Assembly (NCBI RefSeq): GCF_963676685.1
Contig: NC_092349.1
Location: 50,778,001 to 50,842,000, forward strand
Length of the DNA: 64,000 bases
DNA from: Mytilus edulis
Taxonomy: Eukaryota
Direction of reading: 5' to 3'
The translations under genes and the position numbers were made by a program. The notes under the pieces were generated by a model, which saw only the letters and a program-made list of their open reading frames with translations, did not search any database and had not been told where the DNA came from. Shown here piece by piece: positions 1 through 64,000 of the stretch (positions within the stretch are counted from its first letter, which is position 1; every line of letters begins with the position of its first letter).

Positions 1-44
1 ACAACACTAATACTATGTGTTTTCAAAAAAAAGTGTTAAATCAA

Positions 45-185
45 AGCACTTTAGCGTGTCATATATACCATCGCACTTATGAAATAAACAACCATCGTCT
101 TTAAGCGTATGACACCATCGCACTTTAGCGTAGACCATCGCACTTTCGCGTCACCATCGCACTGTAAAGCAACATTGCACTTAAG
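45..185. repeat. Cluster of short degenerate repeats (CCATCGCACTT), probably a transposon subterminal region
   Basis: About six copies of ccatcgcactt or variants within 140 bp. Confidence 0.5.
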
Positions 186-1827
186 AGTCCGACATATATG
201 TGGATCATTCAAATGAAAGAGAATATATGCTTCATAAAATTCCCTCGCCTTGAAAAAGGCGTTATTAAGTTCACCTCAATATTTGTTAAACTTTACCTGA
301 AATGTTTGCAAATAAGCGTTCTTTGTAGGGTCAAATTTCTGACGAGGCAAATCTATTTTAAAACCGGAATGTGTCCACAGTAAACGGATGGCCCACTTGC
401 ACTATCATTTTCTATGTTAAGTGGACCGTGCAATTGGGGTAAAAACTCTTATTTAACATCGTAGGTGGGGCATACAAATTGAAATATGCTGTGTTCACGA
501 ATTATTTCGTTTCTGTAACGCCGATGGTTCCATTTCAAGTCCTTTATTTTAGCATGGATATGTTACCAATGTTATTTCAACTGATCGGGCGGAATTTATG
601 TTTTAATTTGCATAAGGACAGTCTATTTGAAGATGTATGTGATAAGGATGATTAATATATTGCCGTTATAATTATTACTGATTTCTAATCACCTATCAGT
701 GTCATCAAAGGAATTTACAAAACAAAGAATGGACACTTCATTGATGAGTTTATCCTAAAACACCTATCTAAAGATGGACTGGTTTATTATGAGCGAACCG
801 GTTAGACTCCGCCCAGTAGAGTAAAATAAATTGAGTAATATAGTGTATTGCTACACTACCAACTATAGATTGAATAATATCATTTACAATACAGATTATA
901 CTGCATCAGATACGTATGTACGCATCTCAACAATCTGTGTATTTTCAGTGATAATGTAGTCAAAATAATGATATTTAAAAATAATAATTAAAATGCAAAT
1001 GTTCAAGAGCTGATAATACTAATAAAGAAACTTACATGTTTTAACTATATAATGAGATAGTCCTACTATTTTTTCGAATTCCGTGTCCAATATATATTTA
1101 AGTGTGAACATCTATCAATCAGAGTCTATGGTAGATTAAAAATGAACCGACTTTTAAATGATTTCGATAACTCTACTGTATGATAACAGTCAGCTGATCT
1201 AAACCAGATAAAATATAAAACCGAAAGTAAAAGTTACATAACAAATAGCCGACTGGACTAAACGATATCGCTAATGAGAACGTTTTGCAGTTACAACTTT
1301 AGATTGCTTTGGTAACTTCCGAGTAGCCTATTGCCAAAAAGATATTTCAAAACTGACAAAATGTAATTCATTCAGTAATCATGATGTAGTTACCTGCTAT
1401 TTCAAACTTTAATTTTGTGACTACAAAAAATTGTTTTTAAGTTCAATTCTGTAATTGATTGTTTTTTCTTTGCATAAAGCTGTAGTGTCGCATACTTCCA
1501 TTCCCGCTAAAATGAACCCTTTAATTGCTCTTTGTAACTTGTTAATGTTAGGAAATTGACGTTTGCTGACCTCTAAACTTTTTCAATTTTCTCTAGCTTT
1601 CTATAACTAATCGGTAGACTATCTAGAAAAACCTGTAAACTTGTGCCTCAAAACTATCAAAAAGATCAGAATATGTGTCCGATAGAAATTTGCGCGACAG
1701 GATATCAGTCACGGGGATATATTGTCCGGGCAAATGTACAACATTATGTCATTATAAAAAAACATGCATAAAAAGTAAAATCACAAAAATACTAAACTCA
1801 GAGTAGAATCCAATCGGAAAGTCCATA

Positions 1828-4800
1828 CACGGCTGGTAATCTACACACGCAGAAAATTAGATTCTGCAATGAAAACCGTGAGAGGATTTTATGGTTGTGC
1901 TTGAGTGGAGTAATTGTCACCGCTTCAAAAGGTATGTACATTTCTAAATCTCAATTTTCTTATTAAACTGATCAAAATATTGAAAATCAGAGAATGCTGT
2001 CCTGTGGTGAATACTTTAACGAAGAGATACATGTACATGTATCAGTTATTGTTGTACGTAGAAATGAACCCCTACAAAATCAGTTGCCCCACGAGAAATT
2101 GCTTAAAAAAGTGAAATTTCAATTTTGAAATTTTGTTAAAGCGGAAATAACGCGAAAGTAAACGCCCGTTTACTCTTTGAAAATTAGAAGACGCGCTGTT
2201 TTTGCGTTAACGCGGAGGTAAACGCGAAAGTAAACGCCCGTTTACTTTTTATGTCTACTGAAATATCGGAGTTAACGCACAGTTAACGCGGCGTTTACAT
2301 GAAGTGCACGCATGTAAACGCCGCGTTAACTTTATCGGCCAGTCTACATGTAATGCTTGGTCTGCACTCAAATGTACAAGTTCAATTTTTTTTTTAGGGC
2401 AATGAGTATGAATGTTTTTTTTTGGCGGCGTGTACGCTGTCCGGTGTTGATAGACGTCTTAATAATTCAAAAACTACATTTTTTCACTAAGTCATGCGTG
2501 AGGGGATCGGTTCTGATTGAGGACATCGTGAATGCGTGAGTGGAAGTACAAATGATATCTTTATATTCAAGCTATGAGTCGTTGAAACTTACCTACATTA
2601 GGCTACACTGTTCATGAAAAAATACATAATAAGTATTATGTGTGCTTAGAAAAATTTATGAGATTGAATTATGAAATAAATTGTGGGAACCTGGGTTTAA
2701 TAAGTTTCACGAAGAATAAAAACAAAAAATGTTATCAACGATAGAGATGTTGGGGAGTATCTTATTCGTCTTCATTCCTTCTTTTCAAACCACTCAACAA
2801 TGTCCAAAAACAGGTCGAATGCAATTTTGTTTAAAGTAAAACGTCCACTCTGTACTAATGAAAAAAAAATCAAAAATCTTTCCCTTTTCCCTACGTCTGA
2901 GAGTTTATCTAAAGCACTTTTAAAAACTTTATATTCTTCCATAAGGTCTTCCATGTGTCTTTCTCTTGGTCTACTACGTGGTCTTCTTCTATTTCTTCTT
3001 CGTTGTCTAATACATGCTCTTCCTTATGGTATTCCTCGAGATTATCTTGGCTTTCATCGATGTTCGTGAATAATAAATTCTGTATATCTACCTTTTTTGT
3101 TTCGAAAATTTCGTGAATTTGGACAACAGATTACGTCTAATATATACACATGGAAAAAAGTATTGCAACACCTCAAATTTTTAAAACTTGAAAAAAGGCC
3201 TCTTATTTTGGATGGAATGTGATAAAGTATTTGTAAAATAATATTTAAACGTAGTTAATGATAACATTGGCTTTAAAACGAATGAAAAATGAATGAAAAA
3301 AAGTGTTTTATCTTACCAAAATTTGTATAACAAAATGAAGTGTTTTTCGTACCAAAAATGCATTTTACAACTTTACTGTAGTCGAACTTTACAATGTCAG
3401 ACATTTTAAAATTAATCTTTAGATGATTGTTCACATCATGGTTAATCGTTATACGCCAAAGACTTATTACTTTTTGCGCAGCCTCCATTCAAACGGATAA
3501 CCGCATCTTAACGTCTTCTGATTCCTGCCATAAGTCGACTTATTTGTTGCTAAGGGAGAAGCAACCATTCCTGACGGAGAGTATTGTTTATTTCATGACG
3601 TGTTCTAACTGGGGTGTCCCTTCGAGCACTTTACGCCCAATAGTGTCCCATATATGTTCGATATGGTTCAAATTCGGGCTACAATCGGGCCAAGGAAGAT
3701 GAACCGAATTCCATTCGAACAATAGATCTTTCTCCACGATGCTAATATCCAACTTTGGCGAGCTCTACACTATATCGGATACGGGCAACTGTGTGTCTGC
3801 TCGATATGGTTCAAATTCGGGCTACGATCGGACCAAGGAAGATAAACCGAATTCCATTAGAACAATGGATCTTCCTTCACGATGCTAATTTCCAACTTTG
3901 GCGAGCTCTGCACTATATCGGATACGGGCAACTGTGTGTCTGTTTGTAGGCAAAGGTTCCCGAAATGGTCTTATCGCACGATAACCAGTAGCGGTGAGCC
4001 GATCTCGAACAGTTCTTGTTTAAAGGCTCCTGTATGGTCATCACTCTCTTTTTAGGATTGTATTGTTTGCAAAGGTTTTCCTTCTGACCAACCTTCATTA
4101 TGCTTGATTTCCCCAAGAAAATGTTATAGGGGGTCTTCTTGATCTCGAAAGGTCTTTAACATCGTTTTTTGCCTGATTTGTATTCTCAAAATGACTTATA
4201 GTGGAATGGTGAAGAACAACAATACGAACAATTATCACAGCGATATACCTGCTTCTCTCATGCCGATTATCTGCCATCTTGCTGCAGTTATGAGTTGTGG
4301 ATGACCAATTACAAAGTGTCAATAACATAACTTTATAAACTTGGTTCTTTAGTGTTGAAAACAATGAGGATAAACAACATCTTTTTTATTGTTTACAAGT
4401 ACAGTAGCTGCATGTGCAGATAAGAACTTATCGAGTCGATATTTATTGATTAAACTCAGGTGATATTTAAATAAGGTTTAACTAGTTCTATTTCAACAAA
4501 TTATATCACAAAAAATTAAAACAAAAGATTTCAATTTGAATTTCAATTTGGTGTTGCAATACTTTTTTCCTTGTGTATATATAGGTGTTGAAGTTTTGAT
4601 CGGCGATATACTTTTCTTAAATATATGTGGTAATCTCTATGACGTATAATTGACGACAGGACTACTCCCAGATGGTTTAGTTCGTTTCGAGGGCGGGGAT
4701 AACTTGTATCTTCATGGCTTATTGTAGAGAGTCAATGTCAGTCCTCTTTTCCATTTTCCTTTAAACAATGGCATTTTCTGAAATTAAACAAACAATTAAT

Positions 4801-5423
4801 AGTTTGATTTCATTGAATCATTGATCAGTTTACATCTATTAAAGTATTAGGATAAACCTGTGCTTTTAATCATCATTGATCACATTTATTGAGTCAACAA
4901 AAGTCACAAAGTCAAGGATTAAAAAAATGTTTGTACTTCCCCTCACGTATTCACGATGTCCTCAATCAGAACCGATCCTCTCACGCATAACTTAATGAAA
5001 AAATGTAGTTTTTGGAATTTTTAAAACGTTTATCAACACCGGACCGCGTATACGCCGCCAAAACAACATTCATACTCATTGCCCGAAAAAAACTAAATTT
5101 GAACTTGTAGGTCTGTAAATAAAACCATTTCAAAATTGAAATGTCACTTTTTTAGCCAATTTCTCGTGGGACAACTGAATTTTAGGAGTTCAACTCTACG
5201 TACAACAGTAAATGATACATGTATCTCTTCGTAAAAGTATTCACCACAGCATAGCATTCTCTGATTTTCAATATTTTGATCAGTTGAATAAGAAAATTGA
5301 GATTTAGAAATGTACATACCTTTTGAAGCGGTGACAATTACTCCTATCAAGCACAACCGGAAAATCCTCTCACGGTTTTCATTGCAGAACAAAATGTTCT
5401 GCGTGTGTAGATTACCAGCCGTG
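1828..5423. mobile_element. Chapaev-like (CMC superfamily) DNA transposon, internally deleted, 3596 bp
   Basis: Termini CACGGCTGGTAATCTACACACGCAGAA and its exact reverse complement. 4-bp TSD CATA (1824-1827, 5424-5427), supported by an uninterrupted copy of the target repeat at ~21194-21260. TIRs ~490 bp. Minus-strand relic FLDIVEWF..RRIRYS at ~2745-2954. CAC..GTG ends with a 4-bp TSD are the Chapaev hallmark. Confidence 0.8.
3147..4575 (-). mobile_element. Tc1/mariner element (deleted, decayed) nested in the Chapaev-like element
   Basis: 26-bp TIRs CACA(T/A)GGAAAAAAGTATTGCAACACC flanked by TA. Minus-strand relic LPWPDCSPNLNHIEHIWD matches the Tc1 WPxxSPDLNPIE motif; RARQSWKLASWRK lies upstream. 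Confidence 0.88.
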
Positions 5424-5994
5424 CATAATCACATGGCAAAATCAAATGACAAAACACATCAAAAGCGAATGGACAAGAACTGTCATATTCCTGACTTGGT
5501 ACAAGCATTTTCAAATGTAGAAAATTGTGGATTAAATCTGGTTTTAAAGCGCTAAAGCTCTCACTTTGATGACAGTCTCATCAAACTTCGTTATATTTAC
5601 AATGATGTGTGAACTAATTTCTCTTTGTAACTTTTTAATGTTAAGAAATTGACGTTTGCTAACCTTTTTCATATTTTGCATATTTCGATAAGGGAAAATT
5701 AAACCTTATTCATTTTTGCAATATTCGATAAGGAGAAATTCAGGAAAACGATGTCATTTTTTGAATTTTAAATATATCCTCCTATTCCATAATATGGTAA
5801 CAACTTTATACAAACATATGCAATTGGAAAAATGAAGAGTTCCTTTATGTCATCAATTTAAAGTCATCCTTTGATAGATTCATATCAATGGTGTTAGCAA
5901 TATTAAAAACATGCATCTAGTTATTAATAACCAAACGAATAATCTAATTTGTTGTGTAGGTTAAAATTACTACTTATTGACATTATTTTTAATA

Positions 5995-6332
5995 AGTATG
6001 CGTTTACTTTTCTATATTGGCTAGGAGGTATAGGGGGAGGGTTGAGATCTCATAAACATGTTTAACCCTGTCGCAATTTTGCGCCTGTCCCAAGTCAGGA
6101 GCCTTTGGCCTTTGTTAGTCTTGTATGATTTTTAATTTAAGTTTCTTGTGTATAATTCGGAGTTTAGTATGACGCCCATTATCACTGTACTAGTATACAT
6201 ATTTTCAGGGGCCAGTTGAAGGACACCTACTGGTGCGGGAATTCTTGCTACATTGAAGACCCATCGGTGGCCTTCGGCTGTTGTCTGCTCTATGGTCGGG
6301 TTGACACATTCCCCATTTCCTTTCTCAATTTT
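5995..6332 (-). repeat. Penelope-type interspersed repeat, family A
   Basis: Reverse complement matches 11480-11622 and 11945-12210 (ttgagaa..ggaaatggggaatgt...). Confidence 0.7.
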
Positions 6333-6485
6333 ATTGTATTTAAATAAAACATAAATTTCAGAATAAATTGTTGTAAAAAACTTGGCTGTCCTAATTATGG
6401 TCGTTGTTAATTTTAGAAAATACATTTAAACTGAATATATGTAAAATGTGTAAGACTGAACTATAGGATAACATTGTTAGGCTAA

Positions 6486-9400
6486 TAGTGGAAAATATAA
6501 GAAAGCAAAATCGAGGGAATTGTGCAAATGATGATACAAACATGAAGATTAGCACAAAGCATCATTATTATATACTTTTTAAGAAACAACTGCTGGCCAT
6601 TAAAACAAATATTTTTTGTTCAAGATGGCCACGGCCTTTTTCTAAAGTGGTGGCAGTTTTTTCAGTTTGAAAATACTGATTTTTCTGGAAAACTTTTCTT
6701 TGACCTTCTTTTAGTGAACAAATAATTATCAGGTTTGGTGGCTACCTTCCTGGCACGTGACGTATTTAATAGAAATGAATATTTGACGTATCCAGGGTTT
6801 GCGCATGCTCGAAAATGTAACACAATTCATTCAATAACATTTGAACTATTACTATATGTTTATAGTAGTTTTGGATTTATAATGATATGAATTAGTATGA
6901 TAACATTTTCAAGGTTATGCTATACATGCGTTTAACAAATTTGCACACGCGCAAACTATTTATAGACATAATGAGCGATTTGCATGCACTACCAGGGCAC
7001 AATGTTATATATCGTAGTTCATTTCATTACTCTAAAAATCGAGGTTCTTCTGAAGCTGTTCAAGTAAATGTAACTTCTATGATGCCGCTGTTTGAAAACA
7101 CGCAAATTCAGTTGCAATGTTCAGGTATTCGATGGATAAGGCGAAAAATGTGGTGAATACCGAAGATATCAATTGAAACTGCAGATCAGTCACTTTTTTG
7201 TAATGGCTTAGCAAACCTAATTTGAGAAGATAAGTTTATCGTCATGTTTGGTGGATTGCACATTGAAATGACTTGTTATAAAATTCTGGGTGATATATTT
7301 CGTAATAGTGGATGCACATGTGCCCTCACTGAAGCCGATAATGCAACACCTAGAACGGCAGATTCTTTTTATGTATGTTCAAATGTGCAACTAGACAGAT
7401 GCATAAGAAAACTGCATGTGTTATGCTTGGATTGTTAATGTCGACTTATGAAAGCTAAACGCAAAAAACATAAGTATGTCATGACTCTGTGACGTGCAAT
7501 GATTTGATAGACTGGTGTGAGGAAATAAAGTCATCTCGTTTACAGTTTAATTACTTAATTCCTGGAGTTCACTTATAAATTAAGAACTGCTTGTGCTTTT
7601 GGTAGTATGCTCATTTCATGAATCAGATTTTACTTTACAAACAGTCCATATAAAGCATGATACCGTATTATATATGGTCTTGGTCGTGTAAATTATGCTC
7701 AATTATTACCAATCCATCTTCGAGATATGGCTTCCCTTCCCGAAACATCACCCACAGGTGGCAATGGAATTTGAAAATGATAATATCACTGTACGTAAGA
7801 CCAGCAAATGTTTTTCTTATAGCACAATTTATCAGACACAAAAACAGAATAATGCAATTGTGAAGGGTGATGTTGGTGCCATATTTTTAACCGAAGATCC
7901 CTTTTAGACAAATGGATGGTAGCTGGACCAGAAGTCAGTAGACTAGAAGATGAATACGAAAGGTGGTTTAAAAAGCTTCAAAGGCTTTGTAAAGTGATGA
8001 ACGAGTTTAAAAATCCATTTCTAGAAGAGTCGTCTACTTTGGAAATTGTTGATTCGGAAGCAGGTTAGATATGTATATAAACTTCAAGATATATGTCCAA
8101 ACAATACGAAGATCTTTTCAAGCAAATGCAAAACGAAGAGAATCTGCTTTTTATAACAATATAAAAAATAACAACTTCCTATTATGGCCGTAAAATGAAA
8201 CTGGAAACGTCTTTGTCAAAAACAAAGTTAGAGAACCTTAAAAGTAATTACGATATCTTTTCTAGACTTCATTTCTTGTCACAGTAGAAAGTTTGACTTG
8301 GGGAATATTTCTTGATCCATAAAAACTAATCTGCCCCTCTGTCTTTGTCACAGGATGTCACTTTAAACAATGTTTTAAATCGATGCAAATAGGTAGACTT
8401 GAATCATTCTGCGACTTGCTGATCTGACTTCGGACGCATTTATCGTTGGTGGGGTAGCAACTGTTTATTCCAGGTCATCAAGTTGGGCAAAAATAATTGA
8501 TAATTATGTAAATGATGTCATACTGTCCTACATAAAATCTATAAGTATTCAAGAGTATACATTGTATTTGATGTTTGCTAAATCAATAAGTTAAAGACTG
8601 ACAAGAAAAATGTAATGTTCTTGTGCTAGATGGAAAGGTGTTAATTCTGGTAGAACACCGATGGTTTTGTGTAGTTTTCTCCGCGAAGATGACAACGAAA
8701 CGAAAATTTTCAAGTTTTTTGACGACAGAATTGCTTCTTTAGAGACTAATAAAAATCTGTATGTTTCTCAAGTGAAATTATTCTTTGTATTGTCAATGAG
8801 GATACTTCCCAGCTATGTCCTTGTAATCACGAGGAAGCAAATATACCAATGTTTGTCAATGTTCGGCATGATTCTGAAAATTGTTGTAAAAGTAATGTTA
8901 GGTAATTCTGAAACAGATGTATTAGTATTGAGATTTGCAGCATTTGCAAAATAAGGTGGAACAAATTGTAGATCGGTTTTGGAAGGAATAAAAACTGTTG
9001 ATGGCTTCCTGTACGTGATATATCAAATATATTTGGTCCTCGAATAGCTGCTCTTTCTTTCTTCCATGCATTCAGTGTATGTGACACTTTGTCGTATTTC
9101 GTGGTAAAATGAAGTGGTCAACTTGACTGACATAGGAAGTATTACCAGATGTAACGGACGTTTTTTTCCCGCTAAAGTATGAAGACACATGCATAGACAT
9201 CATAGAAGCATTTGTTTTCATCATGTTTGACAAAACAACATCAACAGTTGCTGTTAACGAGGCTGTTAAAGATGTGAATTATTGCCAGAAAGCAGCGGCA
9301 TTGTGATGCAATTCCGCCTAAAAGAGGTTCTTTTTCGGAGCACATCAAAAGAGAAGTATATCAAGAAGGACATGTTTGGGATGAGCCTGATTCATGTATT

Positions 9401-9970
9401 CGACTGGATCATGTACATTGTACCAAGTCATGAACACTGGGGTTGGATGAAAGAAAAAATCAATGGCAGTTGGAAACCGAAATAGGCTTCTTTAATTGCC
9501 GTGTCAGGAACTTGTAAATGATCCGTTCTGGCCTTCCTTGTACGGGTTTTTGTAATGGTAACTGTCAGGTGATTATAGGATAAGCAACCTGTCTTTCTAA
9601 CCAAGCTTGGCATAAAACATAGAAAGTGATATCTCTTGTGTAGTTGATGGAAATTATAAAAAAAAACTTTTTCAACGTTTTTGCAGCCGTTTTGGAACCG
9701 AAAGTCACTTGTTTTCCTCATTTATGTGTTGTGTTGTGGTACTTTAAGAACTGTTATTTACGTTTTATCAAAACTTACATTGGACTTGCGAAATGTAGAC
9801 AATTGGATATGACGCCATTTTCAAAATGAGCGGTGGTCATCTTGAAAAAATAGAAATTTTTAATGGCCAGCAGCTGATTTTTTTTTATTATCATTTAGTC
9901 ATTCCTAAGTATACCAAATTTCATGCTTGTATCACGATTTGAACAATTATTTCCATAATATCTCCCACTA
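6486..9970 (+). mobile_element. Academ DNA transposon with pseudogenised transposase
   Basis: TAGTGG...CCACTA termini, ~140-bp imperfect TIRs, 3-bp TSD TAA (6483-6485, 9971-9973). Frameshifted Academ-type motifs: MFGGLHIEM..LG..SG, QNNAIVKG, WMVAGPE, CPCNHEEA, ETDVLVL, FFHAFSVCDT, WGW..WKP and a Cys-rich C-terminus. Confidence 0.88.
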
Positions 9971-10911
9971 TAAGAAATCCAAAAATATATTACATATAAA
10001 CATCAATAACGGAAAATGTCAATAATGTTACTGAAAAGTGTCATGGTGTTAACAGCATACACCAGTTTGTAAAACGTTGTGTAGTTTAGTCATTATATTG
10101 TTTAAACATTGTTATTTAAGAATTATGTTTCATAACTAATGTGATGTGTCGCTTGTTAAACACGAAAGAAACACAACAAATGCTGAATGTCGTTATACAT
10201 TCAGTCTAAACTGGTCAATGATGTTACTTAAAAGTTTATTAAAGTGGTCGCACCATTGACAGTTACACCAATGATTTACAGGTATATTTTTTATGTAGGT
10301 GCGAAATAAGTGTTCTATTCCCCTATTTTAATCAATACCTTTTTTTCAATCAAAGTTTAGGAAGCTTTCGGAAAATGATTTTTATAAGGGTACACCATTG
10401 ACACTATTGTCATTTATGATATAGCTTTGACTTACTTTTAAGATTTTTTAACTAATTTTCAACACAGATTGTTGTTTTAGTTTGCTTATCACGCTTACAG
10501 GTAACATTGCTAGGTAGAAACTATAGTAAATGTTGAAATCTTGAGAACGATAATTCTTGCACAACGAATTGGTTACACAAGTGACTTAAAAAATGAGACT
10601 TCTTTTTTGTAGATTTTTTTTATTATCACTTTTATTATCAAAACCAACATACACCTTCCAAATCATATTTTAGGTCTGAAAGCCAAGGTACTATAGAAAA
10701 AAAAATACATTAATTCTTGCTATATCCCAGGGTTTCATATAAAACATTAACTGGATTTTTTTTTTATAACATTTCATACTATAAACTGCATATTGTGAAT
10801 CACGAAACATTCATACCTAACATATACAATTTTTTTTTATATATATTTTCGTGTCTGTGACTTAAAAATACCAAAATAACATATTTGCATGTTTTTTTTA
10901 TAATGACCCAA

Positions 10912-11825
10912 CATCGAGTTCATAACGCTGTAACCGTAAAATCACAAGTTGCCGTCTTGCAGGGGCATCTAACAATGATTTCAAAATCCAAAAATAATTG
11001 CATACATTTCTTTGTCTATCCATGCGTAATTTCAATTCTGATGTAGTCATGGATTTCGAAGTGTAAGCTACCAGTTTGACGTCTTGCAGTAAAACTGAGC
11101 CTAGACCGTATTTGGATGCATCAACTTGTGAAGTTAAGTCTTTGGGTTGGTCATTTTAAGAAAGGATTGGACCGGGTTACCTCGTCAAAACCTAATTGAC
11201 CTTTTTAAATGCTTTGATTGTCCCATGCAAATCTACCGTCTTTGTTTAATATTGCTCGCATCGGGCTATTAATTTCCGCTAAGTTGGACGCAAATTTTGA
11301 AAGATAATTGACCATAACCAATATAGTCTGCACTTAGTTTTGTTAGAAGGGGTTAGCATATCTGAGATAGCAAAGACCTTGTGAGGATCTACCCTTAGAC
11401 CAGTTGAGGTTATACCATGACTAAAAATGAGTAAACTCGGTGACCCAAACCTATAATTTATCATCGTTAAGTTTTATAAAAAAAATTGAGAATAGAAATG
11501 TGGAATGTACCAAAGAGAAAACAACCCGACCATAGGACAGACAGCAGCAGAAGGTCACCAACAGGTCTTCAATGCAACGAGAAACTCCCGCACCCGGAGT
11601 CGTCCTTCAGCTGGCCCCTAAACATGTCTTATTCGCGAGAGATATGTAATACTCACCACAGGTTTGAATCATGTTCTTCCCTTGTTAAACCGTAAATCAG
11701 TATGTCGTCAACAATTGCGACAACACTGTCAAGTTCTGTGTATCACTTTTCTGCGTATCACTCGTCAATCTACGCTTAAAAAAGGTCTTGTGAGCAATTG
11801 AGATAAATAACAAACGCTTGAACAT
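10912..11825 (-). mobile_element. Gypsy LTR retrotransposon pol relic: RT C-terminal half and RNase H
   Basis: Minus-strand motifs FKRL..LNCSQD, VAIVDDILIYG..EEHDSNL, DASKYGLG.VLLQD and LRLQRYELD, with stops and frameshifts. Family A repeat inserted at ~11480-11622. Confidence 0.85.
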
Positions 11826-12740
11826 GGTTGTTTAATTTGATATATGTTTTTTGTGCTTTGTTAACTATTTGTTTGTCATTGTTCTGATTGAGAGGTTGAC
11901 ACGGTGATAACTGCTTGCTATTTTGATAATGTTGCCTATCATGAAATAAAATTTGGAATGGAAATGGGGAATGTATCGAAGAGACAACAACTCTGCCAAA
12001 GAGAAGACAACATGCAGCCGTAGGCCACCGAAGGGTATTCAATGCAACGAGAAACTCCCACAACCGGAGGCGTGCTTCAGCTGGACGTTAAACTAAAATA
12101 TATACTAGTTCAGTGATAATGGGTGTCATACTAAACTAAGAAATATACACGAAACTAAAATTAATAATTATACAAGACTAACAAAATCCAGAGGCTCCTG
12201 ACTAGCCAATGTTGTAAAAAAAACCCACACAACATCACGCACAGTAAAATACAGTTAAAAAAAAGTCCGAGTCCGATGTAAGAATAGGTAACATAATAAA
12301 CTAAAGAAAATGACAATGAAACATTAATTAACAAAGGAAGACTAGCAGTTATACTGATATGTCATATCTTCCCAGCTGCAGACATCACTTAAACTGATTG
12401 AAATATTATGTCTTCTTCATATGAATATAAAGTAAAGTTATTCCCGTTAGAAGTTCAGTATTAAACCATCTGACCAAGACCTCATAATACCCAAATTGTT
12501 AAAAGAAGCAATCTACTGTTATTTATCGCTAAGTACGTCTACTTTTCCAAAGCAAATGTTAACCCAGTTTATAAAATTAGTAAACCAAATGACGTGAAAA
12601 TTTATACACCTATTTTCTTGTTGACTGTAATTTCAAAGTGTATGGAACGTTGTGTATATAAACATGTTTACAATCACTTTAGCGTAATAAATATATTATC
12701 GAAAAATCAGTCAGGCTTTACACGGGGGTATTCAGCGGTA

Positions 12741-13440
12741 GTAACTAACAGAAAACCCTTGCCGTTTTTGGCACAACCTTTTTGATCTTTTGGTCCTCGA
12801 TGCTGTTCAACTTTGTACTCGTTTCGGCTTTCAAACTTTTGTATCTGGGCGTCACACGTAGGTCTTGTGTGGACATAATACACTTCTGGCGAATTAAAAT
12901 TTTGAACTTGTTGCCTTTTGTTGGCTGTTGTTCGTGTGATTCTTTGTCAATTGTGTTCTCCAATTTATTTATATTGTAGTCCTGTGTTGTCATTTTGATG
13001 TTATATTTCACATGGCCATAAAAGTTCGAGGTTTTGCATGCCACAAAACCAGGTTCAACCCACCATTTTCCCCTTTAAAAATGCCCTGCACCAAGTCAAG
13101 AATATGGCCATTGTTATATTATAGTTCGTTTCTGTGTGTATAACATTATAAAGTTGTGTCGTTTGTTTTCTCTTATTTTTGAGTGTAAATTCACATTGCG
13201 ATAAGACGTGTCACGGTACTTGTCTATCCCAAATTCATGTATTTGGTTTTGATGTTATATATATATGTTATATTTTTTATTCTCGTGGGATTTTGTCTAT
13301 GTGTGTTATATTTTAGTGTTATGTCGTTGTTCTCCTCTTATATTTAATGCGTTTCCCTCGGTTTTAGTTTGTTACCCCGATTTTGTTTTTTGTCCATGGA
13401 TTTATGAGTTTTGAACAGCGGTATACTACTGTTGCCTTTA
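12741..13440 (+). mobile_element. Penelope-type 3' fragment inserted in the LINE RT
   Basis: Interrupts the LINE frame between GYSAV and NQLINI; carries a degenerate hammerhead-like motif at ~12845-12890. Confidence 0.65.
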
Positions 13441-13502
13441 TTAATCAATTAATTAACATTTCAAATGATTTTGAAAAGGCTTTAGATAGCGGTAAAGAAA
13501 TA

Positions 13503-14701
13503 TACGGAAGCCCATAGGGGACCTACAAAAATAACATCATATCGTTATTTTGATATAATCAAATCGTAATCTCGATTTTATTCCGTAATATCGATATGAA
13601 TATATGAGTTAAAGTTGGGTTATGGCACTCAAAAATATTTACAGATATCAAAATCTAGCGGAGTAAAATTGATCAGTATGTTATGATCTGCCTCTGCCGA
13701 AATTAGAGTTCAGGTTGATCTAAAGATTCGTTTGAGAGCTATTTGCAAATTTTCTCAATTTTTTTTTATCATTTTGACAATATTTTTTAAATCGTAAAAG
13801 TAAGAGCCTTTTTTTATTTTTATTATTTCAAAATATTTCATGTTTTTCATTATCTTAGTTGTCAAGGTAACAGATTAATTAATTGTAACCTTTATTTAAC
13901 GTTAAGGTTTTTAAATGTCCCGCTTGAACTAGTATGCCTATCTTTAATTTACACGAAGTCGTAAGAATGAGAGGTAGTAAGAAAATTAATAAGACAACTC
14001 TTACTTGGGACAAATTGGCGTTTTTAAAAATAAACAAAATGTACACTCGTGTCTATTAAAGATATATATACTTTTTCAAGCGTGTCTGGGACATATGTTG
14101 AAAATCGACAGTTCTTCGTATTTTCGCATTAGGTACAGATTGATACAAAACTTTTTTGCACTGGCGGTTCGATCGGCTTTCCTGGTCTGTCACTCTCTTC
14201 TGTTCGTCATGATTAAACATGAAATATTTGCGACTGGACGTTAAGCAATAACAGTCAATATATACAGAAAATGACACATAAATCAAGCGGATCAAACTGC
14301 CCGCGCAAAAACAAAAATCAGCATATTCAATGTCTTTCAAGGTTTGGTGTCTATCTGAGTCGTGCGAAATGAAGATGTTCTATTAATCCCCTATGCATTG
14401 ATAAATTTTATCCTCTGCTAGAATTTTAATATATGTATCAGTTTTAGTCATTTGCATAAGATGCAATAACTCCACCCAACCTCAACTATATAAATATCGA
14501 AATAACGATATAATATATCGAAATAACAATATAATATATCGAGGTAACGATATAATAATATCGAGATAACGATGTAAAAATTTCGATATAACGATATAAA
14601 TATATTGATATAACGATAAAATTACATCGAAATAACGATATATATTATATTGCAATAACGATACAATATTATTTTTTGTAGGTCCCCTATTGGCTTCCTT
14701 A
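13503..14701. mobile_element. IS3EU-like non-autonomous TIR element inserted in the LINE
   Basis: ~50-bp TIRs TACGGAAGCCCATAGGGGACCTACAAAAA and TAAGGAAGCCAATAGGGGACCTAC (reverse complement). Degenerate 6-bp TSD gaaata/gtcata splits LINE codons KEI|RVVF. ~22-bp subterminal repeats at 14495-14660. TAY termini with a 6-bp TSD fit IS3EU. Confidence 0.7.
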
Positions 14702-16209
14702 GTCATAAGGGTAGTATTCTGTTATATAAGCAAAGCGTCTGATCGAGGTGGCATAAGGGACTGCTAGTTGAGCTTCAACAAGCGGGCATGTCGAGTTCTT
14801 TATTAAGGTGGTTTGAAAATTATCTTACAAATAGAGTCCAGCGGGTGGTTATTAACGGTTCAAGTTACGAATGGTTACCTGTAAATGCAGGCGTTCTACA
14901 AGGATCCATTATGGGCCCTCTCCTTTTTTGATATTTATAAACGGTATTGTTTATAATAAAAATGTCATGTGAATTTTAATGCCCAAAAAAACTGAAAGTA
15001 TGATAATTTAAAAAAAAATAAAAATAGACCCTTTCATTCTCCATTAAATATGAATACACAAGAGCTACAGACATAATGTATGTATACACAAACATCTATA
15101 TGTCTTTTTTTTCTAACAACGGATCCTGGAACGACTATATTGAATACATAGTTTCTAAATCTTACAAAAGAATAAATATAATGAGAAAAATAAAAATGTT
15201 CTTGAAAGGTTTACTCTTGAAAAACTTTTACATATCATTTGTTCGCCCAATTCTTGAATAAGCCGATGTCGATATACTTCATTATAAAAAAAATGAATAA
15301 TAAAACTCCAGAGTATTTAAGAGACTTATCGCTCGATTCAGTAGGAAGTAGGCATGTTCATAATACAAGACAAAGAACTTATATTACTCAAGTCAACACA
15401 CGGACCCAACTCTTAACACAAACATAAGAAAACGTGAATCTCTATCATTACTCAAAAAACAAATAATTACCCAAAATAGTAAGGCCTCAGCGTATTATTA
15501 TGTAGGACATCGTTTTGGTCAAATTCTTCATGTTTGTTAAGAATGGGTTTAAGTTCATTGAATTCTCACCTATTCGTTTGTAATTTAGTAGACTCTCCAA
15601 ATTGTCGTCGTGGTGATGTAGAAACAAATTTTCACTTCCACTTATCTTGTCCCATATACACTTATTAACGACATGAACTATTAGATTCTGTTGCAGTTCT
15701 TCCTGTCCAAGTTAACACAAAAACTTTGCTTTTTGGATCAACGGAACTCTCAGATGAGCAAAATAGTCTTTTATATAGTTTGGTGCAAAAATAAAAGTAA
15801 ACGTTTTAACCATTGATGTTAATGCTTCACCATTCAATAGGAACCCACGCATTTCACACAACAATAAGTCATGTTTATTTATTTATTTTGTTTTATTTTT
15901 TTCTCATATTTTTTTATTCTTTTTCTTCCATCTTTTTCATATTCATATATTTATTACAGAGCATGCCAGTATTTATATTTATGTATTGTTCAATAAGTGT
16001 ATTATTTTTGTAAAAGGAGACAGATTTGTAAAAGTAAATTGCTTGTTTCTGAATCCTTAATATTATTTCATTTGTAAAATATTGTTTAATGTTGATTTAT
16101 CTGAATAAATATTGTTTAAGCTAATATAATATGAGAAGAACATAACCCGTATTATGCCTTCAACTGGTTTTAGAATAAATGTCTGTTTAGTTCACGCATC
16201 GTTGTCAAT

Positions 16210-17805
16210 ATTAGGGTAATTATCAAAAAAAACATGCAAAACTATGTTATTGGGTCTTTTTAAGTCACAGACATGAAAATATATCAAAATAACACTTGCA
16301 TATGTTATATATGAATGTTTTGTGATACACAATATACAGTGTACAGTATGAAATGTTATAAAAACATCCTTAATGTTTTCTTAAAACCTTGAAGATAGCC
16401 AGAATTAACTGTTATTTTTTACTATAAATCCTTTCAGACTTAAAATAGGAATATTATTCATATCATTTGTTATTATGATTTATCACTTTTTATTGCATTT
16501 TGATACATACATTTTTTTTTAATGATTTAGGAGGTGTATGTTGGTTTTATAATAAAAATTTTCACCAAAAAGAAATGTAACATTATTTAAGTCAATGGTG
16601 TAACCAAAGGACAAATTAGTAGGATAAGAGTTATTTTTCGCAAAATTTGTGCATTTACAACAGTTTCTCCCTTAGCAATGTAAGCATGTTATGCAAAAGA
16701 AAACAAACAATTTTGTTGAAGATTTAAGGAAAAAATCGTTAAAGTAAGTAAAGCTTATATCGTAATTGGAAATAGTGTCCATGGTGTACCCTTTATAAAA
16801 ATCATTTTTTTAAAGCAGTTCCTTATCTTTGAATAATGAAATATATTGATTATAGAAACATGCACCTGTAACAACATATAGAATAGGGGAATGGAACACT
16901 TATTTTGTATTAAACTGAATTTTAAAATACATCTTAAATCATTGGTGTTACTGTCAATGGTGAGACCATTTTGATAAAATAACACCAGTGACCAGTTTAG
17001 TAACACCACTGAATATATCATGACAATCAGCATTGTTTTGTGTTTCTTTCATGTTTAACAAGCGAAACATCACATTATTTATGAAAACAATACTTATTTA
17101 ACAAAGTTTTAACAATATGATGTATGCTGGTAACACCAATGACACTATTTAGTAACACTATTGACATTTTTAGTAATGGATGTTATGTTATATAATTTGA
17201 GATGTTTTAGCCTAAGAATTATTTTTTCATCTTTTTTCTTTCGCCCGGTGATCTTGGCTTTGAAATGTGATGTCAATGGTGATATGTTTGTGTCATTGGA
17301 GTTACTGAAGGGTCAGTGGTGTTACTATATTAAAATGCGACATTTTTTGTTTATCTTTATTCATTAATGAAAGTGTTTTATGTCGTGTACAAAGGATTAG
17401 GTATATTATTATCATTTAATCTTATACAATTCACATATATTCAGTTTGAGTGTATTTTTTAGTATTTGTAACGACCATAATTAGGACAGCCATTTTTTTT
17501 TAGGACAATGTATTCTGAAATTTATGTTTAAATAGAATGCACAGCTATATGAATAATAAGTCGTAATTTAAACCTAAACAACAAATTGGAACAGTTATTT
17601 GATGTTAAACAATAATATTTATTACCTAAATGTATGCTTTAAATTGGTAACACCATTGACACGATTCTATCAAAGAATGACCTAAAATTGTTAAAATTGA
17701 AGAAACTCTTCATTTTTCCCATTGCATATTTCTGAATATCGTTGCTACCATACTATAGAATAGTAAGACACATTTAAATGTTTTAAACAATGACATCATT
17801 TTTCA
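16210..17805 (-). repeat. Copy 2 (inverted) of the unclassified ~1.6-kb repeat
   Basis: Reverse complement is colinear with the three pieces of copy 1; shared inner terminus GGGT(A/C)ATTAT. Confidence 0.75.
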
Positions 17806-18029
17806 AAATATTGAATTTGATGCGACTGTCATACAAGTGAGAAGTATAGCACTAAAAAAACAGGTTCAATTTACAATTTTCTACATAAGACAATGCCTGT
17901 ACCAAGTCAGGAATAAGATAGTTGTTGTCCATTCGTTTGAAGTGTTTTATCTTTTGATTTTGCCAGTTGATAAAGGACTTTCCGTTTTGGATTTTCCTCG
18001 GAGTTCAGTATTTTTGTAGTTTTACTTTT

Positions 18030-19430
18030 TAAAACGATAACGATCGTAGGGTGTAATAAAAGTAATAACATATTAAGACGGATCGTCAAGACTAATGGTC
18101 CAGTAACCTGATCGGACATCAGTTTTAGTAAAATAATGCGCCTTCGACAATTGAGTCAGAATATCCTCTACTGTTCGGATCGGATAGTGCGGACGCTGAG
18201 TCGCAGAGATCAAATATTTCGGGTCTATGCATAAACATCCGGTTTTTCGACAACGACGAGTAAATTAACCTAAGGTGTGGGGATGTCAACTTTACAAATT
18301 GTGTCTGCGTTCACCCTGTGATCTAATTCAGACTTTTAGCGACCACATAGCGCTACAGGAACGCGTCGCAGGGGTAGTACGTCTGGGAGGTACATTCGGA
18401 TCATTGTGTATTGTAGCTTCGCCTGAAAAAAGACCGACACCTTTGACAATATCTGAATGATCTTTTACCACTGACGACTTAGTCAGAAGAACATGTAGTT
18501 TCGGTACTGTAAACCAATTTTATCAACTCATAATCCAAGCAAGACTGCATGCCTAATATTGATGTGGAATTAGTATCTAGGCAGTAAAATATTAATTTTT
18601 TACTAAGTTTCTAGGCAGTAAAAATCTAATTTACTTTTAACAGAACCATGTTCACAAGGGACACAACAGACGCCGAATGAGGGCAGGGCATGCCATTATA
18701 AGCATTCAATAATGAAAGTAGTATGCTCATTTATACAATAAAGACAAAAATATCGGTCACTATTACCATCTGTGTCTGTCACTAATTCATCGACCCTTGG
18801 TTTGGATCTGCATACTTGCGAAAAATGATTCCATTTTTGGCAACTGTTGTACTTTTTTCCTTTCGCCAGACATTCTTCTCGTTTGCAGTGTCTTCTCCCA
18901 CAATTTCAACTTTCCATATCCTTGATGGGAAGATTAACGATGGGTTCGACTTTAACTCGATCTCTTTTGACTGGACCCGACCTAGTTTGGTCGGACGGCT
19001 GGCGGTTCTTCCTAGATTAGGCACTGTTATACTGTGGGTGTCACTTCGTGTACGACGCTAGACAATTAAATGTTTTATATCTTCTTCGGTTGTCCTTGAC
19101 TATACTCAAACGCCTGCGCGATCTGAAAAGCTTTTTTCAAATACCATTGCGTCACCTTCATTTAAGAGTTTCTCTTTCACTTTAGGCGAACTTGTCCCGA
19201 CAAAAAGATCATCTCGTTCATGTCCTTAAAATTACAGTCTTTAGCCATGAGCGTCAGTCGAGTAATAAACTGCTTAAGAGTGTCACTACTTTGTGTGTCA
19301 TGTCTGAATTTACACCTTGCAAGTAAAGAGTTCTGCTTTGGTTGGACATATTAGGCAAGACATTTGTCAAAATGGACAGAAAGGTTTTTTAGCATCGTCT
19401 TTTCTAGATTTGTTGAATGCAGTTCACATG
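18030..19430 (-). mobile_element. Gypsy (Mag-clade-like) gag, protease and RT N-terminal relic; same element as 10912-11825
   Basis: Gag-like QFITRL..AKDC and KVKEKLLNEG; decayed double knuckle NCGRRH...CLAKGK..SCQKWNHFSQVCRS; RT RVPVAL..LKSEL, LVVVEKP, LCIDP..RPHYP, SGYWTI..TPYDRYRF. Confidence 0.85.
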
Positions 19431-21193
19431 AGGCTGTGGTATTCCGTTGAGATCCGTTTCCCGTATTTATCTGTCACCGTGTAATATTCCCTGGGGCCGT
19501 ATGACGATAATTTGAATAAAAAATTAAGAAGCAGGTTGTTCATTTGTATCCCATATGAATAATGATAAAAAATAATATATGGGGTTTACAAAAATCATAT
19601 CAGACTGATATTAAAGAGAAGTAATACAAAGAACGTAAATCAAAGTATTGTCTAAGCATAATGTTACATATATGTATCGTTTTGAATTTAGGGAATAAAG
19701 TATTGAAATGAAAACTAACGATTCTGGACTAGAAATTAATATGCAGTACAGCCACTAATATCAAAGTACATGTAGGACCACATGATTTAATTTAGTTGGT
19801 TAAATACTTAAAGCATACTCTCTCAAAGCTTTCTAAGACTCTGAGGGATTTATGGGCTTAACATTTCTATAGACACCTGTTTACATCTTTTAATTGTTAA
19901 TAGACCTTTATGAGAAAAAAAAAGGGGGGTAATAGAGGGTTCATTAACATGTGAACAACATCTCGATTTTGTCCCAAAAGCAGTTGACAGCAAATATAAA
20001 ATGCTGTTCATAGTTAACCTGAACTTTTATTGTGACTCTGGGAATGTTTGTTTATGTTAAAGACAGTTTTCAGTAGTAAAGTAAACACTAATTTTTGAGT
20101 GTTTTTGTTTAGCCCTTTTAGTCCCAGATGGCGGGACGCCTAAACTGGCATGTGTCCGGTTTCGATCCGTATGAAAATCCTACTATTCCTTCAGTTTACC
20201 CTTTTCATTGGTACCTTTCAATTGGATTTTTTTTATTTAAACAAAGGAAAACAACGATTGCTTCCCTTTTGGCCATAGTGTGATCTATAGTTCATTTGAA
20301 CTACTATTTTTTTATTGCACCCTCGGAAATAATCCTCTTGTATCTGTATTCGCATTTGTGCCATCGGATAGTTCAAGGCTTTGGTGGTATATATATTACC
20401 ATTTGTTCAAATCTTTATTTTATTTGCGGCTTGCCCCTTAATCTGTGAACACCATCGACTCCATTATGATTGCTACTGGAAATGACATTAATATCTTATG
20501 ACGGGTAAAGAAGATAATAGCTAATGGTCCTGTCTATAATCCACAGACTCTTGTTTGTATCCATGGATAGGTCAAGTATCTATCTATATTTTTTGGCAAT
20601 CGTTAATGGCAGTCAGCTGGGGTCAAGAACATCAGTTTTTCGACCTGTTAGTCAAATGCGTTTTGTTAAACGATACTTTTCCACTATTTTGGAAGATGTT
20701 GTTTGTAATTTATTTCGACCCCTCTACAACGAAATTTGTTTTACATGCATAAGTATAAAAAATGAGGTTTTTATCCAACGCAATCATAGGTTTGAACGTT
20801 GTTTTCAATTAAGACTTGTTCATATTTATTTCGCTTGGGGTAGTATTATATTTTTCCTCTTGTTTATATAATCGGTTCATCCTATATTGACTTTTAAAAT
20901 TCAACAGTCTATCCTAAATTGAGGTAAATTATATGACCTTCCAGATACATTTTTATCCCTAACATCACTGAAGAGACATTAATTGTCGTAATGCGGATAT
21001 GGTGTAAAAAAAAATAAAAATTAAGCTACTCATCTTTGTGGTTTACCATCTGTGCCACAGGTTTATTGTTTTCTGTTTGGTTTAAAAATTATATAGAGAT
21101 CAATATTGTTAAATCTTTGTGATCAATTTATTTGGCAATCGTTAATGGCAGTCATGAGAATTTTAGAACATCAGTTGTTCGACCTTTAGTCAA

Positions 21194-21512
21194 AAGAGTA
21201 AAATCACAAAAATACTGAACTCAGAGGAAAATCTAATCAGATAGTTCATAATCACATGGCAAAATCAAATGACAAAACACATAAAAAACGAATTGACAGA
21301 AAATGGTGGATTAAACCTGGTTTTATAGCGATAAATCTCTCCCTTTGATGACAGTCTCATCAAATTCCGTTATATTTACAATGATGCGTGAACTAAACAG
21401 ACATATTAAATAAAATAGTCAAAATATGGGTACAGCAGTCATCATCGTGTAACAATTTTTAAAGGAACAATTTAACAGAACACAAAAACATCTATCTACA
21501 AACACATTCATT
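21194..21512 (+). repeat. Penelope-type repeat family B (also 1770-1827 plus 5424-5617, and ~17810-18028 minus)
   Basis: Shared sequence agtaaaatcacaaaaatactgaactcagagg...atcacatggcaaaatcaaatgac...gcgtgaactaa across the three loci. Confidence 0.75.
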
Positions 21513-21623
21513 CATCATTATAGCGTTTGACGTATGCACATAACCCAATGCATGTTACAAAGACTATGGTGAAGATAATCCCAATTGCAGCAGCAATGGC
21601 TGGTACCAGGTGATGCGTATCGT
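21508..21623 (-). CDS. Coding exon 5: TM helix LVPAIAAAIGIIFTIVFVTCIGLCAY followed by VKRYNDE*
   Basis: ctttcag| acceptor, phase 1; ~25 hydrophobic residues followed by KR (positive-inside); TGA at 21508-21510. Confidence 0.78.
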
Positions 21624-24600
21624 CTGAAAGAAAGTGGACATCATTAATATATATATATTTTTTTCATATTGCAAAAAATTGCACACACTGATGTCACTCT
21701 ATGTATAATTACACAATCAGTAATAAGATAATAATTTTCATAATATTGAGGACAAACCTACTTTGCACAGTCATAAGTAAGGAACCTGATGTCCGGGGAT
21801 TGTTGTTTGTTAATGTAGTTCATTATTGTTTCTTGTTTTGATACAGATAAGAAAGTTGGTTTTTCTTTTTGATTGGTCTTACATAAGTCATTTTGGGGCC
21901 CTCTAAAGCTTGCTGTTCGGTGTGAGCCAAGGTTCAGTGTTGAAATACGTAGGTGGGCCTATAATAGTTTTATTTTACAAATTGTGACTAGGATTGCGAA
22001 TTGTTTCATAGACACTCATACCACATCTTCTGATATACTTGTAGCTACTTATGTATGTAATGAAATGTATTATTTTAGAAAGTGTTGATATAAAACATAT
22101 CGATGTTCAATGAATGAAAGTATATGAACGAATTGTCCAATGTTGTTACCGGATATGTTGTGTACAATTTACTTTTTTTAATAGTATAAACAAACGGATT
22201 TTTGAATATTTTTTTCAATAAACATATTCAGATATATTGATGATCGATGTTCGTTCCATTAACAATCCAGCCTTTTTTGGATTCCATTAATACTCCCTTT
22301 TCCCCCAAACTAGAAAATAAAAAAAACAATAGACACCGTTTCTTTCGCCTTATTTTATACTTATACTACGAATTTAACTGACTGATTATCTCAGTACCTG
22401 AATCTCTGACAAATGAAACGATTTTAATTTTGCTACTATCAATTATCCTCAACTAAGTAGCAATAAACCAACTTCACCTGCATATGGAATACGTATTTCC
22501 CAACTTATTCGATATTCAAGAGCTTGAAGCTGATACTCTGACTTTGTACGACGTACCCAGTGTCGTGAGTAGAAAGTTGATGAATCAGGTGTTTGTCAAC
22601 GAAAGTCTCTTCCTTTATTCCAAAAAATCATTGAAAAGTACCATAACCTCTTTGATAATGTTCCGTGTTCATTTCACAAATGCTACACAATGCATATGGT
22701 CTTGTAGTATAGATTATGTGTACAAACGTTGTTAACTATCGTTTATACTTGTTATAGTATCTTTTATTTATCTTTACGGACATTAATTTTACTGTTTAGT
22801 GTGTTTTTTGGTGATATCAATTTGTCGTGGCTATGTACTTATACATCCCGTCATTATGTTATTGTTCTATTGTAACAGTCGGATAAAAACCAGTCCACTA
22901 TCTACTTGCGTTTGGAGGCATATAATCAGACTGCTATGGTAAGTTTGTTATTCTTGTTCAGACGTTTGTACAAAAAGCAAACTCGACGATCTACTTTTAC
23001 ACTGTCGAAATTCTTTTATAGTCTATACAGTCTCTCATAAAATAAATTTTTAGAGAGCTTTCGCAACAGAGTTTATTTAGCTCTGAAATTATCGAACTAA
23101 AATCATTCTGCGAGGTAGTAAAGGGAGACATAAACATCTCTGGCACAACAGATCTGTGTTAGTAGCTTTTATAGACACCCATCACTAGAACAATTTAACA
23201 TCTTCCTAAATAGAATAGATAATACATCAACCACACATTTATACATGGCTAGGAGGGGACTGAATTCATTGATACATATAATGGTCAACACCAGCATTCA
23301 TTGTTGGCAAATCAGATGCTAGAAAACATCAATATCTTTTGGACATCAAATCACAACTAACACAAAACCATTGACAAGCTTTAACGAACAGATAGAATAT
23401 ACGATCTTAATTTAGTTAATAATCCAAATTGTAGCAGTAATCTTAATACACTTTCACATATCGGCTAAGCAGATCACAATATATTTATGTATAAATGGAC
23501 ACATGCTTGAAACTAAGAGTAAGAGAAATAGAACAATGTTAAAAGCCTACTGTTTAGAGAACAATAAAAGGTCGTTCAACCCGTAGATGTTTTTGATATA
23601 AAACTAGTAAAATTCAGTTTAAAATGTCATTTCCAGCGTCAAAAGATAGCTTATTGAACGCTGATTCCAAAAATATTTGGTTTCTATTCAATTTGTTTTA
23701 AATAAATGAGATAATACGTTACTTCCGGTTTGAAAAAAGTATAAGTCATTAAACAAGGATCTCAAATCAAAAGACCCTAAATCTTAATTATATTTGGTTA
23801 ATGAGCTATGGCATCATTCGCGTATTTTCAACTACACGAGTGCAGAAACTTTAATTTATAGTAAGCGTACCCTTAAAACCAATATGTATGAGTTACGACA
23901 TGTCGCAACCAACAATTAAGTAAAACTGTGTTGTCAATATCTAACATGATGTTTAAAAAGAGATGAACATCCATTTTAAAAATGATCTTTACCTTTGTTC
24001 TTTATCCTTTTTCCCGTTTTTTGGACCAAGGACCTCAAATCAAGAGACCCTACGTCTCTATCACGCATGGTTTACCCATTACAATTATATTTCACTTATT
24101 TTAAATTTAGAAGGGAAAATAACTCTTATGGAGTTTCCGGACCACTGCGGTCAAATTATTTGTTATCTTGAAAATTTAATAAGCAAATTGGTGAAATAAA
24201 TTTTGCATAATCTTTTACGGTTGCGAAGGAGATGCGCATACAAGAAACATAGTGTTTGGGGAGATAACTCTTACAATATTTTTTTTTCGATTAAACAGGA
24301 TCAGTTTCAAACTTGCATTAGTACGACATTTTGTGAAATTACAAAACACTGTATGTTGCGGAAGAGAAGAAAACATATTTAAAAACCAATTGTTCTCTGA
24401 ACAAATGGTTTTAAATCCCTTTTTTTAGAGAAACAATTGAAGGTCTAGTTTCCACTGCAAACTTTTATATTATGGCAATCAAGACAACACTCTAAAATGG
24501 ATTCAGGCTATAGTATTAAACTAAACACAAACAGTGGTTATACATAGAATAAAACCAAACATAGTACCAGTTAAATCAGGTCTGTCCAAAAGAAAACGCA

Positions 24601-27600
24601 CTATTCTTACATGCATCACACAAAAAAGAGACCATTCAAATACGATTACATCCTGCATAACCAGACTTAGGAACCAGTCACATCAGAAAAATAACGTAAT
24701 GATTAAATCGATCTTTAACACGTACAGACTGAAGTAATGCACATGATACATAGAAAACCACTGACGCAACGATTTGACGTTTAATCCAATGTCTGATGAA
24801 AGTGTCATGTTATCTGCACAATAATGAAAATTTCGAACAACTGATATAGGAAGGTGTAGGTGACCTTTGATAACTTTTGTATACCTATTCAACATATATC
24901 ATTCATAAGTTCATATTTATTTCGCGCCAATCATCCCGATTGATCAATAATGCAAAAGTCCATAACTGATTAACTAATCTTATCTCGTCATGAACATGTA
25001 TTGAATAATTACACCCTTACATAAAGTAATTAATCAGTGTATCCTTCTAGTCGCATTTTATCAAAAACTTACCTTTGCAATTGTCTAAACCACGTAAATG
25101 ATGACGACTTATAATCGTGTAATTAAGAGGCCCAACCTCACAAAATACATCAACAAAGCCATTACAGTCAATGATCTGTTCTTGCAGGAGTGAATGTGAT
25201 ATGTTCACCTTATAAAATTCTGGTCTACTTTGTTTGATTTCATTGATTCTAACCGTATTTAAAACAATGGTATTACTCCTTGATGGTGTCTAAAATTGTA
25301 TAAATAAAACAGAGTTAAATAATCTATTTCTCTGCTGTGCTTTTAATAAAAATTCATTGTTATATTTCAGTGAATCATTTGTTTAATATAAATTTGACAA
25401 AATTATGCACGTCGTTTTAAGATTTCATTAAAGACACTGACAGCCTAGTTTAAGGATGTTTGCTTCTCTATTTTTCTAATTTTTGCCAGATTTTCGGAAT
25501 CCTCTGATTTTATCCATGTATTGCCATTAACAAATTTTGCCCACTAACCCCTATTTTTCTTTTCATAATTTTATTACATATTGCGTAAAACAAATTTCAA
25601 AATTTTATCAAATCCTTGTTATTTTTACATTGTTTTTGAAACAAAAAAAGTGCCAATGTTAAATATATGAAAAATCTAGAGAGAATTATTTCCTGCCAAA
25701 TTTTCATTTGCATATATCTTAAAAATAAGCATACGGATCCACATTTATTTTTGCTTTTTTAGTGTCTTTATTTATATACTATCAATTAATAACAGCCCTT
25801 TAAAAAGCTTGTTATTTTAAAACAGAGCAGCGAACATCCTTAACTCAAATATACTTGAAAATTATTGAAACATAGGAGTATGACCAGATGTTAAAACATG
25901 TTTGTACATATTACTCAATCTTTTAAGCCCTATCTTCAAATATGCTTTTATTTCATTTCATATTCAATAATTCCGAACATTTCCGTAAATGCACATAAAC
26001 TTGTCACTAAAGTTATTTGTCATTATCGATTTTGAAAAATAAAAAAAAAATATCACATTAAAGAATATATCACTTAGTCTACTAGTATTTGGTTTTTGGT
26101 GCCAGTCTTTCTGTTTTATTTTTGCATGTGCATGACATATTTGCTCCATATATAAACAAATCAACTAATCTGTTTGTAACTGCACGAAAGAAAACATATA
26201 TCTTCATCTTACATCTCGAAATTGACAATGAGGGTCGGTCGAAAACAAAACTTTACGACACAAGAAATGATCTCAGCTTTCTAATTGTGAACTTTCAATT
26301 TCTAAGTAGCAACTTTCCAGCAGCACCTGCATACGGGGTATATATCTCCGAATTGATACGACATTCCCGTGCTTGCATTTCCTATCATGATTTCCTTGAT
26401 AGAGGATTGCTGCTCACAAGGAAGCTATTAAACCAAGAGTTCCAAATGGTGAAGTTGAAATCATCTTTTCGTAATTTTTACGGACGCCATCACGAACTGG
26501 TTGACCGCTATGGAATAACCGTTTCACAAATGATATCGGATATGTTCCTTACGTCGTGACTACAACACCCTTCCCTTTCATGAATGTGACCTACCGAAAT
26601 AGACTATTTACCGGATTTGTTAATCACATAAGCAACGCGACGGGTGCCACATGTGGAGCAGGATCTGCTTACCCGTACGGAGCACATGAGATCACCCCTA
26701 GTTTTTGGTGGGATTCGTGTTGTTTATTCTTTAGTTTTCTATGTTGTGTCATGTGTACTATTGTTTGTCTGTTTGTCTTTTTCATTCATAACCATGGCGT
26801 TGTCAGTTTATTTTCGATTTATGTGCCAACATTGATCAATGATGCATATCATTTTGAAAACACTTTGAAAGGGTTTATACATTTTTATGCTTGCTATACG
26901 ACGGTAGATTATGGCAAGCGTGCATTTTTGAATATCCTTCCCGAAATAAAGATGTACAAATACTTTAAAAATCTTAACAATAAGGCGGATGATCGATATA
27001 CTTTTATTTTTGAAAGGTTAAAAAATTGATGTCAATAAAGTAAAATTGATTGCCAATTAAGCAACTCTCTACAAGAGACTAAATGATACAGGAAAAAAAA
27101 ATTAAAAAGACGACGTTAAAGACCAACAATACGATAATATTACTATAGTTCAACCTACAACCGTACGAAATGAGTAAAACCAATTTAGAATATGTCCAGA
27201 TTTGCAATACGGGAAAACTTTAAGCACTTTTCGGGTTTACATTTATCTATCATGGTCAAACGGGGAAAACAGTACATTTCACCTGTTTTGTTTTTTTAAG
27301 TTTCTATTATTTTGTTTTTCAATTGGGTGATTTTTTTTAGTATTATCCATTGTAAGTTATATCAGGTATCCATAAAACCATATTGGGCAAGTGAACAAGG
27401 TTGTTAAAATATTTCAACATTATGACATGTCATCGAAAAGTTCCTAAGTTTGCAAAACACATTTAGGTGTCTTATTAGGATGGTTGTTCAATGGTTTTTC
27501 TGTAAGAACAAATTCCATTAAAAATTAATTTGTACCTCCAGCCCTGAACAGTAAAGATTTATGTCTTTTGCAATTTTCCGAGACAGTCTGTTGTTCAGGT

Positions 27601-30600
27601 TATGTATAAATACAATTTTTTTTTCTCTCATTAGCGTTCGTTAACAGTATAATCACTTAAGTATCTACATAACGTCACTAATTGATCAATGATTGATGCA
27701 TGCATAAGATATTTGGCTTTCAACTTTGTAATGTAAAATTTTTTTCCAAATTCAGCTCAATCCAAAAACATTTATAATTTTTCATTACATGCTCATCTGT
27801 TCATTTCTTATAGAGCATACATATATTGATAAAATTTGGATGTATAATCAATGCATAGAATAAAATAAAAACATATTTTCCATCATTAATCATGTTAAAT
27901 ATGTTAAAACATAACTACTATTACATAATATTATCTTGAAAGTTAATCTTACAGCATTTTCATATTCATTTATTGTTTATTTAACCATTTTCTTCTTTTA
28001 AAACACGTGGAATTGAGATTATGCAATCATCGGTAAGCAATCCTAAATGTGCGGACTCGTACATATAAATTTTATGCTAAGATAGTTTTTTTAAAAGAGA
28101 GAATCTCAAGAAGAATGATTTACACGTTAAAAATTTATTCAGACAAATAAAAAGTTGTTCAGACTTATTAATTGTGTGAATTTTATTTCACCGAAGATAT
28201 GCAATAGATGTAAGAAACACATTGGTACTATATGAGCAATACCATTTTATTCTAATTCAAAATATCTATTGATCAACGGATTGCTTTATCACATATAAAT
28301 GTTTTCAGATTTGTGTTTAATAATAACATTAACGGTACCAATTTTCCTGCACCAGATGCGCATTTCGACAATACATGTCTCTTAAGTGAGGTTTAGGTTA
28401 TGATATTATGCATTCTTCATGTATGCAAATGAAATATACTTTTCTCTCGTTTTTCAAATTATATGTAATTTTAATATATAGTAATACACATATCTTGATT
28501 AAACTTTATAAATAGAAGAAAATATCATGTATACCGTACATTTATGAAAGATGTTATTTTTGGATACATACCGTAAATAGAAGGTAGCATTTTTGTAGCG
28601 GATAAACATTCATCTCTACTTTTAAAAACTCTTTGCTGATAGCCTTTGTAGCTATATGTGGTGGATCTAAAAAAAGACTTAAGATTAAAGTTAAAGACGG
28701 GCACAGATGTCATTGCTAGTGAACAATGTTCTCTGTAAATAAATATTGCTTAAATAACAATTAAATTTAAGAAATAAAGAGTGAACTATAAAATTACGTA
28801 TTCCAAGCGTATGAAAGTAAACATGTATGCAATTGCAAATATTTAGTTGTCCTGTGGTATTTTTTACGATTGCAGAATTGCTGGCCATGCCGTACAAATC
28901 CATTTGGTGTTCACATACAAAAAATCAGAAACAAATCCGAATGTAGGTAAAATAAGTTCCAATCTGGGAGGTGCAGATACTGTGTTCATTTAAAAGTCAA
29001 TTGTCTTACCTACTATACATTTCTAGGAATTCGAGTTTAATATTCAGTACACAGTCAGTCGGGATTGATTTAAAATAAACTGAAGGTTGTAAAGTTCCTT
29101 TAAACTAACCAAATTGTGATCTCAAAGGAGTAGGTTCAGTAAGACCCCTTTTTGGCCTCAAAATATAGCAGTTTTAGAAAATTGTGAAAATGTAATCGTT
29201 TAGATATTTATTGCAAAGTAGAATGCCTCTGCTACATAAATATGGGCTGTTTTTGACAACACAATGCACATATATTGGGTACTAGCATCATAAAGTCATG
29301 CTAAATTACTGAAATCTTCACTATTGTAGCATTTTAGTTAAATTTTAGACGGTTTCCGTCTGAAATGAAAGTGGCCGCATTCGTGTTCATTCATAATATT
29401 GAAATGTAAGTTGTATTTGATGATAATACATAATATATATAAAGGTTGAGGATGAAAACGGATGCGGCCACTTTCATTTTTGACAAAAACCATCTGAAAA
29501 GTGACGATTTTTGGCATATTTGATAGATTTTTCATATTTAAGCTTGAATCGGGGCGATTTAAATCACTTATTAAGTTAAAATCTTCCACATTAAGGAATT
29601 GAATCAATTGAAATAGACACTTAAGTGTTTAGAAAGTGTCTAAAATCTTTCGTTAGATAAACTTGAAAATTGAGGCCGAAATCGGCCCTTACCGGACCTA
29701 CTCCTTTGACAAACTTTGTTAACATACGGAATTATAATTTGTTCATTCTTTTGAACATATATATCATGTTATGAAGCGGTATTTGCATACCAGTCAAAGG
29801 GATGTGAAAGGAGAAGGTCCTGTAAGACACCTTTTTTGTTCCAAAATATAACAGTTTTACAAGATGTTAGCTATTTATTGGATATGTATGTTAGCAAGTA
29901 ATGTATAATGTAATTCTTATTTTAACCATATGAGCCGTCAAAACAAAATCCTATAGTTATTCAGTGTAGAAATTGATGATTTACTTAAAATGATATGTAA
30001 TTTTATATACAAACATCTTCCTTAGTGAAGATTAGATAACGGGAATCTATGTATGTATATGTTGTGTACAAATTGTAATGTTGTACACAATATAATTTGT
30101 ACAGATGTTTTGTATAAGTTATCAGTATTTTATGAACCTATTTTATTAACACAAAAGATGCAAGCACACTGTCCTTTGTCATATTTCCACAACAACACAA
30201 TACAGTCTAAGACTGAGCTTTGATACAAAAACATTATAAAAACACAAAAAGACTTTTTATGGACAAAAAAATGACAAATAAAATTAGAATTCGAACCATT
30301 CAGGTATCCTCATTTCCAGTATACATCTGATTGGACATATAGACACATATATTCATCTGAATATCACAAACATACTAGCCGCTTTAAATAAAGAAATAAT
30401 TGTTCAGATATATTTTTTTATTCAAATGTTCTCTTATATCTTTGAGGCATCGTCCCCCGGTATTAACTGCATTCAAGTTACCTAAGATGCTTCCTTGCTT
30501 GCATTGAAAAACATTTATCATGCCTATACACAGCTACTTTTGCATAGGTTCTATTTCTGTACTAAAAAAATGCAGTACTGGACATTTTCTTTTATTATTT

Positions 30601-33600
30601 AGTACTATTTCTTTACTTTAAAACTATTGTAATATTTAGGTACTTGTATTTTACAGTACTTGATTTGTAATTAATATTTTGGTACAGAAATAATACAATA
30701 TTCCATGTTTGAAAATCATAACTTTAAGAGATTTAAAATATAAAAACTTTCAAAATGCTGAAAATGTAACGGTAGTAACCAAAAATCTGTAGTACCTAAA
30801 TTTCAAGTACTGTAAAATACAGGTACCTAAATATGACAATAATTTTAGAGTAACAAAATAATACTGAATATTAAAAGTAGATTTCCAGTACTATACATTT
30901 TTAGTACAGAAATAGTACCTATGCAAGTAGCTGTGTAGTTCATAAGGTATTCCCCCCTGGTGCCAGTCTTTCTGTTTTATTTTCTTATGTGCACGACAAA
31001 TTTGCTCCATCAATGAAAAAATCAACTAATCTTTTTTGTAACTGCACAAAAGGAAACATATATCTTCAATAACATTTTCAAACGACATAACATTGGTCAA
31101 TGATGCATTTAACTTTTAAAGACTTTGGAAGGGTTTTTACATGTTCATGCTTGCTATACGATAGGTTATAGCATGCGTGCATTTTTGAATATCCTTTCCG
31201 AAATAAAGATGTACAAATACCAAAGACTTTATAAATCTTAACAATACGGCAGCATGATCGATATACTTTCATTTTTGAAAGGTTAAAATTGATGACTATA
31301 AAGTAAAATTGATTGCCAATTACACAACTCTCTACAAGAGACTAACTGATATAGGAATTAAAAACTGTAGGTCACAATACGTCTGACAACAATGATTACA
31401 ATTCATATTCATAAGATTCATCAGCAAATAGAAACACGTGGTTAAAATGGCCTTAATTATTTTGGACAAAGAAACATCGTATAGATCAACCAATTTGTGA
31501 TGGTGTCCATAAAATGTACGGAGTGTCATTTTTAATATGTCCTCCACATAACCTTTTTGGAGCAGTTTCTGCGTACTGAACACACTCATGTATATGAAGT
31601 CCGTATAGTGTGAACAAGCCCGAGAATAACGTATCAACTGAGATATGTAAAACATCGTGTTTGGTATGAGAAGTTCAAAAAATGGGACAAAAATACGTAC
31701 TTAAATGTTTGTTAAAATACACAAAGAATAAAAAAAACTGACAATCTAAAATTAGGATCTACTTATTATAAATGTAATTTATTTAAAGAACATTCACTAA
31801 CGTAAGTAGATAGAACTGCTTCCAAGAATTGCATTAACTCATTTCACAATAGAAAAGAACAGATTGAAGCAAGGTATATCAACATACTGGAATCTCTCAT
31901 TAAATAATAATTTTCCTTGCAATGTAGGAAAGTGAGAGATTATCACCAGATAAGCATGTTGGAATTGCGTCCACAATAGTCACACTGAATAGAGCAAAAT
32001 TGCTAAGTTCAATAGTGATAACCTGAGAACTTTAAACTACCCACAATCCCAAAATTTTGGGCATCTGGTGACTCTTTTAAGAAATTTATATTGAAAATTT
32101 TAAGTTGCAAATTTCAGTCATCTGTACTATACTTCACATATATGATAATTACATGATATATCAAGGCACAAAAGATTATCATAATATTTCTGAAAGCCAC
32201 TTTCAAGACTCTGGGTTAATAAAAAACAATATGTTTTATCAATTAATACAGCATATATGTATATATAGTTTAGTTCTTTGTTTTCGAAATTATGCTTAAA
32301 TGGTTCACGATAAGCTGTTCAATGTACATGATCAACCTTTCGATATCAAACGGGGAAGATAACATGCTTCACGAGCATATAGTTCTAAGTATTTGTTCAA
32401 ATATCAGCTCGCTGTTTGTGCTCTTCTATATATAATATATATATTTTTTTTAATGAATATTCTTTCGACCTAATCGCTACGATATTAAAAATGCATGCCC
32501 AAAATGCACATAATTTAGTTATACTGATTGAGCAATGTCATCTTTAGGATTATGAATGGTTGAAAAGAAACGTTTGAACCGTCCAAGCTACATTTCCTTG
32601 ATGTGTCGGAAACTTTTCATAAGCACAGAATAAAAAACAGTTAAATCCCATGAAGAATATTCTGGCGGCTGAAAACGTAGTATCAGAGCCGTATACATCG
32701 ATAGCATAGGAAAAAGGGAGTGCAATCATTCCCTACGAAAGAATGTTACAGTATATTAAGAGGTGATTGAAGATTGTTCAATAAAAACCAAATTGCTAAA
32801 ACCATATAACATGTACAATGCGATACATGGCAATAAAATCTTAAATACTTTAATCTTAGATCGTATGTGGAGGAAGACAAGAAAAGGTTTATGCCCCATT
32901 TATGGGCATTATGTTATCTAGTCTGTGCATCCGTAGGTTTGTTCGTTCGTTGGTTCGTTCGTTCGTTCGTTCGTCCGTCCGTCTGTCCTGCTTCAGGTTT
33001 AAGTTTTTGGTCGAGGTAGTTTTTGATGAAGTCGAAGTCCAATCAACTCGAAACTTAGTAAATAAAGTGCCGTTGTGGCATCCGTGTCCTTACTTTTAAT
33101 ATACATGCAACTGGTATGACCTCTTAAATAGTAAACATTTTAAAGAAAACTGTAAACATAATACAGAGAGTCTCTATATATCAAAGTAGTGTAATCGTAG
33201 TTTACATGTAGATAAACGCGAAAAATAATCAGGTATAATAGTTGTGGTTCTAGCGATCCCAACACCATGATCTTGAGAACGCTTTGATTGGCTTATTTAT
33301 TTTTCATTTCATGAATCAGCCTTATCACACATATCTTCAAATATACTGTCTTTATGCAAATTGAAACGTAAGCTCCGCCCGATCAATTGAAAACACATTA
33401 TTAATACTTATTTAAAATTATAGTTTGTTTAAAGGCATTCACAATAAATTAATGTGTCACGAACCTAGCAGGATTAGGCATTGTAAACTTGTGTTTAATT
33501 ACCTTTACCGGTTCCTTCTCTAATCTATTGTACCCTTTACCTAAGAACTGTAATGTCTTGTATTTGAACGCTTTATCGATAACCGTGACCTTCTGGAAAT

Positions 33601-36600
33601 TAAACAGTCCTTAGAAGTACATCATCTTTTCGCATTCAAGTGAACTGAACCCATTGTTAAATTATATTTTCAACTTTTTACTATTTGTTTAATTGGTTCA
33701 AGGTTTATGTATCAGCACCTGATAGTCTTTTTTGCCTGAACCCAATTATTTTTATACTCACAGGTCAGGCAATTTCAAAGGGTAAGCTTAAAGGCCACTC
33801 AAAACTTTAAAGAAAATTTCTTACTGTGATTGAAAGTTATGGAATTCGCTTATAACGGATAACCATGAATATTTCCCCTTTGTTGTCATCACAACCCTTT
33901 CTTTTTTGTAAAATTCTGACATTACCTACAACGACATATTACAGAAGATTTTCCTAGATAAAATCAATATCAGGGATTCCAGTCAAGTAGAACAATCTGC
34001 TTATCTTGATTGCCCAATTTATTCTCGTTTGATGTGATTGGTTTCGTGTTACTCAATATTTTGTATAACTTTGTCGACTTGTTGGTAATTTTTTCTAACA
34101 TTCGATAGAAATGGTTTGACACTTTCTTGTCGCCTGGTAGCGTTATTACGTGTCTTTGATATCTCGGCCAACTTTGTTTGTTTACAGCATTACTAAACAT
34201 TACTAAATTATTATTGCTACAAATATTAAAAAGAAGATGTGGTATGATTGCAAAATAGACAACTCTCCACAAGAGACCAAATGACACAGTAGACAACATT
34301 TATAGGTCACCGTACGGCCTTCAACAATGAGCATATCGCATAGTCAGCTATAAACGGCACCGAAATGACAACGTAAAACCATTCAAACGAGAAAACTAAC
34401 GGCCTAATTTATTTACAAAAATTGTTCGAAAAACAAATATGTACCTTATAAACAAACGACAACCACTGAATGACAGACTTCCGATTTGGGAGAGGCACAT
34501 ACATTTACATGCAGAATGTAACATGCGGGGTTACATATGTAATCGGGATCCCAACCCGACTCTTAACCTGGGACACTGGTGTAGCATTACATAAAAGAAC
34601 GAACTATACAAATCTGTTGAAGAAGGCTTAACCCATTAGATGTACAAAACTTCAAATACTACGTATATAAGTGGACGTGGTCAGGTACTTGTATATCCCA
34701 ACAACATTAATACACTAAAAACAGATCTGACAACTAGTTCAAAGCCACTATCAACCAAAATAATACTCATGCATTTTAGACTAAATGATCAATCAGTACA
34801 CATCATACATCCAATGGATTTAGTGTAAAGAAGTCATAAACAGTCAGATAAAAACATGACCTTGTGCAATGCCAAGATACAGGTATCGACAGATTGTAAA
34901 ACTATGAATGTGTATGTGGCGAACAATAATAGTAAGTTTGCTTTTAATTTACTGATAACAAAATCAATGTGTATACAAATAAAAACAATATTTAATGATC
35001 TAATTACAGTGTTGAATTGGTAACCTTTTAGAACAAGTGTATTTAAAGGATCGATTAATTTACCAGAATCGTTTCTAAACGTATCCTGCTTGTAATAAGT
35101 TTTCTACAGGTACAACCACATCTTAATATCTATGGAAGCATTTAGTAAAGGTTTTAAGTAGTTTGTGGTAACGAAAGCCATGGCTTAAATTTTACCAGGA
35201 ATACATAGATTACGTTCGTTAAAACCAAAATACGTCACAAAAACACGGTAATAGCGAATGAGATGTGAAATATAAACACCGTAAGATGGTTCATAAGGAA
35301 CATTACCATCCAAAATTGAAAAATTAACAAAAAAGAAAGAAAAATCGTCCCTTTTGTCGTAAATCTTAATGTGGAGTTTTTCGTTTAAAACCGATATATC
35401 TAAATCTAGGTAAAGACAGTTATTATCGCTTAAGTTTAATTTATTTAAAGTAAGTTCCTTTGGGTAAAAGTTCGGCAGCATATTGAAAAAATTCTTAATT
35501 ATTTAACGAAAATGAAAAAATATCATCATGATAACGGTAAGTGTAGTTGACTCTATCAATTAAATGCAATTTAGACCGATCGTTTCTGAGTTTTGTCATA
35601 AACTGTGATTTATAACAGAAAAAAAAAAAGACTTCTATACAAGGGACGCAGTTAGTGTCTATAGGAATACTTACAACTTGATAAACTTTGTTGCCGAAAC
35701 GTACATAAATATTATCAAGGAGAAAACTAATAGCTTCAATCATCATTTTATTGTAAGATGTAATCTATCTGTTACGGAATGTTGATAAAGTCATCGGATT
35801 AAATACATTTAATTTAAATAATAAGTTGTTAGTATTTTATCAATTTTGTAGAAAGTTTTGTATAATATAGACATGTGCTAATCGGTAGTAAGTGCAATAC
35901 GCTGTTTTATCATATGTTTAGTAGTAAATACAGTAGTTTTGCATATGTGATAAATAGCCTGCTGTTTAATCCATATCGCGCAACTTTGATGCGCACCCTT
36001 TATCGCATACCCTTTATCACACCCCTACTTTTTTTTTTTTTTTTTTTTTTTTACATAAAGTCAGTTTTGGTTTTTTTTTTTGCTTAAGAAAATTTTTCCT
36101 CAAACTAGGTAATTTTTTTGAATGACGTCATTGTTTGGTATGTGACGTCACGAACGTCGAGTTTTCATATTGTATACATGTAACGTCACAAACGTCAAGT
36201 TTTCATATTTTTTGGCACACTAAATGCAACTATGAAAAATACAAAACACACAAATTTAATAATAAACAAAATATTTTTAAAACAACAGCACGCAAATTGT
36301 AAGGTAACCCAGGTGCTTCGGATAAGTAATTGAGCAGTTCTTTTAAGGCCTTTGAAACAAGACAAAAGTAGAACTGAAGGTAACCCAGTGCTATGGATCA
36401 GAAAACAGTTCATATAATATAATACTCTTCTGTTGAAATATATGATAAAGTGTATAATACATGGCAAAATCCGTATCACATGCCGTATCACCCTCGACCA
36501 ATATCATCCCTCGGGCCTAAAGGCCCTTGGGCTGATATTGATGTCTCGGGATGATACGACATATGATACGGATTTTGCCATGTATTATTCTCTATTTATC

Positions 36601-38932
36601 ATATATTTAGTACAAAATACAGCTATTTTGTATATCTAATAAAGGTTGTTTTTCCAGTCTGTATCACCTACCCTGTATCGCATACCCCGTATCGCATAGC
36701 TAAACCCGTATCGCATACCCCGTATTGCATGGTAAAACCCGTATCGCATACCTTTTTTTTTTTTTTTTTTTTTTTACATAAAGTTTTTTTTTTTTTTTTT
36801 TGCTTAAGAAAAAATGTCCTCAAAATAGGTCATTTTTTAATGACGTCATTGTTTGGTATGTAACGTCACGAACGTCAAGTTTTCATATTGTATGTGACGT
36901 CACGAACGTCAAGTTTTCATATTGTATGTGACGTCACGAACATCAAGTTTGCATATTTTTTGGCACACTAAATGCAACTATAAAAAATACAAAACACTCA
37001 AATAAATACAATAATAAACAAAATATTTTTAAAACAGCAGCAGGCAAATGGTAAGGTAACCCAGGTGCTTTGTATAAGCAGTTATTTTAAGGCTTTGAAC
37101 CAAGACAAAAGCAGAACTGAAGGTAACCCAGTGCTAATCTATCGGGATCAGAAAACAGTTCATATAATATAATACTCTTCTGTTGAAATATATGATAAAG
37201 CGTATAATACATGGCAAAATCCGTATCACATGCCGTATCACCCTCGACCAATATCATCCCTCGGGCCTAAAGGCCCTTGGGCTGATATTGATGTCTCGGG
37301 ATGATACGACATATGATACGGATTTTGCCATGTATTATTCTCTATATATAATACTATCACTTAAAATACTGTCGATTAATCAAAGAACCCTTAAATCACT
37401 TTTACAAAGAAATCCGGAATAATTGACATAATCCGGTTTAATGTTATAAATAAAAGGAGAACACCTATTTGGCTACTATTTTTCTAATTTACTAAAGTAT
37501 ATTTATAGATACATCTTATATCACTATTGTTAATTCGAAAAGGATATTAAATAACTGACGTTCATTGGATTTAAAAACAATGTAATGCTAGTAGTTAAAG
37601 GCAAAAGTAACATCATTGTTTGAAGCGACAAAAAATAAATATAAGAAAAGCGTTAATGGTTACTGATTTAATTAAGCTTAACATTCAAGTTGAAAACTTA
37701 CAGATATAAACTACATCATATCTATTTAGCATACGTGAATACTGTTGTAATCCGCAGACACAGGTATATGTAGAGTTGAAGTCATCAAATGATAGATTTG
37801 TTATCTTCAGACCATAATTCAGAATAGTATCACCGGTTATTTCATACTTTGTCGGATTTGTAGAGACATTATTGAAAGATAACACTTTGTAGTCCCGTCC
37901 TCCAATCCACTTTTTACCACCTCTAGATAGACAGGAAGTTCCATTACATTTCAATAATGCATCTTTGCCATTGATTATATATTTCGATTCTATATACCAT
38001 TCTACTATAAAATGAAAATGCAACGATGTATAAAAATGCAAAGATAGATAAAAATTAAGACATATACTATATACCATTCAGTACCTTTACTCTGTAATAT
38101 CACTTCATTTGTTTGCCAATGAAAATCCATAGCGTGCATATAAAGGAGGGACGAAAGATACATGATTAACAGTCAATCTCATAGATCGAAAATAAACTGA
38201 CAACGCCATGGCTACAAAAGAAAAAGACAAACAGACACATAATAGTACACTAGACAACAACGTTGAAATCTAAAGACTAAGCAAGTCGAGCCCCACCAAA
38301 AACTGGGGGGGGGGGGGATCTCAGTTAAGTAATCTCTGTAAAGTGCCCTTTTGTTTTCTTTGCATTTCTCATGTATTGAAATGGTACATATATATCTTTT
38401 ATATGTAAAAAAAAATCAACAAAAAGCATATTTCTTGATTATTTCAAAGAGAGATACATTTCATAAACATTGTTTATTATGTGCATGCGTGTTGTAAAAA
38501 CAATTTTCTGCAGCTCCCGTGGTTGATTTGAGCATATCACAATATGGCCATCAATCGACCTTCCCGTACTCTTAGTAGGACCACAACGTTTCGGGTTTTA
38601 CATAACGCAGCTTCTTTCGGTAAGGAGAGTGATAAAAAAAGACGCTTACTGACAGACTGTAATGCACCTACATGACACTAATTTAACATATCACTATATA
38701 ATATAATCATCCAAAAGCTTATCATCTGTACTTTCTGTTTCGCCCGTTCATAGATAATTCGTACATTGCAACTTTTGTTAAATGAAGGCTAAGGTCAAGA
38801 ATGATCAATCTGATTTAAACAAGAATTAAACAAAATTCCCTTGCTGAGAACCATAATACAATACTTACCTTCTGAAACTGTGAACGAGCAAAGATATATC
38901 GTCGTATATATAAACATATATATTCTTATCAT
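21508..38932 (-). CDS. Spliced host gene: type I membrane protein with signal peptide, Ig-like domain, second Cys-containing extracellular domain and TM helix (~264 aa). join(complement 38869-38932, 37702-38004, 28572-28666, 25073-25289, 21508-21623)
   Basis: Five stop-free exons with canonical AG/GT boundaries and matching intron phases (1,1,0,1). Total 795 nt = 264 aa plus stop. Domain order SP-Ig-domain 2-TM is coherent. Assembled by eye, no transcript evidence. Confidence 0.8.
22330..22900 (+). mobile_element. Penelope-like RT C-terminal (thumb) fragment with 3' region
   Basis: NYPQLSSNKPTSPAYGIRISQLIRYSRA*S*YSDF, homologous to 26208-26559. Confidence 0.7.
25073..25289 (-). CDS. Coding exon 4: TPSRSN...DCNGFVDVFCEVGPLNYT...DNCK
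   Basis: ttttag| acceptor (phase 0) and AAAG|gtaagt donor (phase 1); 217-nt open frame with three Cys and N-glycosylation sequons (NIS, NYT). Confidence 0.78.
25454..25839. mobile_element. Kolobok-type MITE
   Basis: TTAA|GGATGTTTGCT ... AGCGAACATCC|TTAA: short TIRs, GG/CC ends, TTAA TSD. Confidence 0.75.
26208..26826 (+). mobile_element. 5'-truncated Penelope-like retroelement: RT C-terminus and 3' UTR
   Basis: LHLEIDNEG..KTKLYD.R.D.SF.IVNF.FLSSN.PAAPAYGVYISELIR.SRAC...FYGRHHELVDRY. Boundaries defined by the uninterrupted paralogous flank at 30959-31360. Confidence 0.85.
28572..28666 (-). CDS. Coding exon 3: (Y)PPHIATKAISKEFLKVEMNVYPLQKCYLLFT
   Basis: ttttttag| acceptor (phase 1) and |gtatgt donor (phase 0); open frame; VYP.xxC motif resembles the start of a second Ig-like fold. 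Confidence 0.72.
29126..29705. mobile_element. Kolobok-type MITE; truncated second copy at ~29808-29885
   Basis: TIRs AGGAGTAGGTTCAGTAAG and CTTACCGGACCTACTCCT, flanked by TTAA-like tcaa/ttga. Confidence 0.7.
30529..30935. mobile_element. Hairpin MITE with CAC..GTG ends and TA flanks
   Basis: TA|CACAGCTACTT..TGCATAGG and CCTATGCAAGTAGCTGTG|TA; imperfect inverted arms of ~140 bp. Confidence 0.8.
31400..31652 (-). mobile_element. Penelope-like RT C-terminal fragment
   Basis: YISQLIRYSRACSHYTDF...QKLLQKGY...FYGHHHKLVDLY. Confidence 0.8.
32888..33060 (-). mobile_element. Truncated Helentron-associated element (HINE / pearl-like)
   Basis: Terminal hairpin ATGCCCCATTTATGGGCAT next to a (GTTC/GTCC)n microsatellite. 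Confidence 0.6.
34228..35750 (-). mobile_element. Penelope-like element 3' portion: RT at ~35100-35750 plus long 3' UTR (repeat family C)
   Basis: FLLDNIYVRFG.KVY, RYHDDI (YxDD), YPKEL.L, YLDLDI, IYDKRDDFSF..VNF..L.GN.P..PSYGVYIS.LIRY. The UTR matches copies at ~52160-52700, ~57408-57960, ~62160-62500 and ~21780-22030. Confidence 0.82.
35998..37346. repeat. Tandem duplication (750-bp period); each unit ends in a ~145-bp palindrome
   Basis: ORFs at 36433 and 37183 are near-identical. Palindrome taatacatggcaaaatccgtatca...gggcctaaaggccc...tgatacggattttgccatgtatta at ~36450-36595 and ~37200-37345. Confidence 0.9.
37702..38004 (-). CDS. Coding exon 2: Ig-like (V/I-type-like) domain
   Basis: ttttatag| acceptor and |gtaagt donor; 303 nt, symmetric phase 1-1. 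Pattern LLKC..KKW..YGLKITNLSFDDFNSTYTC matches Ig B-strand Cys, C-strand Trp, E-strand LxI and F-strand D..YxC. Confidence 0.88.
38869..38932 (-). CDS. Coding exon 1: signal peptide MIRIYMFIYTTIYLCSFTVSE
   Basis: tgtag|gATG acceptor just before the ATG; hydrophobic 21-aa leader; phase-1 donor GAAG|gtaagt. Confidence 0.75.
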
Positions 38933-41728
38933 CCTACAATATATGAAATATAATATAACACGGACAAATAATACCAGTAATATATTTGCCAATTCCCGTA
39001 ATTATGGTAAAGGATCACGACACTGTATTTAGAGATCCATTTTTAGTTGTGTCCTTTGTGAGGGACATTAATTTTCATTTAAAATGAATAGCTAGTAGGA
39101 AGTAAAAAAAACATTTGCAGCATTTGAGTAATCTCAAGTTTTTCAAATCTTTTAATTACAAATGTATATTAATTTGTTGTTGAGGTAAATACTTTTGACA
39201 TCAGAAATCATTATTCATTAAAATTAGCTAAATCGCCATGCAACAAGTCACTTTCAATTCCTCATGATTTGCATTGACAAAAGCCAATTGTGTCAAGTAT
39301 AGAACCAGCCTACGATTGACAAAGGGAAGTAATTTGTTTACAAAATATGTAATAACTGAATCAAATCGGTAATTGACAAATGGACTATTGAAACTACAAC
39401 ATATTGTTTAAAAAAATGTGTTTTTTATTTTGATAAAAGATACCTATCAAGTAATTTGTGCTATTTTAGTGTTGTCAAATCGTTTAATTTTGCCTTACCA
39501 GTTACTCGGATAATCGATCGACCGATTAACCGGTTAGCCGATAGTTTTAGTTGATCTTTGAATGCCTTATATAAGTACCCTACACATAGATATAAGAAGA
39601 TGTGGTATGAGTGTGAAAACCTTCCATCTAAGTCATACATTTACGTTTTTGTAATACGATGAATTGAAGTTTGTCATTTGGTGTAATACGGCTTGTCTGA
39701 AGATTCCTGACGAAGTTTGGCTTTAAATAATCAAATACACGTCCATATCAATTACGGCGTTTGTATTAACTTCTTGATCTTGGAGAATTTAATATGTCTG
39801 AAAACAATGCTTCTTTCATTTTCTCTTGTTGTCTCCAAAAATAACGTGGAGTGTTTCAATTTGAAATGATTAAGCCTGTTACTCGTACTATCAAGTATAC
39901 ATTGATTACATTCACATTGGTTTGCATTGCACAATGTTTTAGTAAGCATTTCGTTTAAAGTATGACAAAGCCTTACACGACGGAGATTGCAAATTCCTAT
40001 CTAGATTTACACAATATTAGAACAAAAATGAAACAATAAAGTAAATAGTAAAATTTAATTTTATATTTTTGGATTAACAATAGCAATCAATATACTGAAC
40101 AATTGATCTGCCAAATTAATTTACACGATGACAATTTAAAAGAAAACATAACTTTTTAATGATTTCAATACAAATTTATATTAAATCTATCAAAATTGAA
40201 AAAAAGTCCGGTTAACCGGTTAGCTGTTTTGGTATTCGGTCCGGTAAACCGTTGACAACGTACACTACTTATTTAAAAAAAAAAGCGTTGTTTTCCTCAA
40301 AAGCAGGATAACTTTTGCTAAAAAAGTAACAGAAGAAAAACAATATACTTCGGCTTCTAAGGATAAATTCTCTGATTTAAGTTCGTGCATTGCTGAATGA
40401 AGTCATTATTTATCTTTTTTGGTTACCAATTTGTTCTTTACGTAATTTGCAAGTTTCGGATATATATATTTTTGAGTTATTGATGCGACTCCGCTGAAAG
40501 GATTATAAAGACTAATATACCAAAACGATAGTTAATATACAATTATGACCTGCTGAGTAGGTAAACATCCGAATGGTCGACCCGAGTAAGAGTTATTTCA
40601 CGAGGGCTTTAGGGTTTTGGATATGCACAGACTCAATAAGCCATAGTTGTTTTATTTTACCGAACGAACATACAAATTATTACTATTAAAAGTAAATATT
40701 GTTACTGATTGTCAAAACACTTACATAAGACAACTATTTTGTGTTTGTTAACATTTTACGTATGTATAACAAAGGTAGACCTTTTTTTCAAAAATATAGT
40801 TGGCCCTGAAAAGGCCGTCTACAAGAGGTTTCGTCGATGAATTGTGAAGTCTTGTATGGTCTTGTTCTGTCGTCACTTGATGGACTTCTAACATGACCGT
40901 TGCCATAATTATTTTTTCTGTCGTTTAGTTACATTATACTTTAAAGGGAGTCAACTCTTGATCATTAAGTACGACAAGGATTATTTCCCAGTGAATAATA
41001 GAATTGTTTGATAGAGGCCTCAATTTGTCTTTGTTATTTACCCGGGAACAATAGGGTTGTTCATTTTGTCAGTGTTATTTATCGCTGCTGCCAATTTTTG
41101 GAAGAAACATCGAAACGAAACTATGGCACGTGATTCCGTATTAGCCAAGCACGTATGTAAAATATAATGTGAGGTTTTAAAATATATTTTATTCAATAAG
41201 AACCTCACCAAGTAGTGACGAAAAACAACGAAAAGACAATACACAATCTTAATCACTTTATACAAAATCAATATGAACCCAACAAAAAACCCGACTTTAT
41301 ATCTATGTATTGTTGGAGGGTACTACTTGCACATTTCGTGTTGCTCATTTCACACACCAGGTGCATGATGTAGATTTTGTTTTGTTTTAACGACACTTTT
41401 AAGTACCGCATTGAGGCTATTTTGTGGCGGCCAGTTTTTATTGTTGGAGAAAGCTGCATGATGTAGAACAAGAACTGCCTGCACTACTGGAGCACTTGAT
41501 ATCACCTTTGAGTTTGCGGTTCTTGTTTTCTAAGTCTTTAGATTTCTATGTTGTATTTACTGTTCTTTGTCTTTTCGTCTTTTAGTTTTTTTTTGTAATA
41601 TTGTTGTTAGTTTATTTTCGACTTATATATATACAATATTAGGTAAATGTTAGAAATTATAAACTTTTTTGTATGCACCTGAGAAACTGGGGAAGGGCGA
41701 GGTTGTACCGAGCCATTCCCCAGTGTTG

Positions 41729-44078
41729 TGTGACAGTGGAAAAAGCAGCTTCGTTTATTATTTTGGACTTTAATACAAAATTCTCAATTGTTATATTTTA
41801 GACTTTAATTCTCTGTGTTTTATAATTCATTTTATTTTATAATTTCGTTTCTATTTACATTTCGTATCCAGGACTTAAAATCAACATGCTTTTTAATTCT
41901 TAGTTTGGACATTGAGTGACATGTTTCAATCTGTTACCTAATTAGTGACATTTTATCTTATTCATAATGTATGTTCTTAATTGTCATAATCAGATTATCA
42001 TTTAATATCTATTCTTCAAGTTCTAAAAATAGTTTAATCTTTGTCAGTGAACAATATCACTCAAATTAATTGTTATTTGTTATGTCCATACTTGTTAATT
42101 CAATTGTGTATAAATACTTGTTTATAATTTCTATAAGCAAGATTTGGACTCAGGACTTTACACTGAACACAGTCCATCTGTAATAAAAGTATTCGTATTC
42201 CATGCTGAATTATTTGTTTATTCATCGCTAGTTCCAGAGTCTCAGAAGTTAGTTTTCACCAGAGTTTCAGTCTCAGAGTTCTCATTGCTATTCACAGCAA
42301 TCGTTCGTTGTGTGATCAGGTGCATCACACAGTTTCAGTAACAAGAGGCCATTCAGTCAGGCTCTTGTTGCACACCCGACAAGTCACCCAGTTTCCCCGG
42401 TGACATTTTGGTGGACGACGACGGCGTGCTGACTTCTATGCTCAGCACACGATCCAGAGACCTCAAGCAGCCAAGCGAGTTCCCAGACAAGTAGCGTAGG
42501 CAATATTCAGCGATGGAGTACAGCTTTCGACCACAATGGAGACCATGGAACATCCAGTCAGGTGACAGTCCAGCATGTGGGAGATGCGGTAAATTTCATA
42601 AACATTATATTGTAACTCGATCAATCAAAGATGTTATTCGTGTGGAAAATTCGGACATTATTCCACTAAGTGTTTTTCAAAAGCAGCTAAGGACATAAAA
42701 CGTACAACAGTTCATGTGAAATCAAGAAAGCAAAAGCAGCGCGATTCAGCTAGGATAGACAGCTATATTGAACGCAAAAACATCATCCGAGCTTTACCGT
42801 TCTCAGGTATGAGAAATTCAGCGTTCGTGCAATATTTGGACATTGCAAATGTGCTCAAAACAGAACTAAAAAGTGTGAAGCAGAAAATTTCAAAGGAAAG
42901 GAATACAAATCTAGAACAGCAAAAGTGCATCGAGGCACTCAAAATTCAATTAAAGAACCAGCAAACCATCGAATCAGAGAGAGACCAGTTCAAGCAAGAA
43001 CTCGAAAACCTTCGTCAACAGAAAGAAGAAAGTGCTTCGCGTATAAACGTACAGGAATATGTGAATCAAATTCAAGAATTACAGGAGCAATTAATTGAAA
43101 AAGACGGGACTGTTAAAATGGTACAAGATCTTTACTTTATGCGTTCAACCGAATTTACAGACGAAATACAAACATTGAAAAATGAAAAATCAGACCTTCA
43201 TTCCAAACTTCAATCTCAAGAAAATTCTGTCAAACAGCTGACAGAAGAACTGCAAAGCCTTCGGCATGAAAACTACTTGTTGTCTTCAAGTCAAAATCAA
43301 CAGCGACCCAACTATAACAACAGACACTATAACAACCGCAGAGGCGGCCGATTTAGATAGTGCTAAGTCCGAGGACGGACTTAATTGGGAGGAGAGGCAT
43401 ATGTGACAGTGGAAAAAGCAGCTTCGTTTATTATTTTGGACTTTAATACAAAATTCTCAATTGTTATATTTTAGACTTTAATTCTCTGTGTTTTATAATT
43501 CATTTTATTTTATAATTTCGTTTCTATTTACATTTCGTATCCAGGACTTAAAATCAACATGCTTTTTAATTCTTAGTTTGGACATTGAGTGACATGTTTC
43601 AATCTGTTACCTAATTAGTGACATTTTATCTTATTCATAATGTATGTTCTTAATTGTCATAATCAGATTATCATTTAATATCTATTCTTCAAGTTCTAAA
43701 AATAGTTTAATCTTTGTCAGTGAACAATATCACTCAAATTAATTGTTATTTGTTATGTCCATACTTGTTAATTCAATTGTGTATAAATACTTGTTTATAA
43801 TTTCTATAAGCAAGATTTGGACTCAGGACTTTACACTGAACACAGTCCATCTGTAATAAAAGTATTCGTATTCCATGCTGAATTATTTGTTTATTCATCG
43901 CTAGTTCCAGAGTCTCAGAAGTTAGTTTTCACCAGAGTTTCAGTCTCAGAGTTCTCATTGCTATTCACAGCAATCGTTCGTTGTGTGATCAGGTGCATCA
44001 CACAGTTTCAGTAACAAGAGGCCATTCAGTCAGGCTCTTGTTGCACACCCGACAAGTCACCCAGTTTCCCCGGTGACA
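41729..44078 (+). mobile_element. Non-autonomous LTR retroelement without pol, 2350 bp, very young
   Basis: 677-bp LTRs (41729-42405, 43402-44078), TG...CA, no differences seen by eye. 4-bp TSD GTTG. PBS-like TGGTGGACGACG 3 nt after the 5' LTR. Polypurine tract GGGAGGAGAGG just before the 3' LTR. Confidence 0.95.
42513..43360 (+). CDS. Internal ORF of the LTR element: tandem zinc knuckles, long coiled coil and N/R/G-rich tail (~282 aa), one frameshift near 42600-42610
   Basis: CGRCGKFHKH in frame 0 joins YCNSINQRCYSCGKFGHYSTKC in the -1 frame, which stays open through the 214-aa E/Q/K-rich ORF ending YNNRRGGRFR*. Confidence 0.75.
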
Positions 44079-46589
44079 GTTGTGCCGAATACAAAAAAGG
44101 TTTATATTTTTATGACATTAAACTAATACTGTTTTTATAATGCAACTTAAAATAATTTATTGATAACTTTTTAAATCGTAACATAAATTAATCCCTTAAT
44201 AAGTCCCTAGTTGTGGCGAAAGTGTTCCATGATGAAATTGACATTACACAAAATATAGCTGTGTTACTAAATTTAGGAAATAAAAACAACTAGTTGCAGT
44301 TAAAACGAAGAAATCCTCAAAATGAATCATTTTGATTATTTGTAACTATAGGATGTATAGTTCGAATGATAATGCAACTTTCTAGACTGACGTTATGGAT
44401 TTCAATTATAATCTATGTATTCCTGCTAAACTATTAAGGTTTATGACCCCTTCTGTAGCCATTTTTATAAGAAATTTTCAAACTTCAATTGTATCAAAAC
44501 TACAGATATAATGAATAATAGAGACAAGTCATTTTGTACATTTACCGAGGGGAAACTTGATGCAAAGCATTATAATTGACTGTTTCATTGAAATCAATAG
44601 AAAAAGAGTACTTAGTGGCAAATAAACCAAGATTTTTATAGAAAATCCACAGCCTTTATTACAGAGATTTTTGTTCTAAAATTTGAAACATATATTACTC
44701 ACTTGCTTTTCTATGATGTGCTAGTGTTTATTTTTTACAACAATTTCTAAACATCCTTTAGATTCCAAAATACCTCGTGCTGAGTAACTAAAGTCGAACG
44801 CACCCTAAAGGTGTACTTGATTTGGCTATATTTTTTATTAGTTTTAACCAATACTTACATAAATAAACTTGTTTTAATGAGATCAATGCTAGCACTGCAT
44901 GCAGCAATACTACATCTATCAGTCGTCAAATCGCCAAATACGAGAAAACAAGGATAAAGACTGTGGATTTTCTTTAAAATTTCCATATGTTTAGCATTGA
45001 ATCAACACAAGGGTATATAATCCTTAAGGTTCCGCTAAGGTAAAAATTTCAATCTGGTGGTGCAATTATCAAATGTACATGTTTTGTACCTTCAACAAAT
45101 TACTGAGGGGTGAAATGTTTTCAAATTTTGGAATTTTTACCATTATTTGTGTTAACATACAGGGCTTGTATCAAACCTTAAAATTCACTACACTATTCCA
45201 ATGTTTAAAGTTGAAAATGCATCTTCACAACACACATTTTTTCAAAAAACAGAACATTCTTACATCAGTGTTATATCACCCAAAATTGGCACCGAGTATT
45301 CTTTATATTTCAATGCAGGTCGAGCTATACCTTCAACTTGCTAAAAGACATCTGTCTTTCTATTAAGTTAAGAATAAAAGAGTGTCTCACGCTGTTGGAT
45401 AGCCGCCATTATTACAATGTTGTTGCATGATTGAATTTTTACTATTTACAGTTGTTTAATTTGCTTGATCTCCCTTGACACTTTATGACTTGCAAATTCA
45501 TTTGTGTATGAGAATATTTAGCTGTAATTTAAAAACATATTTTACCATTTACACAGTAAAATAAACTGTTGAATTGGATGTTCTGTGATCCTTCTGAAAA
45601 CGAAAGTAGAAGTTCATGATCTGATATCACACCGCACTTTCGAATATAACAAAAATAGCATTTTTTTTAAATTGAATGATTGTTTTGATAATTTTCATTA
45701 TATATTTCAGGTCAATTAAGTTTTTGGACATTAAACAATCGATTTAATCATTAAATTCTAATGCGAAAGAAATAACTATATGAGAGAACTCACGTCCGGT
45801 TTGAAGAAGTACGGTTGATCTTTTGATCAAGTGAGTAAACATTGGGAAAATATCACTTTATTTGGTAAGGAATTGATCCTATATATTCAAATATTTGTTT
45901 AGTAAATATATATCGCTAAAAAGCAATCATCAGATGTCACAGTTAAGTCCTTAACGGGAAAATAAATACAATGTAGACCAAACAGACATGTTTACACATG
46001 TTTCATTTTGGTGAGTTTGTATTACTTTTAAATTAAATATTATTAAAATTATGGAAATTAGAATGGTTAAAATATGGGTAAGAAACACATTGCAACCTAG
46101 GTAAGTGAAAATAAAATTATATTTAAAAATGTTAAAAAAACGTGTATGGAAAGCAAGGTTGACAAAAGGAAGCCATTACATGTTTTGACAATATCAAAGA
46201 AGAATTTATTATGGGCAGTAAAAGTAAAAAGAACAGTGTTTGGTAGAAGTTTGGGTAGGCATAGCAGAGTAAGGAGAGGGAGGTATTTAGAATTAAAAAA
46301 AGTCTAGAAACATCAAAAAAGACATTTTGAAGATAAAGATAAAGGAAATACATAATTTCTATGGCACTACTTTGAAAAAAAAACCAGATGTCAGTCATCT
46401 CTATTTATACCGCATTTTCCTATGGTGATAACTTCAGAATGAGTATACGCAAAGTTAAAGACCTTATTCCAAAAGGATACAGAATGATGAACTAAGACTG
46501 TTTGCAATCACATGTTTCGGAAATAACAATGCATGTATGTTTATGTGTAGAGGCAATGAAGATTTCGTCTGAAAGAAAAACTATCAAGC

Positions 46590-48955
46590 TACAGACAGAG
46601 GTGAGAACTTAAGGTTTAGCAAGTGTGATGATGGCAGAGTTCCAAGGGAATTTCAAGAAATTTAAATTTCATACGAGTCCCAAGGTCCCTTGTTCAAAAC
46701 TTTACGACATCAATGTGCGTGCCGTATGGGGTAGTATGGTCACTGGCAATGGCCCATCACATTTGAATGAACTAATGGCCACAATGAATTCACCTGGTTT
46801 GTCTCAACCAACTTTTACATCAATTGAAACTGACATTGATGTTGAGCACTCTATATTGGGACGAGATATGAAGCTAGCAGGTCAAGAAGAAAGACGTTTG
46901 GCAATTGAAATGAATGATTACTATCATGAGGTTCCTGCTATTACAGTAATAGTAGATGGAGGTTGGTCAAAGAGGACTCATAAGCATACATATAATGCTG
47001 CAGGTGGGGTTGCTATTATAATTGGGAAAGAAACTAAGAAACTGCTACACATAGGTGTTCTGAATAAATACTGCTATATTTGCTGTCAGAATGACAATAA
47101 ACCCAACACATGCTTTAAGAATTGGGACAAAGATAGCCAGTCCATGGAAAGTGACATTATTTAGTAAGGGTTTAAACAGGCAGAAGAAAAACATGGTTTG
47201 CGGTACATAAGAGTGGTAGATGATGTGGACTCTTCAGTTGTTGCAACTATCAGGGATGGTGTGCCAGGATGGGGAAGACAGGTAACTAAGGAGGAATGCG
47301 CCAACCATATTATGTAAATGTTATCGTTCCAACTTGGAAAAGATGGTTACTGAAAACCCACTGTACAAAGGGAGACACCATTTGTCTAAAACAATGCGAG
47401 TGCGTCTGGTTAGTGCATAACGATGTGCCATCCGCTTTAGGTAAAACGAACTAAAAGAACAAACAGTAGATGTATCAATTGCAATTAAACGACTTCGCCA
47501 TGACATCATAAATTCGGTCAATCATAATTTTTGTCAACATGATCACTGTTCTGACTTCTGCCGCGCTAAAACCCAACAAAAAGATACATCACCTGATATT
47601 CATACATGTACCTCGTCAAATTCTGATCATTAAACAACATCTTCACCCACCATAATAGAAAACTCTGATGATCCAGATCGTTTAGATAGTCAGATAGATT
47701 TCTGGTCAGAAGGATCGTCCAAGTCCAGACTTGGTATAACCATACAGTACAGTAATGTAGAACAACATATAATTAAGGATGTCTTGCTTAACAGAATAGC
47801 TGAGAAATCTGACCGCCTTATCAGCAACATAACAACTAACCTGGCAGAGAGTTGGATGCACATCCGAACCAAATTTGATGGAGGAAAGGTTTTTAACCTT
47901 TGTAACCGTGGGTCATGGCATGCAAGATGCTATGGAGAAGCTCTTCGTATGAATTTAGGTCCACAGTGGTCATGTCAGGCTTGGGAAATTTGTACAGCGA
48001 CAGAACCAGGAAAACATTTTACAGCTAGGTACAAACGTAACGAACAGATGCTAAAAAGTCAAAGCCAGATGTCAAACAAAAAAGGTGGAAACAGAAAATC
48101 TCATCTCTGAAAGGCTGCACTACAAGGAAAGCTAGACAATCGTATGGTACAGATGTTATTGAGGTTAGTACTGATTTATCTACCACAGAGCTTGCAAAAC
48201 TTCAGAATGTTTTTTTGGATACACACATCAACTTTTCGGCAGATCAATGTAAACAAATTACACTATCAACATTTCAACAGTGTCAATCTGGTCTTTGGCA
48301 TTCTGAACGTCATAAAAGAATAACTGCTTTAAACGTTGGCTCTATCATTAGACGAAACCCATCTTTACCAATAAATAAATTTGTCCGTAATTTGCTGTAC
48401 TCCCAATTTAAAGGAAATAGGCATACAAGAAATGGCATTCTACAAGAAGATACCACCATAGAGGAATATAAGCTTAAGAAAGCAGAAGATAATGAGAATA
48501 TCTGTGTGAATAAAACCGGTCTTGTTATTCACCCAACCAACAAATGTTTAGCTGCTTGTCCAGACGGGATTGTTACACCATCAACTGACGGCACTGGACT
48601 TATTGAAATAAAAAACCTTTTGCATTCAAAACCAATCAACCTTTTTGAAGCTGGTAATTCAAACAATTTCTGCCTGATAACTGTCAATGGAAATTTGAAG
48701 TTGAAGGAAAATCACCCTTATTTTTTCCAATGCCATGGCCTTCTGAATGTGTGTCACAAACCATGGATAGACTTTGTTGTGCGTACACTGAATCCATATC
48801 AGATGTTCATACAGAGAATTTGTCGAGATGTTTGTCTGGGAGGAACAAAACTCTATTACCAAAACTCAAAGCTTTCTTCACTAAGGCACTTTTACCTGAA
48901 CTTGCCTCACCACGAAAAGAAAAGAGCCAAGGCATTCGTAAACCTGGAATATGGG
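46590..48955 (+). pseudogene. Kolobok-type DDE transposase fused to a YqaJ/lambda-exonuclease domain, disrupted
   Basis: DINVRAVW, ITVIVDGGWSKR..YNA.GGVAIIIG..T.K.L..NKYCYIC, CFKNW..S.SME, KHGLRY, KEECANH, TNLAESWM; then W..ER.KRITA, GLVIHP..LAA.PDG, LIEIK, HPYFFQ.HG.L, WIDFVV. Several stops and frameshifts. Element ends not resolved. Confidence 0.85.
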
Positions 48956-49066
48956 TGAATTCAATATTAAGTTTGAAATCAATCCAAAAACAGCCTTGTT
49001 TAAAATTCAGTTGTTTTCAGAACAACATTTGATTTAATGAACTTATCAGGGTACTTTTTTTTTTAT

Positions 49067-49615
49067 AAGAAACATCTTCCAATTATCTTGCATGTATACA
49101 GGTATTGTATAAAATTACCAGCCTATATCATTTTCTGTCATGCATGTATTGAAAAGAAACATCTTCCAATTATCTTACATCTACACAGGTATTGTATATA
49201 ATTGTCAGCTTATGTCATTTTCTGTCATGTGTGTATTGAGAAGAAACATCTTCCAATTTTCTTACATGTATACAGTAATTGTATAAAATTACCAGCCTAG
49301 GTCATTTTCTGTCATGCATGTATTGAGAAGAAACACCTTCCAATTTTCTTACATGTACATGTATACAGTTATTGTATAAAATTACCAGCCTAGGTCATTT
49401 TCTGTCATTCGTGTATTGAGAAGAAACATCTTCCAATTATCTTACATGTATACAGGTATTGTATATAATTGTCAGGCTATGTCATTTTCTGTCATGCATG
49501 TATTGAGAAGAAACATTTTCTAATTATATTTATACAGGCATGACAGGTATTTGATTCACTTTGTAATTGTCAGCCTCTGTCATTTGCATGTATTGAGAAG
49601 GAAAATCTTCCAATA
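49067..49615. repeat. 87-bp minisatellite, ~6 copies
   Basis: aagaaacatcttccaatt... recurs at 49067, 49154, 49241, 49328, 49421, 49508 and ~49598. Confidence 0.95.
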
Positions 49616-50216
49616 TTCATTATAGTACAAAATGTAGGTAATCCAATACAGTCTCAATTATAATGATTATAATTGAAAACATATATATATATATAATTAT
49701 ATTTTTATTTAGAAACAATACATATTATGAGAGGAGGTGAAATAGGTCGTATAATTTTTCTATACTCCTTAATTATTTTCCACAGATATACATAAATATT
49801 GATGACCAAGAGCCCAGAAATATAACTACCTCACAACTCTAAAAATATTAACGCCAAAAAAGACCTAATAGAAAACAACTCTAAAAATATTAACGCCAAA
49901 AAAGACCTAATAGAAAACATTTTTCACCAAAATCACATTGTTTGTCTATTCATTAAAATAGTGGTATAAACACACATTTTTAAAGTATTTTCCAGATCTC
50001 AGGATGAAAGGGAAACATTTTTTTTTTATATCAAAAGGGGTGTCTATTATATCATAACGATTTTCACTATGGAACAAACCAAATTTGACAATCATACAGC
50101 TTTTATTTTTATTATTCACAATATTGACATTATCATTGTGTGAGGTGTTGGTCTGAAACACTGAGTATATTAATGGAATATTCTTATGATATAACTTTTA
50201 TAATTTCATTTTGTTG

Positions 50217-50361
50217 ATTCCAAAACCAGTATAAAAAGAAAGAGGAAGATAATATCAGCTTCAACGAATAGAAGAAAGACCAAAATACAGAATCCAAGAC
50301 CAGAAACTGCATCAGATTCCAACACTCTTGAAGCTAAAGAAACTGCACAAATTAGGCTAAC
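50217..50361 (+). pseudogene. Putative basic linker exon (KRKRK, NLS-like) of the transposase gene
   Basis: Open frame KTSIKRKRKII...AQIRL ending in a phase-2 donor AC|gtatgt. The acceptor reads TG instead of AG. Confidence 0.5.
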
Positions 50362-51163
50362 GTATGTAATATTATATAATATCTAGTTACCCATAAATCC
50401 TACAAAATTTCATGATTTTTAATTCGAAATGTTATTGAAGTATGCACATCTACAAACAATGTATCATACCAATACATCTTACCAAATGTCAAAGCTGTTT
50501 CAGTAGTTGTGTTCACAATACATATCGATTAATTTTGAGATAGCGGTTACATTTTACTGAGAAAAATACATCATCCAATAGTTACATTTTTCCTTAAAAA
50601 AGGTACATCATCCAATAGTGGAGAACATAACAAGCTATCTAGAGGTCACATGTTGTTCTTAAACCCAAGTAAACAAACACAACTCATCACCGAAGATTGG
50701 TGCATTTCTTTGACAAGAATAAGATATATGAAAATTGTTGTTTTATTAATTTTTTTCCAATATAGTCATTATCAAAAAGTGGTACAATTTACATTAAAGA
50801 TGTACATTTAGCCATATTCATATGAACATTAATGAATTTATGCCATTTCAATATAAACATAGTTATATATATATATAGTTAAAACCAAAATTCATGTTGG
50901 GAAATGATCATGTGATTATCTTGTACACGACATGTACATGTTTGTACAAAACGAAAAACACATTTGTATTATGTAAGTTATGAGTACGCTTACACTATAT
51001 AGAACATCTTTCTTACTAGATGAGATACATTGTATGTATTGCATCTAAATATCTAATACAAGACATACAATGTACATGTATACCTTTTTAAAAGATAGAT
51101 ATATATTAAAAAAACAACTAAGTAACTTGTTGTTTTAATTTTTGTTAGTGAGTTTTTATTTAG

Positions 51164-51404
51164 GAGAGGAAGGCAGAAACAGACCAAATTTGTTGGACGT
51201 AGCAGGAAACAACAGTGGATAATTGACGAGGATGCAAACCATAAGGAATGGTATAAAGGAACAGTTGAGTCATTACTTAAAGGGACAGAGGGAAAATTGA
51301 ATGCAGTCTATGAAGTGTTGTTTGATGGAGATGATGATGTTTATGAAATTGACCATTTAGTTGCAGATTATCATTCTGGTTCTGTACAATTTTGTGACTT
51401 ATGA
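51164..51404 (+). CDS. Terminal exon encoding a Spin/Ssty (spindlin)-like Tudor domain, probably the transposase C-terminus
   Basis: tttag| phase-2 acceptor, then open frame RGRQKQTKFVGRSRKQQWIIDEDANHKEWYKGTVESLLKGTEGKLNAVYEVLFDGDDDVYEIDHLVADYHSGSVQFCDL*. Resembles the spindlin repeat pattern VG....W....WKGTV....Y.I.YDG....Y..L..DY..G. Absent from the ORF track. Confidence 0.65.
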
Positions 51405-53949
51405 TAACCATAAAACACTTACAATGTTTGACTTTTAGAAATATCCCGATAATAGTTTTGAAGTAACACAGCAGGGGAATCCGAATCCAGACACATTCTT
51501 TTTTCATTTCATGTAGTACGAATAGTCATAAAAAAATTCTGAGAGCCAGATTTGATTCTTACATAATATATTTTCTAGTTCTAAATTATCAGTCATTTAT
51601 ATAAATAAACTATTATAGGTATTTGTCAACATTTGAAATGGCGTTTGTGTAATTTGCAGCTTGCATTTTTATTTAATACAATAAAATAAGGTTAATATCC
51701 ACATACCTCAAATATGTATAGTGATTGATTTTTTAAATACAATGCAGATTATAGGTCTTAAACTGTAAATGAAATTCCTAAGTCAACAATAAGGTGAAAC
51801 TGATTGTGATACAATAATTGCAAATTTATCACAATGTCTATAATAACATCTAAGTGTCCATCAAAAATAATAGCCTTCTTTATACACTTATTTCGGATTC
51901 AAAACAGATAGGTAATTCCAAATCCATCTCACAGGAAATCATAATCAGTCATGTCAGTACAACCTTCAAATAAAATATTGAAATATATGAAACTATTGCA
52001 TTGCATTATTAAAAATACATGTTGAAGTTCATTTTTGAAACATTCAAATTGCAATTTGATGAGACAAAATTTACCATCTATAATAAACATGTAAATTTTT
52101 ATCATGGTATCTTTGTTACTGTATATCTTAAATAAAAGTAACAAATATCTATAATAAAGCCCATACTACATAGTCAGCTATAAGAGGCCATGAACCAACA
52201 AATGTAAAAACAAATAAAATGAGAAGACTAATGGCATTAGTTATGTACAAAATTGAGGGAAAAACAAATATGTAACACATAAACCAAAGACAACCACGGA
52301 ATTACAGGCTTCTGACTTGGGAGACACATATATACTGAATGTAGCAGGGTTAAACATGTTAGCTGGATCCCAACACTCCCCCTAACCTGAGATAGTGGTG
52401 TAACAGTACAACATAAGAATGAACTATAAAAATCAGTAGAAAAAAGCTTAACTCATCAGATGGATACAAATAGAAATAAATCCAACAAAAAACACAGAGA
52501 GGATGTGGGAGTTTAATTGTACATCCCAACAACTAGGAGGACACTACATACTGATCCTAAAGTACAAGAAGTTACTGACAGCTATTTCGAAACCACTGAC
52601 AACGAATGAACAAAATCATGCATCTAAGACGCAATTATCAATCAATAAAAAATGAGAATACACATCATAAACAGTCACACAGTCAGAGAAACACATGACC
52701 TAAAAAAAAAAGGTACCCTTAATTTGTGTGGGCACATAATAAATTGTGGTATTGGCAAAATTTAGCTGACAAAGTCGTATGTTTCATTCTTTTCATTATG
52801 ATGTTGACATAAAGACTGTTGATTATGCTTGGTTATTGTGTATAAAGATATCCAAAGCAAGCACCATATGTTGAATAGGTGATCTTGTAGCTCACTTAAA
52901 CAGATCAAAAATATATCTTATGTTGAAGTTCTTGTTGTTAGCTCTCAATTTCCTTTTTGTATTTCATTTTTGGAGTTGGTAATGATTCATTGACCCATAT
53001 CTGTTTTATATATATAATGTCTAAAAAAAAAAAGAAGCAACAATCAACATTCAATCAACTTAGTTGTGGATCAGTTTGTGCAAATAAAGTCTTTGAAACT
53101 TTCAGGAAGCTGGAATTCTTAGATAAAAAAAAATCTTTTTTTGTAGCACTTATTGGAGGCAATACATCACCTATAGATACTCTGCCCAGAACTATGTAAA
53201 TATACAATCTATAAAAAAAGAACACAAACGTGGGAAATATATATCTTTAGCCATTTGTAACTTTTGTTTATGATTTTAGCTTAAAATATCAGGTACAAAA
53301 CCTTGAATCAAATAAAAGAAGGCCATACAAAACTATATACCCTAGTATATACTGAATTATTTCTTCAATCTGACTTAAAATGTTGGAATACACGAAGGGA
53401 CCAAGAGTGGACAGTATTGATAAGGAAAATAGCAAAAACCTATTTTTCCTAGCTTAAATTCATGAAGCTGTAATTAATTTAATGTGCCCATAGTAACAAA
53501 GTATTTTTTTTTATTCTGTATAGATGAGGTTTTTATATGTAACATCACTCCCCCTCTTTTTTTAAAAAGGTGGTTTAAAATTTGAAAAGCACTGAAGTCT
53601 TTAAAACATGTAATTTAGAATAAACATCTTCCTATTTCTATTTACATCAATGTTTGTATAGTGTGTTAATTTTATTTCTAAAACATTTATATTAATATAT
53701 ACTAGTTTTCACAATATGGCCCTCCATACTTTAAACAAAAAAGTAGTTCCTCATCAAATATGGCCGACTATTTTATTTTATGAAAGAAAAGTTGTAATGG
53801 CCAAACATGCTTTTATGGTTGCATTTTATTCAAAATAAATAATAGCTTGTACTACAAATTTCTATTCTCTATAGTTTTATTCATATTTTTCAGAATTTTG
53901 TGTACCTGGAAATGCTGTGGATTTATTCAAAAAGCTATTAAGATGATGA

Positions 53950-54300
53950 ACAACGTCAGTACCTATTACCTATACTTCAAGACTATCATATGCCTTTTAT
54001 AAAGTTGTATCGGAAATTTATCAACAAGGTCTTGGAACCTTCTTGTGAATTTTATTTTAGAAAAAAAGATGAGGGTTCTTTGACATTACCCTTTTTCATC
54101 AACATGATGCTCTGACACTGGTGACATTTTACATAGTCTGAGTAGAAGCTGCAATATCTGGAATATCGACAGAGTGTTGATATGTCTATCCCATATGCAG
54201 GTAAAGTTGGTACATGTACATTGCAACTTAGGTGGGAAAACTTGATAATTTTAAAATTAAAATCGTTTGTTATAGATTCTGGTTCTGAGCTGACCGCTTA
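53950..54300 (-). mobile_element. Decayed Penelope-like RT C-terminal fragment
   Basis: PAYGIDISTLCRYSRYCSFYSDYV on the minus strand. Confidence 0.65.
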
Positions 54301-55736
54301 CGTCGAATTCGTTGTATACATATAAATATAAAGCAGAGGAAACCAAAGAGTTCCAACGAGATAGTACAAGGGGTACATCGTTACAAAACAAGGAGTTTGT
54401 CCATTTGTCTTTCCGGAAATACAGAAACGATTGTTATTTAATGGTTTTAAAACACGAAAAAACGAACCAAGTGCAAATGAAATATCAAATGTTTTGAAAT
54501 CATGACTAAAAAAGTCTTTAAAAAACTGTAAACGTGTGCAAGAGATTCCCGATGATGTTGTTTAGGTTAAGGGAATACATATAATAAGAAAAAAGTCCAT
54601 ATACAGATAGTTTTTTTATGGATCATCTGTGGTCAGAACTTTTGTAAATAGGCTATATGGACATTAAGCTATTGATGAAATTCGGAAGAATATATTTTTG
54701 TATGCTATTTTTCTAGCTAGCCAAAAGTAAAATAAGTAAGGTTTTGTACCCCCCCCCCCCCCCCCCCCTTTTGATGCTGTTATCTTTCCGTTGTATGCGA
54801 CTGAATGCGATACATTTGTTTGACTTTTGTATCGGAGCATACAGCGTAAATTCATTATACTGATTTTCTATTATTTAAACATGGTAAATGATGGTAACGC
54901 AGCAGATAAGATAATAACTGTAAACCCTTAAAGTATTTTATCATCATTTTTTGTAATGTAGTTGCAACAAAAGAGATTACCGATCCCATATCGTAAATCT
55001 CTGTTTTGATTCATTGTTATAATCACGATTTCGTTCTAAAATGCGTGCAATATTTGCCACTGGAATCACAGCAACAAACAATCAATCAATCAATAACTCA
55101 AATAGGTGTATCGTTTGTATTTTTCATATACAGCAATCAACTGTTGGTTAAAAAATTAAACCAAAACAAGGTAATGCTGTGGAACATGTACATGAATCGT
55201 TACAACACGAATTTGAAACGAAAAGATTGACTAACAAAAGTAAATTATATATTCAATTGTCACACATGTGGTTTTGTTTGTAGTCTTTATACATATTATA
55301 TAAGACTTATTGTAAGACTTATCACACTTACTATATAACGACTGATAAATTATTGTATATGTACTTGGCAATTGTTCAACATGTCACGCTAGAGATGTAT
55401 TTCGAAGTAACACCGTGTTCTTCGAATTATTCTTCGAGTTCTTGGTAATGAACCCTCTCAAAAAGTTGGCTAGGCCGTTACATTTACATTGTTAGATGAT
55501 TAATTATTGCAGATGTTTTTGTTTGTTTGATGTATACACATGTGACTTGTAACATTCTTCTGTACTGTATATCAAAGAACAGGGTTGCAGTTTGTTGAAG
55601 TTGCAATACTAAAACTACAGGTCATTTGCACATAATAAATGTACTGTCAATTCAAGGTACACAATGTTTTAAATACTTACTTAAAAATATACTTTTTACT
55701 TAAGTGTTTTAAAATACATAAATTATTCATGGATAT

Positions 55737-57407
55737 CACTACAAACCATTCAAGTCTGAAATGGCCTATATCTGTACTCGACTGAACTGATTTTTACTCG
55801 ACCAGTCTGAATTGGTCTGACTTTTCCTTGACATTACTCGACCCCAGTCTGAACCATACTTGACTGTACTGGATCGTACTTGACCCTTATCTTTGCAGTT
55901 GAAAATAGTCTGAACTATTACTCGACCAGTCTGAAACAGTCTTAACCCATTCTCGACTTGTACTCGACCTATTTTTCCAGTCTGAACCATACTTAACCAA
56001 AGGTCTGAACAGTACTCGACCAGTCTGAACCATACAAGACCAAAAAACTCTACTTTTTTAACTGTTAAAATAAATTTCTATTTAATGACATATATAACAA
56101 CAGCCAACAAAATTTATAAAAAAATTTAACCTTATATTAGAAATATATGTATGATTATATTTAGGATGAAAAAAAATATATTATATAAAACTTATATCAA
56201 AAAGGGATAATATTAAATAAATAAATAAAATTGTTTTTCTGATTAGTGGTGAAATATAATGAATAACCTCTGCTTGTGGCAAACTCATTAATAAGATTAC
56301 ACCTGGTCAGAGGTATTAAATTCTAAAAATCCTGTTTAAGTTAAATAACAAGGCCTTTCAAATATACATGTATGTACTAAATAAGTAATACACGAATTGA
56401 AGAAAATAGGGCTTTCTTTTTACCTGTAAAACACACATGTAGTGAGGTAATTAGAACAAGTGCTTTCTGTATGCCATGTTAATTTGACAAAAAAAAATAC
56501 TTAAATTAATTGAAATAAATTTCTACTGTTACTTTGGAATACATTTCTTTTTTTAAAAAGGTTATCAAGGATTGCTATGAAAATTCTATTATCATGATTA
56601 CATTAAATTCTTGGTTTAATAAAACAAAACAATTAAGCTTTATTTTTTTAAATTTATTAAGTTGTTTTATATACTATTTTATATATATATTAATAAAAAA
56701 AAAAAACATTCACTGCATTATTAATTCAACTCAACTAAATCTTTACTAGGTTTAAGTTAATGGTGAAAATAGTTCAGTTACCATAAAATACTTCCGAAGT
56801 ATTCATAAAATTTTGAATGAATATTGACAATATTAGTCATTTGTTAGTCACAATTCATTTTTTTAGATTATATGATCAGCTTGTTTTATTTATATTTTAA
56901 AAGTTGATATATATTTTTACGTAAGTGTTGATTAATATTGTGTTGAGGTTATATTATGATTGATTATTGTGAAATTTTAATTTCAATACTGTATTGAATA
57001 CATTTTTAATTTCAATTTGTTGTTCAAATTTCATTTTTATTTAAAAAAAATCCTAAATTGACTAAATTCAGTTGATAGATACAAAGAATATGTCTAGGTT
57101 GGTTAAGACTTGGTCGAGTATGGTTCAGACTAGGTCGAGTATGGTTAAGACTTGGTCGAGTATGGTTCCGACTAGGTCGAGTATGGTTCAGACTAGGTCC
57201 ATTACGGTTCAGACTAGGTCGAGTACGGTTCAGACTAGTATAAAATGGTTAAGTACTGGTCAAGTACACATTCAGACTGTTAAGTATGGTTCAGACTACA
57301 GTCGAGTATTATCAAGTAGATCTCAGACGAATTCAGACTGGTCGAGTAAAAATCAGTACAGTCGAGTACAGATATAGGCCATTTCAGACTTTTAATGGTT
57401 TGTAGTG
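55737..57407. mobile_element. Non-autonomous CACTA/EnSpm element, 1671 bp
   Basis: TAT|CACTACAAACCATT...AATGGTTTGTAGTG|TAT. TIRs >100 bp, 3-bp TSD, 21-bp subterminal repeats (ggtcgagtatggttcagacta) in opposite orientation at the two ends, non-coding AT-rich core. Confidence 0.92.
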
Positions 57408-60400
57408 TATAGGAAGATGTGGTGTGAATGCCAATGAGACAACTCTCCATCCAAATGACAATTTATAAAAGTAAACCATTAGAGGTCAATATACGGCCTT
57501 CAACACCGAACAACAAGCTATAAAGGGCCCTTAAATTACTAGTGTTAAACCATTCAAACGGGAAAACCAACAGTCTAATCTACATAAAAAAACGAGAAAC
57601 GAGAAACACGTATAAATTACATAAACAAACGACAACAGATTCCCGACTTATGACAGTTGAAAACATTTGCAGCGGGATAAAACGTTTTAATGGTACCAAA
57701 CTTTCACCCTTTTTCTGAAACAATAGTATAACATACAACATAGAATAAACACACGATACAATATCAATTAGAAGGCTACACACAATCGAAAAACGTAAAT
57801 TAACACACAATGAACGATTAAATTTGATCTGCGGTACCTGAATGCAAATACATAGTTAGTAAAATATTAGGGACAAACATTCAAGGCCAAAAAGCAAACA
57901 AACAAGTCCAAACAAAGCCATGGCAAGACACTACCTCCAAATATTTTAAAAGACCCTTAGAAAATAATCACTTTTGAAAAAAAAACTGTTTTCATAATGT
58001 ATACAGGTAAATGAAAAAAAAATGTCGTTTTAGGTATACTACTTCTGTGTATATAAAATTTCCCAATAATTAGGAATACCAAGAACGTTCTGGCATATAA
58101 ATACCTAGTTTAACACTAGATACGTATGGGATGAATATCAACAATAATGCATATATTGATATATTTATATTTGAATATTTCATCACTAGATATTACTTGA
58201 TTTATTTCAATGGCTGGGCGGGGTTTAACAGGTTCGCTTATCATAGAATAGTTCATCTATAAATAGATGAGTTGGGATAAATTCATCAATTCAGTGTCAA
58301 ATTATTTGTCCCATAACATACACTCAGTTTTTTTCTATATCCGTTTGGTGACACTGATAGGTGATAAAAAATCAATAATAATTATAACGGCAATCATCCT
58401 TATTGCACACATCTACAAATAGACTGTCCTTCTGCAAATTAAAAAGTAAGCTCCGCCCGATCAGTTGAAATGACATTGGTAATAACATGACCGAAATACC
58501 ATTATTGAAGTTAGCATGGGTCAAACTCTTAATTTTATGTTAAAGTCTTTAAATTGGATAAAGTGAATATGTCTCCTGCACTTTTATTTTTGTTATACAA
58601 AACTATTTGATTCACATCGAATACTTGAACACAATTGAAATCATTGTTTAATTGCAATAAATGCCATTTTTTCATAACACGTTTCATTTTTTTTAATTGT
58701 ATGCATATATAGGTTGTAGTTAATTGGTTGTCAATTGTATAGGATATTTTGTTTTCTCCTTTTGCTTTGTATTCTGTAATAATTCAGTAAGGCCAAGTGA
58801 TAAAGGACTAGAAAAGTTATCACATTTTCTATAAGTTATTATAATCCTATAACCCTTGTAAGTTAATTGTTAAAAAGATGAAACTATATTTTCTATCAAA
58901 TAGTATCTATACTATGAAATGAGATGACCTCATTTTGTGTGTCGCTTCTCTTCCTTCCACTGAGTCTCTATGTGATAAAGCAGTGACCTTTTATAGTAAT
59001 TATAGTATATGTATGTTCATAGTATACAGAAAAACAAAAAACAAAAAATATCGGTCTTTGGAAAAAAGGGGGAGGACTATTTCTTTTTATCCGACAACAG
59101 TTTACATACGATCTAAATGCCTGCGTATTCCCGGATGTATTCAAGTTTCTGCTATAGGTATAGCAATATAGGATTAAAGATATAAAACGGTTGTAGAAAA
59201 TATTACATCTGATAATCAGATATATATTTATATGTGTATTCATATTCTTCTATATCATAAAAATTTAAAGCAAATAAAATAAACTAACCTTTTCCTTGTC
59301 TGTTGAGGGTTGGTTACCGTACTGGATATAAGTTACCAATGTATTCATACACGTTTCCTGGTGTTAATTGTTGTTTAAATCCTTTTCAGTTTAATAATAA
59401 TTAACATATCGTGCTTATTCTTCTGTTCACAAAGGCTGTCCTCAATCATGACAATTTAAAGTCCAATCTAAATAATAAAATATAATTATGTGACTGAGTT
59501 GTTTGACAAGATAATTAAGATGACGCGTCGAAATGTTAACTCTTTATCATTTCGGAATCCAAATAATGTAGGTATCTTTATTGTTGACATATATATAATT
59601 TAGCATATTTACCTGACAATATCTGGATATTGGTATTTAGCCAAATCTAAACCCGAATTGGTGATACATTTAAAATTACAAAAATGGATTTAATGTCAAC
59701 AAACTCGGAATGTTTTAGCTTTTAATAAATGTATATTTGGATAAGTAGATGCAAGCATACGAGGTCAAATCGTGTCTTATACTGTATCAATGTGTAAACA
59801 CATTAATAATGAGCTATGAAAATCAAATGAGTCGTGCATTCTCCCCCGAGTAGTTTTTCTAAAATAAAGCAAGCAAATATATTTCACTGTGGGTTAGCAT
59901 TCATTTGCTGTCACTACATTATAGATTTACAACCGTTGGTTATAATGGTAATTTAGAATCGTCATTTAAAGTGGAGCACAAATTGGTGTTAATTAATTCT
60001 TTTGATGTGTCATTTGTATGCTAGAGTTACATTTCTTTGTACTATGTTCCATTCCAAAGTCAAGTTTGTTGATTGTCCGCCTTGAACAGGGTCATAATTT
60101 CTCTTTCCGTCTTGTTATGTTATTGATTTTTAAATCATTACAAAATTTATAAATGTACTAGATCGTAGTATTTTTTTTATTAATTCATTAAAGACATATA
60201 TGCATATCTTTAATTTAATCTATTTCTTTAGTAATGTTTAAAACTAGTAGATACCAACATACAGAATTATTTTATTATCTTATAAATATTATTTTGTTAC
60301 ATCTAGATATACTAACTTTGTAAGACCGTCATACGTGTGCAAGGACATTTGGAACATCATTGGGTTTATTAATGGGATGAAAAAAAATACTCTAGAATTA

Positions 60401-61167
60401 CAGATCTAGAATCTTTTTCCAATTATTAATCAAAAATTCTTTTTCAGCCGTTTTCTGGTTTGGTTGTCTCCTTTTATTATGATGTGCAGTTGAATAACAC
60501 ATGTTCCTTTTACTGTCAAGAATACAATGTTTTAAATTGATGTATGCATCCTATAATCTTCAACAGCATTGATCCTGCTACTTGAAAAAAATTGTGCTGC
60601 TTTCAAATGGTGTTTCAAACTATGTCAGCACTCGAATGAAGCTGAGAAGTGTAACACACACTAACAAAAACACACATATGCAAAAACACAAAACAAAAAG
60701 AATACCATAGCAATCACTTTATTTCAGAAACATTAAGTTATGTCATATTCTTTGGTGAAAAGGTATAATTTGAACCTACACAAGTTTTTGAAAGAGACTA
60801 TAAATGAAAACCGAATTATATATTGTCTCCCCATAATGAAAGATTGCTGAGAAAATTAACCAGAGATATCAAACATTAAACACAGAGAGGGATTAGCAAA
60901 CATTTATTAATTATAGTTTGATAAACGTCAAAACAATTTTCCTTTAAAAATGAATATTCCTTTATTCCAATATAAAGATTTTGTTAGCTTAATTCACTGA
61001 CCGGAATAGAATTAAAAAAAAATACGAAACGAAGTTACCAAATTTAGAAAAACTTAAATTATTCCTTGATAAAAAAAACATCAACTAACATTTGGTGCAT
61101 CGAAAATCAAATACAGGTATGAAAGCGACAAGTATGGAACGCCACAGCTGTCTTATGTGGTTCTCTG

Positions 61168-61660
61168 ATATTACTTAATGTTGTTTTATCATTACTTAAT
61201 AATACTTTGTCTTTATTTGATATGGTTTTGACATTACGTAATGATGTTTTAATATAACTCAATATGAATAGTCATTACTTAATGATATTTCGATATTACA
61301 CGATATGATTTCGTATTGACTTGATATAATTTTGTCATTACTCAATATGGTTTTGTCATTACTCGATGTGGTTTCACCATTATTTAATATGGTTGTGTCA
61401 TTAGTCAATGTGGTTTTAACATTACTTGATGTGTATTTGACTTGACGTAATGTAATTGTTTCATTACATGATGATATTTTGTTATTTCGTAATGATGATT
61501 TGTCTATTCTTTATATGGGTTTAACATAACGTAATGATGTTTCAAAATTTGACCATTTTACACTACTTGATGTGCTTGTTTCATTATTTAATGTGGTATT
61601 GTCATTCTTCGATGTGGTCCTGTCATTCTTTGATGTGGTTATCGCATTACTTGATGAGGT
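61168..61660. repeat. Degenerate 21-bp tandem array
   Basis: About 20 copies of cattacttgatgtggttttgt-like units. Confidence 0.8.
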
Positions 61661-62499
61661 AAAACCACGTGACCAATTCGAAAAAAACCTGTTCTATTTT
61701 TAGATAGATTTCTATGTTGCATGACTGTGCCTTTAATGCATTAGGCCATCCATCTAATTAGTATTCAAACTAAAGTTAGGGTTATTGTTTAAGTTAAACT
61801 TTGAGTGAGTTTTCGAATGAAAGTCATACTTATAATTAAAGTTCTAGTTAGAATTGATTTTCGAATTGGACTTCGAGTTTGAGTCACATTTAAAGGCAGA
61901 GTTCTAGTTACAACTTTGAATTTGAGTTACTTCTTGAGGTAGAGTTTTAGTTGGATTCCAATTGAAGTCTCATTTAGAAATTATTAAGATTTCGAATTGA
62001 AATTCGAGCTATTTTATATTTCTTTTTGAGTTCGTAATTAAATTTTCTATCACGGAACAAGGGCTTTTGCTTGGGCTTCCGAAAAGAGGGCTCCAGGATA
62101 TGCATACTACATAAACAATGTTGCAGTATACAAAACGCAACATAGGAGTTGAAATAAAGTTAGATGTGGTGTGATTGCCATGAGACAACTATCCACCAGA
62201 GTTTAAATGCAGTGGATGTAAGAAATCATATATCGGCAACCGTACAGCCTTCCAAAATCCGTATAGTCAGCTACAAAAAGGCCACCATGCACTATGTGAA
62301 AAACATTCAAACGAAAAAACTAACGGTCTATTTTACAAAAAAACAAATATGACACATATGTATACAACGACAAAAATTGAACTTCATGCTCCTGACTTGG
62401 ATCAGGTACATAAAGAAAGTGCACGTGGCGGAATTTAACATGTATGTGAGAGAACATCGAACTGTAACAGTAGTGTAACAGCACAACACGAGAAAAAAA

Positions 62500-62988
62500 T
62501 GTAAACTAGACAAATCGATGCCCCGCACTCCACTCATTGAACCGCTTGTACCCCAAAAAGGACAAAGTTCATTAATTTTCTCCCATAAGAGGAAAACTAA
62601 TGAAAAGAAAAAACCCTGACCACATGCACACCATCAATACATGTACAAACAGCTAGCAGAGTGATAAATTCCTAGCATTCAATTTGTAGGAGGAGTTATC
62701 TGGAAACACCCTACTTATGCAAGAAAATTTCCCAAATATAAGAAAGTTCAACTTTCTCCCGAAGAGCACATATTAATGAAAATTAAACCCTGACCACATA
62801 CAGCACACCTTCAACATATATGTACAAACAGACAGTAAGGAGAAAACTTCCTAGAATTCAAACTGTTGGAGGAGTTATGCGGAATAACTACATGTATATA
62901 CCCATAATGGGACGGAAAGACGGACGGACAAATGTTAAACACTATGCCCCCAACTTGCAGTTGCTGTAAAGTTGCGGTGGCTTAAAAA
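62500..62988 (+). mobile_element. HINE (Helentron-associated, pearl/CvA-like) element
   Basis: Two ~180-bp internal tandem units, a (GGAC)n microsatellite, ATGCCCC motifs near both ends, and a 3' hairpin caacttgcag...ctgtaaagttg followed by an A-run. Confidence 0.7.
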
Positions 62989-64000
62989 CATTTAAATTGG
63001 CTGGCTCAATCGATCGGTATGACTGGGTAATTTAAATCCATCGGGGTGATCTCGGGTTCCCTAGAAAGGTAAAGAGATTATGATCAACGTGTGGCATCCG
63101 TCGTGTTATTTGCGAAATTACAAACCGAGTGATGTGGTCTTATTTGGAAGTTCACATTCGAGTGAAAGATGAAGGAACATGTTCGCCGTCACATGTGAAA
63201 CAGATATTCCAAAAAGTTTATTTTTCAATTATTGCGAGGTAGATCAGAGAATTCAATTGATTAAAAGTAAAAAGATTGATAATTGTATATATGTTCAAAT
63301 GGTCATTATTTTTTTTTAGAGACTTCTTATTTTATAGTATTGATGCTTTGTCGCTTAGTCCGAGCCCCCTTTTCCGATTTTACTGTGACTTAAGTGTGAG
63401 TTGATTTTTTTTTAACGAAAACGTATTAGTCTTTTGATTTGTGTCGAGCCTGCGACATAAACGTAAAGGCAGTGAGACACAACAAAGTCATCGAAAGTGG
63501 CGTCATTTCGGGACCTTTTATAGCTTACTATGGGGTATGGGTTTTGCTCATTGTTAAAAACCATACAGTTTTGTTTTAGTAAAATAAAACCGAATTAAAC
63601 TGTTTTGACCTGATACATTTATTACCTCCATGAAGTATTTTAAAACTTGTATAGGAGATTTTCTTCAATATCTAGAAAAGGCATCTACAGAAAAACATTT
63701 TTTTTATATTTTTTGACCGATGAATGTACAGCTCATCAACATTACGCTTTTACACTGAAAGCAGCAATATCAGGCGAGACACAGCGTTTCGTGGACTTTT
63801 TTTACAAATTTATTATGATACTGCTTCTATATGAAAACTTATAGATCAAATAACAGGACCAAGTGGTTTGGGGATATCCCAATTATGTCAGTAATACTGT
63901 AAAATTTTAAGGATTTTATTTTTTTTATTATTGTCTGCCGTTCCCTTTTATTCATACCAACCACTCGAACTTTAATTTGATTTTTAACTTTGGCGATACC

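Follow-up and report, generated by a model that had tools for sequence, protein, structure and literature searches.

A stretch of 64,000 nucleotides of Mytilus edulis DNA (here called the window) holds, at positions 41,729 to 44,078, a recently inserted copy of an LTR retrotransposon family that has neither pol nor capsid, and this family belongs to a bivalve superfamily of pol-less LTR elements of about 2 kb. The same genome contains young Gypsy elements of the converse constitution, which begin at the protease and leave no room for gag. On balance, we are inclined to view the two as a split Gypsy system, in which the small element would give a nucleocapsid in trans and borrow the reverse transcriptase (RT) and integrase of the pol-only clade.

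Anatomy of the window element

The LTR pair of the window element is identical over its whole length (677/677, 0 mismatches), and identity stops exactly at the LTR ends, with not one base further in common. The LTRs enclose a 996-bp interior, giving a total of 2.35 kb, with a single open reading frame (ORF) and no RT. The features, all on the forward strand, are as follows.

41725..41728, +, left target site duplication (TSD) GTTG, 4 bp
41729..42405, +, 5' LTR, TGTGACA...GGTGACA, 677 bp, 0 mismatches against the 3' LTR
42409..42426, +, degenerate primer-binding site (PBS), probably of tRNA-Ala type, 13/18 to the recurrent 18-mer described below
42467..42480, +, conserved leader motif GCAGCCAAGCGAGT, a candidate packaging signal or splice-donor/U1 site
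42513..43360, +, single gene, ATG at 42513 to TAG at 43360, frameshifted near 42600-42612 in the window copy
42576..42673, +, tandem zinc knuckles, homologous to Gypsy nucleocapsid (hhalign probability 98.3, E = 1.5e-14), dN/dS 0.07
42725..42802, +, superfamily-specific basic helix plus RD..R....K......LPF motif, conserved in 83 sequences, from sequence and structure model
42842..43294, +, predicted coiled coil of ~150 aa (helices 111-177 and 180-261), dN/dS 0.22-0.26
43295..43357, +, disordered basic tail rich in N/R/Y, ending in RRGGRFR, from sequence and structure model
43387..43397, +, polypurine tract (PPT) GGGAGGAGAGG
43402..44078, +, 3' LTR, 677 bp, identical to the 5' LTR
44079..44082, +, right TSD GTTG, 4 bp

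The element thus has what defines a non-autonomous LTR retrotransposon, namely a TG..CA LTR pair, a PBS (here degenerate), a PPT, a TSD and many dispersed young copies. A reading of this DNA made from the sequence alone had described identical 677-bp LTRs, an intact TSD, a PPT and a 996-bp interior with one gene, all of which were confirmed. It had also called the PBS intact, which does not hold, as the site offers 7 contiguous nucleotides complementary to the tRNA-Ala genes found. The gene of the window copy changes frame inside the first knuckle, at about 42600-42612, and the protein would therefore come from sister copies. The spacer between the LTR and the PBS (42406-42408) reads TTT in the window copy and GAT at 21 of 24 junctions, with single-base variants at two. 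No Rfam match at E ≤ 0.1 was found over the element.

Elsewhere in the window, three open stretches of 158-305 aa lie on the plus strand at 46613-48955, which may encode the transposase of a DNA transposon and, after it, a YqaJ-like nuclease. Fragments at 26086-26556 (+) and 31335-31700 (-), also seen in other loci, resemble a common retroelement in its C-terminal RT region.

The window family is multicopy, recombining and under purifying selection

The interior was searched in the 1.37-Gb genome, giving 38 matches, from which 30 loci were fetched. Two full LTRs were found in 19 of these, and among the 19 full-length copies 17 carry an intact ORF of 281-288 aa and 13 a perfect 4-bp TSD, in agreement with the multicopy satellite family that the sequence-only reading had proposed. 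Their LTR pairs differ at 0-38 sites, with four copies showing no difference. The proteins closest to the window ORF carry the name Mytilus. When exact LTR-PBS junctions were located in the genome, all of them (24/24) coincided with the short interior of this family and none with an autonomous parent sharing the same LTR; nor was such a parent found beside nine further LTR places, all of which are solo or truncated LTRs.

Pooled pairwise comparison of the 17 intact ORFs gave a dN/dS of 0.21 (codon bootstrap 0.16-0.26; the pairs are not independent), so the family is neither single copy nor neutrally evolving. Selection is purifying in every domain, with dN/dS of 0.07 for residues 1-56, 0.14 for the helix/LPF region, 0.22-0.26 for the coiled coil and 0.67 for the linker, and no region exceeds 1. 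Silent sites of the ORF differ by 33% (pS 0.33), compared to 4% for the LTRs (0.043). Four-gamete incompatibility of the interiors was 0.145 within 100 nt compared to 0.286 in permuted data (p = 0.001), and the window copy itself is a mosaic, with one segment 99% like L005/L006 and the next 99% like L007/L010. These recombinant interiors and the mosaic window copy suggest frequent template switching between co-packaged copies.

Tandem LTR-interior-LTR-interior-LTR arrays were seen at L007/L020, L023/L024, L078 and L089, in three small-element families. In addition, the Mytilus gene models P0014, P0028, P0030, P0031 and P0211 contain parts of the small-element ORF fused to host domains (e.g., peripherin-like, STAND NTPase, EGF), either as annotation artefacts or by exonisation.

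The small protein combines Gag-like knuckles with an unrelated remainder

The protein of an intact natural copy was modelled with a pLDDT of 76.7 and a pTM of 0.27, the coiled-coil helices lying mostly above pLDDT 90. In the model, the knuckles are followed by a helix at 72-92, long helices at 111-177 and 180-261 and a disordered tail, with only ~55 residues separating the knuckles from the long helices. Residues 111-261 are thereby predicted to provide ~150 aa of helix, in line with the coiled coil noticed earlier. The tail had been described as RGG-like; it has one RGG within a basic, N/R/Y-rich stretch and no RGG box.

The Pfam families found in the small protein are the knuckle and a generic coiled coil, and no capsid family occurs in 83 superfamily members among the best 25 of 73 Pfam families. 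Profile-profile comparison with ten gags of the local lineage likewise aligned only 48 nucleocapsid columns, with the probability and E value listed above. The earlier description of N-terminal tandem knuckles without a capsid is upheld on both counts. Residues after 59 aligned to no gag or pol tested, the coiled coil being colinear with none of the gags, and the basic helix/LPF motif is absent from every autonomous element tested. Within the 83 superfamily sequences, the second knuckle and the downstream RD..R/LPF motif are nearly invariant; R77 and R81 are fully invariant, and D78, P96 and F97 are conserved in at least 90%. Fold searches gave no Foldseek match at E ≤ 0.001, only generic coiled coils in VIA (Z ≤ 7.8) and nothing at ≥ 0.8 in Atlas, and no CA-binding feature is evident in the protein. 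Altogether, the comparisons indicate that the knuckles are Gag-derived, while the remainder of the small protein appears not to be.

Small pol-less elements form a bivalve superfamily

A protein search of the genome gave 123 matches, of which 40 distant loci were fetched. A close LTR pair around an interior of 980-1303 nt was present in 26 of these 40; a 4-bp TSD flanks 19 of the 26, none contains an RT (0/26), and their similarity to gag is confined to the knuckle region. These distant elements make up about eight to ten families, whose LTRs differ. A profile search of protein clusters recovered 293 at E ≤ 1e-10; among the best 150 of these, 11 are longer than 400 aa and match via repeated knuckles only. 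Three of 25 clusters checked carry names, which are Mytilus galloprovincialis, Pinctada imbricata (five 300-aa copies) and Argopecten irradians. Longer fused forms of 659-2000 aa were represented by 21 matches; apart from a fusion in a Mytilus gene model and a gag-pol that resembles the small protein via the knuckles only, these are generic coiled coils. Lengths of 495-658 aa were covered by the profile search that gave the 293 clusters and by that search only.

A Gypsy clade without gag is present in the same genome

An integrase search of the genome gave 2117 candidates, of which the best 150 were scored and 40 loci were fetched; 11 of the 40 are pol-only elements. Their ORF begins 20-55 residues before the protease motif and lacks a gag domain, and their leaders of 244-722 nt contain stop-free stretches of at most 49 aa (1366 nt and 66 aa in one mis-bounded locus). 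No gag was detected in these elements by tblastn. Their LTR pairs are 99.5-100% identical, and a clean 4-bp TSD was scored by script in 6 of the 11 loci. A search with the pol N-terminus added to this picture, yielding 28 loci, six of them already among the integrase-derived set. The LTR-PBS junction lies 459-722 nt upstream of the ATG in 23 of these 28, and gag was found upstream of pol in none of them (0/28) compared to both control loci (2/2).

In the tree, the pol-only rows are monophyletic with support of 100/99, or 96/97 when one ENA and one JGI protein were added and one row with a short RT was dropped; both added proteins start as the pol-only ORFs do. Next to the clade lie L175, a complete family, and L186/L208/L212, which has capsid and lacks the knuckle. 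The C-terminal extension of the pol-only clade was modelled as three chromo-like modules, for which support is weak and Foldseek gave no match at E ≤ 0.001. Loss of gag is old and clade-wide, and it is accompanied by a conserved new N-terminus and by the putative extra chromo-like modules.

Several further observations concern the L187 family and its kin. Residues 1-52 of L187, L183, P0233, P0234 and P0238 form a conserved basic two-cysteine peptide ahead of the protease, a candidate docking peptide that belongs to one pol-only subclade. Internally deleted derivatives of the L187 family, ~2.3 kb in length (L264, L265, L268, L269, L272 and L273), retain the leader and the first 80-107 codons. 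Copies of this family (L255-L273) differ in their PBS, the variants centring on one recurrent 18-mer, as though the primer restored an imperfect genomic PBS time after time and new divergence followed.

Termini, primer sites and chimeras link small and pol-only elements

Terminal sequences were scored against 12 reference junction pairs. Of 11 small elements, 9 scored highest against a pol-only family, a count that is weaker than it appears because five of the 12 references are pol-only, three of those five are close kin, and the references were drawn from 60 loci of the 2117 integrase candidates. Termini of the window family scored 9.5 and 8.6 against pol-only elements, compared to 4.4 and 4.3 against two complete families. 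One small family, L092, best matches a complete element, L175. Long LTR homology between the small and pol-only groups was not found.

One exact 18-nt PBS occurs at three pol-only loci, two small elements, one chimera and the gag-bearing L253. In the search for an exact primer tRNA gene, two sequence patterns matched no tRNA, and a third, among 100 of its 220 matches listed, recovered tRNA-Ala(TGC/CGC) arrays that match the recurrent 18-mer at 14/18 positions. We infer that the 18-mer is the tRNA-templated form of the PBS and that the tRNA is probably an alanine isoacceptor. A helper search with the Ala-PBS pattern gave 266 matches compared to 155 for the control, with an autonomous element in 0 of 20 loci fetched. 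The leader motif GCAGCCAAGCGAGT is present in 8 of 11 small-element leaders and in the gag-bearing L175, L176, L186 and L212, and in none of 11 pol-only leaders.

Loci L001-L102 were screened for chimeras against four pol-only and three gag-bearing references. Three matches were obtained, at L071, L074 and L076, all to pol-only elements; between these 102 loci and the three gag-bearing references, no chimera was seen. At L071, a small element has inserted into a pol-only gene. In L074, the 3' LTR of a small element switches at nt 370 to pol-only LTR sequence (99.7%), and a single GTAC duplication surrounds the whole chimera. L076 opens with a pol-only 5' LTR of ~920 nt (segments at 86-97%) that reaches the exact 18-mer; a small-element leader, ORF and 3' LTR (94.7%) follow. 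In retroviruses, plus-strand transfer is an established mechanism, and a transfer that joined two different templates within one complex would be expected to give a product structured like L076. Integration of L076 as one unit is likely but uncertain, because the first ~120 nt of its 5' LTR are unlike the pol-only LTRs sampled and the sequence common to its two flanks is 6 nt long instead of 4. In L071 as in L074, the L072 family meets L177, which is also the best terminal match of that family; the L076 and L074 chimeras belong to sister families, and none involves the window family. The two integrated chimeras point, indirectly, to shared reverse-transcription complexes.

RNA reads were few and came from three runs of one study, ~6% of each run. 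The small-element stretch attracted 108-144 reads, many of them on a flanking repeat; reads over the small ORF were one-sided in two runs, with strand uncalibrated, and the pol-only interior had 38-113 reads on both strands. No splice joints were found in these raw reads.

Complete relatives and the question of a Mag origin

Complete gag-pol elements with capsid and tandem knuckle, young and intact, occur in the same genome (L175/L176 and L236/L237), and they carry primer sites similar to those of the small/pol-only lineage. The partner lineage has C-terminal chromodomains and includes relatives with two ORFs and env. A young Gypsy family with capsid and pol and without a canonical zinc knuckle (L186/L208/L212) was also observed; the L088 small family finds its best terminal match here, and L186/L208/L212 may be an intermediate in the outsourcing of nucleocapsid. 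A capsid-only third segment was not found among 20 loci chosen from 85 + 28 capsid matches; these 20 contained a complete element with an internal deletion and two loci with gag but no RT. At G000:C11, ~45.0-45.4 Mb and 51-53 Mb (L238), clusters of capsid-like open frames lack RT and have no LTR pair close by, and represent either a decayed array or domesticated gag.

The sequence-only reading had assigned the knuckles to Mag-clade Gypsy gag; the tandem knuckle pattern, a mark of the Mag lineage, is present in the element. The knuckle pair scored 42.6 bits against the L236/L237 gag of the chromodomain lineage, the best local gag match and one reaching into the basic linker, compared to 41.7 bits over the knuckles only for a Mag-like gag-pol (P0222, which we presume to be Mag-like). 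Because these two score level, the knuckles alone fix no Mag origin. The RTs of the best terminal matches lie far from the Mag-like RT row in the tree, and termini and primer site point to a non-Mag lineage, so a Mag origin is not supported. A Gypsy element near 18.8 kb had been cited as having the same arrangement. The remnant at 18025-19356, on the minus strand, does carry a decayed, broken tandem knuckle along with an RT fragment; its match to Mag-like gag is weak (E 0.003), and the knuckle pair scores 19.5 bits against it, well below L236/L237 and Mag-like gag.

A proposed split system and its rivals

In the split system that we favor, the small protein would oligomerise through its predicted coiled coil, and its knuckles would bind and anneal RNA and tRNA, doing the nucleocapsid job in trans. 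Both RNAs would enter one ribonucleoprotein, the RT and integrase of the partner would copy and insert both, and each side would depend on the other, with capsid either borrowed from complete relatives or dispensed with. As such a bipartite system demands, an active, complementary pol-only partner exists in the same genome; that two RNAs or cDNAs share a replication complex is indicated indirectly, by two chimeric integrants in sister families. Copying of the small elements by the pol-only clade is the step that we hold to be probable. That they repay the clade with a needed nucleocapsid function is a somewhat better than even prospect, and that no capsid is used is doubtful. In that capsid-free form, one RNA would encode protease-RT-RNase H-integrase plus three chromo-like modules and the other an ORF1p-like nucleocapsid/coiled-coil protein. 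The result, a two-segment LTR retrotransposon running as a ribonucleoprotein without Gag shell or complete helper across pteriomorph bivalves, is put forward only tentatively.

The main rival, to which we give a substantial chance though one short of even, is that small and pol-only elements independently parasitise complete gag-pol elements belonging to the same lineage. The small protein would then be a selfish adaptor tying its own RNA to the helper particle, pol-only elements would borrow helper Gag as BARE-2 does, and chimeras would arise since both groups ride in the helper capsid. Because the complete relatives are young, have similar primer sites and include L253 with the exact 18-nt PBS, both groups could indeed be passengers. 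The parasite reading also accounts for the knuckle and basic linker being closest to L236 gag, and for a leader motif common to small elements and L175/L212 and missing from pol-only leaders. It fits less well with termini that are closer to pol-only families in 9 of 11 small elements, with two chimeras with pol-only elements against none with gag-bearing references, with the old, clade-wide loss of gag alongside a new conserved N-terminus and extra chromo-like modules, and with a small protein in which no CA-binding feature is evident. The sequence-only reading had envisaged a protein that hijacks or dominantly inhibits helper Gag packaging; as the best-matching partners lack any gag, supplying Gag function in trans fits better, with parasitism remaining the principal competitor.

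Inhibition taken by itself seems improbable to us; Gypsy assembly would then be poisoned by the protein, acting as a trans-dominant inhibitor or as a restriction factor favoured by the host, and the element would be a defective-interfering replicon. A capsid-less architecture modelled as prone to oligomerise would suit such a role, and the excess of ORF pS over LTR diversity could reflect balancing selection. However, the copies are dispersed, young and flanked by TSDs rather than fixed host loci, selection is purifying throughout with no region above 1, and a protein blocking the machinery that its own element needs would presumably be hard to keep across Mytilus, Pinctada and Argopecten. Least probable is a recent internal-deletion derivative of one autonomous element, a TR-GAG or LARD-like decay product with a neutral ORF remnant. 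Internally deleted pol-only derivatives of ~2.3 kb do occur in the genome and the window copy is frameshifted, but this explanation is refuted by an LTR-PBS junction common to no autonomous element, by the dN/dS of the ORF, by residues after 59 that are colinear with no gag or pol tested and by hundreds of divergent clusters of the same architecture.

Discussion

The described non-autonomous LTR elements considered here (TRIM, LARD, TR-GAG, BARE-2 and BHIKHARI) need, or are presumed to need, a complete element. If the split system is true, two defective lineages complement each other and form a segmented retrotransposon. If, in addition, capsid is unused, reverse transcription and integration of the LTR type do not require a Gag shell, a result that would bear on the origin and loss of virus-like particles. 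Even under the parasite reading, a large class of coding elements emerges that RT-based and capsid-HMM surveys would miss, and whose members databases annotate as host "CCHC-type" genes. Chimeras at the PBS junction, moreover, allow elements that share a particle to be recognised from the genome.

Coiled-coil oligomers with nucleic-acid-binding modules that chaperone retroelement RNA without a capsid are known from LINE ORF1 proteins. The resemblance of the small protein is at most an analogy of working, with no homology implied, and the window element differs in having LTRs, a PBS, a PPT and TSDs of the integrase type.

No bivalve Gypsy system that is knuckle/coiled-coil-only or gag-less was found described in the open literature searched, which included PMC12440569 and PMC13570524; individual members may be listed in Repbase, in subscription journals or in the supplements of PMC6238403, PMC10294476 and PMC13524379. 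Bivalve non-autonomous LTR elements are represented in that literature by TRIMs of under ~1 kb that are non-coding, namely Helenus (PMC10886601) and biv-TRIM (PMC6934838); Helenus, an animal TRIM, has 4-bp TSDs and is thought to be mobilised by Gypsy (PMC10886601). The window element, in contrast, measures 2.35 kb and has a coding ORF with a dN/dS of 0.21.

The TR-GAG elements of plants are closer in plan, being short (<4 kb) and still active, with PBS, PPT and one ORF and without pol (Chaparro et al. 2015, PMC4350172). The window element resembles them in its length of 2.35 kb, its single ORF and its lack of RT. TR-GAGs are, however, defined by an ORF encoding a GAG capsid (Retrotrans_gag/UBN2; PMC4350172), whereas the window element lacks capsid, has N-terminal knuckles followed by a novel motif and a predicted coiled coil, and resides in an animal. 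Among animals, BHIKHARI of zebrafish (Bik-1/Bik-2) and ENS-1/ERNI are young gag-only LTR elements that take pol in trans (PMC12067270). A coiled coil, a basic or glycine-rich tail and the need for pol in trans are common to these and the window element. Bik Gag, a lokiretrovirus protein, nevertheless has a full capsid domain and an N-terminal coiled coil (PMC12067270), while the window protein has knuckles and then coiled coil, no capsid, and ties to a Gypsy lineage.

On the pol side, the partner lineage, with its C-terminal chromodomains and env-bearing two-ORF relatives, resembles by description the chromodomain-bearing "ancient errantivirus" clade of Cnidaria, Mollusca and Annelida, whose members were selected as gag-pol-env (PMC13524379); gag-less or knuckle-only members are not described in the accessible text of that paper. 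The nearest precedent for the pol-only clade is BARE-2 of barley, an active, gag-deficient element served with Gag in trans by its complete sibling BARE-1 (via PMC4350172). Both need Gag function in trans, but the pol-only clade differs from BARE-2 in comprising several deep families without gag sequence, and in having its best terminal matches and its chimeras with another non-autonomous group.

Follow-up and report, generated by a model that had tools for sequence, protein, structure and literature searches.

A DNA transposon gene of the KolobokE type, found in molluscs, ends in a predicted spindlin-like reader domain, and one copy of the element lies in the Mytilus edulis stretch analysed here (64,000 nucleotides of NC_092349.1, positions 50,778,001 to 50,842,000, hereafter the window), where it occupies positions 45028 to about 53931. 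On balance, we favour a reading in which the domain binds histone H3 tails and tethers the transposase to marked chromatin, and in which transcripts of the gene are spliced in two ways. A long mRNA (joined as GIW|FVDSK...), made rarely, would encode a transposase-exonuclease-reader of about 1065 aa. A common short RNA would splice out the whole enzyme exon as an intron; this would limit the amount of transposase and may yield a product consisting of the reader alone. Predicted methyl-lysine binding by the domain would provide the tether, and the reader might be used to pick open chromatin among TTAA sites. Features below lie on the forward (+) strand of the window unless stated otherwise.

The element and its transposase-exonuclease

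Judged by its TTAA target, DDE transposase and YqaJ exonuclease, the window copy is a dead KolobokE-type cut-and-paste element, an assignment made from domain and end features and from two KolobokE alignment rows compared by eye. The TTAA target site at the left end (45024..45027, no strand) was read directly. It adjoins the left TIR (45028..45045), which starts with GGTTCC, 5'-RR as in Kolobok; homology to the complete copy A_C3 begins at 45028, and the flanking sequence beyond the element ends varies from copy to copy. On the other side, homology to the complete copy stops at 53931, where the 3' non-coding part (51405..53931) ends, and the right TIR and the last ~180 bp of the element were not found in a search that ran through the rest of the window and a further 9 kb. 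Relative to A_C3, the window copy has seven stops and up to 10 frame-shifting gaps in addition to the lost right end. Complete relatives have TTAA on both sides (10/10 complete copies tabulated) and TIRs with GG...CC termini, that is 5'-RR...YY-3', and 16-nt arms with 0-2 mismatches. Within the stretches examined, the right TIR was not located for two intronless copies, nor were left TIRs for subfamilies E and G.

The decayed transposase-exonuclease exon (46211..48954; 933 codons in intact family-A copies) was recognized from Pfam PF20700 and from its motifs. An earlier note on this DNA had described a Kolobok transposase-exonuclease, and this is borne out by matches of the remnant to PF20700 (E 6e-38) and to PF09588 (E 2.9e-7, above cut-off), the latter marking a YqaJ / lambda-exonuclease-like PD-(D/E)xK domain at 48296..48652 with PD at 48560 and EIK at 48605. 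In the window transposase, D at 46955 is followed by a CCHC finger, D at 47228, CxxH at 47297, a second finger and E at 47847. In intact copies, the DDE triad, its C/DxxH motif and the zinc finger preceding the final E read VDGGW, GDGDS, ECANH, C..H..H..C, LAESW. Five family-A copies have intact ORFs and differ at 3-9 of 2799 nt.

KolobokE elements are described as having a TTAA duplication, RR...YY termini, a DDE transposase with CxxH, a CCHC finger after the first D, a finger before the last E and a PD-(D/E)xK exonuclease 3' of the transposase (PMC9587614). Compared with that description, the present element has the same ends, DDE motifs, fingers and exonuclease order: the CCHC finger after the first D appears as CYIC...H.C in subfamilies A, B and D, and the exonuclease motif SPDG...EIK lies downstream of the transposase in the same ORF. 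It differs from KolobokE as described there by an extra linker exon, a C-terminal Spin/Ssty-like domain and transposase-skipping splicing. The main text of PMC9587614 does not contain the word 'Tudor', nor do four of its supplements (the fourth only in part) contain 'Tudor' or 'Spin'. The long terminal direct repeats and His-Me nuclease of KolobokP were not found, as unique flanks adjoin the short TIRs and the nuclease is YqaJ. MuDR/Mutator elements have variable target duplications of ~9 bp and long TIRs. Such an identity, which the name of PF20700 would imply, was rejected, the element having a 4-bp TTAA and short TIRs.

Exon structure and fusion of the predicted reader to the transposase

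Upstream of the transposase lies a 5' exon (45791..45864), whose start was inferred from an ETS-like motif and which has a 21-nt deletion in the window. Equivalents of its donor, 45864|45865, are spliced to exon 2 in RNA (L026:1354, L032:1821). The phase-0 donor proposed after GIW (48954|48955) has its GT, and a frameshift near 48833-48843 puts GIW out of the YqaJ frame in the window copy. In relatives, the phase-0 GT follows the W codon of GIREPGxW in 12/12 motif matches among the 14 loci examined. The intron that begins there (48955..50209) contains an 87-bp minisatellite (~49004-49630) and a non-conserved AG at 49784-49785. This AG had been taken for a phase-0 acceptor at 49786 opening a decayed exon, a proposal that has to be given up: the AG is absent in 6/6 family-A copies with the segment (the seventh is without it), and position 49786 is not used in RNA, so that the suggested junction 48955>49786 is not seen. 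The real family acceptor is TTTCAG|TTTGTT, with AG in 7/7 family-A copies, and corresponds to 50209|50210, where the window copy has AT in place of AG. Exon 2 (50210..50361), a Lys/Arg-rich linker likely to serve nuclear localization, has RNA joints at both ends in family A and has lost its acceptor in the window copy. Its phase-2 donor at 50361|50362 and the phase-2 acceptor of the terminal exon at 51164, followed by 79 open codons, are both present in the sequence, in agreement with the earlier note.

Fusion of the terminal exon to the transposase-exonuclease is supported, at the level of sequence comparison, by an intronless subfamily, by the conserved phase-0 donor and by public gene models. 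The intronless ORFs, of 1020 and 1048 aa, run ...PGVW-FEQ...Tudor-stop and contain all three domains, and the same region recurs unchanged in public protein P0001. The public gene model P0163 has the GIW|FVDSK junction, and models from Tegillarca, Pinctada, Argopecten, Dreissena and Lottia combine the same parts. The idea of an extension by splicing stands on these three lines, but fused mRNA was not seen in the intron-bearing subfamilies: the fusion junction was found in 0/8 RNA mappings (A and B), with 6-18% of the raw runs read. Linkage of the exon to the transposase in other copies, on which the proposal had been staked beforehand, held: YqaJ and DDE coding lies upstream in 22/23 exon matches elsewhere in the genome, and the exception is an internal-deletion copy. 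Placement of the exon within the TIRs, a check also suggested at the outset, was found with TTAA in 13 relatives from five subfamilies (6/7 A, 4/4 B, 1/1 C, 1/2 F, 1/2 H).

Splicing that skips the transposase

The RNA sample consisted of seven runs of unspecified tissue, four of them presumed to be RNA. Subfamily A joints 1353>5604 and 5762>6791 were found in 4/4 runs and include the family-A equivalent of the predicted junction 50361>51164. In subfamily B, the joint 5812>6741 was found in 3/4 runs and the skip joint in 2/4, plus a variant acceptor in a third, so the junction between exons 2 and 3 is confirmed by RNA in two subfamilies. In the spliced RNAs observed in A and B, the 5' exon is joined directly to exon 2 and the whole transposase is skipped, and the same skip occurs in a third subfamily (961-nt Logan contig, P0009).

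These RNAs invite the reading that a short reader-only protein, made of linker and Tudor, is the working product and the fusion secondary. Such a protein would work in trans on chromatin of the element itself, either counteracting silencing or repressing by competition with the transposase. We consider this unlikely, although the short joints dominate the RNA in X4 (contig depth 122.8 vs ~4-9 over the enzyme exon), X5 (159 vs ~2-5) and X24 (16 short-junction reads, the enzyme exon nearly bare), contig depth reflecting expression only poorly. The public models P0054 (Mytilus), P0107 (Mercenaria) and P0024 (Mizuhopecten) pair the linker and Tudor with a basic N-terminal peptide that resembles the beginning of the transposase, and phase-0 GT donors occur within the first 30 codons in 4/5 subfamilies with a start found, but no use of these early donors was seen in the RNA of the A and B runs. 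Moreover, the A and B short RNAs contain no usable in-frame AUG; the sole AUG in the subfamily-A short RNA runs into a stop and is missing from one A copy and from the window. A near-cognate start at the 5' exon end (TTG in A, CTG in B, GTG likely in C, none in F) was considered and rejected, M-F/Y starts being unenriched (2/33 vs 8% background). The domain also stays fused in the intronless subfamily.

Predicted fold and ligand of the terminal exon

The terminal exon (51164..51404) encodes a single Spin/Ssty-like Tudor domain, and the spindlin-like fold first proposed for it was recovered by AlphaFold, Foldseek, VIA and a profile against the PDB, along with its conservation. In the AlphaFold model (pLDDT 88.6), the exon is closest in fold to spindlin and Tudor-like. 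The first 25 rows listed by Foldseek (ranks 1-38) are all spindlins, with TMq 0.63-0.69 and a best E of 5e-3, no Foldseek match having E below 1e-3. VIA superposes SPIN4 on 65 residues with Z 8.6 and an rmsd of 2.1 A, the next-best Z being 7.0. A 36-sequence profile against the PDB retrieves 17 spindlin chains with E between 1.5e-5 and 2e-4, and the match that follows them has E 0.15. Single-sequence Pfam and PDB searches of the window terminal exon gave no significant match. The PF02513 gathering score of 25 bits was not reached: the window exon had no match, alignment A2 had a best E of 0.0038 (4/10 members), and the Kolobok-type homolog P0008 scored 17.2 bits.

The aromatic cage read earlier from the letters is kept at 4/4 positions in the window copy by sequence alignment, W17 (51216), Y29 (51252), F52 (51321) and Y59 (51342) aligning with SPIN1 W62/W72/Y91/Y98 and F141/W151/Y170/Y177 (SPIN1 cage residues from PMC3967050), and D67 (51366) lies at the position of SPIN1 D184. 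Among 84 near-full domains, cage positions 1-4 are aromatic in 78, 83, 79 and 58, and the D184 equivalent is Asp in 79; the alignment holds no conserved equivalent of SPIN1 E142 or D189. With spindlin 1-4 (PF02513; PDB 4uy4, 4mzg, 2ns2), the domain shares the predicted fold, down to the helix at the C-terminus and an additional strand, as well as the four cage positions and the D184 equivalent, at ~17% identity. Spindlin, a stand-alone host gene, is described as a family conserved in vertebrates with three integrated repeats (PMC3967050), whereas the element domain is a single repeat that closes a transposon gene and is borne by mobile elements in molluscs.

From its modelled fold and cage, the element domain likely binds methylated histone H3 tails. 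A fused and functional domain could instead recognize methylated Arg/Lys on another protein (e.g. in the PIWI pathway), DNA, or the transposase itself, which we regard as improbable. Tudor domains do bind methylated PIWI proteins. The fourth cage residue is variable (non-aromatic in 26/84 domains, subfamilies C, E, F and G included), Tudor-like barrels that do not bind histones also score in VIA (UvrD/PcrA Tudor, Z 5.5-5.8), and SPIN1 pocket 1 is reported to bind methyl-arginine (PMC3967050). Against this, spindlin comes clearly first in three independent searches (Foldseek, VIA, profile), the position of D184, which anchors H3R2, is retained, and acidic residues abound in the domain, as would suit a basic tail.

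Conservation across relatives

At the family level, the terminal exon and the transposase are conserved to the same degree. When subfamily A is compared with B, pN and pS are 0.177 and 0.71 for the exon and 0.170 and 0.785 for the transposase, and pN is below pS in 21/21 subfamily pairs. The evidence for selection comes from the family and not from the window copy. The intactness of the window exon is within chance (P ~0.24-0.31 that 79 codons escape any disablement; P 0.07 that substitutions are so few). There is no support for selection on the Tudor exon of the window copy itself, or for its domestication; the exon-2 acceptor of this copy is also lost. The domain lies within 5 aa of the C-terminus in 105/113 homologs, and the same architecture was found across bivalve orders and in a limpet. 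Word-index protein searches had low sensitivity, giving 1 match among 76 candidates and 4 among 7991. Further YqaJ loci were without a Tudor match in the 10 kb examined in 14/17 cases, made up of seven distant YqaJ families, three fragments or deletion copies, and four others, L093, L094, L099 and L108. The exon might instead be host sequence captured by the element, or an ORF arisen by chance, carried passively and never joined to the transposase. This would suit these loci, the missing fusion joint in RNA and the chance-level intactness of the window copy, but it is highly improbable, having been largely refuted by the intronless ORF, the pN/pS values and donor conservation, and sitting badly with the C-terminal position and shared architecture of the domain.

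A possible origin of spindlin, and other reader-carrying elements

A second transposase type with C-terminal Spin/Ssty domains occurs in the same genome and in amphioxus (L120-L125, P0120, P0126, P0111). It differs from the Kolobok element in a different-looking transposase and in having no YqaJ in the ORFs read. Its Spin-like domain is homologous to the Kolobok domain (hhalign probability 99.5%), passes the Pfam cut-off in 4/6 matches and is tandem in P0111. Profiles matched spindlin at E 3.5e-26 for the second type and 1.5e-5 for the Kolobok domain, a comparison biased by the fact that the second-type set was partly picked with the Spin-Ssty model. At least six genomic Spin-Ssty matches (41 candidates scored) all lie at the ends of transposase-like ORFs, and the exon-by-exon search, a lower bound over those candidates, found no stand-alone spindlin in this genome. 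A possible relevance to the origin of spindlin had been raised for the window exon; on these sequences, the general idea of a transposon origin gains support. As a candidate, the Kolobok domain is outranked by that of the second type, which scores higher.

It is conceivable, though doubtful, that Spin/Ssty is at root a transposon-borne reader, carried by at least two unrelated DNA-transposase types in invertebrates and later domesticated as vertebrate spindlin, with Kolobok splicing as a switch to a regulatory reader-only product. If true, domesticated vertebrate spindlin would now help to silence young transposons, and alternative splicing in the KolobokE lineage would let a single gene make either a transposase that reads chromatin or, in abundance, the reader alone, which would govern the activity of the element itself. 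Spindlin is a well-studied H3K4me3 reader. It has been reported to silence young transposons (bioRxiv 10.64898/2026.08.20.746118; PMC11499256). A single-repeat spindlin-like domain under selection on young mollusc transposases offers a concrete candidate source of the spindlin family. The ligand of this 80-residue domain is directly testable, and with intact near-identical copies, one intronless, both reader-guided insertion and the splice switch are assayable.

Chromodomain Gypsy integrases are familiar examples of reader-carrying mobile elements. Chromo/PHD fusions with retro- and DNA transposons have been described (10.1101/2021.11.30.470311), and Gypsy-10_Ec32, an LTR element called the first reported TE with a Tudor domain, carries Tudor (PMC12477816). 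The present element shares with these a histone-reader domain at the integrase or transposase end, proposed to steer insertion or evade silencing, and differs from them in pairing a Kolobok DNA transposase with a domain of the Spin/Ssty type. The main text of 10.1101/2021.11.30.470311 (supplementary table 6 aside) contains neither 'Spin' nor 'Kolobok'. No paper on a transposon-encoded Spin/Ssty domain was found in a literature search outside which lay Repbase reports, subscription journals and bioRxiv supplements. Spindlin domains may reportedly have been noted on CACTA elements; a literature search for these found none.

Insertion sites and a likely outward splice donor

Because insertions are strictly at TTAA, any effect of the reader can only be a bias. 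Flank CpG, a weak proxy, gave no sign of insertion preference: the median was 0.89 across 10 flanks and 0.86 across a background of 54 window bins (P 0.52). Within the left part of the element, a motif conserved between subfamilies A and B (45540..45554, - strand) is likely an outward (antisense) splice donor, its direction being deduced from read strand. At the matching place in subfamily B (L032:1479), 11 X22 reads and one X2 contig exit the element into other sequence.

Element structure and corrected exon map

The window, on contig C6 of an assembly of 1.37 Gb, holds at 46211-48954 what is left of a transposase (PF20700) and an exonuclease (YqaJ), identified by Pfam search; compared with an intact relative, they carry 7 stops and up to 10 gaps that shift the frame. 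Similarity to complete copies starts at 45028, directly after a TTAA, and stops at 53931, and the window copy is missing the last 180 bp, right TIR included. Judged by motifs and element features, compared with the passages of PMC9587614 that describe the Kolobok feature set and define the KolobokE exonuclease, the element carries both. The transposase frame is open in five family-A copies that differ from each other by 3-9 of 2799 nt, and the family has therefore moved recently; Mytilus galloprovincialis has an annotated protein with 96% identity.

The earlier note had the transposase-exonuclease spliced to a Tudor exon. Gene structure supports this fusion: transposase, YqaJ, linker and terminal domain form a single intronless ORF of 1020-1048 aa in subfamily D, and intron-bearing copies have a GT after the W of GIREPGxW in 12/12 motif matches (14 loci examined). 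Joining this W to exon 2 (Lys/Arg-rich linker, 50210-50361) and exon 3 (terminal, 51164-51404) keeps the frame to the stop and agrees with the public model P0163. The phase-0 acceptor formerly placed at 49786 was rejected, since its AG is missing from 6/6 relatives holding the segment; the true acceptor, TTTCAG/TTTGTT, has AG in 7/7 A copies and lies at 50209/50210 in the window, where the copy reads AT. Subfamily H (L095, L096; C3:36.24 Mb, C5:26.35 Mb) has an extra intron that splits the Tudor domain, which, with the intronless D ORF, indicates that introns were gained and lost in a single transposon lineage.

At E up to 1e-3, a profile search returned 240 proteins, gene models that do not prove transcription. 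Among the best 150, 113 reach the profile end, and 105 of these have the end of the domain no more than 5 aa from the C-terminus; PF20700 or YqaJ was matched in 11 of 46 scanned proteins. Named homologs (30 proteins looked up) come from four Mytilus species, Tegillarca, Pinctada, Argopecten, Dreissena, Mizuhopecten, Pecten, Mercenaria and Lottia.

The long product would excise the element and reinsert it at TTAA, as is established for Kolobok, and its last domain would bind a methylated H3 tail and thereby bias insertion toward marked chromatin. We lean slightly toward this chain as a whole. CpG content in 10 flanks gave no sign of insertion targeting.

Transcripts of families A and B

Eight RNA comparisons were made, four runs on the family-A locus L026 and four on the family-B locus L032; the seven runs overall, four of them only guessed to be RNA, all come from other individuals, and raw runs were read to 6-18%. 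In family A, the joints 5' exon to exon 2 and exon 2 to exon 3 were found in 4/4 runs (contigs in X1 and X4, one read per joint in X21, 16 and 12 reads in X24), the former skipping 4250 nt, the entire enzyme exon. Family B showed exon 2 to exon 3 in 3/4 runs and the enzyme skip in 2/4; a third run had a variant acceptor. The same skip occurs in subfamily F (Logan protein P0009). The family equivalents of the predicted 50361 to 51164 junction were thus seen in A and B, and the fusion joint from W to exon 2 in 0/8 comparisons at this reading depth. If splicing leaves out the enzyme exon by default, activity would be held low.

That the element instead makes only a regulator containing the reader is rather unlikely. 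Three public models join a basic N-terminal peptide, resembling the transposase start, to the linker, and such a joint would yield an AUG-started reader-only protein; it was absent from the L026 and L032 comparisons. The short RNAs of A and B may be non-coding, because they hold no usable in-frame AUG.

A conserved motif (window 45540-45554, L026:1014, L032:1479) likely acts as the splice donor of an outward-facing antisense transcript; reads and a contig exit the element's left part into other sequence, and insertions may therefore create chimeric host transcripts. In X21, the transposase exon (L026:2542-3909) carries sparse reads from the other strand than those crossing the joints, possibly antisense RNA. 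Subfamily B (L032:7000-8247) has an extra 3' UTR intron just past the Tudor stop codon (3/4 runs), and a ~235-bp repeat in intron 2 of young family-A copies, absent from the window copy, is highly expressed.

Identity of the terminal domain

As a single sequence, the terminal exon had no Pfam or PDB match. With a 10-member alignment, Spin-Ssty was the commonest family (4/10 members, best E 0.0038), and SPIN4 was matched in PDB at E 1.1e-3. A 36-member profile retrieved 17 spindlin chains (E 1.5e-5 to 2e-4; next 0.15), and a 46-member profile with more distant matches added reached 4.8e-9. With an AlphaFold model of the domain (pLDDT 88.6), both structure searches put spindlins at the top: Foldseek at TMq 0.63-0.69, with no E < 1e-3, and VIA-align with SPIN4 at Z 8.6 (rmsd 2.1 A over 65 residues), ahead of the RDM15 Tudor at 7.0, so the Tudor fold suggested earlier is borne out at the level of a predicted model.

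Taking the 10-member alignment with the cage residues listed in PMC3967050, a passage of which has spindlin D184 holding H3R2, the predicted cage is W17, Y29, F52 and Y59, with D67 equivalent to D184. Among 84 near-full domains these cage positions are aromatic in 78, 83, 79 and 58, respectively, and the D184 equivalent is Asp in 79. Of the six aromatics (W/W/Y/Y/F/Y) listed in the earlier note, W28 and Y48 fall outside the predicted cage. A non-histone ligand for the domain is unlikely. Conserved equivalents of spindlin E142 and D189 were not found. Because of these two positions, and because it has one repeat whereas spindlin has three, the domain is, on sequence and model, spindlin-like but short of strict family membership.

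Reader fusions on mobile elements are already known from passages of 10.1101/2021.11.30.470311, and a passage of PMC12477816 names an LTR element as the first Tudor-bearing TE. A conference passage in PMC11512509 reports that SPIN1-SPINDOC silences young elements. Literature searches found no publication on Spin/Ssty domains in transposons, and a term search of the accessible text of a SPIN1 preprint (bioRxiv 10.64898/2026.08.20.746118) found no mention of origin or domestication.

The terminal exon as part of the element

The terminal exon is part of the element. Of 28 genomic candidates scored, 24 match it, and DDE and YqaJ coding lies upstream in 22 of the 23 other than the window exon, the 23rd being an internal-deletion copy; the linkage proposed from the window copy thus extends to other copies. 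The exon also lies inside the TIRs, with both TIRs and a TTAA on each side in 6/7 A, 4/4 B, 1/1 C, 1/2 F and 1/2 H copies; one element end was located in D, E and G. In the reverse test, the exon was present in the 10 kb of sequence taken at 3/17 further YqaJ loci, the other 14 being seven distant YqaJ families, three fragments or deletion copies, and four in neither group. With pN below pS in 21/21 subfamily pairs (A vs B: exon 0.177 and 0.71, transposase 0.170 and 0.785), a passenger exon is highly improbable; the intactness of the window copy's own exon is within chance.

A second transposase type and the origin of spindlin

With PF02513, an exon-by-exon search of the genome (41 candidates scored) gave at least 6 matches, those listed all being terminal in ORFs of a second transposase type (C9:33979358, C14:39067669, C3:54167933, C11:14380808, C10:42496066, C14:13750796; L120-L125), and no stand-alone spindlin. 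The terminal Spin/Ssty domain is above the Pfam cut-off in 4/6 and is homologous to the Kolobok one. A profile of second-type domains matched SPIN1 at E 3.5e-26 and outscored the Kolobok domain, with selection bias in the second-type set. Proteins of this type include P0120, P0126 (from amphioxus) and P0111, which has two tandem repeats. Since all matches end second-type ORFs, stand-alone spindlin is absent from the search and the domains are homologous, a transposon origin of spindlin is plausible. The suggested relevance to spindlin origin is retained to this extent; the Kolobok form is unlikely to be the closest relative, the second type scoring higher in the biased set.

Other features

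In two places, a single TTAA serves the ends of both an element and another, Kolobok-like element (C327 near 17645, merged D_C327a:2655-2660; C5, merged H_C5:17171-17176), and from these anecdotal cases a preference for insertion beside TIRs is possible. A 540-bp segment is in opposite orientation in the window copy (51620-52156) and family A (L026:6496-6730), and young family-A copies have nested repeats missing from the window copy. A short LTR-type element at 41729-44078 has identical 677-bp direct repeats, TG...CA and a likely 4-bp duplication; inside it, a 252-aa zinc-knuckle coiled-coil ORF (42602-43360) is the only long ORF. Another element in the window (55752-57391) combines inverted arms of 116 bp with tandem repeats of 21 bp; elsewhere in the window are a second 21-bp array (61143-61677) and a ~750-bp tandem duplication (36026-37353).
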